A stretch of DNA of 64,000 nucleotides, taken from NCBI GenBank assembly GCA_943846615.1, contig OX044354.1, positions 622,359-686,358 of the forward strand. The letters run 5' to 3'. Shown here one piece after another: positions 1-64,000 of this stretch (position 1 is its first letter; every line of letters starts with the position of its first letter). Source of the stretch: an uncultured Amylibacter sp. GTDB lineage: Bacteria > Pseudomonadota > Alphaproteobacteria > Rhodobacterales > Rhodobacteraceae. The notes below the pieces were generated by a model, which saw only the letters and a list, made by a program, of their open reading frames with translations, ran no database searches and was not told the origin of the DNA. A program made the translations under genes and the position numbers.

Positions 1-149
1 ACGTGAATGGTTCTTAGCCCCACTTTTTGTAATCAAAGAAGCTGTAGAAAAGATTAAGGACGGCACAATTACTAGTGTTCGGTACAATCCTAAAACGGTG
101 GCATTTGAAAAGATTTGATTGCCAGAAAATGAGCGAGGAAAGATGAGTT

Positions 150-533
150 ATGTGTAAACCTGGATACCACTTTAAGCTTTGCACATGTGCGGCAGAAGAC
201 ATTGATGAGGAAAATTTCTGGCGCTTATTGCGGATCGACACATCGCCGCAAACGTTTGAGAGAACCATTGGTGTTTTTTGTTTTCCAGAACCTAATGTCG
301 AAAATACTGCAAATTATTTGAAAAATAAAATGCTCGAGGACTTAAACAAACATTCAGTTTTTGATTTTGAATATGCGCCAGTAGAGGGCGATACTTTGGA
401 AGTCACAATGGATGGGCGTGAGCTTTCTTTTAAGTATGAAAATGGTAAGTTTGTTGAAGGTGAGGAAGATTATAGCTTCAGACCTATGGAAGAGCATGCG
501 GAAGGCCGCATTGATGTTTGGTCTAAAGGTTAA
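150..533 (+). CDS. hypothetical protein (127 aa)
   Basis: ORF track only. I recognise no motif. Confidence 0.3.
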   Translation: MCKPGYHFKLCTCAAEDIDEENFWRLLRIDTSPQTFERTIGVFCFPEPNVENTANYLKNKMLEDLNKHSVFDFEYAPVEGDTLEVTMDGRELSFKYENGKFVEGEEDYSFRPMEEHAEGRIDVWSKG

Positions 534-823
534 AGTGAAATTCTATTAAAAGCTAATAATTGGGTATCAACTCATAGTGCTCGCCATAAAGACTAAGCCC
601 TATTCTTTTCATATAACCTTCGCACTTCACTATCTTTTTTAGTGGCCATTTAGATAGTTTCCGTGTTCGATGTGACTCTTAAAACCAGTCTGCAATGCCC
701 TGTTTAGTGCAGTCTGATCCAATGCTGCTCCCGATGACTTGGTTACATGCGTGTTTCATTGCTCGAAGTAACTCATGTTTCTGATCGTCAGCTACAATGA
801 CGCTCCCTCAAGAACACCCATCC

Positions 824-1312
824 TCAATTTAGGTATTTGCAACGTTTCTGCTGAAACGCCTCTTCAATCAAACATAACTGTTTGAACATATTCTCTGTTG
901 GCGAAGACTTAGTCTTTGGTGGGTAAAGGTCATGAGGGAAAACACTTGGTACGTAAGTATCGATACCGTGCTTCTGCGCATGATTATCAGCCTTGAATAT
1001 GTAATTGATGTAGTTTGAAAACGACGACGAGAACTTATGCTTTGGCTTGGTACTTTCCTCAAACTTCCGGACCCAAATCGTATTCCAACTGCATACACCA
1101 TCAGCATCAATAAGAGGCTTTTTCACTTCCCGTATGTCTGAAATTGCTGATTGTATTAGACAGATATATTTGGGTAGGTCTGCCTCAATGCGACACCAAT
1201 CTGATTTAGAAAAGACCATTAAGCCATGGAAATGAGGTTCATATGCTGCCTTTAAGGTTTCCAATCCAACTGTCCCAGACCTTGAGCTTTCAACATCACC
1301 TGCAATCATCAT
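824..1312 (-). CDS. hypothetical protein, possible remnant of an HUH-type rolling-circle Rep
   Basis: Contains EPHFHGLMVF (His-hydrophobic-His) and NYINYIFK (Tyr..Tyr..Lys). Upstream, 1313-1540 continues as open stretches in two other frames, which suggests decay. Confidence 0.25.
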   Translation of the reverse strand: MMIAGDVESSRSGTVGLETLKAAYEPHFHGLMVFSKSDWCRIEADLPKYICLIQSAISDIREVKKPLIDADGVCSWNTIWVRKFEESTKPKHKFSSSFSNYINYIFKADNHAQKHGIDTYVPSVFPHDLYPPKTKSSPTENMFKQLCLIEEAFQQKRCKYLN

Positions 1313-1892
1313 AGAATAGGTAAAGTTATCTGGTTTTGATATATCTCCATAAAGTATGCTCGATGTACCTTCTCGAAGACTGCTCTCTTGAAGTGTTCTG
1401 TATCAAATACTTCATTTGTATATATGGTAATGGCTAATGATCTCTCTGATGCTGACTTCAACATTATCATGCTTAAATAACAGTCTAGATTGATACATGA
1501 GTGTTTCTTGTTGGTTTTTGTTTAGTCTCATAATGCAAATTCCTTTCGGCAATAGAAATCCATTGACGTCGATGTACGCGCCTTTGGATCGTCAGTGATT
1601 TAGATGGTTAGAAGCATCACCGCGGCGTTGCTTTTTCGCCACCCATCTATTTATGTGGGCAGAACGGTCTCATTCGAAAAAAACTGAAAATTTTTGAATT
1701 ATTTTCGCAGAACGCTCATCGAGCGTCTGAGCTTAGCATTGTGCATCCAACTGGGATGTACTGCTTTGGTCATTCTGTCTCAAATAATATGCCTTATTCT
1801 AACAACGAGTAATTAGAACGTTCATAGGCTCATCCCAGTCAAAGCTGACATTCCGTAGTAACACCTGAGTACACTTAAAGATGGCTGGTGCA

Positions 1893-1974
1893 TGTTACCA
1901 CATAGATAGTAACATTATGGCTATATTTGATTTACTTGTTACTAGAATCAGCGTACACTAGACTCAAATGTTAC
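1893..1974. promoter_or_regulatory. TGTTAC repeat cluster upstream of the recombinase gene (putative res/operator site)
   Basis: Inverted pair TGTTAC-N10-GTAACA at 1893-1914, plus direct TGTTAC copies at 1937-1942 and 1969-1974, directly 5' of the serine recombinase start. Confidence 0.3.
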
Positions 1975-1988
1975 CAAAGAGGTATGTG

Positions 1989-2543
1989 ATGTCTTTAATC
2001 GGGTATAAGCGCGTTAGTTCTGAAGCTCAGTCAACAGATCGTCAGGATTTGGGTGAGCTTGATAAGGTCTTTGAGGAAAAGCTATCAGGCAAAAGTGCAT
2101 CTGATCGACCAGCACTATTGGCTATGATTGATTATGCTCGTGATGGTGACACGGTTAAGGTTCACTCTATTGATCGACTAGCAAGAGACCTGCGTGATCT
2201 ACAGTCCATCATTAGTCAGCTTAACGACAAAGGTGTTGCGATCTCGTTCTTGAGTGAGAGGCTGACATTTAACGCAGGTGCTGATGATGCCTTCGCTAAA
2301 CTACAACTACAGATGATGGGTGCGTTTGCTGAGTTTGAGCGCAACATTATTCGCAAGCGTCAAGCTGAGGGCATCGCCAAAGCTAAAGCCCGTGGCGTTT
2401 ATAAAGATCGAAAGCGTTCAACAGTTATTGATCGTGACGAGGTACGCAAGCTCAAGGCTGAGGGTCTTTCCACATACAAGATAGCTGACAAGATGGGCAT
2501 CTCACGGATGTCAGTTCATCGTATTCTTAACAACGCTGCTTGA
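1989..2543 (+). CDS. serine recombinase (resolvase/invertase family)
   Basis: MSLIGYKRVSSEAQSTDRQ places the catalytic Ser in context. It also has SIDRLARD and a C-terminal HTH (KIADKMGISRMSVHRIL). The ATG at 1989 is preceded by AAAGAGG at 1976-1982. The ORF track start at 1968 is probably too early. Confidence 0.9.
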   Translation: MSLIGYKRVSSEAQSTDRQDLGELDKVFEEKLSGKSASDRPALLAMIDYARDGDTVKVHSIDRLARDLRDLQSIISQLNDKGVAISFLSERLTFNAGADDAFAKLQLQMMGAFAEFERNIIRKRQAEGIAKAKARGVYKDRKRSTVIDRDEVRKLKAEGLSTYKIADKMGISRMSVHRILNNAA

Positions 2544-3109
2544 TAGGTAAAAGGGTGCGCCCCCAGAAGGCTGTAGCGCCTCACTGAGGGGCAGTAAACT
2601 CTGGGTCACTCGAGATTGTTTGAGGTTGGTCTGAGCCTGTAGGGTGCGTCTGAGGGGCAGTGGAACCTATGAAAAGCCAAAGAACTTTTCGGTTTGTCCG
2701 TGGAGTAAAATTTGCCGATGTGTTTTTAGGTAGCGACAGCGGCTCAACGATCACGAACCTCGAAGCACATCAGGCCACTGGCATAACCAAGATGATGGAG
2801 ATGAAAGGTGTTAAAAGATCAGAGAAATTTTTGTCAATATTACCAAATATTTTAACCCTTTGTTACCAGCCCAAAGTTAAAATCTTAGTTCTGAAAAAAT
2901 CAACTTTCTCCATAAGTGGTTCCTCAGGCAGTAGGTCCTTAAAGCCTTTCAGTATCATTTTTTGATCTGTTACCACCCCACATGAAAGACAAATCCACTT
3001 TTTAGATTGAGGGGCGACAGTAAAGAAACAACTTCTTTCTTTGTTTAGAGGGCACTGTGTTTGTGGGTAAGTAAAGACACGCGACAGAAATTTATTAGAA
3101 TATTCGCGT

Positions 3110-4773
3110 CTATTTTTCGAAGTTTTTTAAGTTATCCTGTCTGATAGCATCCATATAATTCATATATTCAGTAAATAAATATAACAGTTGATCGCCTGAC
3201 AGAGACATTAATTTTGGCCAAATTACTGCCCACCGCTTATTACCCCTGCTTATCTCTTCCCAACTCGTAATTCCAAAAAAAGTGTAGGGTTTTGAAAGTT
3301 TTCCCAACCTTAATATTGTCTCCTTAATTTTTTGAGTATCAAGATTAGTTCCAAAGCAATAAAGCAACTTTCTATTTTTATTGCCCTTACGACCGCCATA
3401 ATAGTGGAAAATTACAGTTTTTGGATCAGCATATTTCACTTCAACGTAAGCTTTATCAGAACTTTTATTTGGCGTTTTGATGACGTCACCGACATAAACT
3501 TTTTCTAATGGGACAATGTCTTTCGCGCTGCTCGTGCCTACTATTGCCCCACAAAATCTACAGTTTTCAGAGGTAGCAGCAATAATAGCATCACAACTTT
3601 CGCACTTTTTGGGTCTTGCAAAATACTCATTAGCCAGGGCCGCCTCTGGTATACTCACATCATTAACAAAACCTAACCTGCTGATGTTACCACCATAATC
3701 CAGTACAAGACAATTTTCCTTTTTGGCGTGAGGGCGCATTCCCCTACCTAACATTTGTATATGCAGAGATGGGCTTCGCGTGGGGCGTGCCATCACAATG
3801 AAGTCTAAGTCAGGTGCATCAAAACCAGTTGTAAGCACACCCACATTAGCAATTAATGAAACATCGCCCTTTTTAAACTTCAATAACCGTTCTGCTCTAT
3901 CAATTGCCGATAAATCAGAATGAATGAATGTTGAAGCTAAACCAGCCTCACCAAACCGAGCAGACATGTCCTCAGCATGAGATTTACTCACACAAAAAGC
4001 TAAACCCTTTTTCCGCCCCATGATCCTTCCCATTGTTTCAGAAACGATTTTTTTTGTAATTTCAGCACGATTGATATGCTCATCAAGCGACCAGTCAGCA
4101 AAATCATTTTTTGTTTTTTGAACCTTTGACAAATCGAGCGTGTCATGGGGTTGGATACCCTTTAAATCGCTTAAATACCCCTCAGAAATTAGCTTTGTGA
4201 AATCTGCGCCCCCCGAAATATCATAGAAAACTTTATCAAATGTCTTACCCCTCGCACAAATGCCCCATATCCATACGGAAAGGCGTGGCAGTGAGGCCAA
4301 CAATTCGAAGTGCAGGATTTACTTCTTTCAAATCATGAATGAACTGTTGGTACATTCCCTCACTTTTGTCAGAAAGCAAATGGCATTCATCAATAAGCAG
4401 TAAGTTGATAGTGCCAAATTTTTTAGCAGATCGAAATACCGATTGAATACCAGCGTAGATAATTGGTTGTGTAAACGCTCGGGAATTTAAGCCAGCGGAA
4501 TTTATCCCAGCTGGTGGCCTTCCAGGGGGGTGTTCCCAATGCATTTTAAGTTTTTCAAAATTTTGCTCAATTAGTTCTTTAACATGCGTCCACCATTAAT
4601 ATTCTGATGGTATTGTTGTGTCTAAAATACGTTTGAACGAGGTCAGCAATTATATGACTTTTACCAGTTCCAGTGGGCAGTACCGCTAAACCAGCTGAAC
4701 CACCGTCTTTCAGATATTTGCTAGCCGCTCGAACTGCTTCAGCTTGATAATATCGTGGCTTGTAACCTTGCAT
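3110..4773 (-). pseudogene. SF2 DEAD/DEAH-type helicase, disrupted by two frameshifts
   Basis: Three consecutive minus-strand ORFs (4579-4773, 4245-4544, 3110-4303) give ordered helicase motifs: LPTGTGKSH (I), LLIDECH (II), GLTATP (III) and HIQMLGRGMRP (VI). A CxxC..CxxC zinc ribbon follows. The frame changes near 4545-4580 and 4245-4303. Confidence 0.8.
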
Positions 4774-4919
4774 GCTACTCCTAAGAATCTAACCTCATAA
4801 AAGGTGAGAATTATTTCTCATAAATTTATTCATCATAATTCATTCCTTAATCTCAACAGCAGTGACACTCGCTGTCAGCATCACCAAAGAACAAGGACGA
4901 CTCATTAGCCAAGTTTAAG

Positions 4920-5942
4920 CTAGTCGGCATCGCTTTTCTTTGACCACCATGTGCCAACTTTCCCACCAAAATCAGAAACCGCTCCTTCGCCAGTCTCCCA
5001 CCAGTCTTTGATATCAGGCATTTCCATTCCCTTAATATCTTCCAAACTTGGAGTAGCTTCCTTTGCTATCTCCCATGCTTTGCTTGGAGATGCTTTGACA
5101 GCAGCCATAATTTCTTCTTTAGGCGGCACTTTAACAGCGCAAACTTTTAAATCGTTATCATTTGTTGTAAAATTAGGATCAAAAGCTCGCTGTAGTTCAG
5201 TCATATCTTTCATCGTAAGGCAGAGGTCTCTGATCTCCAGTGACGTCACTCCGACAATTACAGCAGTCCCAATCCATGGAATTGCTTCACCAGGCATCGA
5301 TGCTACGTTTCGTGCAGCAGAGCGTGCAGACCGTTTTCCAATCTGCTCTGAAGTTTGAGCTACAGCTTTCTTTAAAGCAACTTTTTCACCTTTAAACGTA
5401 ACCAACCCAGCTAACATATCATTATAACGGGATTTCAGAATGCCGTTTGATGCTTTCTGTGTCGCGAGTTCTCCAGCTTGGCTAGTAATTTTTGACTGGA
5501 GTGTCCTCTTGGCTTGTTTTTCAATGACAAGGTTTTGTGAAGCGCGGCCTAATTGTGACTTTAGTTCACTCTTGATCTTTTTTTCTGCTGCTAATTCTAC
5601 CGACGTTTGGGCCAATTGAGTAGACAGTTCGCGCTTCATCTTTTTCTCAGTTATCAGTTTGGCACTTGTTTCGCCCAATTCGGTTTTGAGTTCGCGTTTT
5701 ACTTGCCGCTCAACTACTAAATTATCACCTAATTGAGCAATTTCTGCTTTGTTGCGAGAGCCAATTGTTTGTATGTTTGTTACTGCTTCAAAGCCACTGT
5801 TCAAAATTGAGAACAGAGAGCCGCCAAGGAAGAGAGCCAGATTGATACAAAGCGATAATACCAAAACGAACGATACCAAAAGGAATTTGACAGTTTTAAG
5901 TGCGCGCCAGATGAGTTTTAAAGTTTTCAAGTTGGGTTCCAT
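4920..5942 (-). CDS. membrane-anchored coiled-coil repeat protein, unknown function
   Basis: N-terminal hydrophobic helix (FLLVSFVLVLSLCINLALFLGG). Four to five ~21-aa units of the type xEKKxKRELxxQLxxTSxxL. A second hydrophobic segment (IPWIGTAVIVGVTSL). Confidence 0.5.
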   Translation of the reverse strand: MEPNLKTLKLIWRALKTVKFLLVSFVLVLSLCINLALFLGGSLFSILNSGFEAVTNIQTIGSRNKAEIAQLGDNLVVERQVKRELKTELGETSAKLITEKKMKRELSTQLAQTSVELAAEKKIKSELKSQLGRASQNLVIEKQAKRTLQSKITSQAGELATQKASNGILKSRYNDMLAGLVTFKGEKVALKKAVAQTSEQIGKRSARSAARNVASMPGEAIPWIGTAVIVGVTSLEIRDLCLTMKDMTELQRAFDPNFTTNDNDLKVCAVKVPPKEEIMAAVKASPSKAWEIAKEATPSLEDIKGMEMPDIKDWWETGEGAVSDFGGKVGTWWSKKSDAD

Positions 5943-6136
5943 CCATCAAAATAATCAAAATTTACTGTGTCTACGTAATACACTTTGAACAACCCCAAAA
6001 GACAACAAGCCCCTCAGATCAACTGTGAGCAACCTTGTTATGGGAGACACAAGGCTGGCACAACGGCATTAGCAAATGAAGATATCCATTTTGGATGGAA
6101 CTTTCTCAGCACTCAAATGGCACCTCAACGAAATTG

Positions 6137-6451
6137 TTATACCGCCTTCTCCAACCACTCCCTCATCACACTCACTGGATAACCTGAACCGTACCCCTGC
6201 CCTACACCATCAGTCGTCCACCCACCTATCTGGTAGGTAGTATCTGAAGGACATTGTACTGCCCTCAATCTGTCTCGTATTGAGTGGCTGAAGCTGTGCA
6301 TCGTGCATCCATCAGGAACGTACTGTTCTAACCATTTATTAAGTGCTTTACGGGTGACTTTTCGGTTGTACCTTGTGAAGATAAAAGCTGATGCCGTACC
6401 CACTTCTACCATGCAATTAAGTGCCCATAAAATATTTAAAAACCTATACAC
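6137..6451 (-). pseudogene. tyrosine recombinase (integrase) C-terminal fragment
   Basis: Box-II-like MHSFSHSIRDRL, GGW, and a terminal GYGSGY tyrosine region. About three quarters of a normal integrase is missing. Only ~48 nt separate the top of the ORF from R1. Confidence 0.7.
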
Positions 6452-6499
6452 AAAACCAATACACCGTCAATTAAGTCATTGTTAATAAACAATTGATAT

Positions 6500-6546
6500 G
6501 GATTGCAAATCCGTGTACACGAGTTCGATTCTCGTACTCGCCTCCA
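6500..6546 (+). repeat. R1: 3' 47 nt of a tRNA-Cys(GCA) gene (anticodon loop to CCA), no 5' half
   Basis: Sequence is ggaTTGCAAAtccgt gtac ACGAGttcgattCTCGT actcgcc t cca. It shows the anticodon loop with GCA, the T-arm, the 3' acceptor strand, discriminator U and CCA. No matching GGCGAGT acceptor 5' strand lies upstream. Confidence 0.85.
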
Positions 6547-6685
6547 ATAAAATCAATGGGTTAGCCAATTTTCGTGCAATATGGTTTGTAAAACGGTTCC
6601 CACGAATGCAAAAACACTAAGTAAAATAAGCAATTGTGCTGATCTTACCCCCCCGACTTTCAATGTTTGCTTAGGGCCCTTTCCT
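6547..6685 (+). repeat. cassette left arm (homologous to 23535-23685)
   Basis: Shared blocks include ataaaatcaatgggttagc, tGTAAAAC and cttcaatgtttgctt.g.gccct. Confidence 0.6.
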
Positions 6686-6937
6686 TACAAATTTCAATCC
6701 ATCGTTAGGAACCATATCGTGGAGGGGATGAATTTGGAAACTAAGATATGAATTACGGCCCATTCTTCGTTTCGCATCAGCTCCTCTGCTGTGTGACACT
6801 AACGTCTCATTCATTCAGGGTGCCTGTTTGATGACAGTTGTGCCGGCTAAGAATCTCGCTTGTTTTTATGATTGGTATTCTAATAAATTCATGTATTATT
6901 ATTTAAATTCTTGTGACCTAAGAAATGGGGGCTTCTT

Positions 6938-8926
6938 ATGCCAACTAATATTATTAAAAAAACCGCAATGGGTGCGTCTCTGATAGCAATGTCCGTGGCT
7001 GCTCCTGCAGTATTTGCGGATACTCCTGCAAAAACAGTTAACTGGGAAGGTACATATGCCGGTGTCGGTTTAGATATTTCAGACACGAGTGTTGCCGGCT
7101 CGACAGATTATGGGGGGATGTATGGTGGTGATATAAAGCCTTCTCCAAATATATCTCTTGGTAAAAACTGGCAATCTGGCAATGTTGTAAAAGGTATTGA
7201 GCTTTCCTTTTTTGGTGGAATGGATGGCGGCTATCTTTTTGATGAACCACAATTTAACAATGCATATTTGGCGACTTATGATTGGAATTGGGCAGCATCT
7301 ATTTCTGGCCGCGTTGGTATTGCGAATGGTCGCTGGCTAACTTACGCCTCCGCAGGTGTAACTTATGCCGATCTCTTTCTTTTAGCGAGTGAAGACCAAC
7401 CATTGGCTACTGACACATACGCAATTTTTTCCGATTCCAAACAATTGGGCTTCAACGCAGGATTTGGCGTGGAATATGCGTTAAATAAGGGTGGATCGTT
7501 GGGATTGGAATATGTTTATACAGCATTTCCATCGGTTTTTTCTGATACACGACCAAATGGTGCAACCTCAAACTCAGCAGGTGATCTTGCTACAGATTCC
7601 CATACGCTTCGGTTCACTTATAATTACTACTTTGGTGATGGATTGAAGGAAACTGAAAACAGTTCTCTAGATCCTTCCGCCTCATGGGCGGGTGGATATC
7701 TATCGACTTTTGCCCAAGCTGGATTAATTTTGGACGATAACCTGAATGGTAATTATTACGGAAACACTCGTGCCTATTCTTCTGCAAACGCTCTAGGGCT
7801 TGGCGTTGGATATAATTGGCAGATTGGTAATTTTGTTTACGGTGCGGCTGTTGATGTAGCCAGCGGTGGTTTAAAATCTGATTCATACTATGGGGACGAT
7901 TACGCAAAAGAGCTAGAGTGGAATTGGCTCACAACTATCAGAGGCCGTGCAGGTATCGCTACTGGTGATTTGTTATTTTACGGAACGGCAGGGCTTGCAG
8001 TGGCCGATGCTTTCATGGGCCTTTGTGACACAACTAATGCTTCTAACGGATGCGATGCTGCTGACTTTGAAAATACTTATGACGGCACTACTTTGGGATT
8101 GGTCGCTGGGATTGGTGCTGAATATCGCTTAAGCGGACGTAGCACAATTTTCATGGAATATAATACACTATCGTTTCCTTCGGTTTTATCCACGACTGCA
8201 GGAAGTACCGCACCTGTCGGAGCGGCAGATTCTACAGCAAGTGCGCACTTCTTGAAATTTGGATTAAATTATTCCTTTGCGCCGAGCCAATCAAAAAGCG
8301 CCGTTGAAACCCACGACTGGTCAGGAACTTACGCAGGGCTTGCTTTCGCACCTCAAAACCAATTTCTATCTGCAGCACATTACGATACTGGTGGTAACGG
8401 CGCTGAATTAGTGGTGCCTGCTGCTGTTACGTTTGGTAAAAATTGGCAAAGTGGAAATTCAGTGTGGGGCATTTCCGGTGATTTCATGGCTGGCGCTGAT
8501 GAAGTGCATATCCGTTGGGATGATTTTGATTATCAAATTGCTTCTCAGTGGAATTGGTCAGCGTCAATACGCGGTCGAGTGGGTATAGCAACTGGCGATG
8601 CTCTTTTATACGCAACTGCAGGTGTGACCGTTGCAGATATCGAAGCTAGATCTTGCGAATCCAATGGCCCTGGCTCTACGGATTGTACTTTTGCAGGCTC
8701 TTCCGATGTTGAAGCAAGTATTGACGATATCTTTGTTGGCCTCACAGCGGGTATAGGTATTGAGTATGCTGTGAAAGAGAATATGAGTATGTTTGCTGAA
8801 TACCGTTACACTGGATTTTCAAGTAAAAGCAGATTTGGATCGGCAGTTGCGTCAGACTATTATGGTGATTTTACAAATTACAGCCACGGAGTGTTGTTGG
8901 GATTGAACTACAAATTTGGTAAATAA
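6938..8926 (+). CDS. outer-membrane protein with three tandem Omp25/Omp31-type beta-barrel domains
   Basis: Signal peptide ...SVAAPAVFA. Three ~200-aa units (approx nt 7019-7642, 7685-8278, 8299-8923). Each unit has WNW.ASI(S/R)GR.GIA.G..L.Y..AG(V/L)..AD, G...AG.G.EY and a terminal (Y/L)NY.F motif. Confidence 0.8.
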   Translation: MPTNIIKKTAMGASLIAMSVAAPAVFADTPAKTVNWEGTYAGVGLDISDTSVAGSTDYGGMYGGDIKPSPNISLGKNWQSGNVVKGIELSFFGGMDGGYLFDEPQFNNAYLATYDWNWAASISGRVGIANGRWLTYASAGVTYADLFLLASEDQPLATDTYAIFSDSKQLGFNAGFGVEYALNKGGSLGLEYVYTAFPSVFSDTRPNGATSNSAGDLATDSHTLRFTYNYYFGDGLKETENSSLDPSASWAGGYLSTFAQAGLILDDNLNGNYYGNTRAYSSANALGLGVGYNWQIGNFVYGAAVDVASGGLKSDSYYGDDYAKELEWNWLTTIRGRAGIATGDLLFYGTAGLAVADAFMGLCDTTNASNGCDAADFENTYDGTTLGLVAGIGAEYRLSGRSTIFMEYNTLSFPSVLSTTAGSTAPVGAADSTASAHFLKFGLNYSFAPSQSKSAVETHDWSGTYAGLAFAPQNQFLSAAHYDTGGNGAELVVPAAVTFGKNWQSGNSVWGISGDFMAGADEVHIRWDDFDYQIASQWNWSASIRGRVGIATGDALLYATAGVTVADIEARSCESNGPGSTDCTFAGSSDVEASIDDIFVGLTAGIGIEYAVKENMSMFAEYRYTGFSSKSRFGSAVASDYYGDFTNYSHGVLLGLNYKFGK

Positions 8927-8953
8927 TCCTGATCACTATTTAAAGTATTTAAA

Positions 8954-8980
8954 GGGGCGATTGATTGATCGTCCCTTTTT
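8954..8980 (+). terminator. rho-independent terminator after the OMP gene
   Basis: ggggcgat-tgattg-atcgtccc stem-loop followed by TTTTT. Confidence 0.6.
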
Positions 8981-9037
8981 GCATAGGACTACTGGAACGA
9001 TGATAAGTTGTAAAATTTCTTTTTTGAAGGCGAATGC

Positions 9038-10561
9038 ATGAGTTCTAGCACCAGCCAATTAGCAAACAAAATTCAAACCTTAATTCATTCTGGAAGATTG
9101 AATGACGCTGAAGATATACTGAAGTCAGAATGTACGCTTGTCAAAATGGATGCTGACTTAACAACGGCTGCTGGACAAATTGCCTTACAGAAAGGTGACA
9201 TATACCAATCGGTCGTTCACTTTAACCGAGCGGTAAAATTGAAGCCAAATACCTGGGAGTTTTTGAACAACCTAGCTTTAATTAATCTGAAAACCGGGCG
9301 TCCAGATTTAGCGGTTAACGCTATTCGAAAATCTGCAAAACTCAATCCTAGAAATGCCGAGACATTAAAAATCGAAATAGAGGCTTTGTTTGCATTAAAC
9401 AAAATTGAACAAGCAAAATCGAAAATCGAAAATGCGATGTCGTCAGGCTTGAGGAATGTTCATGTTCTTGTCGATCTTGCACGTATGCATCGCGCTTTGG
9501 GTCAGAATAACAAAGCCCTAAAGATATATCGTGATATATCCAATTCCCCAACTGCAACGGCTGGGGCCATTTTTGGCATGGCGCAATTAGTTGATAAGCA
9601 CGACCCTTATCCCGAAGCATCTATTGTTAACACGATGATAGAGCGTGGCGATTTACCTCCTGATCAAATGGCGAATTTGCATCGTGCAACTGCCATCCGC
9701 GCCGACCAAATATCCGACTATGCAATTGCATTCAAACACCATGAGATGGCCAGCCAAATAATTTCACACGGGCGCGATGGGACGCAAAGACTTAGGAGTT
9801 TTCTCACGCACGCAAGAAAAAATTTCACCAAAGAGAACATATCAAAGGCCCAAAAACACACAAGTAAATCAACGAAGCCGGTATTCATTTTCGGCATGCC
9901 TCGCACCGGAACAACACTAGTGGAGCAAATTATTTCAGCGAATGAAGTCGTTCATGCTGGAGGTGAAATTGATTTTTTCAATCACGTTGTTAATAAATTT
10001 GAAAATCAATGGCCTGACCGTTCTGAATTAAAGTCAATAGCGAAGGATTACCTAACGCTTTTAAAGGAACATGGCGGCACGAAGAGTTATATAACAAACA
10101 AGTTACCCGGTAACTTTCAACATCTTTGGATTATCTCAGCGTTGTTCCCAAATGCAAAATTAATTTTTTGTCAACGCGACCCATGTGCCACGTGTACATC
10201 GTGCCTTACAACTTCACTAGGTACGGTGCATGACTATGTTGGGTCGCAAAAGAATCTAGCTGACTATTACAAAATGCATTTGCAACTTATGAACTTTTGG
10301 AAAGCTAACATTTCACAAGTTATTCATCATGTTCAGTATGAAAGACTCGTGAAATATCCAAAAACAGAAATTAAGAGCCTCGCAAAATTCTTAGGGATAG
10401 ATGCAACTCCTGAAATGTTTAATTTTCACACCTCAAATCGCCCTATCCAAACACCGAGCATCGATCAGGTACGCCGCCCCATGGATACAGGAAAAGTCAG
10501 TAGTTGGAGGCGTTACGAGCCCTTTTTGCAAGAGCTAATTATCGAGCTCTCTAAGACATAA
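9038..10561 (+). CDS. TPR-repeat protein with C-terminal sulfotransferase domain
   Basis: N-terminal TPR-like helices. FIFGMPRTGTTLVEQ is a PAPS 5'-phosphosulfate loop, and FCQRDPCATCTS is 3'-phosphate-motif-like. No signal peptide. Confidence 0.8.
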   Translation: MSSSTSQLANKIQTLIHSGRLNDAEDILKSECTLVKMDADLTTAAGQIALQKGDIYQSVVHFNRAVKLKPNTWEFLNNLALINLKTGRPDLAVNAIRKSAKLNPRNAETLKIEIEALFALNKIEQAKSKIENAMSSGLRNVHVLVDLARMHRALGQNNKALKIYRDISNSPTATAGAIFGMAQLVDKHDPYPEASIVNTMIERGDLPPDQMANLHRATAIRADQISDYAIAFKHHEMASQIISHGRDGTQRLRSFLTHARKNFTKENISKAQKHTSKSTKPVFIFGMPRTGTTLVEQIISANEVVHAGGEIDFFNHVVNKFENQWPDRSELKSIAKDYLTLLKEHGGTKSYITNKLPGNFQHLWIISALFPNAKLIFCQRDPCATCTSCLTTSLGTVHDYVGSQKNLADYYKMHLQLMNFWKANISQVIHHVQYERLVKYPKTEIKSLAKFLGIDATPEMFNFHTSNRPIQTPSIDQVRRPMDTGKVSSWRRYEPFLQELIIELSKT

Positions 10562-10631
10562 TTTGTATTGTTGGCAAATTTCACAGATAGCATCCCGAAC
10601 AAGATTTCGAAAATTGTATTGTATGGCTGTT

Positions 10632-10755
10632 TTCCCCACACCTGACGTTGAGAATCGAATATCCATTTTACATTAAACTGATAACCCACTGATATTACAC
10701 GGGTACTCTGCGGTTCATTTTGCAAAATAATCTAATGAAATCAATGGATGTAGTA
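10632..10755 (+). repeat. cassette right arm (homologous to 27601-27723)
   Basis: Shared blocks include ttcccca..., tatccattttacatt, taacccactga, cggttcatttt, ctaatgaaatcaa and atgtagta, immediately 5' of R2 and R4. Confidence 0.65.
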
Positions 10756-10802
10756 GGATTGCAAATCCGTGTACACGAGTTCGATTCTCGTACTCGCCTC
10801 CA
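10756..10802 (+). repeat. R2: tRNA-Cys(GCA) 3' fragment, identical 47 nt to R1
   Basis: Same 47-mer as R1. The upstream sequence is not a tRNA 5' half. Confidence 0.85.
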
Positions 10803-10809
10803 AATAAAA

Positions 10810-11634
10810 TCAATGACTTGCGGTGAATTGTACATCTTGATGTCCTTTCGGTTTACATTGTATCCCGTCATCGCCATTGAGACAGACTGCGGGTTTGAAA
10901 TTTGCCCGTTTGGCCAGCGCCACATCGATGATCGCCAATGCATAGAGTTGGCCAAAGAGTGTTGGCAAGAATAAGAAAACACCCGGACCAATCCCACCAA
11001 GCAAAGTTAGGTCGCGCATTTGGGATACAATCTGTAAATCTAAACTGCTGACATAATATGAAACCATGATGGCAATCATCATGGTGATTAACAGTCTGGC
11101 AACTGCCTTGCGGTTACTGACGGGGCGATGTTCGATTGGGATGCGGTCAGGCATGCGGCCGCGTTCCAACAGCTTGAACGAATAGACGGCGAAGCCAAGT
11201 AAACCCGATATAATTGCGCTGAAATGAAGTGAATACCCAATGTCAAAAAATGAGCTAAGGGTAATATTCGCCAGATCGAGTAAAGCGCAAATCAGGGCGT
11301 AACTGAATACCATATCTAACGCATACAGGAGCCGTGCGACGCCACCGCCCGAGCTGAACGCAGCGAAGGAGATAAAAAACGAAAATATGAAAATGCGAAC
11401 GGCCACGGCATGCCGCCCCTCATATGGTGACAAGACAAAATCCCTGTTTGGGAAATATGTGGACACAAAGGGTGTATTCACCAACCAAAGGAAAAAAGTC
11501 GCAATAACACAAAATGCCAACAGCATAGCGGGTGCGCGCATTTGTGAAACGGGACCAGCGAAACGTTTGGGGGCGCTGTCGACGGACACAAAGCTGATTT
11601 GATCGCGATTATCTTCTGTGTTTGTATCTGTCAA
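10810..11634 (-). CDS. polytopic membrane protein, possibly 3'-truncated
   Basis: Roughly 6-7 hydrophobic segments. The start overlaps the stop of the upstream gene by 4 nt. Its stop codon (10810-10812) lies in the conserved 'aataaaatcaatg' flank of R2. Confidence 0.45.
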   Translation of the reverse strand: MTDTNTEDNRDQISFVSVDSAPKRFAGPVSQMRAPAMLLAFCVIATFFLWLVNTPFVSTYFPNRDFVLSPYEGRHAVAVRIFIFSFFISFAAFSSGGGVARLLYALDMVFSYALICALLDLANITLSSFFDIGYSLHFSAIISGLLGFAVYSFKLLERGRMPDRIPIEHRPVSNRKAVARLLITMMIAIMVSYYVSSLDLQIVSQMRDLTLLGGIGPGVFLFLPTLFGQLYALAIIDVALAKRANFKPAVCLNGDDGIQCKPKGHQDVQFTASH

Positions 11635-13196
11635 AATGTATCCTTCGCGGCTGGAACCCTGATTAAGAGCGCATTAGGCGCGCCTAGGCGATTTAACCCC
11701 ACTTTAGAAAAATCAATTTTTTCGACCTGAATTTCACCTTCGTCGTCAAAACGAACAACCCAGTTTTGAAAACCATCCTTTATAACGTCCTCGTCAAATT
11801 GAAGGATAGAGCGATCGAAGAATGCGATGTTGCCACCCGCCCGCGTCCCAACCAGCGTAGCGTCTTTTGGGGTAAGGTAACTGATCATTTGGGACAGGAA
11901 TAATGCTTGGTTATGCGTCGTCGTCTGAATGCCGCTGACCGTTATTTTTTGCATCTTACGAAGCGCGTTTTGCAATTCTGTTAGCGGATCATCAAAGGTG
12001 GATTTTCCCGCCGTCAAAACAGTATCCCGTTCCATTTGCGCAAACATGACAGGTCCTTCATTGCATTCGCCAATGTTGACATGCGATGAATGAATGCTGA
12101 CTTCGATCAGGTTTTTTGCGTCTTGGAGTTCAATCGGCAAGTTGATGGCAGCACGGTACATACGTGCATTGCGTTCCAATCTTTGATTAAGAATAGTCGC
12201 GCCGTTCAACGTCACGTTTACCTGCCACAATGCATCATCCAAAAGCGATGACATCGTTAAATGGAGATCAAGCACATCCGGCAGTGATTGATGTTTGAAT
12301 TCACGCGGTTCGTACTTAATCCGCCAACTTGTGGTTTCATAAAACTTACGTGATCCGTAATTTGAACCTTTGACGGCAACATAGTGCGGGAAACTGATTT
12401 CTGGCTCCAATACTTTTGGCAAACTGGTTTCCAAAAGTTGCAAATTTGGTCCGGAGAATGCGTTGATATCATCCTTGGCGCTGAATTGAACGCGTTCACC
12501 TTGTTGGATGAACCGTGACGCAATTTCGATTTGCGCAACCTGGTTTTTGAGCTGTTTGTTTTCATTCCATTGAATTGGGATTTTGCGTCCCAATGCAAGA
12601 ACTTGATCGCGCGGCGTTTCAATCGCGCGATCAAGGTTCAAGTATAATCCGCTGGTCGTTTCCACTTCTACGATAGCAGCTATGCCATCTTGAGAACTGC
12701 ATGTTTGGGTGCTGTGAGACCCCAACAAGCTGTAGGAAACGACCAGCCGCTCTTTTACCAATTCCTCTGCGTGTAAAGGAATTCGCAAAGAGCGCCCTGC
12801 TTCGCCTGGATACAATAGCATTTCACCTCTTTTGGTGTTTTCAATCGAAACGCGCAGAACGCCTTTCACACCATTTAGGACCTGAGATGTAATATCTATT
12901 TGGAGGTAACCAGACGTTGGGCGCGCATCGATTGGCATCGAAAACACAGCGCCCTGATAAGCAGGTAAGCCAGTAAGAATAGTTGGGTTATCGGTGTGAG
13001 ATCCGAAAAACACATTTGTGGTATTACCAAGGTGTGCATCCCGTTCATCGACATTCGATATTTCGAAGTTCAATTGTGGACCGAATGCAATTTCGTTAAA
13101 TTGCTGAATTCCACGTTTTGTAATGTTCTGCGACGACAGTAAAAACACTGCCCACGCGACGATAAAGGCCATAAGCCCGATGCCAATCATTCTCAT
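11631..13196 (-). CDS. N-terminally anchored periplasmic protein; BcsB-like is only a weak impression
   Basis: One N-terminal TM (IGIGLMAFIVAWAVFLLS) followed by a ~490-aa soluble region. Co-oriented downstream of sqdB. Confidence 0.4.
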   Translation of the reverse strand: MRMIGIGLMAFIVAWAVFLLSSQNITKRGIQQFNEIAFGPQLNFEISNVDERDAHLGNTTNVFFGSHTDNPTILTGLPAYQGAVFSMPIDARPTSGYLQIDITSQVLNGVKGVLRVSIENTKRGEMLLYPGEAGRSLRIPLHAEELVKERLVVSYSLLGSHSTQTCSSQDGIAAIVEVETTSGLYLNLDRAIETPRDQVLALGRKIPIQWNENKQLKNQVAQIEIASRFIQQGERVQFSAKDDINAFSGPNLQLLETSLPKVLEPEISFPHYVAVKGSNYGSRKFYETTSWRIKYEPREFKHQSLPDVLDLHLTMSSLLDDALWQVNVTLNGATILNQRLERNARMYRAAINLPIELQDAKNLIEVSIHSSHVNIGECNEGPVMFAQMERDTVLTAGKSTFDDPLTELQNALRKMQKITVSGIQTTTHNQALFLSQMISYLTPKDATLVGTRAGGNIAFFDRSILQFDEDVIKDGFQNWVVRFDDEGEIQVEKIDFSKVGLNRLGAPNALLIRVPAAKDTF

Positions 13197-13262
13197 ATCA
13201 CAAACTCACACGAATTGGCGTTGATGCCCCTCCTCCAAGAGGGAGCATCAACACCGTTATGG

Positions 13263-14474
13263 TTAAGCCGCTAAAGGCTTTTGCACTAATCCTGGACGTT
13301 GGTTTTCAGTCCATGTCGAAACACAAGGGATCATGTTGACCTGACAACGCTTTGCAAATCGCATTGCGATTTCTTGCGTTTCGTCCATCAAACCTTCCTC
13401 GAGTGTGATCGGTTTAAGGCCCAACGAAATGAATGTTTTGTTGCACACCCGCAGCCCGTTTTCAGCAGCCTCGTTACGGGGATTATCAACATTCGCGATC
13501 AAGGCATCGGTAATTTTTGATACGATGTTTGCTAAATCCCGAACGGTATGGGTTTCCGTCATTTGGTTTAGGATTTTCACTTTACCATTTCGCTCTGGTG
13601 GGTTTTCCACCGCCAAGGCCAAGCATTGTACCGTGTCTTGAATGTGAATAAATGCCCGCGTTTGCCCGCCTGTACCATGGACGGTCAAAGGATGACCAAT
13701 GGCAGCTTGCATCAAGAACCGATTTAAGACGGTGCCATAATCACCATCGTAATCAAAACGATTGATCAAACGGTCATCCAATTTTGTTTCCGCCGTTTGC
13801 GTTCCCCAAACGATACCTTGGTGTAAATCCGTAATCCGCAGGCGATCATTTTTGGCATAAAATTGAAACAACAACTGATCCATAGATTTCGTCATATGGT
13901 AAACACTGCCCGGATTAGTTGGGTACAAAATATCGCGTGGATAGATTTGTTTGTCATCCCCAGGAATGTAAACTTTCAAATATCCTTCGGGAATTTCAAT
14001 GCCATCATCGTCGTAGCCATAAACACCCATCGTCCCGAGGTGAACAACGTGACTGTCCAGTTTTAGATGCGTGATCGCGGCCAAAATATTGTGCGTTGCG
14101 GAGATGTTGTTTTCAACGGTGTAACATTTTTCATAGCTACCCTTCATCGAATATGGCGCCGCACGTTGTTCGCCAAAATGAATAATTGTGTCAGGTTTTA
14201 AGCTTGCTAACAGTTTTTCCAACTGATCGTAATCGGTTGCCACGTCGATTTCATCAAAGGCAATAATTTTACCAGTTTCTTCTTTCCATGCCTGCAAACG
14301 CTCTTTCATGCTGCAGATTGGTGTCAGGCTGTTCGCGCCCAACTCGATATCAATTTCACGGCGCGCAAAATTGTCTACGATTGATACTTTGTGTCCAAGA
14401 TTTGACAGGTGCAATGCTGTTGGCCATCCGCAAAATCCATCGCCGCCAATTACCAGAATATTTTTCATTTTCAT
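13263..14474 (-). CDS. sqdB: UDP-sulfoquinovose synthase
   Basis: MKNILVIGGDGFCGWPTALHLS Rossmann start, YHMTK (YxxxK), ~400 aa. The overall sequence is familiar from SqdB/SQD1. Confidence 0.85.
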   Translation of the reverse strand: MKMKNILVIGGDGFCGWPTALHLSNLGHKVSIVDNFARREIDIELGANSLTPICSMKERLQAWKEETGKIIAFDEIDVATDYDQLEKLLASLKPDTIIHFGEQRAAPYSMKGSYEKCYTVENNISATHNILAAITHLKLDSHVVHLGTMGVYGYDDDGIEIPEGYLKVYIPGDDKQIYPRDILYPTNPGSVYHMTKSMDQLLFQFYAKNDRLRITDLHQGIVWGTQTAETKLDDRLINRFDYDGDYGTVLNRFLMQAAIGHPLTVHGTGGQTRAFIHIQDTVQCLALAVENPPERNGKVKILNQMTETHTVRDLANIVSKITDALIANVDNPRNEAAENGLRVCNKTFISLGLKPITLEEGLMDETQEIAMRFAKRCQVNMIPCVSTWTENQRPGLVQKPLAA

Positions 14475-14659
14475 TTCTTTCCATTATCGCCGGTCGAAAT
14501 TGACGAATGCAGTCATTGCATTTTCGGCGTCTCTGAAACCTTTGTATTCTGAAGACGGGTATGAAATCTTCTGTCAGGGAGTATAGAGAAAGATGTAAAA
14601 GTTTAGCGGCACTATCCCTTAGGATAGTTTTGACGGTCAAAATGGTGGTCTGTGAAAAC

Positions 14660-15358
14660 TTATTTCAGCATCCGGTATGTCAGTAACAAAATACCGAATG
14701 CGGACAATCCGATTACGGGCCAATTTTGCGATCCAATGTTTGCACCAATGACACCAAAAAGCGCCCAAATGACGGCAATTGTATATGCCCATTCCTGTCT
14801 GCGAAGTGATTGAACATATAATGCGGCAACCAAAACACTGCTTAACATCAATAAGGCAGCCACTTGGGGACTTACGATTGCGTATCCAGAGAGTACGACG
14901 CCAATTCCCACCCCTGTCGCAGCCGTCAACCAACCCGCGTACAGGGCAACAGGTCTAACTTGCCAAATTGGGTCGTTTGAACCAGCGTTGAGCATTGCAC
15001 GGACGGCCAAGACAACCATGGCGACAATCATGAGCGTTGCGAGAATTGGAGATGCATTGGCGGCGGCAACCCAAAACGTTCCGATTCCCAAGCTTGCGAG
15101 GAGTGGTAGGCGCATTGAAGTCCATGCGCGATCAAATGGTGCCTTGAGCAGCCCCCAAAGTGAGCCAGAGATCAGCCAGATGTAAATGACACCCCAGATG
15201 CTAAAGGTCCAACCTGCGGGTTGCACAGGCCAAAAATCCTGTTGAACCGGAAATTGATCAGGTGAGAACCCCGCGAAGTTTTCGTTGAGCCATGGTGAGA
15301 TGGCAAATGCGATTGCTGTGATCAAGACAAAAAAGGCAAGGAATTGGGGTCGTTTCAT
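14660..15358 (-). CDS. Trp-rich membrane protein, TspO/MBR-related
   Basis: Multi-TM and W-rich (PAGWTFSIWGVIYIWLISGSLWGLL). Lies at the end of the cfa-type operon. Confidence 0.5.
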   Translation of the reverse strand: MKRPQFLAFFVLITAIAFAISPWLNENFAGFSPDQFPVQQDFWPVQPAGWTFSIWGVIYIWLISGSLWGLLKAPFDRAWTSMRLPLLASLGIGTFWVAAANASPILATLMIVAMVVLAVRAMLNAGSNDPIWQVRPVALYAGWLTAATGVGIGVVLSGYAIVSPQVAALLMLSSVLVAALYVQSLRRQEWAYTIAVIWALFGVIGANIGSQNWPVIGLSAFGILLLTYRMLK

Positions 15359-15395
15359 CTGTCGTGTGCCTGCATTGTTATGGTTAGGGTTGATT

Positions 15396-15956
15396 TCATT
15401 TCTGAGCAGCGGGGTTTGGACGCATTGTGGCGATTAATTCGGCCACTTTGATTCCAAACTTTCGCATTTCAGATTTATTCATGATCACACCATTATCTGT
15501 CAGATACATCCAGTCCGTCGCATTAAGAACGTAACCGCCTGCCTCTTTTGGTAGAATGATATCGTAAGTAAGTTTAACCGTTGAACCCGAAACTACACCT
15601 TGGGCGGTGCCAACAATGTCATCTGCGGTGGCGGTAAACATATTTTCAGAGACAATCATTAGATACCATTTGCGTTCCTGTTTGCGCCCATTGGTATAAG
15701 TGAAGCTTTCGCTGAGCGTGCCTTTGTCGCCGTCCCACTCGCCGACCATTTCCGCGACAAAACTGTTGGTCATTTTACCGTTTGGACCATAGATCAAACC
15801 CTCGGACAGGATGCGGCCCGAAAGTTGTTTTTTCAGATCAAAATCGGGCCCCGTATCGGCGTAATCCGCCGGTGACTGAGAACTAAAGCTGAAGAACAGT
15901 TTTTTCGTGACCAGTAATGTTAGCGCGAGAAGTAGAAATATTGTTAAAATTTTCAT
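15396..15956 (-). CDS. DUF3833-like lipocalin-fold protein
   Basis: Signal/anchor peptide, ~185 aa. This is the typical neighbour of cfa/MFS genes in RpoE-ChrR regulons. The family name is from memory. Confidence 0.45.
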   Translation of the reverse strand: MKILTIFLLLALTLLVTKKLFFSFSSQSPADYADTGPDFDLKKQLSGRILSEGLIYGPNGKMTNSFVAEMVGEWDGDKGTLSESFTYTNGRKQERKWYLMIVSENMFTATADDIVGTAQGVVSGSTVKLTYDIILPKEAGGYVLNATDWMYLTDNGVIMNKSEMRKFGIKVAELIATMRPNPAAQK

Positions 15957-17182
15957 GAATTTGGTTCCTCTGTCGGAAGCGTTAGGACATAGCCTAAGGC
16001 GATGAATTTAAGAATGCATGGTATGATCGCGTATGCGGTATTGAGGGTTGTCATTGCCTGTGGTGAATTTGCCTGACCAGGGACGAAGCCGTTTTGTGAC
16101 AGTAGCGGCAAAACGATAAATGCGGCCAAGGCGAGACCAAGCTTGCCTGCAAATGACCAAATGCCAAACGCCGCCGACGCGTTTAAACCCGCCTTGTTCA
16201 GCGCCACAGAAAACATTGTGGGAAGCACGACCATATCGGCGCCCAAGGCCACACCCGAAGCCACGCATATTGCGGCAAATCCGATCAAGTTTCCTTGGGC
16301 CAAAAAGGCCGCGCCCACAAATCCAAGGATACTCAATGGCATCGCAATCAAGAGAACGTTTTTGCCCCCTAAGCGATTGCTTAGCTTTGCCCAAAGGGGC
16401 ACGCTGAGCCCTGCGCATAGGAAGAACAGGATCAAAAGTGGGCCCGCTTTGCCCACCAATTGTAAACGATCCTCTACGAAAAATAAGAATAATGTAGACG
16501 TTATGGCAACAGGCAAGCTGTTGATCAGAGCAAGAAGTAAAAGGCGCAACGCGCCAGCTTGGGCAAGATTTGAGATGGAAATGCGGTCGCCGACAATCGC
16601 GGGGCGTTGCCAGATTGGACGTGTGACAATTGCCGTCAGGATCGCCGTGCCCCCCAAGAAAACACCAAAAGCAGGGTAACCACCATCAGCGGCACCAAAA
16701 GCCACCAAAATCGCAGGTGCGATCGCGGCAATGACAACGCCTGCCAACATTCCACCTTCGCGAAAAGCAGCCAGCGTCATCAATTCGACGGGTTCTGTAT
16801 TTTTGGCAAGGGTTGCACTGCGCCCGTAAAGCAAAATCATGCCAATGCTGTAAGCAGAGAAAAGAAGTATCAGGATAAGAACCAGTTGAGTAACGACATT
16901 TTCCCCTGAACGCGGAGCGAAGAGGAGCGGAAATCCAATAGCCAGTCCGCCAGCCGCAGTAAGTGCAAATATGCCTTGGGCATTGGGCCAGCGATCAATA
17001 GCCCAACCGATCAACGGATCCTGTACCAGATCGATCAAGCGTATTAAAAGCAGTATTGTACCGATGGTACCCAATCCAATACCCAGATGAACCGCGGCAA
17101 ACCGCGGAAGATGGATATATAAGGGGATACCAGCCGCAGCCAGCATGAGTGCATAAAGACTGACGCGTGGATATACCATCAA
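15953..17182 (-). CDS. MFS-type transporter
   Basis: 409 aa with ~12 hydrophobic helices. Its stop overlaps the start of the downstream gene by 4 nt. Confidence 0.7.
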   Translation of the reverse strand: MMVYPRVSLYALMLAAAGIPLYIHLPRFAAVHLGIGLGTIGTILLLIRLIDLVQDPLIGWAIDRWPNAQGIFALTAAGGLAIGFPLLFAPRSGENVVTQLVLILILLFSAYSIGMILLYGRSATLAKNTEPVELMTLAAFREGGMLAGVVIAAIAPAILVAFGAADGGYPAFGVFLGGTAILTAIVTRPIWQRPAIVGDRISISNLAQAGALRLLLLALINSLPVAITSTLFLFFVEDRLQLVGKAGPLLILFFLCAGLSVPLWAKLSNRLGGKNVLLIAMPLSILGFVGAAFLAQGNLIGFAAICVASGVALGADMVVLPTMFSVALNKAGLNASAAFGIWSFAGKLGLALAAFIVLPLLSQNGFVPGQANSPQAMTTLNTAYAIIPCILKFIALGYVLTLPTEEPNS

Positions 17183-17224
17183 ACCGCCTGCCCCGCCACA
17201 GTATGTAAATTATTGTGTGTAATT

Positions 17225-18382
17225 TTATGCATGGGCCAATTCCACTTGGACCACATCTGTATGACCAACTGCGAATGAGGCGGCGCATATTTCAAGGTAG
17301 TATTGCCAATTGCGAAAGAACTCTTCGTCAAACCCTAGGCCCAAAACTTTACTCTTTTGTGCGGCCAAACGTTGCGCCCAGATACGACAGGTCTTTGCGT
17401 AATCCTGCCCAAAGGCGAAATTGTCATGTACCTTAAGTCCAGCGCGTTTCGCTTGCTCGGCAATCGCTTTGTCGGATAATAACATGCCACCAGGGAAAAC
17501 ATATTGTCGGATGTAATCGGATGATTTTCTGTAAGTCTCAAAGAAATCATCTTTAACGGTAATTGCCTGTAACAAGACGCGCCCATCGTCTGATAAGGCG
17601 CGTTTAAGTGTTGAAAAGTAGCTGGGCCAATATCGTTCACCAACTGCCTCGATCATTTCTATTGAAACAATGTTATCAAATTTTTCGTCTACATCGCGAT
17701 AATCGCGCAGCTGAATATCCGCACGTCCATCAAGACGACATTCTGCATAGCTATGTTGGTTACGTGATATCGTTATCCCTGTTACATCGCGACCCAAATT
17801 CGACGCATGCTCTGCAAATCCCCCCCAACCGCAACCGATTTCTAATATGCGATTACCGTTGTTTAGCCGCGAATATGCGCGGGCATTTTTACGTTTTTGA
17901 GCGGTACCAAGATCATTATCATCGGCCGTGAACAATCCAGATGAATACGTCATGCCTTCATCCAACCAAAGCTGATAGAACTCATTTCCCACATCGTAAT
18001 GTGATCGAATATTTTTACGTGAGCCGCGCCGTGTATTCGCCCGTAGGATATTATCCACGAGGCGAAACTTGGCTTTGTTAAATCCATTGGCCTTATCATA
18101 CTGACTGAGGTGATCTCGGTTACGCATGGCCATTGCCATCAATCCCTCGACGGATGGAGTATCCCACAGCCCCTGAACATACGCTTCGCCCAGCCCAACC
18201 TGTCCATGCGCAGCCAGAGCCGATACGGCAGACCAATCACGGATGATCATTTCTGCCTCTGGTCCAGCTGTGCCAAAATTGTAGCGTTCACCATCGGGTG
18301 TGCGAAGGGTTAATTGCCCATCATTCAGACCTTCACATGTTGAAAGAAATTGCGATTTAAGCGCTTTGTTTGTCGAAAGCAT
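17225..18382 (-). CDS. cfa: cyclopropane-fatty-acyl-phospholipid synthase family methyltransferase
   Basis: ILEIGCGWGGFAEHA SAM motif, with CMAS-family length and context. Confidence 0.85.
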   Translation of the reverse strand: MLSTNKALKSQFLSTCEGLNDGQLTLRTPDGERYNFGTAGPEAEMIIRDWSAVSALAAHGQVGLGEAYVQGLWDTPSVEGLMAMAMRNRDHLSQYDKANGFNKAKFRLVDNILRANTRRGSRKNIRSHYDVGNEFYQLWLDEGMTYSSGLFTADDNDLGTAQKRKNARAYSRLNNGNRILEIGCGWGGFAEHASNLGRDVTGITISRNQHSYAECRLDGRADIQLRDYRDVDEKFDNIVSIEMIEAVGERYWPSYFSTLKRALSDDGRVLLQAITVKDDFFETYRKSSDYIRQYVFPGGMLLSDKAIAEQAKRAGLKVHDNFAFGQDYAKTCRIWAQRLAAQKSKVLGLGFDEEFFRNWQYYLEICAASFAVGHTDVVQVELAHA

Positions 18383-19661
18383 GCTCTGCTCCTGTTAGAT
18401 ATGAAGCAGAGTTGAGAACGCGGACAACACGCATAGCACTGGCGATGCCGTCTTCGTGGAAACCGTGACGATTGTATGCGCCGACAAACCAGGTTCTGTT
18501 TAGACCTTGAATGTCGCGAATGGTTTGTTGCGCATTCAGTGCAGCCTTGTCGAACATAGGATGTGCAAAATCAACGGTGTCATAAATCTTGTCTGTAGGA
18601 ATTTCTGATGAAGGGTTTATAGTCACAAATAATGGATCGTTTTCAGGAATATTCTGAAGTTGGTTCATCCAGTATGTAACGCTTGTTGCGCCATTGTCGG
18701 ATTTATATACCCAACTGGACCAACAATTGCGATGCTTTGGCATTTGTGTTTCATCACAATGCAGAACCGCAGTGTTAGGTTGATACCGAATAGCGCTAAG
18801 TGCTGCTGTTTCCACTTTGGTAGCATCATTGCCAAGGATTTTCAGTGCTTCGTCAGAATGACATGCAAATATAACGTCGTCAAAATCTGTGGTAGCGGTT
18901 CCGACACCTATGGATACGCCTGTGTTGTGGCGCTTTACATGTGAAACGGGCGAATTGGTTCGGATATCACAGCCCCGCGCAACAAGTGCGGTTTCTAATC
19001 TACGTACGTATTCAATACTGCCCCCCTGCACCGTCCACCATTGGTGTTGACCTGTACCCGAGAGTAAGGCGTGGTTTCGAAAGAACTGAACCAGAGATTT
19101 CGCAGGAAACGCATCTACGTCATCTGTTGGTGTAGACCAGATGGCGCCACACATCGGCAAAAGATAATTGTTTTTGAACCATAGCCCCAAGCCAAGTTCA
19201 TCGACCAATTCACCTATGGTTTTGTTGTCGTCTGTTGCGGCGGCTTCGGCCCATTTTCCAAAACGGATAATGTCGAAGAACATTTTGTAGAATTGTGGTC
19301 GAAAAATATTCCGTTTTTGCGCCAAAATAGAACGGACACCCTTTAGGCCATATTCAAGTGAGCCAAAATTGATACTTGCGCCAAAGCTCATCTCACTTTT
19401 GATCACTGGGACATCTAGTTCGCTAAATAGCCGTGTAAGATTGGGATATGTGGCGTAGTTAAATACGATAAAACCTGTATCTACGGGCTGATTGTTTTGC
19501 TTACCCGCAATGACTGTTCGTGCGTGCCCGCCTAGGCGAGACGCAGATTCGAACAAAGTAACATCGTGAAATGCGGACAAATAGTATGCAGAGGAAAGTC
19601 CTGAAATTCCGGCGCCTATTATTGCTATTTTTTTGCGGGGGCCTTGGGTTTGGTCAAGCAT
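18357..19661 (-). CDS. FAD/NAD(P)-dependent amine-oxidase-type oxidoreductase
   Basis: KIAIIGAGISGLSSAYYLS dinucleotide fold. Overlaps cfa by 26 nt. Confidence 0.85.
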   Translation of the reverse strand: MLDQTQGPRKKIAIIGAGISGLSSAYYLSAFHDVTLFESASRLGGHARTVIAGKQNNQPVDTGFIVFNYATYPNLTRLFSELDVPVIKSEMSFGASINFGSLEYGLKGVRSILAQKRNIFRPQFYKMFFDIIRFGKWAEAAATDDNKTIGELVDELGLGLWFKNNYLLPMCGAIWSTPTDDVDAFPAKSLVQFFRNHALLSGTGQHQWWTVQGGSIEYVRRLETALVARGCDIRTNSPVSHVKRHNTGVSIGVGTATTDFDDVIFACHSDEALKILGNDATKVETAALSAIRYQPNTAVLHCDETQMPKHRNCWSSWVYKSDNGATSVTYWMNQLQNIPENDPLFVTINPSSEIPTDKIYDTVDFAHPMFDKAALNAQQTIRDIQGLNRTWFVGAYNRHGFHEDGIASAMRVVRVLNSASYLTGAEHAFDKQSA

Positions 19662-19692
19662 ATATTCCTCGTTTTAATGTGTTATAAATAAT

Positions 19693-19719
19693 ATACGATG
19701 GAGACTTGGCCTTGGATCA
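19693..19719 (-). promoter_or_regulatory. RpoE(sigmaE)-type promoter for the oxidoreductase-cfa operon
   Basis: The minus strand reads TGATCC-aaggccaagtctccat-CGTAT, ~30 nt before the ATG at 19661. Confidence 0.6.
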
Positions 19720-19737
19720 ATGTTTTTGATTTTTTTT

Positions 19738-19764
19738 TGATCCGAAAACGGACAAGCTTCGTAT
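19738..19764 (+). promoter_or_regulatory. RpoE(sigmaE)-type promoter for the DUF1365-SDR operon
   Basis: TGATCC-gaaaacggacaagctt-CGTAT, 10 nt before the ATG at 19775. Confidence 0.6.
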
Positions 19765-19774
19765 TTAGGGTATT

Positions 19775-20542
19775 ATGTTAGAACACATCCAAGCAAAAAC
19801 GTATCACTCGCGCCGCGGGAGCCTTAAGAACGCTTTCAGCTATGGCGTTGATTATGTGATGAGTGATTTGAAAAATGATGACAGTTTTTTGTTGTCATTA
19901 AATCGCTTTAACCTGTGGTCGATTTGGGACTTCCGTCATGGTGGGCTGCGCGGGCATGGGCAAGGTGTTGAATGGTTCAAGCAAGAATTGACTGTGCGGG
20001 GTTTGAATTTGGATGGCCTGCAACTTGTTCTTTTAACGCAACCAAGTTTCCTTTGGTTTCATTTTAATCCCGTCAGTTTTTGGATAGCACTGCGTGATGA
20101 AGTACCTATAGCGATTATCGCAGAAGTGAATAACACATTTGGACACCGGCATTGTTATTTTTGCGCGCATTCCGATTTTGGACCTATCGACAAATCGCAT
20201 ACAATCATCGCAGAAAAAATGATGCATGTTTCCCCTTTTCAAAAGGTAGCTGGTCAATATCTGTTTAATTTCGACATCTCTAGTGCGGAGATTTCAATCC
20301 GCATTGATTATCGCAATGGCGAACATGGTGTGCTGGCAACACTTGCGGGTAGGCGCCGCTCTGCTTCAAACCGATCACTACTTAAGGCCGCAATAATGCG
20401 CCCGTTTGGGGCCGTTCGGGTTGTTGCGTTGATACATTTTCAGGCGATCATTCTGTATTTAAAGCGTGCGCCTTTCACGAAAACACCAACCCCACCAAAA
20501 CAACCCACCTCAGACAGTTGTTCGTTTAGAAAGAAATCGTGA
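19775..20542 (+). CDS. DUF1365-family protein
   Basis: 255 aa, at the conserved position divergent from the oxidoreductase-cfa genes. The family name is from memory. Confidence 0.5.
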   Translation: MLEHIQAKTYHSRRGSLKNAFSYGVDYVMSDLKNDDSFLLSLNRFNLWSIWDFRHGGLRGHGQGVEWFKQELTVRGLNLDGLQLVLLTQPSFLWFHFNPVSFWIALRDEVPIAIIAEVNNTFGHRHCYFCAHSDFGPIDKSHTIIAEKMMHVSPFQKVAGQYLFNFDISSAEISIRIDYRNGEHGVLATLAGRRRSASNRSLLKAAIMRPFGAVRVVALIHFQAIILYLKRAPFTKTPTPPKQPTSDSCSFRKKS

Positions 20543-21267
20543 TGACGAAGTTTTCAGGTAAAACATATTGGTTGATTGGCGCCAGCGAAGGTTTGGGGCG
20601 CGCATTGGCCAAAAAACTGAGCGACGCGGGGGCGCATCTAATTTTATCGGCGCGCAATCGCGCGCGGCTTGAAAGTTTGTCCGCGACATTACCCAATGCA
20701 CGGGTTTTGGTTTTGGATGTGACGGATTCTGTTGCAGTGGAAAATGCCATCGCAAAAATTGGTGCCATTGACGGTGTGATTTACAACGTGGGTGCCTATG
20801 AGCCAATGCGCGCAACCGAATGGGATGTGGACGCAGCCTTGTTGATGACAGAAGTGAACTTTACCGGTGCGCTTCGGGTATTGGGAGGTGTTGTTCCGAA
20901 ATTTTTACGTTCAGGACACGGTGACATTACCTTAATCGGTTCATTGGCCGGATATCGCGGGTTGCCGGCGTCAATTGGATATGGGGCAAGCAAGGCGGCA
21001 CTGGTCAGCTTAGCAGAAACAATGCGCCATGATTTGAAGGGTACTGGCGTTATCGTACGGGTCGTCAACCCTGGTTTTATAAAGACGCGCTTAACGGAAA
21101 AAAACGCGTTTAGGATGCCGATGCTTATGTCGAGCGATAAGGCCGCCACTCGTGTATTAAAGGCAATGTCGTCGAAGCGGTTTAGAACAGACTTTCCTGC
21201 TCCGTTTTCTTGGTTCATTAAAGCACTTCAACTTGTTCCAGATTTCGTTCTGTACCGCGGAAAATAA
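20539..21267 (+). CDS. short-chain dehydrogenase/reductase
   Basis: LIGASEGLGRALA glycine motif and YGASKAAL (YxxxK). Confidence 0.85.
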   Translation: MMTKFSGKTYWLIGASEGLGRALAKKLSDAGAHLILSARNRARLESLSATLPNARVLVLDVTDSVAVENAIAKIGAIDGVIYNVGAYEPMRATEWDVDAALLMTEVNFTGALRVLGGVVPKFLRSGHGDITLIGSLAGYRGLPASIGYGASKAALVSLAETMRHDLKGTGVIVRVVNPGFIKTRLTEKNAFRMPMLMSSDKAATRVLKAMSSKRFRTDFPAPFSWFIKALQLVPDFVLYRGK

Positions 21268-21304
21268 AGTAGAATGATCCGTTATTAGCGACATCATTAA
21301 ATAT

Positions 21305-21338
21305 AAAAACCTGTGCCGATCTTTGCGATCAGCACAGG
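21305..21338. terminator. hairpin terminator between convergent SDR and fasciclin genes
   Basis: cctgtgccgatc-tttgc-gatcagcacagg. The minus strand continues with TTTTTATAT. Confidence 0.55.
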
Positions 21339-21381
21339 CAGCAATTTTGGTGTGATTAGGATCTAGAACAGACCGTTTTGA

Positions 21382-21897
21382 TTAATGACAAGCAGGGCGT
21401 GTGCCTGGCAATAGGACTTTGTCGATGACGTGGATAACACCGTTATCCGCCATGATATCCGCAATAACAACATTTGCCATTTCCCCTGTTCCATCTGCGA
21501 TTTTAACGCCGCTGCTGTCAGCCTTGATGCACAAACGTTCGCTGTCCAACAGTGGTTTGAAATAGTTCGATCCAGCAGGGATCATTTCAGCAGATAGTTT
21601 CCGATCATCAACATGGTAAAGTAGAATGTTGGTTAACTGATCTTTGTTTTCCGGTTTTAGCAATGTTTCAACCGTGCCCTCTGGTAGTGCCGCAAAAGCA
21701 TCATTTACAGGTGCGTAAACAGTGAATGGACCCGGACCCGATAAAGCATCAGCCAATCCAACCGCGCCAACTGCGGCGACCAATGTAGAAAAGCGTGCAT
21801 CAGCCGCAGCAATTTCAACGATGTTGTCTGCTTGTACGGCGCTGGTAGAAACGACAATTGCAAGTGCGGCGGCGGCTGTTTTGAATGGGTTAGTCAT
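21382..21897 (-). CDS. secreted fasciclin (FAS1) domain protein
   Basis: Signal peptide, FTVYAPVNDAF and HVIDKVLLP motifs. Confidence 0.8.
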   Translation of the reverse strand: MTNPFKTAAAALAIVVSTSAVQADNIVEIAAADARFSTLVAAVGAVGLADALSGPGPFTVYAPVNDAFAALPEGTVETLLKPENKDQLTNILLYHVDDRKLSAEMIPAGSNYFKPLLDSERLCIKADSSGVKIADGTGEMANVVIADIMADNGVIHVIDKVLLPGTRPACH

Positions 21898-22024
21898 TTA
21901 GAAATCTCCAAAGTTGGTAGGCTTATTAGCCTGTTTAATTTTGTGTTAGTATAAAGGTTACGCATGGCAACAGCGTATGGATTACAACTTCACAAGAACG
22001 TGATAATAATCCCGTAAGTATTTG

Positions 22025-22060
22025 AAATAAAAAGAAACCACCGAACAATTCGGTGGTTTC
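22025..22060 (-). terminator. rho-independent terminator after chrR
   Basis: The minus strand reads gaaaccaccgaa-ttg-ttcggtggtttc followed by TTTTTATTT. Confidence 0.7.
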
Positions 22061-22085
22061 GAAAAGGTTATTAATGTGTGTTTGT

Positions 22086-22721
22086 TTAGATTCTAAACAA
22101 TGGCTGGAAGAGGCGCGGCACCAAGGATTTGAACCGCAGAGGCGCATCGGTTGCGGCGAGGCAAATACATGGATCGCCTGGGTCTGCTATCGGCGTATGT
22201 TCGAGATCAGGGTCACCAATTTCAACATCCCCAATTCCAAATTGACCAGTGTGGTCACTAAAGCTTCCTTGTAAAATCAAGGTCAATTCCAATCCGCTAT
22301 GGCTGTGTTCTGGCACGGCTTGGCCAGCGGGAATGTAGAGCAATCTTAATGAACCCTCGCTGTCTGCGGACAGAATATCCTGACGCACTCCCATTCCCAA
22401 AGTTTTCCAACGCGGCTCATTACCTTTTAGTGTTTTAACAACGGGTCCTGGATAAATACCTGATCGATCGTAAACCGCCGCCGGTGTGAATGGCTCATCA
22501 AGTTGCGTAAGAATACTTGATTTAAGATCGCCCGAGATTTTGGCAATCTCTGTTCCGTCAAGGACAACCCCTCCTACCGCTTGATGGGCTTCGTATGAAC
22601 CACGGCAATGGGCGCACATTGAAATATGGCTAGCGACAACAATAGCGAAAGGTTGCGGAAGAGTACCCGCAGCGTAGGCCGCTAACATGGAATCTGGAAT
22701 GTGGTGATTAATTTTGGTCAT
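22086..22721 (-). CDS. chrR: anti-sigma-E factor ChrR (zinc anti-sigma domain + cupin)
   Basis: HISMCAHC (HxxxCxxC) and a C-terminal cupin region. Its start abuts the stop codon of rpoE. Confidence 0.85.
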   Translation of the reverse strand: MTKINHHIPDSMLAAYAAGTLPQPFAIVVASHISMCAHCRGSYEAHQAVGGVVLDGTEIAKISGDLKSSILTQLDEPFTPAAVYDRSGIYPGPVVKTLKGNEPRWKTLGMGVRQDILSADSEGSLRLLYIPAGQAVPEHSHSGLELTLILQGSFSDHTGQFGIGDVEIGDPDLEHTPIADPGDPCICLAATDAPLRFKSLVPRLFQPLFRI

Positions 22722-23353
22722 TATCTTAAACCTTTTAACTCAAGTCGAAGTCGTTCTAGACCAAGACGTATGCGTGATTTTATCGTCCCAAGTGGAAGAC
22801 CAGTTTGTTCACTGATTTCTTGGTGTGTTAATTCCCCTAAATATGCCTTTTCGACGGCTAAACGTTGATCATCACTGAGTTGAGCAAGCGCCTGTCTTAA
22901 GTGTTGCCCTTCTTGATCAAGTGCCAGCATTTGGCTTATATCGCATTCCAAACTTGGTGGTTCGATCAACTCTTCGGGCAATGGTCTATTGTTTTTACGA
23001 ATGACATCAATTTGCCGATTGCGTGTTATTTGATAAATCCATGCGGATACCTGTGCGCGATGGGGATCAAATTGTGCGGCTTTGCGCCAAACGGTCAGCA
23101 TTACGTCTTGCACAATCTCTTCGGCTTGCTCGCCTGGCATGCCGGTTTTCATGATAAACCCCTTCAAACGCGGGGCAAAATGATCAAACAAATTTGCAAA
23201 TGCTGCCTTGTCACGCTTGTCACGTACAGCAAGCATCCAAACGGTTTCATCAGATACTTCTTTCTGGGTTTCTTCCACCAAATTTCTTTCGTACCTGCGC
23301 GCGCCAAAAGTTGGTTTTTTGCCGCGGGTTATATTTTGTTCATAAGCTATCAT
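22721..23353 (-). CDS. rpoE: ECF sigma factor RpoE
   Basis: Sigma-70 regions 2 and 4 (DVMLTVWRKAAQFD; GLPLGTIKSRIRLG). The promoter sits only ~7 nt upstream of ATG 23353, so the TTG/GTG pair at 23281/23278 is the more likely start. Confidence 0.85.
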   Translation of the reverse strand: MIAYEQNITRGKKPTFGARRYERNLVEETQKEVSDETVWMLAVRDKRDKAAFANLFDHFAPRLKGFIMKTGMPGEQAEEIVQDVMLTVWRKAAQFDPHRAQVSAWIYQITRNRQIDVIRKNNRPLPEELIEPPSLECDISQMLALDQEGQHLRQALAQLSDDQRLAVEKAYLGELTHQEISEQTGLPLGTIKSRIRLGLERLRLELKGLR

Positions 23354-23360
23354 ACACTCA

Positions 23361-23387
23361 TTACGAATGCTCAGCGTTTTTGGATCA
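23361..23387 (-). promoter_or_regulatory. RpoE-type autoregulatory promoter
   Basis: The minus strand reads TGATCC-aaaaacgctgagcatt-CGTAA. Confidence 0.6.
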
Positions 23388-23489
23388 CTTTTGTGATTTT
23401 TTTCCTCTCATTGAGGGAAAAAAGTGTTGGTCAAAGTATTACGGCATTTTGCCCCCCAACCAATTCAACGATCTATCATCCGCGTAATT

Positions 23490-23534
23490 ATTGCAAATCC
23501 GTGTACACCGGTTCGATTCCGGTACTCGCCTCCA
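23490..23534 (+). repeat. R3: variant tRNA-Cys(GCA) 3' fragment (45 nt)
   Basis: attgcaaatccgtgtac ACCGGttcgattCCGGT actcgcctcca. The T-stem differs from R1/R2/R4 by paired (compensatory) changes. Confidence 0.8.
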
Positions 23535-23685
23535 ATAATATCAATGGGTTAGCTGTTTTACGTGCAGTGATTAATGTAAAATGGCCTGTAAAACAGCCCC
23601 TATGGGTGCACAAGACACCAAATCATCCTCGACTGTTCTGATCTCGGCTAGTCTGCGATCTTCAATGTTTGCTTTGAGCCCTTAT
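23535..23685 (+). repeat. cassette left arm (homologous to 6547-6685)
   Basis: Contains ataatatcaatgggttagc, GTAAAAT (23576), GTAAAAC (23588) and cttcaatgtttgctttgagccct. Confidence 0.6.
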
Positions 23686-23925
23686 ACGACATTCAGTTTG
23701 ATAAACTCGCAGCTACTTACGGCTCAAAGCTTCCGTTCGCCGAGGACCAAGTCTTCGCCGTGTCGCTTTTACAAAGCTACCATTGGCAGCCGAGATGTTG
23801 CCGTCATTTATTGAAACATTCCATCCAAAATCATAGCTCCTTTGACAGTGCAGAGATAACTATGCTTTGAAATTGGACTGAGTTGCGATCTTCGCCCAGA
23901 CAAAGGTGCTTGCTTGGGCAACATC

Positions 23926-26900
23926 TTAAAATCGGATGTTATACTTCAGGCCACCGCTTAACTGAATATGCCCACCACTGGAAGCTTGTAGCTCACCATT
24001 GGCGCTAAACGTTTTCAAGCCATCTTCGGATACACGCTTGAAACTTGCGCCCGCGAAACCACCAAGTAAATCGTTTGCACTGGCATCAAAGTTTAATGCC
24101 CCGCCCGCGACAGCGCCTGTTACGTCAGAACTAAGATCGAATTGCCCTACAAGACCCGCGCGCCATTCTACATTTTGCTGCGACCCATCCTTGTTTGTCG
24201 TGTTGCTAGGAAGTGCCAGTTGTGCGCGAACATCCAGAATATGCACATCACGCGCATCAATGCTTGCATTGTTTGTGACGCCCGTTTCGGTATAGCCGTC
24301 CATGAATAGGCCTGTGTAGCCAACGCGTAAGCTACCAATAGCGTCGCGCGCGGCAACTGATACAGGTTTCGAAAATGTCGCTGCTGGTGATATGAACCAG
24401 CCGTCATAGTTGGCCGAGGCCGTTTCGACCCCACCGCTGACTGTGTTGTTTGCAACATTACGTTCATGTTCATGATTGGCAGTCCCTGCCACAAGAGATA
24501 GATTTAGGTCATAGTTCCCAAGCCCCCCGTCCCAGCTTAGGCCTGCGAAGGCACTGCTGATATCCGTTTGGCTCGCATTGCCTTGAACATCTGCCGAACC
24601 TGAGCTGCCACCAGCAAAGATATTTATCGCCCCTGTGTCATAACCTGCAATAACACCAGCAAAGTGACTATCAACGGATGCTAACGATCCACTTGCGCCG
24701 GTCTGACCAATACTCCCAAAAGCACTTACCCATGCGCCTCGTTGTGAGGCTTGATAACTTTTACTTACTTCGGCTACGGGTTCCAATGTCGGAGCCGATT
24801 GACCCAAAACGTTGTGGATGCCGGTAGAAAGATCACCAATAAGCAAATTTGAAACGGCAAAACCAGTTGGGTCTACCGCTACAACATGGTCTGCAGATGG
24901 CATTACATAAGCCGTTGCATTCACCTCAGTAGGGCCATTGCCGGAAGTAAAACTTAAATCCGCATTTAGTCCAGCGCCGATGTTTAAAGTCCTGCTGCCA
25001 GCCCCACTCATTGCAATTTCGCCCATGATCTTAGAGCCGCTCAACAGTGTTAGGGCAGAATCTGCACCCGCCACATACACACGTCCAATCGTTCCCGAGT
25101 TTGTGATCGTGCTGTTGTCGCCATTGATAGAGGCGAAGGTTCCAATCGTACCCGAATTTGTAATCGCGCTATCGACGCCACTGGTAGAGGCGAAGGTTCC
25201 AATCGTTCCCGAGTTAGTGATCGCGCTGTTGTCGCCATTGGTCCGGACATAGCCGTCAATTGTGCCCGAGTTTGTGATCGCGCTGTTCGCGCGGCTAGTA
25301 GTGGCAGCGGTTACAATCGTGCCCGAGTTTATGATCGCGCTGTTCGCGCCATAGGTAGATGCATAGTTTCCAATCGTACCTGAGTTTGTGATCGTGCTGT
25401 CGGCGCCATTGGTCTGGGCATAGCCTGCTATCGTACCCGAGTTAGTGTTGGTGATCGCGCTGTTTTCTCTTAAAGTAAAGGCATCGCCATTTATCGTACC
25501 CGAGTTTGTGATCGCGCTGTTGGCGCCAAAGGTATTGGCAGAGCGTTCAATCGTGCCCGAGTTAGTGACCGCGCTGTTAGCGCCATAGGTCAGGGCATAG
25601 AGTTCAATCGTGCTAGAATTTGTTATCGCGCTGTTGTCGCCATTGGTAGTGGCAGAGGCTTTAATCGTGCCCGAGTTTATGATCGCGCTGTTAGCGCCAT
25701 AGGTCAGGGCATTGAGTTCAATCGTGCCTGAGTTAGTGATCGCGCTGTTGTGGCTACGTGTAGTGGCATAGCCTCCAATCGTGCCCGAGTTAGTGATCGC
25801 GCTGTACTCCTCCTCCGTATAGGCAAAGCTATAAATCGTGCCCGAGTTAGTGATCGCGCTGTTGGCGCCTTCGGCATCGGCAAAACCTTCAATCGTACCT
25901 GAGTTTGTGATCGCGCTGTTGGCGCCATAGGTCCGGGCATTGCCTTCAATCGTGCCCGAGTTTGTGATCGCGCTGTCGGCGCCAATGGTAGTGGCAGAGT
26001 TTCCAATCGTGCCCGAGTTAGTGATCGAGCTGTTGGCGCCACCGGTTGCGGCGAAAGATCCAATCGTTCCCGAGTTTGTAATTGCGCTATCGACGCCACT
26101 GGTAGAGGCGAAGGTTCCAATCGTGCTCGAGTTTGTGATCGCGCTGTTGTCGCCATAGGTCTGGGCATTCAAGTCAATGGTGTCCGAGTTTGTGATCGCG
26201 CTGTTGGTGCCCCTCGTAACGGCATAGTCTTCAATCGTGCCCGAGTTTGTGATCGCGCTGTTGTCTCCCTCAGTCAAAGCATCACCTTCAATCGTGCCCG
26301 AGTTTGTGATTGCGCTGTTGTTGCCTGTGGTAGAGGCATTGCCTCCAATCTTGTCCGAGTTTGTAATCGCGCTGTCGTCGCCTGTGGTAGAGGCAGGACC
26401 TTCAATCGTGTCCGAGTTAGTGATCGCGCTGTTGGCGCCATTTGTAGTGGCAGAGCCTTTAATCGTACCCGAGTTAGTGATCGCGCTGTTGGTGCCCCTG
26501 GTATGGGCGAAGGGTCCAATCGTACCTGAGTTTGTGATCGCGCTGTTGGCGCCATAGGTTCGGGCAAAGGCATTAATTGTGCCCGAGTTTATGATCTCGC
26601 TGTTCGTGCCATCGGTAAATGCGTAGTTTCCAATCGTACCTGAGTTCGTGATCGCGCTGTTGTTGGCGCCATCGGTCTGGGCATAGCCTACTATCGTACC
26701 CGAGTTAGTGTTAGTGATCGCGCTGTTTTCCCCCTCGGTATAGGCATTGGCATTTATCGTACCCGAGTTAGTGATCTCGCTGTTGGCGCCAAAGGTATTG
26801 GCAGAACGTTCAATCGTGCCCGAGTTAGTGATCGAGCTGTTAGCGCCATGGGTCAGGGCATTGACTTCAATCGTACCCGAGTTGTTAATAGTCCTACTAT

Positions 26901-27084
26901 CACCGCTGGTTTCGACGCCACCTGATAACGTTACTCCAGAATCTACGACACAAGGGTTGTTGTTTATACCTACAACACATGCGGCTTGCGCGAGCGCAGG
27001 TGTCGCCCCAATACCCGAAAGGCAAGTCGCAGTTAAAAGGCTGGAAACCAGTCCCGTTGGTGCATTGAAGTAATTACGTGTCAT
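23926..27084 (-). CDS. autotransporter with highly repetitive passenger domain
   Basis: The start at MTRNYF... (ATG 27084) gives a signal peptide ending ...ATPALAQA. The passenger is made of 32 AITNSGTI-type 19-aa units. The C-terminal ~280 aa form a beta-barrel ending GGLKYNIRF. Confidence 0.85.
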   Translation of the reverse strand: MTRNYFNAPTGLVSSLLTATCLSGIGATPALAQAACVVGINNNPCVVDSGVTLSGGVETSGDSRTINNSGTIEVNALTHGANSSITNSGTIERSANTFGANSEITNSGTINANAYTEGENSAITNTNSGTIVGYAQTDGANNSAITNSGTIGNYAFTDGTNSEIINSGTINAFARTYGANSAITNSGTIGPFAHTRGTNSAITNSGTIKGSATTNGANSAITNSDTIEGPASTTGDDSAITNSDKIGGNASTTGNNSAITNSGTIEGDALTEGDNSAITNSGTIEDYAVTRGTNSAITNSDTIDLNAQTYGDNSAITNSSTIGTFASTSGVDSAITNSGTIGSFAATGGANSSITNSGTIGNSATTIGADSAITNSGTIEGNARTYGANSAITNSGTIEGFADAEGANSAITNSGTIYSFAYTEEEYSAITNSGTIGGYATTRSHNSAITNSGTIELNALTYGANSAIINSGTIKASATTNGDNSAITNSSTIELYALTYGANSAVTNSGTIERSANTFGANSAITNSGTINGDAFTLRENSAITNTNSGTIAGYAQTNGADSTITNSGTIGNYASTYGANSAIINSGTIVTAATTSRANSAITNSGTIDGYVRTNGDNSAITNSGTIGTFASTSGVDSAITNSGTIGTFASINGDNSTITNSGTIGRVYVAGADSALTLLSGSKIMGEIAMSGAGSRTLNIGAGLNADLSFTSGNGPTEVNATAYVMPSADHVVAVDPTGFAVSNLLIGDLSTGIHNVLGQSAPTLEPVAEVSKSYQASQRGAWVSAFGSIGQTGASGSLASVDSHFAGVIAGYDTGAINIFAGGSSGSADVQGNASQTDISSAFAGLSWDGGLGNYDLNLSLVAGTANHEHERNVANNTVSGGVETASANYDGWFISPAATFSKPVSVAARDAIGSLRVGYTGLFMDGYTETGVTNNASIDARDVHILDVRAQLALPSNTTNKDGSQQNVEWRAGLVGQFDLSSDVTGAVAGGALNFDASANDLLGGFAGASFKRVSEDGLKTFSANGELQASSGGHIQLSGGLKYNIRF
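25054..26892 (-). repeat. 32 tandem 57-bp (19-codon) coding repeats
   Basis: Counted unit by unit from the translation. Two units are 21-22 aa. Units 2-5 resemble units 24-27, and unit 14 resembles unit 30, which indicates a higher-order duplication. Confidence 0.85.
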
Positions 27085-27600
27085 TGATGTGCCCTTAAAA
27101 TATTTTAAAGTATTTTCCTGTACAGCTAACAATTTATTAATATTAATAACAAGATGAAACATTCAAAATCGCAAGCGTTGTGTTGAAAGCATATTTTGGG
27201 AACGTACCTTAACCTCCTGAAATTGCGCCAAGCCATTATTTGCTAGCCCAAGGCGTAACGAAATATGGTGCTGAAACGGTATTCAGCTGAAGATGATCGC
27301 AAGATAGATATGCATCTACACGATGGCTTGGGTATTGTGAGTTCCAGTCGGAAACAGAAGCTTCAGACTAGAGTTTTTACTATTGGCGTAAGAAATTTGG
27401 AGCGCTGGATAATTGAGTTTTCACTTTTCCACGTCGGAAATGTCAACTTGGGCTCTTTGCCGGCATCGCCGGTAAGTTTTCCTCAATTGGTGGTCGAATG
27501 ACTGCTTTTCGAAAATTGGACCTAAAAGTTTATAGCCGAGCGAAGGTCTGCAATCCGCCCGTTTAAGTCATTGGACAGATTTGTCGAAACGGTCACTAAG

Positions 27601-27723
27601 TTCCCCATAGCCACATTTGAGGCCAATTATCCATTTTACATTCGACTATTAACCCACTGAAATTCCACGGGCACTCTACGGTTCATTTTACAAAAAAACC
27701 TAATGAAATCAACGAATGTAGTA
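27601..27723 (+). repeat. cassette right arm (homologous to 10632-10755)
   Basis: See the 10632-10755 entry. Confidence 0.65.
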
Positions 27724-27770
27724 GGATTGCAAATCCGTGTACACGAGTTCGATTCTCGTACTCGCCTCCA
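27724..27770 (+). repeat. R4: tRNA-Cys(GCA) 3' fragment, identical 47 nt to R1/R2
   Basis: Same 47-mer, followed by ataaaatcaatgggtta as at R1. Confidence 0.85.
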
Positions 27771-27812
27771 ATAAAATCAATGGGTTACATCGATTTTAAA
27801 GTAATATTAAAT

Positions 27813-27847
27813 GTAAAATCATAGGTAAGATGGTAAAATAGTAAGAT
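27813..27847 (+). repeat. four direct GTAA(A/G)AT repeats (candidate recombinase arm sites)
   Basis: GTAAAAT at 27813, GTAAGAT at 27825, GTAAAAT at 27833 and GTAAGAT at 27841. GTAAAA(T/C) also occurs right of R1 (6588, 6621) and R3 (23576, 23588). Confidence 0.4.
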
Positions 27848-27989
27848 ACTTTGCATTGAGCTCCTACACATTGCTATTTTAATCTCTTCCATACATTCAC
27901 CTACCGCCATCATATTTTACCAAATTTAGCTATAACGTTCGCAAGTGGTTATTCATTGATCTCAAAAAACAAATCAGATTTTATTTCCA

Positions 27990-30900
27990 TTACGGAAAAG
28001 TATTTTTTAGCAGTTGATTACGAATACAGCCTGCTAAACTCAGTATATTAATTGGATCGAAAAAATGCCCATGGCCGCCACGGGTCGTATCCAGTTGATA
28101 TCCCTGTCGGTAAGTTTCGTCACAAAGGTTTTGAAAACTAAATGCTTCATTTTCGTAACGGCTTTCTGGGTGCAGAAAACTCTCCGCACCGAAAATATAC
28201 CCAACGCTTTTGCTATAAGGTAGAATATTGGCTTGTTCCATTAGAACTAAATGCGTGACCTCGCGGCCCGCGTTTAACAAAAGTTCTGCTAGAGAATGTG
28301 CGATGGGGCCACCTTGGCAATTACCGCCGATAAGTAGAGACCCTGTTGGATGAAGTGTTTGTATTTCATTGAAGTAATGAGAAGCCAATGCTGTGATTTG
28401 TGACTTTACATCATCAACAAGTAAATATGCAGAACGCATTCCATGTACGCGAATATCCGGCGCCAGTGCCTCGGCAAGTGCGGTCAGTTCGTGCCCGCCT
28501 TGGAAGCACCAAAACAACTGCTGCTTTGCGCCGCAATCGTCGGAAGATACAATCAGACTGTGATCATTTTCGCGGTGGCCTTGCCACTCTGCAACATAAC
28601 GCAACTGTTTTTGGAAGATTTCGGGTTGCAGCGGGCTGTCGACCAACATCTGATTCACTGCGCTTTTTTCACGAGCCAGAAGCCTATCAACTTGGCCTGC
28701 TAGAAGTTTCAATGTCGTGATTTGCCCCAAGATCCCCGGAGAAACCGAGATATCAAAATGTTTCTCGATCATAAGAATGAGCATCATATGATGCAAAGAG
28801 TCGCCGCCGTTTGCCTGAAAGTCATGCATCCTTCCAAATTTTGTTTGACCAGCGAAAACTTGCTGCCATATTTCCGCCAATGCGCGTTCAGTGGACGTGA
28901 TGGGAGCAATGTAAGGTATATCTTGTTGGCTCAATAGCGACGCATGGATACGAAAGGCCGCCCGATCTTTTTTACCTGATCGCGTTTTTGGGATACTCGG
29001 TACAATGACAAATCTTGAAGGTTGCATATGTGTTGGTATCGCAGTTTTTGCATGTTGCCTTAGCGTATTGATGGTTAAGGATTTGGGGGTATCTGTAACG
29101 ACGTATGCCGTTAGCTTTGAGCCGTTTTCGTCAAGTTGAGCAATACAATCGCTGACACCCAAAAACTGTGTAATTTGGGCTTCGACATCTTCCAGTTCTA
29201 TGCGGACACCGTTTCGTTTTACTTGGTTGTCGATACGCCCAATGAATTCAATTTTTCCGTCAGCATTGTGACGTGCAAAATCACCGGTTTTGAAGACAAT
29301 TTGATCGTCAGTATGGTGTGTCCTTAACACGGTAAAGCGATCTGTTTGTGTTGCATTTCGCCCCAAATATGAATGGCAAATACCGCCAGAGAGGCAGATT
29401 TCACCGACTTCGCCTTGTTGAACGCGACATGTATCCGCATTCAGTAGATGCAGTGCCACGTGCGGTAAAGTTCTTCCAATACTGACAGGCACCCCTTTTT
29501 CGAACGCCCAGATGGTTGAAAAAATTGCGGCCTCTGCAGGGCCGTAGATATTGAACACCTTGGCCATCGTTGCAAGCCGTTCAATTTCATGAATTTCAAT
29601 TTTTTCACCACCGGTCATGATCACACGCAGGTTCGGAAATGATCTAACAGGCAAGGTTCGCCAAACACTTGGGGTCGCGAGAATGTGAGATATCTGTTGA
29701 TCATGAATAAAATTAGCCAGATCCGCACCCACGATTGGGCCACGCTGATGCGGATAGATCAGCGTGGCGCCACTGGTCAATGCAAGCAGCATGTCCGAGA
29801 TAGCAGCATCAAAACTCAACGATGAGACCGACCCAAGTCGGCAACCAGCATCGATACTGAGTTGTTGGATCGCTCCAGTTAACATTTCAATCAACGCATT
29901 GTGACCCGTAGCGATACCTTTGGGCTGACCAGTTGTTCCAGAAGTAAAAGTTATGAAAGCGGTCTTTGCAGATGGCACATGCGTTTCAGCTGGAGCTTTT
30001 TTTGAGGGCTCTAACGATAATACATCCGCAAGCAACAGTGTTTTAATGTGAAACTCATCCAAGCATAATTTGCAACTGCCGTAAGTCAGCAGGACAGAGG
30101 CTTCACTGGCATCCAACATTGAAGCCAAACGTGCTCTGGGCAATGTCTCGTCCAATAACAAACAACTACATCCCATGCGCAAAACAGCAACGATAGCGCA
30201 AATGAGATCGGTTGATGGTAGGAATCCGATCGCCACCACATCACCTGTTTGAACACCGGAGCTAAAGAGTTTGGATGCGAGATCCGCCGATGCGGCACCC
30301 AGCTCGCCATAGGTTAAAGATTGCGCGCCACATACGACGGCAATTGCATTTGGCATTTGTTCTGATGCAGTCAAAATTGACGCAGCGACGTTTCCAATAT
30401 GGGGTGTTTCCATGGCATCACTAGGAATTGTAATGTGATTGGCCAGATGGCGTTGGCAAAGATCGTAATCTTCGGAGTATTGTGCGGTTAAGCTCTTTGC
30501 TGCAATTTTAATGTCGCCTGCACCAGCCACGTAGACGATATCATTTGGTGTCAGATCTTCGGACACGGCCTGTATCAGGTCTTGTACGTTGTCAAATTGA
30601 AAGCATGTGTCGAGTTGTTTCGCAATCTGATCCATTACAGCATGTTTTGTGTGTGGTGCCCGTGGCGTTTCCCCCTTGGGATCGAGATCAAGTAAGAACA
30701 CCATATCACTTTGCTTCAACGCTGCAGCGAATTCTGCCGTACGCGTTTGCGTTCGGGAATATGTTTGCGGCTGGAACAGTGTAATAACCCGTTCACCATT
30801 GCCAGCAATCGACTTTATTGTTTCAAGGTTCGTCGCAAGCTCTTTTGGGTGATTGGCAAAATCGTCAATGATCCGTGGGCCCTGCCCCATTGAAACATCT

Positions 30901-31859
30901 CCCCACCTACCATTAACCCCCGCGAAGCTGGCAAGGCCCGATTTGATCTCATCCAACGGCAGTTGCAGCGCATCACAGGCAGCAATACAGGCGAGTGCAT
31001 TTTGCACCATATGTCGGCCTGGCTGCTTTATATAAATTTCCCCTAAATTTCGCCCGTTGTGAACAACGTCGAATTTGGACCCGTCCCAATGATGGATGAT
31101 ATTCTGCGCGCTCCATTCGTTTTCGGCGTTGAGTCCGTAGGTGATAATCGAGCCTGTGGATTGGTTAACGTTCGGGGCAAAGTGTTGGCAATCCCCGTTT
31201 AGAATGACGGTCCCTTCTACCGTAACCTGTGAAATCAATGCGTTAAATTCGGCCTTCAATGCCTGTTGGCCGCCATAGTGTTCTGCATGATCGTCTGTAA
31301 GGTTGGTAAGAACTGCGATATTTGGAGTGTAGTGCCTTATATTTCCAAATGCTTCGCATGCCTCAGCAACAAGGGTTTTGCCGACGCCATTGGCGCGACC
31401 GAAGGGGGTGTTTTTTTGACGAAGAGACGCGCCCAGAATATAGCTTGTTGTTGGGTCATATTGCGACAATACATGTGCGATCATGGCAGAGGTTGTCGAT
31501 TTTCCATGAGAACCCGCGACAAATATCGAGTGTTTCGCCTTAGCAAGCGAGTTCAAAAATATGGCGCGCCGTTTGATCGTTATGCCCTGTGCGCGAGCAG
31601 CCGTTATCATTGGATGTGTTTCGGGAACAGCGTCACTGACCACCATTATGTCGATGCTGTTTGCGATCTCTTTTGACAAAACCGCACCACGTGCAACCAA
31701 CGCATCGATATTTGGGCCATGACGATCATCCCAGCCATGAACACAGACATTTAGGTCAAGAAGGTAATGCGCAATAGCGCTCATTCCACTGCCACCTAGG
31801 CCCAGAAGAAAAACGTTTTCTGCGCGTTGGGCCGTCATTTCAAACGTCAATGTCGCCAC
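27990..31859 (-). CDS. fusion protein: MurC/Mpl-like Mur ligase + NRPS adenylation + carrier (PCP) + thioesterase-like domain
   Basis: Mur ligase motifs: GLGGSGMS, GSHGKSTT, NLTDDHAEHY, GRHMVQNALA, DDFANHP, FQPQTYSRT (approx nt 30435-31859). A domain motifs: FTSGTTGQPKG, FDAA, NIYGPAE, FKTGD, GRIDNQVKRNGVRIELEDVE, PKTRSGKKDR. PCP: GGDSL (Ser codon 28797-28799). TE: GGNCQGG (Cys codon 28317-28319) and GGHGHFF. The start is either GTG 31859 or ATG 31838. Confidence 0.85.
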   Translation of the reverse strand: MATLTFEMTAQRAENVFLLGLGGSGMSAIAHYLLDLNVCVHGWDDRHGPNIDALVARGAVLSKEIANSIDIMVVSDAVPETHPMITAARAQGITIKRRAIFLNSLAKAKHSIFVAGSHGKSTTSAMIAHVLSQYDPTTSYILGASLRQKNTPFGRANGVGKTLVAEACEAFGNIRHYTPNIAVLTNLTDDHAEHYGGQQALKAEFNALISQVTVEGTVILNGDCQHFAPNVNQSTGSIITYGLNAENEWSAQNIIHHWDGSKFDVVHNGRNLGEIYIKQPGRHMVQNALACIAACDALQLPLDEIKSGLASFAGVNGRWGDVSMGQGPRIIDDFANHPKELATNLETIKSIAGNGERVITLFQPQTYSRTQTRTAEFAAALKQSDMVFLLDLDPKGETPRAPHTKHAVMDQIAKQLDTCFQFDNVQDLIQAVSEDLTPNDIVYVAGAGDIKIAAKSLTAQYSEDYDLCQRHLANHITIPSDAMETPHIGNVAASILTASEQMPNAIAVVCGAQSLTYGELGAASADLASKLFSSGVQTGDVVAIGFLPSTDLICAIVAVLRMGCSCLLLDETLPRARLASMLDASEASVLLTYGSCKLCLDEFHIKTLLLADVLSLEPSKKAPAETHVPSAKTAFITFTSGTTGQPKGIATGHNALIEMLTGAIQQLSIDAGCRLGSVSSLSFDAAISDMLLALTSGATLIYPHQRGPIVGADLANFIHDQQISHILATPSVWRTLPVRSFPNLRVIMTGGEKIEIHEIERLATMAKVFNIYGPAEAAIFSTIWAFEKGVPVSIGRTLPHVALHLLNADTCRVQQGEVGEICLSGGICHSYLGRNATQTDRFTVLRTHHTDDQIVFKTGDFARHNADGKIEFIGRIDNQVKRNGVRIELEDVEAQITQFLGVSDCIAQLDENGSKLTAYVVTDTPKSLTINTLRQHAKTAIPTHMQPSRFVIVPSIPKTRSGKKDRAAFRIHASLLSQQDIPYIAPITSTERALAEIWQQVFAGQTKFGRMHDFQANGGDSLHHMMLILMIEKHFDISVSPGILGQITTLKLLAGQVDRLLAREKSAVNQMLVDSPLQPEIFQKQLRYVAEWQGHRENDHSLIVSSDDCGAKQQLFWCFQGGHELTALAEALAPDIRVHGMRSAYLLVDDVKSQITALASHYFNEIQTLHPTGSLLIGGNCQGGPIAHSLAELLLNAGREVTHLVLMEQANILPYSKSVGYIFGAESFLHPESRYENEAFSFQNLCDETYRQGYQLDTTRGGHGHFFDPINILSLAGCIRNQLLKNTFP

Positions 31860-32412
31860 GCTCTGCGTATTTGGCGATAGACGCCAACTCGTTCAGCACG
31901 TGTTTGCGGCCTCGTTCGGTTTTATACCAAGTATCAGCCTGTATATCATTGGGCGACGTTGCAGGTTGCAGGACATATTTCAGTTTTTTCGGGAAGCAAG
32001 TTTTGGCCGTCATGAGCGCACGGCGCATATGTAACGGTTTAGCGCAAATGGCCACGGTTTCGATGTTTTCCCATCCTATGGTTTCTTCAATAGCCGCCCT
32101 CGTAAACGTGAAGTTTTCCAAGGTGTTGGTCGCCTTGGTTTCAAATTCCAACACACTTTCTGGGATGCCCGAATTGATCGCAATCCGCGCCATGACTTTG
32201 TATTCAGGAGTATGTTCTGAATTGTCCAATTGTGAAGCAGGGCCAAAGCCAGTGATTAAAATACGGCTCACTTGCCCAGCGTTAAAGAGCAAAATTGCCG
32301 GGTCGATACTGGATGGTGACGGCGCGCCCAAAACAACGCAAAGATCGACTGGTTCTGGCGGATCAGACAAAAACAGAAACTCTGTCAAGGCGGTTTTCGT
32401 ATCCTTATTCAT
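31840..32412 (-). CDS. DUF218 (YdcF/SanA/ElyC-like) protein
   Basis: LCVVLGAPS..., ILITGFGP, ETKATNTLENF and AICAKPLHMRRA match the DUF218 pattern. ATG 32412 is preferred over 32520, which would sit 4 nt from the divergent start at 32525. The stop TGA at 31840-31842 is 1 nt from ATG 31838 of the fusion gene. Confidence 0.75.
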   Translation of the reverse strand: MNKDTKTALTEFLFLSDPPEPVDLCVVLGAPSPSSIDPAILLFNAGQVSRILITGFGPASQLDNSEHTPEYKVMARIAINSGIPESVLEFETKATNTLENFTFTRAAIEETIGWENIETVAICAKPLHMRRALMTAKTCFPKKLKYVLQPATSPNDIQADTWYKTERGRKHVLNELASIAKYAERGDIDV

Positions 32413-32524
32413 GCGTAGCTCTAAGTATTGATGTCGTTGCGTTGAAACCTTGTAAGACGTATAAAATCCATCGACAATATCAGCAAGTACAATACCTGCA
32501 TTGCACACCAAGGGCGGCATCTGA

Positions 32525-33265
32525 ATGAACCAACGTGATCATGTAATTTGGTTTACGGCGCGGACCGGTTCAACCTGGCTGGCATCCATGCTGTTTTCGG
32601 CAGGATTTCCCAAAGCAAGTGAGTATTTCCACCCCAGTAAATATGATCGCCGCGCTGCCTATATGGGAGCTAACACGCCAGAGGACTATGTTCGCAGAAC
32701 ACGCGAGCAGCGCGCAAAAAACGGTGTGTTTTTGCATGAAATGACGTTCCAATTTTGGGAGATGATGTCAAAAAAGTCGACGATAATGTCAATGTTGGAT
32801 TTTCGAAATCCTTCAATAATGCTGTTCCGCGAGGATATCATTCAACAAGCCATTGCAATCCATTGCGCGATGCAAACTGGTAAGTGGCACAACTATGGTT
32901 TTTCGCAAAATACAGAAGCCATCACTCATGATGCGGAAGCGATCAAGAGATATGCACAGTTTATCATTGATCAAGAAAATGGAATGCGGCGACATCGGGA
33001 TCAATTGATCCCCAATGCATGCTATTTCAGTTATGAAAAACTGCGCCAGTTGCCAGCATCTACGGTTGCCTCCAAGGTCGGGCAACATTTGGACTACACG
33101 GCGTTCGACGCGTCAATAATAACGAGTATCCATCAACGCGTTGCATCACAAAAAAACGTCGAAATTTATGACAAATTTCAAAAAACGCATCCGAATTTTT
33201 GCAAAGCAGCACAGCAATCGCGGCGATGGTTATTTGACGCCCAATTAACAAACGGACTTTCTTAA
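32525..33265 (+). CDS. Stf0-like sulfotransferase
   Basis: N-terminal VIWFTARTGSTWLASML resembles the Stf0-family PAPS loop (..RSGSTLL..). ~245 aa. Confidence 0.65.
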   Translation: MNQRDHVIWFTARTGSTWLASMLFSAGFPKASEYFHPSKYDRRAAYMGANTPEDYVRRTREQRAKNGVFLHEMTFQFWEMMSKKSTIMSMLDFRNPSIMLFREDIIQQAIAIHCAMQTGKWHNYGFSQNTEAITHDAEAIKRYAQFIIDQENGMRRHRDQLIPNACYFSYEKLRQLPASTVASKVGQHLDYTAFDASIITSIHQRVASQKNVEIYDKFQKTHPNFCKAAQQSRRWLFDAQLTNGLS

Positions 33266-33428
33266 TACCACGATTGCCATCTCGTCGTGGCCCAAAAATT
33301 TTCCATAGAACAATGGCTTAGTTAGTTTAAGATATGTCCTTATTTGTGCCCCATCAACGACTTTGGAACAAATTCGAGTATTTGAATAATGGAGGGTTTC
33401 TGGTTCATCTAACAATTAGGAATTAAGC

Positions 33429-33512
33429 ATGACAAAGAAATCAGGGCAGTCGAAAACGGCCGCGGACAAATTGGTATAGAGCATCCGCCGCAAGACGCGG
33501 CAAACGGCTTAA
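33429..33512 (+). mobile_element. possible IS3-family orfA 5' remnant
   Basis: Translates as MTKKSGQSKTAADKLV*SIRRKTRQTA*. This resembles the N-terminus M.KKSGQSKT..EKLVK.IRRATR of an IS3-family transposase OrfA as I remember it. It is interrupted by stop codons and only ~80 nt are retained. Confidence 0.3.
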
Positions 33513-33779
33513 AATATGGGCGTCACGCCACTGTACCCGTTCTGGCCACATCAACTATACTGGTGGAAGATGAAGGAAATGCGTTGTCGGCCGCCAAACG
33601 GGAAAATCTGGCTGGGCCGTTTTTACATGGTGGAAACCCAAATCTTACTGAAGGTAGAGGACTACGCATGACGATTGTGTAGACAATCGCAACCCAACAC
33701 CAAGGATGTTTGAGTTTTGAACAAACATCCACAGGTGTGCGGGCGCGATTGGAAATTAACGATCTAGTTTCTAAAAGCT

Positions 33780-35294
33780 TTAGTCGCCGTCTGCCACTCC
33801 CGCAGATCGCAACCTTGCACGACGTGCCCGGAAACTAGGCAGTAGGACCAACAAAACCGATATAACGAGAAGGCCAAGCGTCATTGGGCGTTCCCAGATA
33901 AATGACACGCCGTCATACAGCTGCATCGAACGGGCGAAATTGTCTTCGAGCATGCCGCCCAAAATGAAACCGATCAACAATGGCGCCAATGGATAATCCG
34001 CAAAACGTAGAGCCGTTGCACAAACACCGAAGGCGACCAACAACAACAATTCCGTCGCATTATTTTGGCCAATATAGGCGCCCATCAAGGTAAAGAACAA
34101 AATGTATGGAATTAAGTAATTGCGCGGTACTGCCAATATCTTGGCGATGTATGGGATTAACGGAAGGTTTAAGACCAGTAAAACGAAGTTACCAATGTAC
34201 ATAGAAATGATAACGGCCCAGAAAATCTGTGGTTCGTCAATCATCAGGCGTGGGCCCGGTGTGACGTTCAACGCAATCAATGCACCCAACAAAATTGCTG
34301 TGGTGCCAGAGCCTGGAATGCCCAATGTCAGCAATGGAACGAATGATCCCGTACAAGCCGCGTTGTTAGCAGTTTCAGGTGCGGCGAGACCCTTGATTGA
34401 TCCCTTACCAAATTTTTCTTGTTCATCTTTGGATGCAATATTGCGCTCAACGGCGTAGCCCAAGAAGCTGGCGATAGTGGCCCCTGCCCCTGGCAGAACG
34501 CCGATAAAGAAACCCTGGATAGACTGGCGGCCAATAACGGGTGCGATTGATTTTGCCTCTGTGCGAGTGATGCGCAAATCTTTGATTTCTTCACTTTTGC
34601 CTGTTTCTGATGCGGCTGGGTTCAAGACCAGAAACAATGCTTCGGGCAGTGCGAACATCGCCATGGCAAGCGTGACAAAGCCTAAGCCAGATTGCAGATC
34701 CATGATACCCATTGTGAAACGTGGCAAGCTGAACATTGTGCCTTCGCCGACGGTTCCCAGCATGAGGCCAAGGATGGTCATCATCAATGCTTTGGCAACT
34801 TGACCCGTGCCTGCGAAGGCCGCGATGGCGGATAGACCCACGATCATAAGGGCGAAGTATTCAGCCGAGTGGAATAACAGTGCGACAGATGACAATGCTG
34901 GTGCAAAGATCATCAACAAGATTGCGCCGATAGTACCCCCACAAAAACTGGCGATCGCGGCAACGGTTAGAGCTTTACCTGCCTTGCCTTGCTTCGCCAT
35001 TGGATAACCATCGAAACTGGTGGCGACGGTGCCGGCGACACCGGGTGCGTTAAGTAGGATTGATGAAGTGGAACCGCCAAAGATTGCGCCGTAATATACG
35101 CCAGCCAGCAGGATGATTGCGGCGGCAGGGTCGCCCATAGAAATGGCAACGGGGATCATGATTGCGATGATCGACATAGGGCCAAGGCCCGGCAACATTC
35201 CGATGAATGTCCCGATCAAACAGCCACCAATCACCATCAACAACATTTGCACGGAAAAGGCCGTTTGTAGGCCGAGTAGGATACCTTCTAACAT
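33780..35294 (-). CDS. tctA: tripartite tricarboxylate transporter large permease
   Basis: 504 aa, polytopic, with TctA-type sequence (GMLPGLGP..., GVLPGAGATIASF). Confidence 0.85.
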   Translation of the reverse strand: MLEGILLGLQTAFSVQMLLMVIGGCLIGTFIGMLPGLGPMSIIAIMIPVAISMGDPAAAIILLAGVYYGAIFGGSTSSILLNAPGVAGTVATSFDGYPMAKQGKAGKALTVAAIASFCGGTIGAILLMIFAPALSSVALLFHSAEYFALMIVGLSAIAAFAGTGQVAKALMMTILGLMLGTVGEGTMFSLPRFTMGIMDLQSGLGFVTLAMAMFALPEALFLVLNPAASETGKSEEIKDLRITRTEAKSIAPVIGRQSIQGFFIGVLPGAGATIASFLGYAVERNIASKDEQEKFGKGSIKGLAAPETANNAACTGSFVPLLTLGIPGSGTTAILLGALIALNVTPGPRLMIDEPQIFWAVIISMYIGNFVLLVLNLPLIPYIAKILAVPRNYLIPYILFFTLMGAYIGQNNATELLLLVAFGVCATALRFADYPLAPLLIGFILGGMLEDNFARSMQLYDGVSFIWERPMTLGLLVISVLLVLLPSFRARRARLRSAGVADGD

Positions 35295-35295
35295 A

Positions 35296-35778
35296 TCAAA
35301 CTCCTAAAAATTCGGGAAATGGGCGCAGATAGATGCCCAAGACTTGTTGAACCAAGTACCAGATGAAGAGTGTAGCGATCAGTGCGACGGGGATCATGGT
35401 AAACCATTTGCGCTCACCCAAAATGAAACTGCCCAAGATCAGGAATGCAGATGTTGAGAATATAAATCCAAGAGGGCGAAGGCACAGCGCATAGGCAACC
35501 ATCAAGGCCAATAGAAACAAAGCTTGGCCGATTTTATATTCGAACAGGCGACGGTAATCCATATCCATTTCTTTTGGTTCACCCTTTTCAAGGTTCAAAA
35601 GAATAATCAGGGATGCCCCGATGCCAACGATCGACAAGAGTTTGGGGAATGTGCTGGGCCAAATCGGATTACGCTTCATGAATGGAGCAAGGCTTGCGTC
35701 CATTGTGAACCACGCGGTGTAGCCATAGATCAGGCAAAAGCCCAATAAAATTAATGCAATCCAACGATCCAACGCCAT
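35296..35778 (-). CDS. tctB: tripartite tricarboxylate transporter small membrane subunit
   Basis: 160 aa with 4 TM, directly upstream of tctA. Confidence 0.75.
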   Translation of the reverse strand: MALDRWIALILLGFCLIYGYTAWFTMDASLAPFMKRNPIWPSTFPKLLSIVGIGASLIILLNLEKGEPKEMDMDYRRLFEYKIGQALFLLALMVAYALCLRPLGFIFSTSAFLILGSFILGERKWFTMIPVALIATLFIWYLVQQVLGIYLRPFPEFLGV

Positions 35779-35840
35779 GTGTGAATTCCCCCGAAATCAA
35801 AAGTGTTGGCAAAGCGGCGAACCGCTTTGCCGGTAATAGC

Positions 35841-36827
35841 TTACAAGAAGCCTAGTTTTTTCATCAGATCGCCGATGACTGTTTCTTGGGCCTCTAGGAA
35901 CGCTTTGAAATCGTCGCCAGAGTTGTGGATGTTTACCCAACCGTTGCGTGCACGAACTGCTTCCCATTCTGGAGTATCGTACATTTCATCGATTGCTTTT
36001 TGGTACATTGCCACTTTGTCAGCAGGCATGCCTGGTGCGCCAAAGAAGCCGCGCCAGTTTACGAATGATGTATCGATGCCTTGCTCTTTCATGGTCATCG
36101 CATCGGCTGCTGCTGCAACACGCTCATCTGCGGTAACGCCGATGATTTTCACTTCGCCCGCTGCTGCCAAATCAACAGCTTCAGAGAAGCCCGTTGATAG
36201 TGCTTTGATTTCGCCAGAAAGCAATGCTGCCATCGCTTTGCCGCCAGCATCGTATGGAATGTACTTAACACCCAATGCATCTTTGCCAGCTGCTTCCATA
36301 ACCATGGCCGCTACAAGGTGATCCATGCCACCTGGAACGGAACCGCCACCGATGGCTGTGCCTGCCGGGTCTGCGTCATATGCGGCAATCAAATCAGCCA
36401 TTGAATTCATTGGGCTGTCTTTGCCAACAACAATCGCTGCGTAGTCTCCGATGGTACCTGAAACCAATGTCAGATCACGGAAGTTATGTGGGAATACGCC
36501 AGTCAACGAACGGATTACGATTGGCGTAGAGTTCACCATCAATGTACCGTGGTTGCTGTCTGCGTTTTCGATCAGATAACCAATGGCCTTACCGCCACCG
36601 CCGCCAGACATGTTTTCGTAAGACGCAGTGCCAACAATGCCAGCGCCTGTTAATGCTTCGCCAGTTCCACGTGCGGTTCCGTCCCAACCACCACCAGCAC
36701 CGCCGGGGATCAAGAAGTGAATGCTGTCTAAAACTTTGTGTCCATCTGCGAACATCGGTGAACCAAAGCTGATTGCGGCCACAGCAGTGGCCATAAGGGC
36801 GCGTCTGCCCAAGTTAAATTTCGTCAT
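35841..36827 (-). CDS. tctC: tripartite tricarboxylate transporter substrate-binding protein
   Basis: The start at MTKFNLGRRALMATAVAA (ATG 36827, preceded by GGGAGGAA) gives a signal peptide. The longer ORF-track start at 37019 would overlap tctD. Confidence 0.8.
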   Translation of the reverse strand: MTKFNLGRRALMATAVAAISFGSPMFADGHKVLDSIHFLIPGGAGGGWDGTARGTGEALTGAGIVGTASYENMSGGGGGKAIGYLIENADSNHGTLMVNSTPIVIRSLTGVFPHNFRDLTLVSGTIGDYAAIVVGKDSPMNSMADLIAAYDADPAGTAIGGGSVPGGMDHLVAAMVMEAAGKDALGVKYIPYDAGGKAMAALLSGEIKALSTGFSEAVDLAAAGEVKIIGVTADERVAAAADAMTMKEQGIDTSFVNWRGFFGAPGMPADKVAMYQKAIDEMYDTPEWEAVRARNGWVNIHNSGDDFKAFLEAQETVIGDLMKKLGFL

Positions 36828-36932
36828 AATTTCCTCCCATTTGACAACTCGCCACAAAACGGGCCAGTTAAAACAACAAACCACTGTAACCTGACACAAA
36901 CCTGTCATTTGAAAAATTAGCTGTAAAAAATC

Positions 36933-37598
36933 ATGAAATACCTGTTGGTCGAAGATAATCATGAATTGGCAAATGCCGTCTGTTCGCGTTTGGAATTTGA
37001 CGGCCATGTCGTTGATCATGCTGATAAATTACAAGATGCCATCGCCTATGCCGACACCAGTGAATATGATTTGATCTTGTTGGATATTAACCTGCCTGAT
37101 GGCGATGGTCGCACGTTCTTGAAACATCACAGAGACCGTAAACAGATCACGCCAATCATAGTTTTGACAGCCCGATCACAGGTGTCCGACAGAATCAGTA
37201 TTCTTGACTTAGGTGCAGATGATTACGTCACAAAACCATTCGATCATTCGGAATTACAGGCCCGATGCCGCGCCGTGTTGCGGCGAAATTCAGGGGCTGT
37301 TCAGACTATTTTAGAATTTGGTGATGTGGCCTTTAACCAGGTTGCGGGGCAACTAATGATCCGTGGCGAATTGGTGAATTTGCGCAATCGAGAGTTGCGG
37401 TTATTTGAATTACTGTTGAATGCACGCGGGCAAATTTTCTCGAAACAAAAACTGGCTGATCGGCTATTTTCCTACGATGAAGATGTTTCTGAAAATGCTA
37501 TTGAAGTCTATATTGGAAGGCTTCGCAAACACCTAGAAAACACCAACCTTGTGATAACCACTCATCGCGGATTGGGGTACAGGTTGGACGATGTCTGA
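36933..37598 (+). CDS. tctD: OmpR-family response regulator
   Basis: Receiver domain (LLDINLPDGDG) plus winged helix (HRGLGYRL). Divergent from tctCBA. Confidence 0.8.
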   Translation: MKYLLVEDNHELANAVCSRLEFDGHVVDHADKLQDAIAYADTSEYDLILLDINLPDGDGRTFLKHHRDRKQITPIIVLTARSQVSDRISILDLGADDYVTKPFDHSELQARCRAVLRRNSGAVQTILEFGDVAFNQVAGQLMIRGELVNLRNRELRLFELLLNARGQIFSKQKLADRLFSYDEDVSENAIEVYIGRLRKHLENTNLVITTHRGLGYRLDDV

Positions 37599-38958
37599 AA
37601 TCGTACGCACATCGGGGTCACTCAGAAAACGCTTGATGATTACCTTGATCAGCGGCGCTGCGGTTTTGGCGATTGTTTTGTTTTTGATTGTGCGTGGTTA
37701 CGCCACCCAAATCGCGCAAAATGGCCAAGATAATATTCTAAGTGCATCGGTTTCGTCGCTGTTGGATGCCGCAGTCGTCCAAGATGGCACTGTCGAAGTC
37801 GATTTTCCATATTCTTCATTTTCGATGCTTGATACCGAGTTGGATGATCGCGTTTTTTATGGCATTTACCAAGATGGTAGGTTGCTGTCGGGTTATGAAG
37901 ATTTGCCGCGCCCATCTCTGAAAGATGGAGAGAGACGCTCTTTTCAAACATTGGACTATGCGGGAACGACTGTTAGGTTGGCCAGCGCCAAGCGAACATT
38001 GGTCGGGGCCACTGGACGCACCGAAATTTCGGTTTCCATTGCGCAAACCCAAGACGCCCTCTCGCAAACTTTAGGCGATATTTCCCAAACTGTGACTCTG
38101 TTCGGCACAGGTTTTTTCTTGTTGATTGTATTATTGTCTTATTGGGCGACTACGGTCACCATCAACCCGCTGATGCGCCTTGCGATGTCTGTCCAACGTC
38201 GTGGCCCACAGGACCTAAGCCCGTTTAGAAAAGAGGTGCCTTCGGAAATGGTTCCTTTGGTTTCGTCGCTAAATACGCTGATGGGGCGTTTGGATCATTC
38301 CCTGACCCAATCCGAAGATTTCATCGCCGAAGCCGCGCACCGCGTGCGAACACCATTGGCTACCGTGCGATCATATGCTGATGCAACGTTACAGCGCGTC
38401 ACAAAAAAACAGAACCGCGATGCGCTGCGTTCGATGGTGCGCGCAATCGACGAGAGTTCACGCGCCGCCAGCCAGTTATTGGACCATGCGATGATCACGT
38501 TTCGCGCGGATCATTTGGAGAAAAAGCAAATTGATTTGGTGGCATTGGTACAAGAGCTTGTTGTTCGATTGGCGCCCATTGCCGAGATGAAGGATGTAAC
38601 ATTAGATTTCGCACATGACGATGTGGTGACGACCAAAGGCGATATTATCCTGTTGCAAAATGCCATTCGAAATTTGATCGACAATGCACTTAAGTACGCA
38701 CCAAACGAGTCCGACATCTATATATCTGTTAAATCTGATCCAAACCCAAATGTGATGGTTTTAGACCAAGGCCCAGGATATCCGGTTGAGGATTTTGACA
38801 ACCTAACCACTCGCTTTGCCAGGGGCAAAAACGCCGATGGCGTCGTTGGGTCGGGGCTTGGGTTAACGATTGCCAAAGACGTCGCAGTGGCACATGACGG
38901 CGATCTTCTACTCAGCAATCATGAAAAGGGGGGCGCATGCGCTATTTTATCACTGTAA
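37591..38958 (+). CDS. tctE: sensor histidine kinase
   Basis: Two TM segments, H-box EAAHRVRTPLA, and G-box GSGLGLTIAKD. Overlaps tctD by 8 nt. Confidence 0.8.
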   Translation: MSEIVRTSGSLRKRLMITLISGAAVLAIVLFLIVRGYATQIAQNGQDNILSASVSSLLDAAVVQDGTVEVDFPYSSFSMLDTELDDRVFYGIYQDGRLLSGYEDLPRPSLKDGERRSFQTLDYAGTTVRLASAKRTLVGATGRTEISVSIAQTQDALSQTLGDISQTVTLFGTGFFLLIVLLSYWATTVTINPLMRLAMSVQRRGPQDLSPFRKEVPSEMVPLVSSLNTLMGRLDHSLTQSEDFIAEAAHRVRTPLATVRSYADATLQRVTKKQNRDALRSMVRAIDESSRAASQLLDHAMITFRADHLEKKQIDLVALVQELVVRLAPIAEMKDVTLDFAHDDVVTTKGDIILLQNAIRNLIDNALKYAPNESDIYISVKSDPNPNVMVLDQGPGYPVEDFDNLTTRFARGKNADGVVGSGLGLTIAKDVAVAHDGDLLLSNHEKGGACAILSL

Positions 38959-39935
38959 TAGCTATGTTTTTTACATGGTCGGCAAGCGCGCAAGATTGGG
39001 AAGATCGAAGTGTTTTTTCAGGTGCGGATACCAGTCAAAGTTTACGTGTTCTTTCAAGTACGGACACTTCATTTTTCGAACCCATTATTAATAAATTTCG
39101 CATCGCTTATCCCAACGTGAGTGTTGAGTATTTGGTAACCACCACAGCGGAGATTGATAAAATTTTTCGCGCATCACCCGAAGATTACGATGTTGTCATT
39201 TCCAGCGCGATGGATTTGCAATTGAAACTTGTCAACGATGGGTATGCGGCAAAGATTGCCAATGTCGAAACCCCTGATTGGGCGAAATGGCGCGATAGCT
39301 TATTTGCATTCACAATCGAACCTGCTGCAATAGTAATTAACAAAGCTGCTTTCCTAGGGCATAAAATACCAAAAACCAGACAAGAACTGATCCAAAGCTT
39401 GCGTGCGAGGCCAGCACTTTTTCAAGATAAATTGGGCACCTATGACGTCCGGGAATCGGGATTGGGGTATCTATTTGCAACCCAAGATGCACGTGCGTCA
39501 GAAACATACTGGCGCTTAATGGAGGTGATGGGTGGGCTTGGTACCAAGCTTTATTGTTGCTCGGGTGCGATGATCGACGACCTAGAGAGTGGTAAAATTG
39601 CAGTCGCCTATAATGTGCTGAGTAGTTATGCCAAAGCGCGCAAAGGCCAAGACACTTCGATAGAAATTATATTACCTGCGGATTTCCCAACAACCATGAT
39701 GCGAACTGCTATCGTTTCCGATTCTACCATTAACGTAAAAAATGCGGAAAACTTTGTTCGTCATCTATTAGATATTCAATCGGAAGGCCAAAAGGATGCA
39801 ACAACTTCACTACCTTCGTTGTTTTTAAACCCTGGGGAGCAAACGATACCTCTTGAACCCGCGTTGATGACGTACCTGGATAGATTAAAGCGCAAAACGT
39901 TTTTATTGGAATGGGAACGGGCAATAGTACAATGA
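38937..39935 (+). CDS. periplasmic solute-binding protein (type-2 PBP fold), orphan
   Basis: Signal peptide MFFTWSASAQD. Overlaps the tctE 3' end by 22 nt. No permease or ATPase gene follows. Confidence 0.6.
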   Translation: MRYFITVIAMFFTWSASAQDWEDRSVFSGADTSQSLRVLSSTDTSFFEPIINKFRIAYPNVSVEYLVTTTAEIDKIFRASPEDYDVVISSAMDLQLKLVNDGYAAKIANVETPDWAKWRDSLFAFTIEPAAIVINKAAFLGHKIPKTRQELIQSLRARPALFQDKLGTYDVRESGLGYLFATQDARASETYWRLMEVMGGLGTKLYCCSGAMIDDLESGKIAVAYNVLSSYAKARKGQDTSIEIILPADFPTTMMRTAIVSDSTINVKNAENFVRHLLDIQSEGQKDATTSLPSLFLNPGEQTIPLEPALMTYLDRLKRKTFLLEWERAIVQ

Positions 39936-40068
39936 CAAGACTGGGGCAATTTATACGTCTGTTTTTAGTTACTCTGCCGGTTCCTAAGTAACGATGAATG
40001 AACGTCCGCTTGGGATCCTGAAATGAGGTCCCAAGCGACGTTCAAATTCTCTGATTACCTTTTATCCG

Positions 40069-42129
40069 TTACAGTGTTTTCAGATATTCAATGATTGCCG
40101 CGCGCTCCTGATCCGTGAATTCTGGACCAATAACGCCCGTTTTATCCCCGTTTGCTGATGCGCCGAATGCGTGACCTGTGTTGCGGTTACCGTCCAGTTT
40201 TGTATCCAGAATAAACAATCCATCCTGATACAGCGGGTAATGAGATTTATCCAAGATCGGTTGTTTCACGCCCACCTTTTGTACATCGAATTCCAAGGTG
40301 CCAAGGCGCACAAATTCGGGGCGTTGATCGACGGGGCGTAACAGATCATCCAATGTTGGAACTGAACCGTTGTGTAAAAATGGACCCGTTGCCCATACGC
40401 CGTTTAGTGGACGCGCTTTGTAACCCGCACCGCTTTGCAAACAATTTGGGCGTTCGCCCTCAAAATACGGACGCAATTCTTCGGGGATGAAATTTTGATC
40501 GAACCATTGATCATTCACCTGTTGTACGACGGCACCTAAAGCCAATGCGAAGCTGACCATGGGACCGTCGGTGACGTCCACCTCTACCAATTGGTTTTCA
40601 CCGCTTTTGGTACGTTGGGTGACAGCCGTGTCCAAACGTGCCTTGGCCAAACGTGGGTTACCTGCACCGAAATCTGGTAGTGGTGTACAAACAGTGGCGT
40701 CGATGCCCATGCTTTTGCCGGTTGTCCCACCCGTAGTATTCACGGTGCGTTTCGCCAAAATATCCGCTTGGGCGCTGTCGGTTCCAATTACGCGCAGGGG
40801 CAGAATGTTTACGGCCAAGAATGCCTCGGGCGTTTTCTTTTGTTGGCCGTTTTGAATGTATTCGATTGGTTTAAAGTAGCGTTCGGTAAAAATTTCATCG
40901 CTATTTAAAGCGGGCAAGTGACAGCCCATGCAACGGCGTTCGTACAAGGCCTGTCCCTTTGCGGCCAAGGCAGTATCGATCGTGCCAAGAGATGCAGGCC
41001 ATGTCGGGCCGTGTAAACCACCAAAGGCGCCCGCTTGCATAGGGTTTTTATCGCCGGCTAATGAATCCTCGATCCATTTTAGGTTTTTAACGGGAACCGA
41101 GGAGGAGAAGCGCCCTTCGCCCTTGGGGGCGGTGGTGTTGATGGCGGCGTGAACGCCCAATGCTTCGCCAGAGTTGCGCACCAAGGGTTGCATGATGGAA
41201 CCGTCGTATTGAACCCAATCAAACCAGCTGGATGTCCAGATGTGTGGATAGTTTACGGGCGCATCGATCGGTGCATAGTTTTCGCGTTGTTTTGTGTTGG
41301 TCGAAAACACCTGATTGCCGATGCGGTTCAGCGCGTCCAGACGACCGAATCCTTCGGCAACGTCGATCACATCGCCGCCTGTCGCAGCCACCGCGTTTAC
41401 GACACTTTCCAAATCCTTGGCCAGCTGGGCCTTGGCGGTTTGGGTGTAAGTATCACCCAGAACAGCCTTTGCGAAACGATTGAAACGTTTGTTTGGTAGG
41501 GGCAGTTTTGACGCAATCAAAGTTTGACCCAATGCGGAACCCAGACCTTTGGTCAGCGCGTTCAGGTCGGTAACGGCAGGGCCGCCATTGACGATATATT
41601 CTGTGTCACCTTGGGTGAATTTACCGGTGTGGCACGCCGCACAGGTAAAGCCGACGCTGGTGGTTAATGTCGGATAGCCCGAAACGTTTTGAAACGCGGT
41701 TCCCGCGAAACCGATGGGCAGGCCATCTGGGTTATGCGCGGATGTTGTGCCCGAAATAAATCCATAGCGTTGGATGTAATCGGGATCGGTAAACGCGCCC
41801 TCGCGGCTGGGCCATAGCAATCCCCATACGGATTTTTCAGGCTGCTCCAACGCAACCAACCAATCATATGGGATGGGCAATGTTCCCGTACCTTGGGAAA
41901 TGTGGTGGAATTGCTCACTGGTTTTTTCATCCCAGTTTTGCGCCAAATATTCGCGCTTTTCGGGCTGGATGTATTTTGGCAGGCTTGGTGGGGTCAGGTT
42001 TTCAACGATGACGCGCACAGCAGAACTGCGCAGCACGAAGATTAGGGCCAAAATTGCCACACAGATAGCTGTGATCCAAAACCGTTTAGATAAAAACAAA
42101 GACAATGAAATACGCATATTTAACCCCAA
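40069..42129 (-). CDS. membrane-anchored di-haem c-type cytochrome (peroxidase/MauG-like)
   Basis: Two CxxCH motifs (CAACH, CMGCH) and an N-terminal TM. Confidence 0.6.
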   Translation of the reverse strand: MGLNMRISLSLFLSKRFWITAICVAILALIFVLRSSAVRVIVENLTPPSLPKYIQPEKREYLAQNWDEKTSEQFHHISQGTGTLPIPYDWLVALEQPEKSVWGLLWPSREGAFTDPDYIQRYGFISGTTSAHNPDGLPIGFAGTAFQNVSGYPTLTTSVGFTCAACHTGKFTQGDTEYIVNGGPAVTDLNALTKGLGSALGQTLIASKLPLPNKRFNRFAKAVLGDTYTQTAKAQLAKDLESVVNAVAATGGDVIDVAEGFGRLDALNRIGNQVFSTNTKQRENYAPIDAPVNYPHIWTSSWFDWVQYDGSIMQPLVRNSGEALGVHAAINTTAPKGEGRFSSSVPVKNLKWIEDSLAGDKNPMQAGAFGGLHGPTWPASLGTIDTALAAKGQALYERRCMGCHLPALNSDEIFTERYFKPIEYIQNGQQKKTPEAFLAVNILPLRVIGTDSAQADILAKRTVNTTGGTTGKSMGIDATVCTPLPDFGAGNPRLAKARLDTAVTQRTKSGENQLVEVDVTDGPMVSFALALGAVVQQVNDQWFDQNFIPEELRPYFEGERPNCLQSGAGYKARPLNGVWATGPFLHNGSVPTLDDLLRPVDQRPEFVRLGTLEFDVQKVGVKQPILDKSHYPLYQDGLFILDTKLDGNRNTGHAFGASANGDKTGVIGPEFTDQERAAIIEYLKTL

Positions 42130-42337
42130 AATAAATAAACCTAGTGAGGAGTTACACGCAGTGGTTGTTTAAATGCAAGTAATCAAATGTAAATGTGCCA
42201 AATTTTGGAAAAAAGAGTGCAAATACTCACTTATGCAACGAGATCAGAAATTTGGCCCTCCTATTTCATCGATTACGGATAAGATGTATCAACGCCAAAG
42301 CGCGGTTAAGGAAAATTTAGGTTAAGGGTAATCGGTT

Positions 42338-43690
42338 ATGTCACACATTTTCTGGAAACAACTAAGCGATACAGTATTTGGGAACAGTGTTTCGACGCCA
42401 AAAATCGCATATGATGGCACCCTGCCCTGTCTATTGCCCGTGACAGAATTATTGGCGGAAGCCACAGGTTTGGCGGGCGTTGCATTGGCCAAGTTGCGTG
42501 GACAGGCCTCAGATGAGGTTCATGTTGATGCGCGGTTATGTGGATTATGGGCGGATACGTCCTATACGCCGATAGGATGGGTACCACCCGAAATGTGGGA
42601 TCCAATTTCCAGCATATTTAAAACCAAGGATGGTTGGATCAGGTTGCATACGAATGCCGCGCATCACAAAGCGGCCGCGGCAGCGGTGCTGGGGGATGTT
42701 TCAAACAAACGATCAGTTGGCGAAGTCATCGCGCAACACGATGGTGAAGAATTGGAAAACCTGTTTGTGAAAAACAACGGTGCGGCGGCGCGATACATAC
42801 GTTGGGAAGATTGGAAAATGCACCCCCAAGGAATAGCAATTTCGCGTGCGCCCTTGGTAGAATGGTCGACGAAATCAGCCCCATCCAGCGACCGATTGCG
42901 CGAATTCAATTATTCGTCTGACAGGCCATTGGCGGGCATAAAGGTGTTGGATATGACCCGGGTTCTGGCCGGCCCCGTTGCGACGCGCACCTTGGCTGGG
43001 TTTGGTGCACAGGTTTTACGAATTGATCCCCATAATTGGGACGATCACGGGGTTTTGCAGGATACGACATTAGGAAAACGATGCACGGGATTGGATTTAA
43101 AACGAGCCGATGACCGCGCAATTTTTGATGGCTTGTTGGCGCAGGCTGATGTTTTGGTGCATGGGTATCGACCCGAAGCGTTGGCGAATTTGGGATATGG
43201 GCCACAAGCGTTGGTGGCGAAAAACCCCAGCTTGATCGATGTTTCCTTATGTGCATATGGCTGGCATGGGCCATGGGCGAAACGGCGTGGGTTTGACAGT
43301 TTGGTTCAGCTGAGTTCGGGCATCGCGGATATTTGTGCGGATGCTGATGGGCCCGGAAAATTGCCAGTGCAGGCGTTAGATCATGCAACGGGATATATCA
43401 TGACCGCCTGTATTTTTGAGGCGTTGAGGCAAGCGCAGCAAGGCAAAGTTATGTCGGCGCGCACGTCATTAGCGGGGGTTGCGATGATGTTGTCTCAGGC
43501 GTTGGGTGCGTCACAGATCGATGATATCGCGCGACCTGTTGGCGATGCGGATTATGATGATACCATCGAGCACAGCGATTGGGGTGACTTGCAACGTTTG
43601 CGTCCACAGATGGCAATTTCTGGGGCACCGATGCGATGGGATATTGCATCTGGGAATTTGCGCCGTCATCATCCACATTGGGGCGAATAG
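42338..43690 (+). CDS. family III CoA-transferase (CaiB/BaiF-like)
   Basis: LAGIKVLDMTRVLAGPVATRTLAGFGAQVLRIDP. The motif begins only at ~aa 195, so there is a long N-terminal extension. Confidence 0.75.
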   Translation: MSHIFWKQLSDTVFGNSVSTPKIAYDGTLPCLLPVTELLAEATGLAGVALAKLRGQASDEVHVDARLCGLWADTSYTPIGWVPPEMWDPISSIFKTKDGWIRLHTNAAHHKAAAAAVLGDVSNKRSVGEVIAQHDGEELENLFVKNNGAAARYIRWEDWKMHPQGIAISRAPLVEWSTKSAPSSDRLREFNYSSDRPLAGIKVLDMTRVLAGPVATRTLAGFGAQVLRIDPHNWDDHGVLQDTTLGKRCTGLDLKRADDRAIFDGLLAQADVLVHGYRPEALANLGYGPQALVAKNPSLIDVSLCAYGWHGPWAKRRGFDSLVQLSSGIADICADADGPGKLPVQALDHATGYIMTACIFEALRQAQQGKVMSARTSLAGVAMMLSQALGASQIDDIARPVGDADYDDTIEHSDWGDLQRLRPQMAISGAPMRWDIASGNLRRHHPHWGE

Positions 43691-43753
43691 GCACGTCGTT
43701 TTGAGTGGATATTAAAGTTTATTAACCAAACCTTAACCCTATCCTCGCAACCG

Positions 43754-45088
43754 TTGAATGTGAGAGAAAATTCGTTTTTATTCTTTGTGAAGTTGCTTCG
43801 AATGCCCGTGACATTGGTCGGCTTTCGCATCTTTGGTGCGCTTAGTGGCATGGCAATGGCGATTGTGTTGACTTCGCAATTGGGGGCCGCGCAATTTGGA
43901 TTGATTGCGCAGGCACTTTCACTGGCGATGTTGTTATCGCTGTTCTGTACGTTGGGCCTAGAGGCCGCCTGCCCGAAATTCCTGATCGGTAATATTGAGC
44001 AGTCTGATTTCAAGGCTGCGCGGTCTTTTGTGTATTTCAATTTTCTTGTTACAATCGCGATGAGCGTGATTGTTGTTAGTGCCGCATTTTGGGTTTTGGG
44101 CAGTACATCCCCGTCGACAACCATCGCAATCTTGGCCGCGCCTATTGTGGCGCTGACCCGTATGGCTGCGGGGTTCAGTATGGGGTTTTCCAACGTGTAT
44201 GCTGCGGTCATCCCGCGCAGTTTCCTACGCCCTTTCTTGTGTTTATGTTTGGTGGCGAGTGTAGTTTATCAGTCCACCGCCGCGCCGATCCATTGGGTTT
44301 TGATCTGCTTTTTCCTGGCGAACTTCTTGGTGTTTGTCGTCCAAACCGTCACCTTGGCCCGCCCAATCGCCCAACTGCGCCGCGAGGCGGGCGCGCAGAA
44401 GGTTTCATTCGTCGATTGGTGTAAATGGTTGGGGTTTGGTACTGTCATCGGGGGCTCGATTTTGTTTATCGAGTTTTTCCAGCACATCAGCATTTTGATC
44501 GCCAGCATCACCCTGCCCGCCAGCGACATTGCCTATTTGGATGTTTGCATGAAATTGGTAGGCTTCGTCACCTTTGGCATTGTTGCCGTGAACCAGAGTT
44601 ATTTGCCGAGAAACGCACAGGCATTTTTCGGGTTTGAAACCACTAAGTTACAAGCGTTGTTGCGGCAGGCCGCGATGATCCGCTGTATCGCCAGTGCACT
44701 GGGCGTCGCTGTGATCTATTTTGCAGGCCCATCAGTTTTACGCCTATTCGGGGCCGAATTCAGCGCGGCAATGCCTGTTTTGAATGTCCTGTTGTGGCTG
44801 CCGTTTTTGATCGGTTTTTTTGGCCCCGCCGCGAACATGCTATCGATCACTGATCACCCCGTGGTTTTGTTGAAAATCGTAACGGTGGCGCTAATTTCGT
44901 TATGCGTTGGCGTCACGCTGGGCGGTAAATTTGGCGGCGTGATTGGTGTGGCCTATGGAGTTGTTTTCAGCTGGTTGGTTTGGGGCGCATTGGTTGCATT
45001 TGTCACGTGGCGACGAATGGGCGTTGATACGACTTTCATCGCGCTAATAATCAATCATCGCACCAATTCACGAAGGCAAGCAACATGA
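43754..45088 (+). CDS. polysaccharide flippase (Wzx/MOP superfamily)
   Basis: ~12-14 TM segments. ATGA overlap with the downstream sulfotransferase gene. The start is uncertain (TTG 43754 or ATG 43802). Confidence 0.65.
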   Translation: MNVRENSFLFFVKLLRMPVTLVGFRIFGALSGMAMAIVLTSQLGAAQFGLIAQALSLAMLLSLFCTLGLEAACPKFLIGNIEQSDFKAARSFVYFNFLVTIAMSVIVVSAAFWVLGSTSPSTTIAILAAPIVALTRMAAGFSMGFSNVYAAVIPRSFLRPFLCLCLVASVVYQSTAAPIHWVLICFFLANFLVFVVQTVTLARPIAQLRREAGAQKVSFVDWCKWLGFGTVIGGSILFIEFFQHISILIASITLPASDIAYLDVCMKLVGFVTFGIVAVNQSYLPRNAQAFFGFETTKLQALLRQAAMIRCIASALGVAVIYFAGPSVLRLFGAEFSAAMPVLNVLLWLPFLIGFFGPAANMLSITDHPVVLLKIVTVALISLCVGVTLGGKFGGVIGVAYGVVFSWLVWGALVAFVTWRRMGVDTTFIALIINHRTNSRRQAT

Positions 45089-45909
45089 ACCAGACCAACA
45101 GCCAACGTTTCAAACGTCGTTTGCGCACATATACCGGACGTGTAAAATCGACCGTAGCAGGTGGAATAAGGCATCCGGTATTTTTCATGCACCTACCAAA
45201 ATGCGGTGGCACGTCCGTGGCAGAGGCGCTGTATGCGACCGTCCCATTACAACGGCGCGTTGGTGTTATTGACGCGAACGCCACGCGGCGTACGGCGGCG
45301 ATTTTGTATGACGATGTCAATGAATTACATGTGCAACATGATGACATGTCGAACAGTAAAAACGTATATGATCTGCGTGCGGGGATGTTGATAAATCACA
45401 TGGCATGGAGCAGCCAGATGATCCACGGGCATGTCCTGTTTAGCGACACAGCGGATCGCCATTTTGGGGACCAATATAAATACGTGACAGTGCTGCGCGA
45501 ACCGATTTCCCGCACCCTGTCGAATTTCGCTCACACAGTTTCATCGGGTATGATTGCGGATGATTTTGATGCCTATTTGGGGGGGCCTTTTGTGCGTGCG
45601 CATGGGTTGACGTTTTTGCGGTATTTCAGCGGCACCCCCGTGTTGGAAAAAGCAAACGAAGAGGAAGCCTTGGAAACCGCCAAGAGCGCTTTGAAGAAGT
45701 TTTCGGTTGTTGGTTTTTTGGATGATCTGCCAGGGTTTTGTGATGATTACAAAGCAGCCTTGGGCGTGCGCCCGCGTATCGGAATCTACAATCAGGCAAA
45801 GGGTTCGGCGTTTAAACTCAGTGACGTGCAGATGGCAAAATTAACTGAAATTTTGCATACGGAAATTGCCTTTTGGAATTATGCGCGGCGATTAAAAGGC
45901 ATGGCGTAG
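45085..45909 (+). CDS. carbohydrate sulfotransferase (family-2-like)
   Basis: FFMHLPKCGGTSVAEALY resembles the HIPKTGGTS PAPS loop. VLREPISRTLS resembles the 3'-phosphate motif. Confidence 0.7.
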   Translation: MNQTNSQRFKRRLRTYTGRVKSTVAGGIRHPVFFMHLPKCGGTSVAEALYATVPLQRRVGVIDANATRRTAAILYDDVNELHVQHDDMSNSKNVYDLRAGMLINHMAWSSQMIHGHVLFSDTADRHFGDQYKYVTVLREPISRTLSNFAHTVSSGMIADDFDAYLGGPFVRAHGLTFLRYFSGTPVLEKANEEEALETAKSALKKFSVVGFLDDLPGFCDDYKAALGVRPRIGIYNQAKGSAFKLSDVQMAKLTEILHTEIAFWNYARRLKGMA

Positions 45910-47117
45910 ATATAGCAAAATACCATCATTATATAGCTGCCAGAATGTTGTTTAAAACCCACGTCCTGAATCATCATCGCCACCATCACATAGCACATTA
46001 ACACGCTGAACCAGATCATCGCATCGTGTGATAAGTATTTAAAAATTAACGCACTTAGGCGAAAGGCGGCTATGGAAACAGTCATGATTAGAATCAGCGC
46101 GCCAATCCCCCCCATCGCTACCAGACATTCTAGAAATGCATTATGGAACCCATCCAGACGATCATCGACGTAGACGCGGATATGGTTCACGGACATGACG
46201 TGTTCACTACTGTGCCAGAACGCGCTGAACCCGACACCCAGCAAAGGCGCGTCGCGCCAAATATCGATTGCGATCTGCCACAATTCCGTGCGTCCAGTTA
46301 GCGTCGTGGTTTTACCCAACGCCGTCAAAATTACGCTGGTTAAAGTTTGTGAGAACATCACCAAACATGTTACGGCGCTCCCCATAATCATCGTTAGAAG
46401 CAATAATATACGTCTGGCCGGGATAACGGGAAATTGGCGTAATGAAAGTAGGAAAAACAACACGAAAACGATTGAAAAGCTACCGATGGCGGTGGTGGAT
46501 TGTGTGTTAATAACCAAAGGTGAGATTAGCAGGGCTAACAAGAATCCCCATGCCTCTTTACCGCGAAACGAGAGCCATGCCAGCAAGGCAAAGCTTGTTA
46601 ACACCGCGCTGTACCCAAAGGCAGTTTTGTGTCCATAGATACCAATTAAACTGCCGTTGATGGGGCTGCTGGCGGGAATGATTGGGGCGATGATATTGAC
46701 CAGTGAAAACAAAAATCCAACCGCCTGCCCGATCAACAATGCCAGCATTAATTGCCGTGTGCTCATCACCTGTGAAATCATTACAGCGATCAAGGTGGTC
46801 ATGAATAATTGAAATCCCGCAACAGGTGTGCGGGTTGGCGCCGATGTCCAGAGCGTCGACAAGATGGCCAGTGCGGGGATTAAGAAAACCGGCCAGTGTC
46901 GGATCAGAATGGAGATCGACCTCTCTGACGATGCTATAAAAATGATCGCAACACAGGCGTAGGCCATCAGCCAGATAGCGGGGGCGACGGGACCAAAGCG
47001 TACGAAGCCGTCGAACATTGTGAAAAATAAAATCGCACAGGCAAAGACCGAGAGATCACTGAACCGTAGATAAGTGCGGTGCGGTGCAATTTGATTTGGG
47101 GTGATGCAAATTGGCAT
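45879..47117 (-). CDS. O-antigen/EPS polymerase or ligase-like membrane protein (Wzy family)
   Basis: ~10-12 TM with a large loop. ATG 47117 lies 1 nt after the stop of the upstream Wzc-like gene. Confidence 0.6.
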   Translation of the reverse strand: MPICITPNQIAPHRTYLRFSDLSVFACAILFFTMFDGFVRFGPVAPAIWLMAYACVAIIFIASSERSISILIRHWPVFLIPALAILSTLWTSAPTRTPVAGFQLFMTTLIAVMISQVMSTRQLMLALLIGQAVGFLFSLVNIIAPIIPASSPINGSLIGIYGHKTAFGYSAVLTSFALLAWLSFRGKEAWGFLLALLISPLVINTQSTTAIGSFSIVFVLFFLLSLRQFPVIPARRILLLLTMIMGSAVTCLVMFSQTLTSVILTALGKTTTLTGRTELWQIAIDIWRDAPLLGVGFSAFWHSSEHVMSVNHIRVYVDDRLDGFHNAFLECLVAMGGIGALILIMTVSIAAFRLSALIFKYLSHDAMIWFSVLMCYVMVAMMIQDVGFKQHSGSYIMMVFCYIYAMPFNRRA

Positions 47118-47118
47118 A

Positions 47119-49107
47119 CTAGGTCCACAAGCGTTGTTGTTGATAACGAAAACGTTCGCGCCCCAAACGATTGCCAAACTGTTTACGTGGGTCGAAATTC
47201 GCCAAGACCAATCCTGCAATATTTGCGTTGCTCATACGGAGATTTTCCAAAGCCTGATGCACGTCTTGGCGGCGTGTTTTTTCAGCACGCACAGACATTA
47301 CAACTTGGTCGCAAAACTGTCCCACAATACGTGCATCTGGGAACAGCAAAACTGGTGGTGTGTCGATGATGACGACATCATATTGTGTGCGCAATTTTTC
47401 CATCATTTCACGAAATGGGGATCCCGCCAACAAGTCAGCGGCGTTTTCAATGCCACCCTTGGCGGGCAGTGTATCAAACCCCGTTTTTTCATCGCGCGTA
47501 ATAGCCTGATCTTCGGGATGGTTATTTTGCAAAATATCGATCAGCGATCCATCATCAGGTGCGCCAAATTCGGATTGAAAGCTAACACGGCGCAGATCAC
47601 ATTCCAGTAGCAAAACCCGTTTTCCAAGAGAGGCAATTTGTTGGGACAAAAGGCGGGAATATGTGGACTTAAACTCGCCTGAAAGTGCGGAGCATACCAT
47701 AAGAGTTTTTGGTGTGTTCGTCATCAATGTCGTACGCAGATTTCGCATTGCGTCGCCCGCGAACGAGGATTGACGGTCCTCGATCACAGCGTTGATAGAT
47801 TGGCCACGACGATGGGCAATGCGTGGGATTGCGCCAAGGACGGGAATGTCGAATGCCTGCGCCAGCTCGTCACTGGTTTGGAAGGTTTGACGCAATCCTT
47901 GGCGAATGAAAAGAAAAGCGGTGCCACATAAAAACCCCACAATTCCCCCCATCAACAGCATCAGTTTTTTGCTGGACGATGAAGTGTTCATTGGCAATTC
48001 GGCGCGGGACAACAGGCGACTGTCGGCACGCTGGATACCCTGTTGGATTGATGTTTCTTTAAGGCGGGTCAGAAAAAACTCGTACAGGTTTTTCGACGCT
48101 TCGGTTTCACGTCGAATTTGACTGAGCGTTTGGAAATCATTCGCCTGATCATGAATTTCATCGGCGGCCAATTGGATCGCCTGATTTAAATTGCTTAACT
48201 GTTCCTTTACACGATTGAATTGCGTAGATCCGCGTAACTTGGCGGTTGTTACGATTGTACGATCGGTGCTTTTGAATTGTACGGCTGGATCATCCGACTG
48301 CACCATAATCGCATCCAGCATCTGATCGTGACGGGTTTGCATATCCACCGCGCGGGCGCGCATTTCCTTCAACTTTATTTCACGGCTTTGTAAATCTTCT
48401 TCGGTTAACAATGCCGTTTTTGCATCGAATTCGCGCATACGCCTTTCGTTGCTTTCCAAATCCCGTTTCAGGTCAGACACCCGTTCTGTCAGCCAAATCG
48501 TGGCCTGGCTGGTTGCCGTTTTCTTGTTTTCTAGCTGGGCACTGATGTATCTTTTCGCAATCGTGTTTGCGATATCTTGGGCCTGTTTGGCATCTGGGCT
48601 GTGCGCTGTGATGTGGAATGCGAAACTGTTCGGGACCAGTTTTATATCGACAGATTTCAACAATTTATCGATGGCAGCGTTCAATGTAGATTGCGTTTCC
48701 ATTGCCCTTTCTGGTGCATTCGGCTTGGGGAAAAGGAACGCCAAATACCCCGGACTTTCGACATCTTTCTGAAACGTAGGACTGTTTTGTAAATCCAGTT
48801 CACGCACAACATCACCCATCAACAGGCGCGAATTAAACACCTCTAACTGGGTGAAAAGGACCAGTTCGTTTGAATACCCTGCCAGAGGCATATCCGACAC
48901 AACGCCCTGGATACCATCGATACGTTGCACCTGCGTTTCCAACGCTAAAACGGCAGTGGCGCTGTACTTGGGAGCCATGCGTACGAAGGCCATATAGCCC
49001 GCAAGTGCAATACCCAGAATCACCGACAGAAACAATTTCCAACGTCCAATGCGCAGCGTTTCCCAGATGGCGTTCAGATCAACCAAATTCTCTTTATCTT
49101 GGTGCAT
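47119..49107 (-). CDS. polysaccharide co-polymerase / BY-kinase-like protein (Wzc/ExoP family)
   Basis: Has a Wzz-type N-terminus with 2 TM and a coiled coil. The C-terminal P-loop domain carries a degenerate Walker A (SALSGEFKST), Walker A' (LLLECDLRR) and Walker B (YDVVIIDTPP). Confidence 0.75.
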   Translation of the reverse strand: MHQDKENLVDLNAIWETLRIGRWKLFLSVILGIALAGYMAFVRMAPKYSATAVLALETQVQRIDGIQGVVSDMPLAGYSNELVLFTQLEVFNSRLLMGDVVRELDLQNSPTFQKDVESPGYLAFLFPKPNAPERAMETQSTLNAAIDKLLKSVDIKLVPNSFAFHITAHSPDAKQAQDIANTIAKRYISAQLENKKTATSQATIWLTERVSDLKRDLESNERRMREFDAKTALLTEEDLQSREIKLKEMRARAVDMQTRHDQMLDAIMVQSDDPAVQFKSTDRTIVTTAKLRGSTQFNRVKEQLSNLNQAIQLAADEIHDQANDFQTLSQIRRETEASKNLYEFFLTRLKETSIQQGIQRADSRLLSRAELPMNTSSSSKKLMLLMGGIVGFLCGTAFLFIRQGLRQTFQTSDELAQAFDIPVLGAIPRIAHRRGQSINAVIEDRQSSFAGDAMRNLRTTLMTNTPKTLMVCSALSGEFKSTYSRLLSQQIASLGKRVLLLECDLRRVSFQSEFGAPDDGSLIDILQNNHPEDQAITRDEKTGFDTLPAKGGIENAADLLAGSPFREMMEKLRTQYDVVIIDTPPVLLFPDARIVGQFCDQVVMSVRAEKTRRQDVHQALENLRMSNANIAGLVLANFDPRKQFGNRLGRERFRYQQQRLWT

Positions 49108-51100
49108 TTACGGCCTCCTTCAAACATCCTCGCGCGGGGAAATTAGTGGGATGTTGCTCGCTGATGGGCGCTGAAAAAGTGATGCCAGTCATGTCGGTGA
49201 ATTGTTGGATATCGGGATACATATCGATCCACATCGCCATTTTCATGGTGTCAGAAAATGTTGGCGGTATCCGAATTTTTTTCGTTTCGAGTTGCCGCTT
49301 GGCCCACTGTTTCACACCAGTAGGCAGATGGGATTTTAACGTCACAAAAAATGATTTTTCAGCGATGCGAAATACGGATTTGGGAAGGCTTGCCAGACTT
49401 CTGCTGCTATTAACGCGATTTGCGGTATCTGTTGACCAAGCGTCTGAAACATCCAAAAAATCCGAAATTTGCCTCAATGTCGACTGTGGATTTTTCACCA
49501 AATCATCGAAGTTTAATACCAACAATTGACTGGCGTGATAATATTTTAGGAATTGTTCGATCTGGCGATGATAGCTGCTGGTATCAATCAAATGCGCCCA
49601 TTCGTGCGATCCCAAAAGATGTGCCGTATCAGGCGGGTTTTGGCCCGACAGAAAGGAATGGTTATATTGCGAAATCGCACGATCCACGGGATGACGCACG
49701 ATATAGATTATTTTCGCATCGGGGATCACTGCATGCATCCGCTTTGGCACATCAGGGAATGCCGCCGCCTTGGTATAATTAGGAGAAAACTCGCCACAGA
49801 CTTTCGTGCGATTGGGAAACAATCCCTTGTACCAACCCAGCCCACGATCCAGGTTTTTCGATTTGATAAAGTAGTCCGTTTCCTTGATCCGACTGACGCC
49901 AATATCGGGGTGCTGGGCACAGTAATCATACAGTGTCGTCGTTCCCGCCCGCATAGCGCCAATACATACGAAATCAGGCAGGCGTACACGTGGGCGAGGC
50001 TTGAATGAAATAGCTTGCGCAAATTCGGTTGCGGTCATGCAAAACAATGCTGGATCCAGTTTTAGAATATCCTGACGTTTGGTCTGTGTGTCCGCTCGAT
50101 CAAGTTCCATAAGAAAATCCGCCAAGCCATTCGCATCGCGAATGACATAACCAATGTCCAAATCCGCTACCTTGCGTGCGGTGGCCGTGCCGGCGATGCA
50201 GATGCTGGGGCAACCATGCCAAGCAGCCTCGTAAATGCGATTGGGCAACAGCCAGTTGGAATTTGCACCCTTTTGCCACAAATCTTGGGCCCAAACCAAA
50301 TTCATTTGTCCATACACATCCGCCAGCCCATCAGGGTATTCATAAGCACCGTGAAAAATCACATTTTCACGTGCGGCAACGTGGTGATCGAAATAACGCA
50401 AGGCATGTTTATGCACCTTGCCATGAATATGGATTTCGACGTTTCCCATCTTATCCGCTAGTTTCATCAAAATTTCGAAACTTGGCTGACAGCGAATATT
50501 TCCGACCCAACCGATACGAATTTTGTCCCTATGCGACGCTGTGAAACGAGGGCGAAGTTTGGTTAGCGCACCTTGCCATAGTTTGTTTTCCAACAATCTC
50601 CAGTCGCCCTGAAATCCCTGAACTTTTTTGAAATATTCAGAAACGAAATCCGGAGAGGAAACAATTAAGCGTGTTGTGTGACGTAGTAAAAAGCGTTCCA
50701 GAAAACGCGCGAGAGGCTGCTTAAACCCACCGTTGGTGAATATGCCGTGGATGTCCAGCACTTCGTAAAACATGGGGGCCCGTGCCCAGATCAACAGGCG
50801 TATGAACCAAGCAAAAAACAACATATCCATGTTGCGGGCATAGATAAGATCAATCTTCTGCAACCCGCGAATGTGTATAAGTGTACACGGAATGGCCCAC
50901 AGGATTTTGCCGATACGGCCCGTCAAATTTTGATCATCAGTGCGACCCAAATCCAGATGTTCACCAATCGATGCAATTTTATCATCGCATTTTCGAAACC
51001 CAACCACATGCACCTGATTGCCCAGTGTTTGTAGTGCCAAAATACGGCGTTGTTGTGCCGCATCGGATAAATCACCCGCAAAGATAAGGATGTCCGTCAT
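49094..51100 (-). CDS. glycosyltransferase fused to a C-terminal sulfotransferase domain
   Basis: The N-terminal ~380 aa are GT-B-like. The C-terminus carries FVCIGAMRAGTTTLYDY and IIYIVRHPVDRAISQYNH (PAPS motifs). The start MTDILIF (ATG 51100) forms an ATGA overlap with the upstream GT2 stop. Confidence 0.75.
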   Translation of the reverse strand: MTDILIFAGDLSDAAQQRRILALQTLGNQVHVVGFRKCDDKIASIGEHLDLGRTDDQNLTGRIGKILWAIPCTLIHIRGLQKIDLIYARNMDMLFFAWFIRLLIWARAPMFYEVLDIHGIFTNGGFKQPLARFLERFLLRHTTRLIVSSPDFVSEYFKKVQGFQGDWRLLENKLWQGALTKLRPRFTASHRDKIRIGWVGNIRCQPSFEILMKLADKMGNVEIHIHGKVHKHALRYFDHHVAARENVIFHGAYEYPDGLADVYGQMNLVWAQDLWQKGANSNWLLPNRIYEAAWHGCPSICIAGTATARKVADLDIGYVIRDANGLADFLMELDRADTQTKRQDILKLDPALFCMTATEFAQAISFKPRPRVRLPDFVCIGAMRAGTTTLYDYCAQHPDIGVSRIKETDYFIKSKNLDRGLGWYKGLFPNRTKVCGEFSPNYTKAAAFPDVPKRMHAVIPDAKIIYIVRHPVDRAISQYNHSFLSGQNPPDTAHLLGSHEWAHLIDTSSYHRQIEQFLKYYHASQLLVLNFDDLVKNPQSTLRQISDFLDVSDAWSTDTANRVNSSRSLASLPKSVFRIAEKSFFVTLKSHLPTGVKQWAKRQLETKKIRIPPTFSDTMKMAMWIDMYPDIQQFTDMTGITFSAPISEQHPTNFPARGCLKEAVNAPR

Positions 51101-52011
51101 CTGCCCCCCTTGCGCCGTGGCCGAATACCACGGGTGAAAACGCCAAAATGAAACAAGCAACGCATCAACCAGAAACCTGCCCGTTTGGCAGACAGTGCAA
51201 ACACAAGCGTGCAAATCGCGCTGTAGATCGATTTGATCAACGCCGATGCAACCAATGCCACGCGATGCATGTCCAGCATGGCAATGTCTGCGAAACTCTG
51301 ACCACTGCGGAAACGTCGTTTCGTCAACCAGCGCAGGTTCAGGCGGTTGTTGGTGACGGGTTCGTGCACAATCGCATTGGGATTGAACGACAGGATCGCG
51401 CCCAAATGATGCAGGCGGTTAAAAAAATCCGTATCCTCGCCCCCAGTGGTTCCAAGTGCCAAGTCAAAGCGTTGCACTGCCCACGGCATGTCGCGCCACC
51501 GTATCATCACGTTCCCAGCGTAGCCTGTGTTTATCTCCTCCGAGGGTGACAGCGTGGTCGTGTGAAAATCGTTATCTATGATCCAAGTCGGCGCACTCTT
51601 TGGGTAGCACGCCAAAACGGGGCCAAAGGCCACGTCATTCCCCGACATACCACGCCACAACTGCGCCAACCAATCCGTAGGTGCGGTTTCATCATCGTCG
51701 ATAAATGCCACAAAATCACCCGTCGCGTGATCCAAACATGCATTTCGCGCGATGGATATATTACCAACGGGGGCATGAATATATTGCACTAATGTTTCGG
51801 TGTCATTGGCATGTTCCAAAACGCATTTCTGTGCTGATTTTGTTGGCGCATTATCGGCTACAATGACATTCATCACTACACCGGCAGGTAATTTCTGTGC
51901 CAAAACCGAGGCCAAACAATCATCCAGCGTCGCACGCTGAAACGTGCAAATGAGAACGTCAATTTGGATGGGATCAGGCACATGATACCCCGCGCAAACG
52001 GGTATGTACAA
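51097..52011 (-). CDS. family 2 glycosyltransferase
   Basis: DVLICTFQRATLDDCLASVLAQ and VAFIDDDE (DxD). Confidence 0.8.
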   Translation of the reverse strand: MYIPVCAGYHVPDPIQIDVLICTFQRATLDDCLASVLAQKLPAGVVMNVIVADNAPTKSAQKCVLEHANDTETLVQYIHAPVGNISIARNACLDHATGDFVAFIDDDETAPTDWLAQLWRGMSGNDVAFGPVLACYPKSAPTWIIDNDFHTTTLSPSEEINTGYAGNVMIRWRDMPWAVQRFDLALGTTGGEDTDFFNRLHHLGAILSFNPNAIVHEPVTNNRLNLRWLTKRRFRSGQSFADIAMLDMHRVALVASALIKSIYSAICTLVFALSAKRAGFWLMRCLFHFGVFTRGIRPRRKGGR

Positions 52012-52954
52012 AACCAGCCGCCCATGCGTTGTGCATCGCCGCCAATGCTGGTCCAGCCCACAAACCGGACAGGTTGCGCAATTTGGTTGCCGCCACCAAT
52101 GAAATGCCGATCAGTGTCAAAATATATAAAGTCGGTAAAACCACCAACCAAGGCAGCCAGATCGCGCCAACCATACAGGCCAACATTAAAAACAGGTTCA
52201 CGGCGGGCAGGCTTTGGCGAAATTTTGGCCGCAACCCGTGTTTGGCACAGGTACGCGCGCGGCCCCTACCGTAGTTAAAATATTGGCGCTGCAATGCCCA
52301 AAGAGATCCACGCATATGATATGAAATCCGCGCATCGCCATTCATCCAAATCTTACCACCCGCGCGTGTTACGCGGTAATCGTATTCAGCGTCTTCATTA
52401 TGGCTAAAGTCCGTGTCATACCCGCCGACGGATCGAAACCAATCCAATCGCATCCCCGCGTGATGTCCATGATCAACCAATCCCGTAAAACGCCCACCGC
52501 GATGTTTAGCACCGCCATTGCCCAACACAGTATCAACAATCCACGCGGCACCCTTGGCGAATGCGTTATGGCCTGTAGCATCCATCGGAACAACAACGCT
52601 GGCGATATCATGCGCGTTGAAATCATTCAAAATCAGCGCGATAAAATCAGGCGGATAAACCGCATGCGCATCGCAACGGATCAGAATTTCATGAGCCTGT
52701 GTCCCGCATCGTGATACCGCCATATTCACACCGCTGGATTGAATGCGCCTGTCGTTTTTCCAAAACTTAAGACTGGGAATGTCGTGCATCAATTCGCGAA
52801 CGATCTGTTGGGTTCTATCGGTACTGTTCCCATCGACCACCACAATCGTCGCGTCGGGGGCCTGTTCGTACAGACCGTTCAAGCATGCGCTGATGTTGGC
52901 TTCTTCGTTTAATGTTGGAACGGCGATAAGGATGGATTTTTGGTTGAACTTCAA
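51974..52954 (-). CDS. family 2 glycosyltransferase (ExoA-like)
   Basis: ILIAVPTLNEEANISACL, VVVDGNSTDRT, and a C-terminal TM region. Confidence 0.8.
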   Translation of the reverse strand: MKFNQKSILIAVPTLNEEANISACLNGLYEQAPDATIVVVDGNSTDRTQQIVRELMHDIPSLKFWKNDRRIQSSGVNMAVSRCGTQAHEILIRCDAHAVYPPDFIALILNDFNAHDIASVVVPMDATGHNAFAKGAAWIVDTVLGNGGAKHRGGRFTGLVDHGHHAGMRLDWFRSVGGYDTDFSHNEDAEYDYRVTRAGGKIWMNGDARISYHMRGSLWALQRQYFNYGRGRARTCAKHGLRPKFRQSLPAVNLFLMLACMVGAIWLPWLVVLPTLYILTLIGISLVAATKLRNLSGLWAGPALAAMHNAWAAGFVHTRLRGVSCA

Positions 52955-53234
52955 AACTCAAAATACTCCGCAGAAATTTAGACGGTTTTTGCCGTACCCC
53001 AACAACCGCCACTACAAACACGCGCACCTTTCCGTCACGTGACAGAAAAATGGTAAATCAACTGTAAACAACAATGCAAAAACAGCGTTAATACATGGTT
53101 AACAGGCGCGTGAAGAACGCAATGTTCGCCAAATTTTTTTATAAAACCATCATTCTTCGTTTGGTTAAGAGTTTGTGAACCTTTGTCCGCAATTTTTTAC
53201 AAATTATTCATTCCTTGATCATCAGGCGGACATT

Positions 53235-53901
53235 ATGAGCTTTCAATTTAACAGCCTTCAATTCGACGATGCGCGAATACATACGCGCGGGAAGTATCCA
53301 TTGCTTGCAAAGCGGTATTTAGACATTGCGATCATCCTACTGACCGTCCCTATCACTCTGATAGCAATGATTTTTTTTAACCCTCATTTGTGCAATGGAC
53401 GGGTATTCACCCTTTTATTCTCAAACACGTGTTGGACGAAATGGGCGATTATTTAAATGTTGGAAATTTCGTACGATGGTAGCCAACAATGAACGCATTC
53501 TACAGCGCCATTTGTCCAAGAATCCAAATGCCATGCTGGAATGGTTGGCGTTGAATAAATTGAAAAACGATCCGCGCATTACCCCAATCGGACGGTTTTT
53601 GCGCCAAAGCAGCCTGGATGAATTACCCCAGCTTTTTAATATTTTACGTGGAGAGATGAGCATTGTTGGCCCCCGCCCCATTGTCCCCGAAGAAATGGAA
53701 AAGTATGGCGACAACGTCAAACATTACTTAGCTCTTCGCCCGGGACTGACTGGGTTGTGGCAGACCAGTGGACGCAATGATATTGATTACGACGCCCGTG
53801 TTGGATTGGATGTGACTTATCAACAAACGCTGTCCTTGGCGATGGACTTGAAAATCATCTATCGCACTTTTGGTACCGTGTTGACGCGCACGGGGTTTTA
53901 G
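53235..53901 (+). pseudogene. exoY: ExoY-like undecaprenyl-phosphate sugar phosphotransferase, frame broken at a T8 run
   Basis: The first ORF gives the TM helix KRYLDIAIILLTVPITLIAMIFF. The second frame gives DGYSPFYSQTRVGRNGRLFKCWKFRTM...LDELPQL...IVGPRP...RPGLTGLWQ. The frames join if the T8 at 53371-53378 were T7. Confidence 0.8.
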
Positions 53902-53979
53902 TGCCGGTTTTGCATTTACAATTTGGTTAACGGCTATACAGTTGGCCCATCAAAACATGGCGGCAATTGGAATAAAATT

Positions 53980-54867
53980 ATGAAAAATCGCATCACAAAG
54001 GCCGTCTTCCCAGTCGCGGGATTAGGCACGCGTTTTTTGCCCGCGACCAAGTCTATTCCAAAAGAGCTATTACCCTTGGTTGATCGCCCGTTGGTGCAGT
54101 ATGCGGTAGATGAAGCACGCGAAGCGGGGATTGAGAGTTTTCTGTTTGTATCGGCACGCGGCAAAACCGCCATGGCTGACTATTTTGATAAACATCCGTC
54201 ATTGGAACACCGTTTAAGCAAGGACGGCAAAGATGATTTACTGTCGAAATTGCAGAACTCAAATATCGCGTCTGGTGATATTGCCTATGTTCGCCAAGGC
54301 GAGCCATTGGGATTGGGCCACGCGGTTGCATGTGCGCGGCAATTCGTGGATCACGACGAATATTTCGCGGTGATCTTGCCCGATGATGTAATCAAAGGCA
54401 AACCAGGTTGTCTACGCCAGATGGTCGATGCGTGGCATGAACGCCCTGCGAATTATGTGGGAACGATGCAGGTCGAACCTGATCAGATTTCATCCTATGG
54501 TATTTTAGACGTCGCTTCTGAAGCGGGCCGACGGATCAAGGCCCGTGGTTTGGTTGAGAAGCCCTCAGTGGATGAAGCCCCTTCAAACAATGCCGTTATC
54601 GGACGCTATCTGTTGTCGCCAAATATCATGCATCGTTTGGTTAAAACCGTGCCCGGTTTTGGTGGCGAAATCCAATTAACCGACGCGATCAATGCCGAAG
54701 CCGCATCGCCCGAAGGGGTGTACGGATATCGTTTTGATGCCCAACGTTATGATTGCGGATCAATGGCTGGTTTTTTAAAGGCAACCATTGATTTTGGTCT
54801 GGATCGCCCAGAATTACGTGATGAATTGATGGACTATATGCGCACCATTTTGGACAGCGCGAAATAA
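53980..54867 (+). CDS. galU: UTP--glucose-1-phosphate uridylyltransferase
   Basis: VFPVAGLGTRFLPATKSIPKELLPLVDRPLVQYAVDEA. Confidence 0.9.
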   Translation: MKNRITKAVFPVAGLGTRFLPATKSIPKELLPLVDRPLVQYAVDEAREAGIESFLFVSARGKTAMADYFDKHPSLEHRLSKDGKDDLLSKLQNSNIASGDIAYVRQGEPLGLGHAVACARQFVDHDEYFAVILPDDVIKGKPGCLRQMVDAWHERPANYVGTMQVEPDQISSYGILDVASEAGRRIKARGLVEKPSVDEAPSNNAVIGRYLLSPNIMHRLVKTVPGFGGEIQLTDAINAEAASPEGVYGYRFDAQRYDCGSMAGFLKATIDFGLDRPELRDELMDYMRTILDSAK

Positions 54868-55887
54868 TCAACCGTCGGTAACACCCGCCTGTGCGAATGT
54901 TGCCATACCCGAATGGCACGCGATTGCGCCTTTCAGAACACCAATCGCCAGTGCGCCACCCGAACCCTCGCCCAGACGTAGACCAAGCGACAGCAATGGT
55001 TCCTTTTTCAAATGCGCCAACATTGCCTTGTGCGCCTGTTCATCGGATTGATGCCCTGCAACACAGTGATCCAACGAACCTGAAACGGCACTATCTAAAC
55101 ACGCGGCGGCGGCAGTGCAGATAAAGCCATCCAAAATGACAGGGATTGATTTGGCACGTGCCGATGCGATTGCACCCGCCATTGCCGCCAATTCGCGCCC
55201 CCCCAGACAACGCAGGGTTTCCAATCCATTTTCGATGGCTGATGGGTTCGCCGCCAAACCAGCCGCAACAACACGCGCCTTGTTTGCAACACCATGGTCA
55301 TCAACACCTGTGCCGCGCCCAACCCAATCATCGGCCGTGCCGCCAAATAGAGCGTTTGCAATGGCCGCAGCGGGGGTGGTATTACCAATGCCCATTTCGC
55401 CTGCAACAAACAGATCAGCGTTTTCATCAACAGCGTTCCAGCCCGCGCTCAATGCCGCAACGACCTCATCCTCGCTCATGGCGGGGCCCGTTGTGAAATC
55501 ATTTGTAGGTGTGTCCAGATCCAAGGCCACAACGTCCATGCTGGCGCCAAAGGCGGCGGATAATTGATTGATCGCCGCGCCACCATTTTGGAAATTCATC
55601 ACCATTTGTTCTGTAACTTCGGCGGGAAATGCCGATACGCCCTGCGCGGTTACACCATGGTTTCCTGCAAATACCACCACCTGAGGTGCGTCTAATGTTG
55701 GGGCAGCTTCCCCGCGCCAAGATGCGTACCAAATCGCCAATTCTTCCAATCGGCCCAAGGCACCTGGTGGTTTGGTCAACTGACCATTGCGATCCGTTGC
55801 ATCACTGGCCGCTTTCGCGTCTGCGATGGGCATTTCCAACAACAACTTTTTAAATTCTGACAGACTGGCAAAAGGGGTATTGGACAT
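54868..55887 (-). CDS. cobT: nicotinate-nucleotide--dimethylbenzimidazole phosphoribosyltransferase
   Basis: [20 protein letters not shown] and GEMGIGNTT motifs. 339 aa. Confidence 0.9.
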
Positions 55888-55954
55888 GGCGCGTTCACTT
55901 CTTCATTGATTTATCCAACTTAATAACGCCATTTAGTCCCAGATCAATTCCCAA

Positions 55955-56737
55955 TTGCGAAGGCACCGCATCATGAGCGACACCGAAAACCATATCACGC
56001 CAGAACCACATGATGTTTTAGCGGCGTTTTCCCTGTTAACCCGCCTACCGGTCCCAGTGGATCACACCCGAGCGGGTGAACGCGCAGCGGTGGCGACATG
56101 GGCCTATCCGTTGGTTGGGACGGTGGTCGGTGGGCTGTCTGGCTTGGCAGTTTACATCGCAATGGCCTTGCTGTTGCCCAGTGGGCTCGCGGCAGCGATG
56201 GGCCTGTTGACGGCGGCTTCACTTACAGGCGCTATGCACGAGGACGGTTTGGCGGATTGCGCGGATGGATTCTGGGGCGGGCATGATCGGACGCGTCGGC
56301 TAGAGATTATGAAAGACAGCTCTACCGGAGCCTACGGCGCTGTGGTTCTGGTGATTTTTCTGTTGGCGGAATGGTCCGCGATCGAGGCCTTGGTTTTCGC
56401 CAACCCGATCCAGACATTCGCAGGTATTGGTGCGATATCGCGCCTGCCCATGGTTTTGGCCATGTGGGTGATGCCAAATGCGCGCGAAAACGGATTGGCG
56501 GCGGGCGTTGGTATGCCGCCTGCAATTTCCGCTCAGATTGCGACTGGAATTACATTAGTCATCGCGCTAATCACGCTTGGCTGGGCGGGTATTGCAGTGA
56601 TGTTTTCCGCCGTATTTGCCGCACTGATTGTCGGCGGCATCGCAAATGCCAAAATCGAAGGATATACAGGCGATGTACTCGGCGCGATGCAGAAATGTGC
56701 GGCCTTGGCCGGCTTTACGGCCTACCTTTGCCTTTAG
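55955..56737 (+). CDS. cobS: adenosylcobinamide-GDP ribazoletransferase
   Basis: Polytopic, with HEDGLADCADGFWGG. Confidence 0.85.
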   Translation: MRRHRIMSDTENHITPEPHDVLAAFSLLTRLPVPVDHTRAGERAAVATWAYPLVGTVVGGLSGLAVYIAMALLLPSGLAAAMGLLTAASLTGAMHEDGLADCADGFWGGHDRTRRLEIMKDSSTGAYGAVVLVIFLLAEWSAIEALVFANPIQTFAGIGAISRLPMVLAMWVMPNARENGLAAGVGMPPAISAQIATGITLVIALITLGWAGIAVMFSAVFAALIVGGIANAKIEGYTGDVLGAMQKCAALAGFTAYLCL

Positions 56738-57204
56738 TTATATTTCGCTGAGGTGATGAATTCACCAAATGCTTCGCACCAAATCAATACCGTCGAATAG
56801 GCCGATGGATCAACAGATGCAGGAATTTCAGCAATGAAACCATCAAATGATTTCACGCTTCCAAGGTTTTGAGATTTTTCCTTCACGGCCAAAAACGTAG
56901 CTTCGTCTTCGACGAACTCAGGAACCAAATAAACCATATAATCTGGGCCGGGTGCCAAACTGCCGACGTGGACAATTTTGTTTGCCGTGATGCTGACCTT
57001 GCCTTCGCCCCAATGCAAGAAGTCGCTGCCCTTCAGCTCGCGCGTGAATTCCCCGGTAAACATCGCGTTTTGTGATGACGCAGCAAGAGTTGCTGCATCT
57101 GGACTTTTGGGTGCTGTCAAAATTGGCAACAAGTATATCCCCAGAACGAAACCAATGATCAACATGATACTGTGCGAAATAAGCATCAAAAACTTAAACA
57201 TCAT
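56734..57204 (-). CDS. membrane-anchored DM13-domain-like protein
   Basis: N-terminal TM, then FLHWGEGKVSI...GPDYMVYL. The DM13 family assignment is from memory. Confidence 0.4.
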   Translation of the reverse strand: MMFKFLMLISHSIMLIIGFVLGIYLLPILTAPKSPDAATLAASSQNAMFTGEFTRELKGSDFLHWGEGKVSITANKIVHVGSLAPGPDYMVYLVPEFVEDEATFLAVKEKSQNLGSVKSFDGFIAEIPASVDPSAYSTVLIWCEAFGEFITSAKYN

Positions 57205-57235
57205 TGGTTCCTTTCTTAGATTTTACGTTCGCAGC

Positions 57236-57748
57236 TTAGCTGCCGCGTGACACCAAAATGCCAACAACTTTTTCGCCTGCCACACCTTCATCGGTGGCAT
57301 CAACCGCCGCTACTTCGCGTGTCAAACGCTCCAAAGCTGCTTCGTATAATTGACGCTCTGAATAAGATTGCTCGCGCTCTTCGTCGTTGCGGTGTAAATC
57401 ACGAACCACTTCGGCAATTGACATCAGATCACCTGAATTGATTTTTTGCTCATATTCTTGGGCGCGACGTGACCACATTGCGCGTTTTACACGTGCGCGG
57501 CCTTTTAATGTTTTCATCGCTTTGGCGATCTCTTCTGGCGATGACAGGTTACGCATGCCCACGGCGGTTGCCTTGGCCGTTGGAACACGCAGGGTCATTT
57601 TATCCTTTTCGAACAAAATCACGAACAGTTCCATTTCGGTGCCTGCGATTTCCTGTGTTTCCACAGTCGTAATTTTGCCAACGCCATGCGCTGGGTACAC
57701 AACGAAATCATTGATGCGAAAATCGCCGTATTTTTTATTCTTAGCCAT
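57236..57748 (-). CDS. carD: CarD-family transcriptional regulator
   Basis: FRINDFVVYPAHGVGKITTVE. ATG 57748 is preferred over the longer ORF. Confidence 0.85.
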   Translation of the reverse strand: MAKNKKYGDFRINDFVVYPAHGVGKITTVETQEIAGTEMELFVILFEKDKMTLRVPTAKATAVGMRNLSSPEEIAKAMKTLKGRARVKRAMWSRRAQEYEQKINSGDLMSIAEVVRDLHRNDEEREQSYSERQLYEAALERLTREVAAVDATDEGVAGEKVVGILVSRGS

Positions 57749-57954
57749 AAAATGCCATTCCTTTGGTTGCGGAGCATCCACACATACGCCCGACACCTGA
57801 ACAGGTGGTAAAGGGCGCAATTTGTGGGATATGTGGTGAATTATAATGTGTTATTTGTGATCATAATTCGTCCAGAAAACTCCTTGGTTCTGGGGACAGT
57901 ATATCACATTTCTGCCCCATATGCCAGCGGGGTCAAAACGACGCGAAAATCCAA

Positions 57955-57990
57955 TAAAATAAGGGGCAAAAACATTTCTGTTTCGCCCCT
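57955..57990 (-). terminator. rho-independent terminator after fdxA
   Basis: The minus strand reads aggggcgaaa-cagaaatg-tttttgcccct followed by TATTTTATT. Confidence 0.6.
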
Positions 57991-58018
57991 AAAATTTCAA
58001 ATCTGGAAGTGATTCCAA

Positions 58019-58357
58019 TCAGCCACCTTCGCCTGGATTTTCAGAGAAGTATTTCTCCAATTTGCCCTCTTCGCCATCGCGCGCTTCGGCGTCTGGCAAA
58101 GGTTCCTTTTGGCTGATAATCACCGGCCAAATTTCGGAATACTTGCGATTGAATTCAACCCATTTTTCCGTGTCAGGTTCCGTGTCTGGCAGGATCGCAT
58201 CCGCAGGACATTCAGGTTCACAAACACCACAATCGATACATTCATCAGGGTGGATCACCAGCATATTTTCGCCCTCATAGAAACAATCTACGGGGCACAC
58301 TTCGACACAGTCGGTGTATTTACAGGCGATACAAGCATCGTTGACGATATAGGTCAT
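58019..58357 (-). CDS. fdxA: 7Fe ferredoxin
   Basis: [14 protein letters not shown] and [12 protein letters not shown] cluster motifs. Confidence 0.9.
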
Positions 58358-58408
58358 GGGAATTGTCCAAAAATTGTGGTCTTACGCGTATTATTGCGGA
58401 TGGGCGGA

Positions 58409-58780
58409 TCAATCAAGACCGCGTTTTGAAAAAGAATGTAACCCACGGCGCCATTTGCCTGTCGGGCGACCTTTTCCCTCGAATTTTGGGTTGTGTGGAA
58501 TTTTTTCCCGAACTGGCGGCGGATCGGATCGATCTGTGTATAATGTTTGCGCCTCGGGCGCCGGGCCGCGACGTTTGCCAATGGCGGTAACCTCGATCAA
58601 ACGAATCCAATCACCTGTGGCGAATGTCAGCGTATCGCCAACTTTAACATCATGGGATGGTTTGCTGATGCGCGTTCCATTAACGCGCACTTTGCCTTCG
58701 CGAACCAATTTTGCGGTCAGGCTGCGCGATTTGAAAAACCGCGCATGCCACAGCCATTTATCGATGCGATCCGTTATGAT
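58409..58780 (-). CDS. S4-domain RNA-binding protein (Hsp15-like)
   Basis: The conserved RIDKWLWHARFFKSRS is encoded upstream of the first TTG/ATG (58708). The frame is open back to 58780. Confidence 0.7.
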   Translation of the reverse strand: MITDRIDKWLWHARFFKSRSLTAKLVREGKVRVNGTRISKPSHDVKVGDTLTFATGDWIRLIEVTAIGKRRGPAPEAQTLYTDRSDPPPVREKIPHNPKFEGKGRPTGKWRRGLHSFSKRGLD

Positions 58781-61428
58781 TTATCCTTTAGCGCCATTAG
58801 GGCCGCAAACGGGTTATCGGGATCCAAAGGTTTGTCTTTCTTGGCAGGTGCCGCTGAATGACGTTTTGCTTTGTTGCCCTGTTTGCCACCTTGCTTGCCC
58901 TGTGGCTTACCTTTGCCACGTGGTTTTTGCGATTGCTCTGCGCGTTGTGGACGTGCTTTTGGCACCCACTTGAAGGTATAGAACGTTTCCGTTGTTTCTT
59001 CGTCCTCGGCGGCGGGTTTAACCTCTTCACCCTCTTTGGGTTCAGGTTTCACCTTGTCGCGTTCGCCTTTTTCAACGGCAAAGCCCAATCCGTCCATCAT
59101 ATTGGCGAATTGATCCAAAGTTGTGCCAGAAATCGACAGCATGTCTGGGTTTGCTTCAAAGCCCGCTTTTACATCCTGTGTACGTGTCAAATCAGCCAAG
59201 CGTTCCAACATATCAATACGGATCGCGCGTTCGCCGGCCAAACGATAACCAGCGCGTGGGTAATACCCCTTGGGCGCGCCTTTGGTTTCTGGGATTGTCA
59301 CCAGACCAGCGGGTGGAGCTTCTGGGAATTCGTCCAATTCTTCGAACAACGACCACAGAACCAAACGCAGGCGCGTTGGTGCAGGTTTCAACATCAGCTG
59401 TTGGAACAATGTGTACTGGCCAAAACGAACGCCGTGTTTACGCAGCAATCCACGACCGTCCTGATCCAATTCCTTGACTTCCTTTGCCACGACTGAGCGC
59501 GGAATCACGCCCAAGCTTTCAACCAAGCGGAACGCCAAACCGCGTGCCATTCCCGTAACCATTTCATCATCGCGCATTGCGATTAACGGTTCAAATGCCG
59601 CGTTGATTTTACGATCCATAAAGTGCCCAAGGCGCTTTTTAACCTTGTCGGCCACATCTGCGCCCGCTTCGTCGTCTACGAAAACTTCGATACGCGGTGC
59701 CAGAACATCATCGCCTTTGACCAATTTACCAACGCCGTACTCGCCCCACATCAGGCCGCCTTGTTCGGTAAATTCGAATTCAGTGTCAGGTGCATTATAC
59801 ATGCGATCCGCACGTAAATTGAATTCAGGTTGTAACGCCTGGATCGATGCCGTGCGCAGGGTTTTACCCTCTTCTGCCGTGGCATCCTTGTCCATTTGGA
59901 AACGGAATCCGTTCAATTTTCCGACGAATTCACCTTCGATCGTCACTTCACCCTTGGTATCTACCTCAGCCACAAGGCTCTCCTTTTGTTTCAAGCGGCG
60001 CATCAGAATTGATGTGCGCCGGTCGATAAATCGTTGCGTTAACGCGCTATGCAGCGCATCAGATAGGCGGTCTTCTACTGCACGTGTCTCTTCGCGCCAA
60101 TAGGTTTCATTCTGAACCCAGCCTTTTCTTTGACAGATGTAGGTCCATGTGCGGATAAACGCCAATCTTTTGGAAATTGTGTCAATTTCGCCACCCTGTT
60201 TGTCGATATTCGCGATCTTTTGCGCCAACCATGTTTCGGGCACCTGACCCGATTCATGCAGGAAATTGTAGATGCGCATCACCAGATTTGTATGGTCGGT
60301 AAAGCTGACGCCGCGAAAATCAGGAATCCCGCATGCGTCCCACAGCAATTTCACCGATGGTCCATCGGATGCCCGCGCCGCCACTTCGCCGTCCTCGACC
60401 AATGTGGTCAGTGTGCGGAAATCCTCGGCAGGTTGGGATTTGATTAACAATGGGTCATTGGGCGATTTATCCAACGCATTGATCAACGCATTGGATGATC
60501 CAAATTCCAGTCGCGAATTACGCCATTGTAGTTTTTTCAACGGGCTGAACATGTGGTTTTCAATGGCATAGACGACTTCCTCGTCCAACGGCGATGCCTC
60601 GCCCGTTACGCCGAACGTACCCGAATTCAAATGCCGCCCAGCGCGGCCCGCAATTTGCGCCAACTCGTTTGGAAACAGATACCGCATCCGCCGCCCGTCA
60701 AATTTCGTCAGACTGGAAAATGCAACGTGTTTGACATCCAGATTCAATCCCATACCGATGGCATCCGTCGCAACCAGATAATCAACATCACCGTTTTGAT
60801 ACAATTCCACCTGTGCGTTTCTCGTGCGTGGCGACAGTGCGCCCATCACCACAGCCGCGCCCCCCTTTTGGCGGCGTAATAACTCGGCGTTGGCGTAAAC
60901 ACTGTCCACGGAAAACCCAACGATGGCGGATCGCGTGGGCATGCGGCTGGTTTTCTTGGCCCCCGTGTACTCCAATTCTGAAAACCGCTCGCGGGTGACG
61001 AATTCAACGTTGGGTATCAACTGCCCAATGACCTTACGCATGGTGTATGCACCCAAAAACAATGTTTCCATCGTACCGCGCATATTCAACAAACGATCCG
61101 TGAAAATATGTCCACGGGCGGGATCGGCGCACAGCTGGATTTCATCAATTGCAACGAATTCCGCGCCAATATCCAGTGGCATCGCTTCGACCGTGCATAT
61201 CCAATATTGTGCGCGGGTCGGAACGATACGTTCCTCGCCCGTCACTAACGCCACGGCATTCGGCCCTCGCAACGCAACCACCTTGTCATAAACCTCCCGC
61301 GCCAACAGGCGCAACGGCAGGCCGATCACACCCGTGCGGCGCGCCAACATACGTTCAATCGCATAATGGGTTTTGCCCGTATTTGTCGGGCCCAGCACAG
61401 CGGCCAAGCGGGAATGGGGAATGGACAT
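58774..61428 (-). CDS. SF2 helicase (alphaproteobacterial Suv3-like helicase-related protein)
   Basis: GPTNTGKT (I), AIDEIQ (II), GRAGR (VI), and a basic C-terminal tail. Confidence 0.8.
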   Translation of the reverse strand: MSIPHSRLAAVLGPTNTGKTHYAIERMLARRTGVIGLPLRLLAREVYDKVVALRGPNAVALVTGEERIVPTRAQYWICTVEAMPLDIGAEFVAIDEIQLCADPARGHIFTDRLLNMRGTMETLFLGAYTMRKVIGQLIPNVEFVTRERFSELEYTGAKKTSRMPTRSAIVGFSVDSVYANAELLRRQKGGAAVVMGALSPRTRNAQVELYQNGDVDYLVATDAIGMGLNLDVKHVAFSSLTKFDGRRMRYLFPNELAQIAGRAGRHLNSGTFGVTGEASPLDEEVVYAIENHMFSPLKKLQWRNSRLEFGSSNALINALDKSPNDPLLIKSQPAEDFRTLTTLVEDGEVAARASDGPSVKLLWDACGIPDFRGVSFTDHTNLVMRIYNFLHESGQVPETWLAQKIANIDKQGGEIDTISKRLAFIRTWTYICQRKGWVQNETYWREETRAVEDRLSDALHSALTQRFIDRRTSILMRRLKQKESLVAEVDTKGEVTIEGEFVGKLNGFRFQMDKDATAEEGKTLRTASIQALQPEFNLRADRMYNAPDTEFEFTEQGGLMWGEYGVGKLVKGDDVLAPRIEVFVDDEAGADVADKVKKRLGHFMDRKINAAFEPLIAMRDDEMVTGMARGLAFRLVESLGVIPRSVVAKEVKELDQDGRGLLRKHGVRFGQYTLFQQLMLKPAPTRLRLVLWSLFEELDEFPEAPPAGLVTIPETKGAPKGYYPRAGYRLAGERAIRIDMLERLADLTRTQDVKAGFEANPDMLSISGTTLDQFANMMDGLGFAVEKGERDKVKPEPKEGEEVKPAAEDEETTETFYTFKWVPKARPQRAEQSQKPRGKGKPQGKQGGKQGNKAKRHSAAPAKKDKPLDPDNPFAALMALKDKS

Positions 61429-61436
61429 AGTCGGCC

Positions 61437-62057
61437 TTAAAGTGCGGTGCCTTGCAGCAATTCAGATAATCGCGCCACTGCCTTTAGTGCGCTTTCGTTA
61501 TGTGGATGCACCTTTAGCAACTGCTTGTAAACGTCCATTGCTTGTTTGGGGCGTTGGGTGTCCTCTAGAATCATACCAAATCCGCCCAGCGCACCGAAAT
61601 GACGCGGGTTCAGGCGCAATGTCTCCTGAATATCCGCAACAGACGGGCCATAACGTTTCAAATTAAAATAGGCTGTCGCCCGCATATTATAGCCTTCGGC
61701 AAAATCGGGCGCATGATCAATTGCAGCGGTGAAATGTTCCACAGCCGTCTTAAAATCGCCGCCATCCATCGAATCCATGCCACGTTCCAACAAAAAATCG
61801 ACCGCATCCGATCCAGAACGCCGCCATTCACGCCAAATTTTACGTTCAAGGCGTTCAATATTCGCTGGTTCAGGCGCTTGAAGCTGCTCAAACAGCGTGT
61901 CCAACGTGTGTGACTGCGCCAAAACGTGACTATTGTCACCAATTTGAAAAAAAATTAGAAATGACGCCACGACAAATAGCTTGAAACTTCTAACATTAAG
62001 GCAAATCTCTCTCATGTGTTGCAGGTTAGCATTTTGCCAGCCAAAAGGAAGACACAA
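61437..62057 (-). CDS. secreted TPR-repeat protein
   Basis: Hydrophobic N-terminus followed by three to four TPR-like units. Confidence 0.6.
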   Translation of the reverse strand: MCLPFGWQNANLQHMREICLNVRSFKLFVVASFLIFFQIGDNSHVLAQSHTLDTLFEQLQAPEPANIERLERKIWREWRRSGSDAVDFLLERGMDSMDGGDFKTAVEHFTAAIDHAPDFAEGYNMRATAYFNLKRYGPSVADIQETLRLNPRHFGALGGFGMILEDTQRPKQAMDVYKQLLKVHPHNESALKAVARLSELLQGTAL

Positions 62058-62077
62058 ACATCTTACGGGAGTTAAAG

Positions 62078-62368
62078 ATGAACGCAGTAATTGAAAAAGC
62101 CGTAGCGGCGATAAATGAAAAACTAGCTGGAGACGGCTTTGACGGTTCGATCAAGATCGAAATCGAAGACGAAGGTGCAATGATCATCGACGAGAATGGC
62201 GCCAGCGCCAGCGACGCGGATGCAGATTGCACAATGACATCAGACGCCGAAACATTCCAAGGCATCTTGACCGGCGAAGTAAATGCAACATCTGCATTTA
62301 TGTCTGGCAAATTAACTGTTGATGGCGATATGTCTGTTGCCATGAAGTTAGGAAGTGTTCTGAGCTGA
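62078..62368 (+). CDS. SCP2 sterol-carrier-like domain protein
   Basis: 96 aa, with ...FQGILTGEVNATSAFMSGKLTVDGDMSVAMKL. Confidence 0.7.
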   Translation: MNAVIEKAVAAINEKLAGDGFDGSIKIEIEDEGAMIIDENGASASDADADCTMTSDAETFQGILTGEVNATSAFMSGKLTVDGDMSVAMKLGSVLS

Positions 62369-63300
62369 TGCAAACCGCACCGTTCTTTGATGATATTGCG
62401 CGCGCGCCTGAGGGTGGAATTTTCGAATTCCGCACCTGTACTGACGGTGTGCGCGTGCGTCTGGCTTGCTGGAAGGGCGGTACCAAGGGTACCATTCTGA
62501 TTTTCCAGGGCCGCACAGAATTCATTGAAAAATACGGCCCCACGATCCAGCGTTTTCTGGATCGCGGATACAGTGTAGCGGCGGTTGATTGGCGTGGGCA
62601 TGGATTGTCAGATCGCTTGACCGACCGTCCAACCTTGGGACATGTGAACGCGTTCAAGGATTACCAATTGGACGTGGCAGAATTGTTGAAGTTCACCGAA
62701 GATCACGATTTACCAACGGATTTCACCGTGTTGGCCCATTCCATGGGTGGTGCGATTAGTTTGCGCGCGATCCAAGGTGGATTGAAAGCGAACCGCGCAA
62801 TCTTTTCCGCACCGATGTGGGATATCGCGGTGAATTCGTTCGGGGATAGCGCGATAAAGTGTTACAGCAAATCAATGGGGCGATATTTTAGTCGCAAAAT
62901 TTTGGTTCCATCCACAAGTATCCGCAATGCATCCTTTGTGCATGGGTATGAGGGTAATAATCTAACCAATAATAAGAAAGAACACGACCTGCGGGCCAAA
63001 CAATTGGATGATCATCCAGAATTAGAAGTCGGCGGCCCATCAATCGGATGGGTCAGCGAAGCATTGAACGACACCAGGAAACTTCGCGCCAAGGATTTAC
63101 CCGACATACCCGCCATTTGTTTTATGGGTACAAACGAAAATATCGTCAGCCAGAAAGCGATCCATCAGGTGATGTCGCATTGGAACCGTGGTGAATTGAT
63201 TGTGTTTGACGGCGCACAACATGAGTTATTAATCGAAAATCCCGATGTTGTTGAACGCGTGTGGGACAAAATTGATCAACTGCTATCAGCCCCCGTTTAG
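62368..63300 (+). CDS. alpha/beta hydrolase (lysophospholipase-like)
   Basis: HSMGG nucleophile elbow and HGLSD. Confidence 0.75.
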   Translation: MQTAPFFDDIARAPEGGIFEFRTCTDGVRVRLACWKGGTKGTILIFQGRTEFIEKYGPTIQRFLDRGYSVAAVDWRGHGLSDRLTDRPTLGHVNAFKDYQLDVAELLKFTEDHDLPTDFTVLAHSMGGAISLRAIQGGLKANRAIFSAPMWDIAVNSFGDSAIKCYSKSMGRYFSRKILVPSTSIRNASFVHGYEGNNLTNNKKEHDLRAKQLDDHPELEVGGPSIGWVSEALNDTRKLRAKDLPDIPAICFMGTNENIVSQKAIHQVMSHWNRGELIVFDGAQHELLIENPDVVERVWDKIDQLLSAPV

Positions 63301-64000
63301 AATTTTCATCGTTTGGGCATGAACACGCGGATCACTGGCCGCGATCACTTGGCCACCCATGGCCGCCGAACCACCCTGCCAATTTGTGATAATGCCCCCT
63401 GCCCCTTGGACAACGGCCAATGGGCCTTGGATATCATACGGGTTTAACCCCGCCTCAATCACGAGATCGATTTGCCCTGCTGCGAGTAACCCATAAGCAT
63501 AACAGTCCATTCCAAAACGCGTTAATTTGCATTTGGCACTAACACGGTTGAACGCGGCAATTTCAGCTTCATTTCCGATGTCTGGCATCGTTGTGAACAA
63601 CACCGCTTGCCCCAAATCATCGCATGCACGGGTCTTCAACGCCTTGATGCCATCGCGGCTCTCCAATTTCCCTGAACCAAACCCACCCAGAAAACGTTCC
63701 TGCGTATAGGGTTGATCGATCATACCATAAATAACATTCGTACCGTCATAAACGCCGATCAACATACCCCAAGTGGGCGTACCAGAAATAAACCCTCGCG
63801 TGCCATCAATGGGATCTAAAACCCATGTCAGCCCTGATTTACTGGCGATGTCTTCGAACTCTTCGCCCAGAACACCATCATTGGGACGTCTTTGCGACAG
63901 CACTTGCCGAAATGCCAATTCGATTTCTTTGTCTGCGATGGTGACGGGATCGAAACCCTGTGCCAGTTTGTTTTCAACGGATTGAGTATCTGTGCGGAAA
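63286..64000 (-). CDS. inositol-monophosphatase-family protein (possibly histidinol-phosphatase), 5' end outside window
   Basis: DPVTIADKEIE (encoded at 63919-64000), WVLDPIDGTRGF. The frame is open to the window edge. Confidence 0.75.
   Translation of the reverse strand, partial: FRTDTQSVENKLAQGFDPVTIADKEIELAFRQVLSQRRPNDGVLGEEFEDIASKSGLTWVLDPIDGTRGFISGTPTWGMLIGVYDGTNVIYGMIDQPYTQERFLGGFGSGKLESRDGIKALKTRACDDLGQAVLFTTMPDIGNEAEIAAFNRVSAKCKLTRFGMDCYAYGLLAAGQIDLVIEAGLNPYDIQGPLAVVQGAGGIITNWQGGSAAMGGQVIAASDPRVHAQTMKILNGG

What the first reader, a model, noticed from the sequence alone, without database searches (positions are those of the whole stretch)
27993..28517. The thioesterase nucleophile is Cys (GGNCQGG), and a sulfotransferase gene is adjacent
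Seen in sequence: the nucleophile elbow reads I-G-G-N-C-Q-G-G, with the Cys codon TGC on the minus strand at 28317-28319, where NRPS type-I TEs normally have GxSxG. A GGHGHFF His motif follows. The position usually occupied by the triad Asp reads LVLMEQ. Established knowledge: Cys-for-Ser TEs are rare. In the obafluorin (ObiF) and sulfazecin (SulM) synthetases they are linked to strained-ring release, forming a beta-lactone and a beta-lactam respectively. In sulfazecin a sulfotransferase acts on the carrier-bound intermediate before cyclisation. Inference: pairing a Cys-TE with a sulfotransferase gene could indicate related release chemistry. This is an analogy only.
Basis: partly seen in the sequence, partly recalled or inferred. 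Interest (0 to 1): 0.65.

Follow-up and report, generated by a model that had tools for sequence, protein, structure and literature searches.

The report
Cysteine thioesterase on a MurC–NRPS hybrid
The cysteine in the thioesterase active site is real and conserved, but it sits in an apparently undescribed enzyme that fuses a cell-wall MurC-type ligase to a single nonribosomal peptide module, and the evidence does not support a sulfazecin-like beta-lactam pathway.

Summary
Cys1181 (TGC, 28317-28319, minus strand) sits at the nucleophile elbow of an alpha/beta-hydrolase thioesterase (TE). Its partners are Glu1208 at the usual Asp position and His1263, the first His of GGHGHFF. Cys is present in 61/61 relatives, Glu or Asp in 61/61, and His in 60/61. 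The codon region is identical in contigs from four marine metagenome runs.

The gene (27990-31859, minus strand) is not an ordinary NRPS. Its order is MurC-like ligase, adenylation domain, carrier domain, Cys-TE, with no condensation domain. A cytoplasmic DUF218 gene lies directly upstream in 34 of 36 informative loci. The Stf0-type sulfotransferase is adjacent in only 3 of those loci, all in one marine sub-clade. Other clades instead carry a NagZ-like GH3 gene or a glycosyltransferase-like C-terminal extension.

The published criteria for a SulM-type TE are mostly not met. The acid is not relocated, the motif is Asn-Cys-Gln rather than Gln-Cys-Asn, and the adenylation pocket has no acidic residue for diaminopropionate.

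The same Cys-TE subtype ends stand-alone C-A-T-TE proteins of the same length. My best reading, which is inferred, is that the Mur ligase replaces the condensation domain and N-acylates a carrier-bound amino acid with a UDP-sugar acid. The Cys-TE would then transfer the product onward. I rate this a new variant of a known kind.

The parts
27990..31859 (-). Whole gene, 1289 aa: MurC-like ligase, adenylation domain, carrier domain (PCP) and Cys-thioesterase, with no condensation domain
   Evidence: ORF list. Pfam finds Mur_ligase N/M/C, AMP-binding, AMP-binding_C, PP-binding and Thioesterase. About 62 database clusters share this architecture.
30492..31817 (-). MurC-like Mur ligase region (aa 15-456) with an intact P-loop AGSHGKSTT. 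The amino-acid-site residue His376 of H. influenzae MurC is Gln here (FQPQTYSRT).
   Evidence: NCBIfam murC scores 330 bits against a cut-off of 335.1. The best PDB hits are MurC enzymes at E 1e-59. The His376 position is Gln or Leu in the family motifs I could read, except in the closest relative, and is always His in the 36 true MurC fusions where the motif was read. Residue roles come from PMC3060825.
28971..30365 (-). Adenylation domain (aa 499-963). The specificity code is D-A-S-L-M-G-I-I-F-(K), and the Asp235 equivalent is conserved.
   Evidence: Pfam AMP-binding 198 bits. Code derived by alignment to a GrsA fragment that I wrote from memory.
28695..28880 (-). Carrier (PCP) domain. The phosphopantetheine Ser1021 lies in GGDSL (codon 28797-28799).
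   Evidence: Pfam PP-binding 21.7 bits against a cut-off of 20.8. Motif position.
27993..28607 (-). Thioesterase domain (aa 1085-1289), an alpha/beta-hydrolase with a very short lid
   Evidence: Pfam PF00975 28.2 bits against a cut-off of 26.4. AlphaFold2 pLDDT 92.8. Foldseek gives NRPS/PKS TE folds at TM 0.6-0.67.
28317..28319 (-). Cys1181 codon TGC, the nucleophile in G-N-C-Q-G-G
28236..28238 (-). Glu1208 codon GAA, the triad acid at the canonical post-beta6 position ('position I')
   Evidence: Aligns with the triad Asp of AB3403, PksA and NocB. The family has 54 Glu and 7 Asp here.
28071..28073 (-). His1263 codon CAT, the triad His and the first His of GGHGHFF
   Evidence: Conserved in 60/61 family members within G-x-H-G. 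Aligns with the His of PGDHSSIM in AB3403.
28431..28508 (-). Family-invariant residues of unknown role in the TE N-terminal half: Cys1118, Gln1120, Glu1124 and Arg1142-Ser1143 (family motif MRSGHL, MRSAYL here)
   Evidence: Column conservation of 57-61 out of 61
31840..32520 (-). DUF218 (YdcF/SanA-family) gene directly upstream on the same strand, overlapping the fusion gene by 20 nt. The likely true start is the ATG at 32412, giving 190 aa with no membrane segment.
   Evidence: Pfam PF02698 62.7 bits. Present directly upstream in 34 of 36 loci with readable upstream sequence. Start candidates listed.
32525..33265 (+). Stf0-family sulfotransferase gene, transcribed divergently from the DUF218 gene
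   Evidence: Pfam PF09037 38.6 bits against a cut-off of 22. The same position and orientation occur in L001 (77% identical) and L008 Pseudoruegeria (43%), and in no other locus.

Best explanation
The domain is an active type-I thioesterase with a Cys1181-His1263-Glu1208 triad. It ends a single-module, condensation-free NRPS-like enzyme whose N-terminal domain is a MurC-derived ATP-dependent ligase. This enzyme forms a conserved two-gene cassette with a cytoplasmic DUF218 protein.

Proposed mechanism, all inferred:
- The adenylation domain loads an alpha-amino acid onto the carrier domain.
- The MurC-like domain, sitting where a condensation domain normally sits, phosphorylates the carboxylate of UDP-MurNAc or a similar UDP-sugar acid. 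It then couples that carboxylate to the free amine of the amino acid, so the amino-acid carboxyl remains a thioester.
- The acyl group moves to Cys1181, and the enzyme thioester is resolved by a second nucleophile (an amine or hydroxyl, or water). This would make a bond that an ordinary MurC product could not make without another ATP-dependent ligase.
- Lineage-specific partners then tailor or use the sugar-linked product: the Stf0 sulfotransferase here, a NagZ-like GH3 or a glycosyltransferase-like tail elsewhere.

Shown: the domain order, the triad and its conservation, intact ATP/Mg and carrier motifs, the conserved DUF218 partner, and the clade-specific partners. Inferred: the substrates, the order of steps, and the releasing nucleophile.
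For: - Triad placement and conservation.
- Domain order MurC-A-T-TE without a condensation domain. The architecture recurs in about 62 clusters from Alpha- and Betaproteobacteria, Chlorobiaceae and Verrucomicrobiota.
- The MurC-like part keeps the glycine-rich loop, the P-loop, EACEAF in place of the MurC EADESD block, and the DH..YG motif. It scores 330 bits on the murC model.
- The amino-acid-site residue His376 is Gln or Leu in nearly all family members. It is His in the 36 genuine MurC fusions where the motif could be read.
- The Asp235 equivalent is kept in every A domain examined, which implies a substrate with a free alpha-amine.
- Stand-alone C-A-T-TE proteins of 1271-1349 aa carry the same Cys-TE subtype (GGNCQG...LME...G.HG.FF). 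Their condensation domain covers roughly residues 1-450 to 1-490, the space taken here by the Mur ligase.
- DUF218 lies directly upstream in 34/36 loci. DUF218 proteins SanA and ElyC affect peptidoglycan and ECA precursor metabolism (PMC12176290).
- All three variable partners are of carbohydrate-acting families: Stf0, NagZ-type GH3 overlapping the stop codon by 4 nt, and a weak Glyco_trans_1_2 tail in the 1720-1890 aa forms.
- Published work shows Cys-TEs favour transfer to poor nucleophiles over hydrolysis.
Against: - No biochemical data exist. No substrate was identified.
- The A-domain code (DASLMGIIF here, DV[AG]xIAAIY in most relatives) does not resemble any code I know from memory, and it varies across the family.
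- The closest relative, P0002, keeps His at the MurC 376 position, so that change is not obligatory.
- The window and P0002 lack the His that contacts uracil in H. influenzae MurC, so the nucleotide part of the substrate is uncertain.
- No Mur ligase is known to me to accept a carrier-bound amine.
- If release were simple hydrolysis, the product would equal that of a plain Mur ligase, which would make the A-T-TE part pointless. The model therefore needs an unidentified second nucleophile.
- Positional equivalence with condensation domains is suggestive, not proof.
Confidence: 0.4

Rival explanations
1. Sulfazecin or obafluorin-like release. The sulfotransferase modifies the carrier-bound intermediate, and the Cys-TE closes a strained four-membered ring (beta-lactam or beta-lactone).
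For: A Cys nucleophile is present and a sulfotransferase gene is adjacent and conserved in three loci. A second member of the same Cys-TE clade, P0150, also has a divergent sulfotransferase gene of the Sulfotransfer_3 family.
Against: Of the published SulTE criteria, the acid is at position I rather than II, the motif is Asn-Cys-Gln rather than Gln-Cys-Asn, and the A-domain pocket lacks the anionic residues of SulA3. There is no condensation domain and only one module. SulM and ObiF are absent from the 51 PDB sequence hits, and Foldseek ranks SulM no better than generic TEs. Stf0 is present in only 3 of 36 loci, while Cys is invariant in all. The named Stf0-family member is a sugar sulfotransferase.
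Confidence: 0.04
2. Two activities fused for channelling, not for carrier-bound coupling. The MurC-like domain ligates a free amino acid to UDP-MurNAc as usual. Separately, A-T-TE works like a Dlt-type aminoacyl transferase: the Cys-TE passes a plain aminoacyl group from the carrier onto a hydroxyl or amine of the nucleotide sugar or of a glycan.
For: The MurC score is almost at the equivalog cut-off. The A domain matches DltA-type models at 175-189 bits. A free alpha-amine substrate is implied by the conserved Asp235. The partners are sugar-directed. The short lid suggests an open active site for a bulky acceptor.
Against: The family-wide change at the MurC amino-acid site is unexplained if free L-Ala is still the substrate. 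The C-A-T-TE relatives with the same TE argue that the N-terminal domain acts on the carrier-bound amino acid.
Confidence: 0.25
3. Mpl-like order. A-T-TE first makes a small peptide or modified amino acid, for example by iterative self-condensation on the Cys-TE. The MurC-like domain then ligates that released product to UDP-MurNAc.
For: Mpl, a MurC paralogue, ligates preformed peptides. The amino-acid site of the ligase is altered. Small residues line the A-domain pocket in most of the family.
Against: The ligase domain is far closer to MurC (330 bits) than to Mpl (124 bits). No precedent for this was found, and the domain order mirrors C-A-T-TE.
Confidence: 0.12
4. The TE is only a hydrolytic or editing domain, or a decayed remnant, and the Cys has no special meaning.
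For: The Pfam score is borderline at 28.2 against 26.4, and the domain is short at about 205 aa.
Against: The triad and at least ten other positions are invariant or nearly so across relatives only 30-40% identical. The fold is predicted with confidence. A large clade of 526 representatives at E<=1e-30 keeps the same motif; all 140 of the listed hits that I inspected have it.
Confidence: 0.07

Closest known systems
AB3403 (ABBFA_003403) of Acinetobacter baumannii, a stand-alone C-A-T-TE NRPS (PDB 4ZXH/4ZXI)
   Same: It is the best sequence match to the TE in the PDB (E 1.4e-14 with the family profile). It has a Cys nucleophile with the acid at the canonical post-beta6 position. It is a single-module protein of about 1300 aa with A-T-TE in the same order (description).
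   Different: AB3403 has a condensation domain where this protein has a MurC-like ligase. Its elbow reads GGWCFGG rather than GGNCQGG, its acid is Asp rather than Glu, and its product is likewise uncharacterised.
SulM TE (sulfazecin, PDB 8W2C/8W2D) and ObiF1 TE (obafluorin)
   Same: Both are type-I TE folds with a Cys nucleophile. SulM also has a sulfotransferase in its cluster.
   Different: Those TEs have the acid relocated to position II, and SulM has a Gln-Cys-Asn motif and a Dap-specific A domain. They belong to multi-domain NRPSs with condensation domains. They give no sequence-level hit to this family, and SulM's structural similarity is no better than that of any other TE.
MurC, UDP-N-acetylmuramate--L-alanine ligase
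   Same: The three Mur ligase domains, the P-loop and the metal and ATP motifs are present. The ligase domain aligns with solved MurC enzymes over its full length at E 1e-43 to 1e-59.
   Different: The score is just below the NCBIfam equivalog cut-off. The domain is fused to A-T-TE. His376 at the amino-acid site is replaced, and in about half the motifs Tyr346 becomes Phe. The gene is not in a cell-division/cell-wall gene cluster and is sparse and patchy across taxa.
Other Cys-TEs: BulbE TE (bulbiferamide) and polymyxin TE
   Same: Both use Cys as nucleophile, and the thioester acyl-enzyme allows attack by poor nucleophiles.
   Different: They are macrocyclases at the end of multi-module NRPSs.
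DUF218 proteins SanA, ElyC and YdcF of E. coli (for the partner gene)
   Same: The partner matches Pfam PF02698. This family is genetically linked to peptidoglycan and ECA precursor balance.
   Different: The partner here has no membrane anchor, so it is YdcF-like and cytoplasmic. It is translationally linked to the fusion gene. No solved structure matched it by sequence.

Membership tests
Type-I NRPS/PKS thioesterase (alpha/beta-hydrolase, PF00975) | Alpha/beta-hydrolase fold directly downstream of a carrier domain | tested here: met
   Pfam 28.2 bits, above the 26.4 cut-off. AlphaFold2 pLDDT 92.8. Foldseek top hits are all NRPS/PKS TEs with probability 1.0 and TM about 0.6-0.67.
Type-I NRPS/PKS thioesterase (alpha/beta-hydrolase, PF00975) | Nucleophile in a G-x-Nuc-x-G elbow, an acid after beta6, and a His near the C-terminus | tested here: met
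   Cys1181 in GNCQG, Glu1208 and His1263 align to the triads of AB3403, PksA and NocB and are conserved in the family.
SulM-type beta-lactam-forming TE (criteria of PMC11298585) | Catalytic acid relocated to 'position II' | tested here: not met
   The acid (Glu1208) follows beta6, which is position I as in AB3403.
SulM-type beta-lactam-forming TE (criteria of PMC11298585) | Gln-Cys-Asn motif around the nucleophile | tested here: not met
   The motif is Asn-Cys-Gln here. The Cys-Gln pair is invariant in 61/61 relatives.
SulM-type beta-lactam-forming TE (criteria of PMC11298585) | Two of three Arg residues lining a positively charged pocket | not tested
   No residue-level alignment to SulM could be made, because SulM gave no sequence hit.
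SulM-type beta-lactam-forming TE (criteria of PMC11298585) | Last-module A domain specific for L-2,3-diaminopropionate | tested here: not met
   The code DASLMGIIF has no anionic pocket residue, whereas SulA3 reads DVWEMNADD. The code was derived against a GrsA fragment written from memory.
SulM-type beta-lactam-forming TE (criteria of PMC11298585) | Sulfotransferase gene in the cluster | tested here: met
   An Stf0-family gene is adjacent, but only in 3 of 36 loci of the family.
ObiF-type beta-lactone-forming TE | Cys nucleophile together with a relocated acid, on an NRPS that condenses an aryl acid with a beta-hydroxy amino acid | tested here: not met
   Cys is present, but the acid is not relocated, there is no condensation domain, and there is no sequence hit to ObiF. 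Beta-hydroxy specificity of the A domain was not testable.
MurC (UDP-MurNAc--L-Ala ligase, TIGR01082 equivalog) | Score above the curated equivalog cut-off | tested here: not met
   330.0 bits against a cut-off of 335.1.
MurC (UDP-MurNAc--L-Ala ligase, TIGR01082 equivalog) | Mur ligase N, M and C domains with ATP and Mg motifs | tested here: met
   Pfam PF01225, PF08245 and PF02875 all match. The P-loop AGSHGKSTT and the DDH..HYG motif can be read directly.
MurC (UDP-MurNAc--L-Ala ligase, TIGR01082 equivalog) | Amino-acid-site residues Tyr346, His348, His376, Arg377 and Arg380 (H. influenzae numbering) | tested here: not met
   The window reads DDFANHP and FQPQTYSRT, that is Phe, Asn, Gln, Thr and Arg. 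True MurC fusions read DDYAHHP and FQPH(R/T/L)YSR.
Canonical NRPS elongation or termination module | A condensation domain upstream of A-T | tested here: not met
   No PF00668 hit. The N-terminal 456 aa are Mur ligase.
Stf0 sulfotransferase (neighbouring gene) | PF09037 above the gathering score, and the trehalose 2-sulfotransferase equivalog | tested here: inconclusive
   The Pfam family is met at 38.6 against 22. The NCBIfam equivalog is far below its cut-off at 34 against 400. It is a family member, but its substrate is unknown.

The most novel reading that the evidence does not exclude
A condensation-domain-free NRPS in which a Mur ligase forms the amide bond on a carrier-tethered amino acid. 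This would give a thioester-activated UDP-muramyl-amino acid (or another UDP-sugar-acid amide). A dedicated Cys-TE would then transfer it to a further nucleophile. That would be a new way of making modified cell-wall precursors or glycoconjugates. It would also give the DUF218 family, long of unknown biochemistry, a defined enzymatic partner and substrate.
Probability: 0.3. Interest if true: 0.8.

Novelty: new variant of a known kind. Interest (0 to 1): 0.6.

Why it matters
Cys-thioesterases are sought as markers of unusual release chemistry. This case shows that a large, uncharacterised clade carries an invariant Cys with a Glu acid: 526 representative clusters at E<=1e-30, with the motif RSGHL...GGNCQ(G/A/S)...LME...GxHG in all 140 listed hits I inspected. 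So Cys alone is a poor predictor of beta-lactam or beta-lactone formation. The host protein joins two textbook amide-forming systems, a Mur ligase and an NRPS module, in one polypeptide. It is locked to a DUF218 gene, whose E. coli relatives SanA and ElyC influence peptidoglycan and ECA precursor flux by an unknown mechanism. A two-gene cassette that should be soluble and act on common metabolites would make DUF218 biochemistry and the role of the Cys-TE directly testable in vitro.

Tried and rejected
- The search for related loci with the 35-sequence TE alignment failed because no stretch was conserved enough. It worked after I restricted the alignment to sequences with HGMRSGHL. This biases the recovered loci towards that motif.
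- PDB sequence searches for the DUF218 partner gave only spurious chaperonin hits, and for the Stf0-like protein gave none.
- PADLOC gave no defence-system match for any of the three proteins.
- Promoter and terminator scans around the cassette were no better than shuffled sequence.
- Literature searches found nothing describing this architecture. I tried MurC+DUF218, Mur ligase+NRPS+thioesterase+fusion, Mur ligase+adenylation/carrier/thioesterase domain, and DUF218+nonribosomal. The library holds only open-access papers and bioRxiv preprints.
- I considered the TE being a dead remnant and rejected it on conservation.
- I considered the sulfotransferase adjacency being pure chance, because the window holds two more sulfotransferase genes. 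I rejected this for the marine sub-clade because position and orientation are kept in three loci with unrelated flanks.
- I could not assign the A-domain substrate. The code does not resemble any code I know from memory.
Full report
1. The observation

Translating the minus strand of 27900-28700 gives ...HPTGSLLIGGNCQGGPIAHSLAELLLNAGREVTHLVLMEQ...TTRGGHGHFFDPIN.... The Cys codon is TGC at 28317-28319. The stretch lies in one ORF, 27990-31859 (minus strand), of 1289 aa.

A phmmer search of the last 216 residues against all PDB chains put the Cys opposite the nucleophile of known TEs. These were Ser in the PksA TE (GGWSSGG) and the NocB TE (GGWSFGG), and Cys in AB3403 (GGWCFGG). The Glu of LVLMEQ fell opposite their triad Asp. 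A family profile repeated this and also aligned the His, with PG-x-HG opposite PGDHSS of AB3403.

An AlphaFold2 model built on 35 relatives has mean pLDDT 92.8. In it the Cys lies between a strand and a helix, the Glu lies at the end of the next strand, and the His lies in the loop after the last strand. Foldseek returns only NRPS/PKS thioesterases and related alpha/beta-hydrolases, at TM 0.6-0.67.

The 251 bases around the codon are identical in contigs of four runs from three marine or seawater metagenome studies, one at 110x word depth. The neighbouring gene at 32525-33265 (+) matches Pfam Stf0 sulphotransferase over nearly the whole model. The observation therefore stands. The one correction is that the conserved His is the first His of GGHGHFF.

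2. What the gene is

Pfam finds these domains in order:
- Mur_ligase N, M and C domains, aa 19-448
- AMP-binding and AMP-binding_C, aa 499-963
- PP-binding, aa 994-1055, with Ser1021 in GGDSL
- Thioesterase

There is no condensation domain. NCBIfam's murC equivalog model scores 330 bits against a cut-off of 335, while mpl scores only 124. Solved MurC enzymes align over the full 440 residues at E 1e-43 to 1e-59.

A database search found about 62 clusters with the same MurC-A-T-TE architecture (1260-1340 aa), at 29-75% identity over 93-99% of the query. It also found longer forms of 1720-1890 aa. The only source names are automatic 'UDP-N-acetylmuramate--L-alanine ligase' labels, from Pseudoruegeria, Roseococcus and Polynucleobacter. 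In species-representative genomes the family occurs in these taxa:
- Pseudoruegeria
- Falsiroseomonas
- Asaia
- Roseococcus
- Parvibaculum
- Aestuariivirga
- Xanthobacteraceae
- Hydrogenophaga
- Variovorax
- Zwartia
- Eoetvoesiella
- a Chlorobiaceae MAG
- a Verrucomicrobiota MAG

Only 15 loci were recovered from 185,579 species with the pattern used, so the gene is rare and patchy.

3. Conservation inside the TE

In 61 family TE domains the conservation is as follows:
- The elbow is always G-x-C-Q-G.
- The acid is Glu in 54 and Asp in 7.
- The His is kept in 60.
- Trp1092, Gln1120, Glu1124, Arg1142 and Ser1143 are invariant.
- Cys1118 is kept in 57.

This rules out a decayed domain.

A profile search of 1.84 billion representative proteins found 526 hits at E<=1e-30. 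All 140 new sequences in the top list carry Cys in GGNCQ(G/A/S), and most also carry RSGHL 39 residues upstream. These occur in other architectures as well: stand-alone C-A-T-TE, A-T-TE with TPR repeats, and multi-module NRPSs up to 5855 aa. The Cys is therefore the hallmark of a large, uncharacterised TE clade and not a one-off substitution.

4. Neighbourhood

Across 36 loci in which the sequence upstream of the fusion gene can be read, a DUF218 gene lies directly upstream on the same strand in 34. It often overlaps the start codon. The two exceptions, L071 and L072, are near-copies of each other. Here it is 31840-32520 (minus strand). The likely start at 32412 gives 190 aa with no membrane segment.

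The Stf0 gene is present only in the window, in L001 (fusion 75% identical) and in L008 (Pseudoruegeria, fusion 38% identical). It is always divergent from the DUF218 gene, and these three loci share no other flanking gene family.

A second clade has a NagZ-type GH3 gene overlapping the fusion gene's stop codon by 4 nt, in at least 12 loci. A third clade extends the protein by about 450 aa with weak similarity to Glyco_trans_1_2.

The fixed unit is therefore DUF218 plus the fusion. The variable partners all belong to carbohydrate-acting families. The window also holds two unrelated sulfotransferase genes and exopolysaccharide genes, so sulfotransferases are common in this genome.

5. Test of the sulfazecin/obafluorin analogy

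The SulM TE structure paper gives explicit criteria (PMC11298585):
- The acid is relocated to position II.
- The nucleophile sits in a Gln-Cys-Asn motif.
- At least two of three pocket Arg residues are present.
- The last A domain is Dap-specific.
- A sulfotransferase gene is in the cluster.

The same paper notes that AB3403 is the only other structurally characterised Cys-TE and keeps the acid at position I.

Here the acid is at position I and the motif is Asn-Cys-Gln. The A-domain code, derived by alignment to a GrsA fragment written from memory, is DASLMGIIF. It has no anionic pocket residue, whereas SulA3 reads DVWEMNADD, and all three known diamino-acid binding modes need Glu or Asp in the pocket. 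The Arg criterion could not be tested.

SulM and ObiF do not appear among the 51 PDB sequence hits of the family profile. With one module and no condensation domain, there is no peptide to cyclise. Published work also shows Cys-TEs doing ordinary macrolactamisation (polymyxin) and indole N-acylation (BulbE) (PMC11792885).

The analogy is therefore not supported. One related observation keeps a looser link alive. P0150, a C-A-T-TE protein with the same TE subtype, also has a divergent sulfotransferase gene, of the Sulfotransfer_3 family. Two other informative relatives do not.

6. How it most likely works (inferred)

The ligase part keeps its ATP, Mg and glycine-rich-loop motifs. However, His376, one of the residues that hold the incoming L-Ala in H. 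influenzae MurC (PMC3060825), is Gln or Leu in every family motif I could read except that of the closest relative. It is always His in the 36 genuine MurC fusion proteins where the motif was read.

All A domains examined keep the Asp that binds a free alpha-amine. Stand-alone C-A-T-TE proteins of the same length carry the same TE subtype, with the condensation domain exactly where the Mur ligase sits here.

The simplest reading has four steps:
- The A domain loads an amino acid onto the carrier.
- The Mur ligase acts as a 'starter condensation' domain and couples a UDP-sugar acid to the amino acid's amine through an acyl-phosphate. UDP-MurNAc is the default guess.
- The acyl chain moves to Cys1181.
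- A further nucleophile resolves the enzyme thioester.

Keeping the carboxyl as a thioester only makes sense if a second bond is to be made, and a Cys acyl-enzyme suits that. The short lid fits a bulky, polar substrate.

Three rivals remain open:
- The two halves work independently, and the TE acts as an aminoacyl transferase.
- The order is Mpl-like, and the ligase attaches a product released by A-T-TE.
- The TE only hydrolyses.

Nothing here identifies the amino acid, the sugar acid or the final nucleophile.

7. Novelty and verdict

Cys-TEs, MurC and DUF218 are each known. The combination of MurC, A, T and Cys-TE with a fixed DUF218 partner was not found in four literature searches. It carries only automatic MurC labels in databases. 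The library searched is limited to open-access papers and bioRxiv preprints, so an existing description cannot be excluded.

I rate it a new variant of a known kind, with interest 0.6.

Noticed in passing
window 23926-27162 (-): A 1078-aa protein made of about 40 degenerate 'G-x-NSAITNSGTI' repeats followed by a C-terminal region that looks like an autotransporter barrel. It has no Pfam hit. The ORF 25704-26168 in another frame is probably a by-product of the repeats.
   Followed up: no
window 9038-10561 (+) and 49094-51214 (-): Two more sulfotransferase genes: TPR + Sulfotransfer_3, and GT4 + Sulfotransfer_1/3. The second lies beside a Wzz/GNVR tyrosine-kinase-type gene (47119-49107) and a GT2 gene (51974-52954). 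This suggests sulfated exopolysaccharide synthesis, and it raises the background chance of finding a sulfotransferase near any given gene.
   Followed up: partly
window 17225-23353: An ECF sigma factor and a ChrR-type anti-sigma factor (22086-23353) lie next to a cyclopropane-fatty-acid synthase, an amine oxidase, DUF1365 and an SDR gene. From memory, this layout resembles the singlet-oxygen stress regulon of Alphaproteobacteria.
   Followed up: no
proteins P0149, P0150, P0159, P0140, P0155, P0177 (loci L075-L079): Stand-alone C-A-T-TE proteins of 1271-1349 aa carry the same Cys/Glu/His TE subtype (GGNCQG...LME...G.HG.FF). P0150 has a divergent Sulfotransfer_3 gene. P0140 sits between an A-T gene and a phosphopantetheinyl transferase gene. 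Three of the six have A-domain codes of the form DSWD(L/I)GTIG, with an Asp at position 4.
   Followed up: partly
proteins P0171, P0201, P0212 and others: The same Cys-TE subtype is often followed by long TPR-repeat regions, and in one case by an Ig-like domain. It also occurs inside very large NRPSs of 3471-5855 aa rather than at their end.
   Followed up: no
family members P0036, P0046, P0049, P0051, P0053, P0057, P0061, P0062: A sub-clade of the MurC-A-T-TE family has Glu at Stachelhaus position 9 (DVGSIAAVE). These proteins may load a different, possibly cationic, amino acid.
   Followed up: no
L071 and L072: These are the only MurC-A-T-TE loci with readable upstream sequence that lack the DUF218 gene.
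   Followed up: no
window about 31650-31700 (-), aa 55-70 of the fusion protein: The window protein and its 75% relative P0002 lack the His that contacts uracil in H. influenzae MurC (His70). They have Lys or Glu there and are about four residues shorter than other family members. The nucleotide part of the substrate may differ in this sub-clade.
   Followed up: partly
L005 5495-7247: In the locus of P0062, a PAPS_reduct-family gene and a DUF6671 gene lie just upstream of the DUF218 gene. This is a second, different sulfur-nucleotide-related neighbour.
   Followed up: no
L003, L004 and L007: In Roseococcus and one metagenomic contig, the cassette lies beside phage integrase, Rad52-type and other phage-like genes. 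This suggests horizontal mobility. PADLOC finds no defence-system match for the window's proteins.
   Followed up: partly
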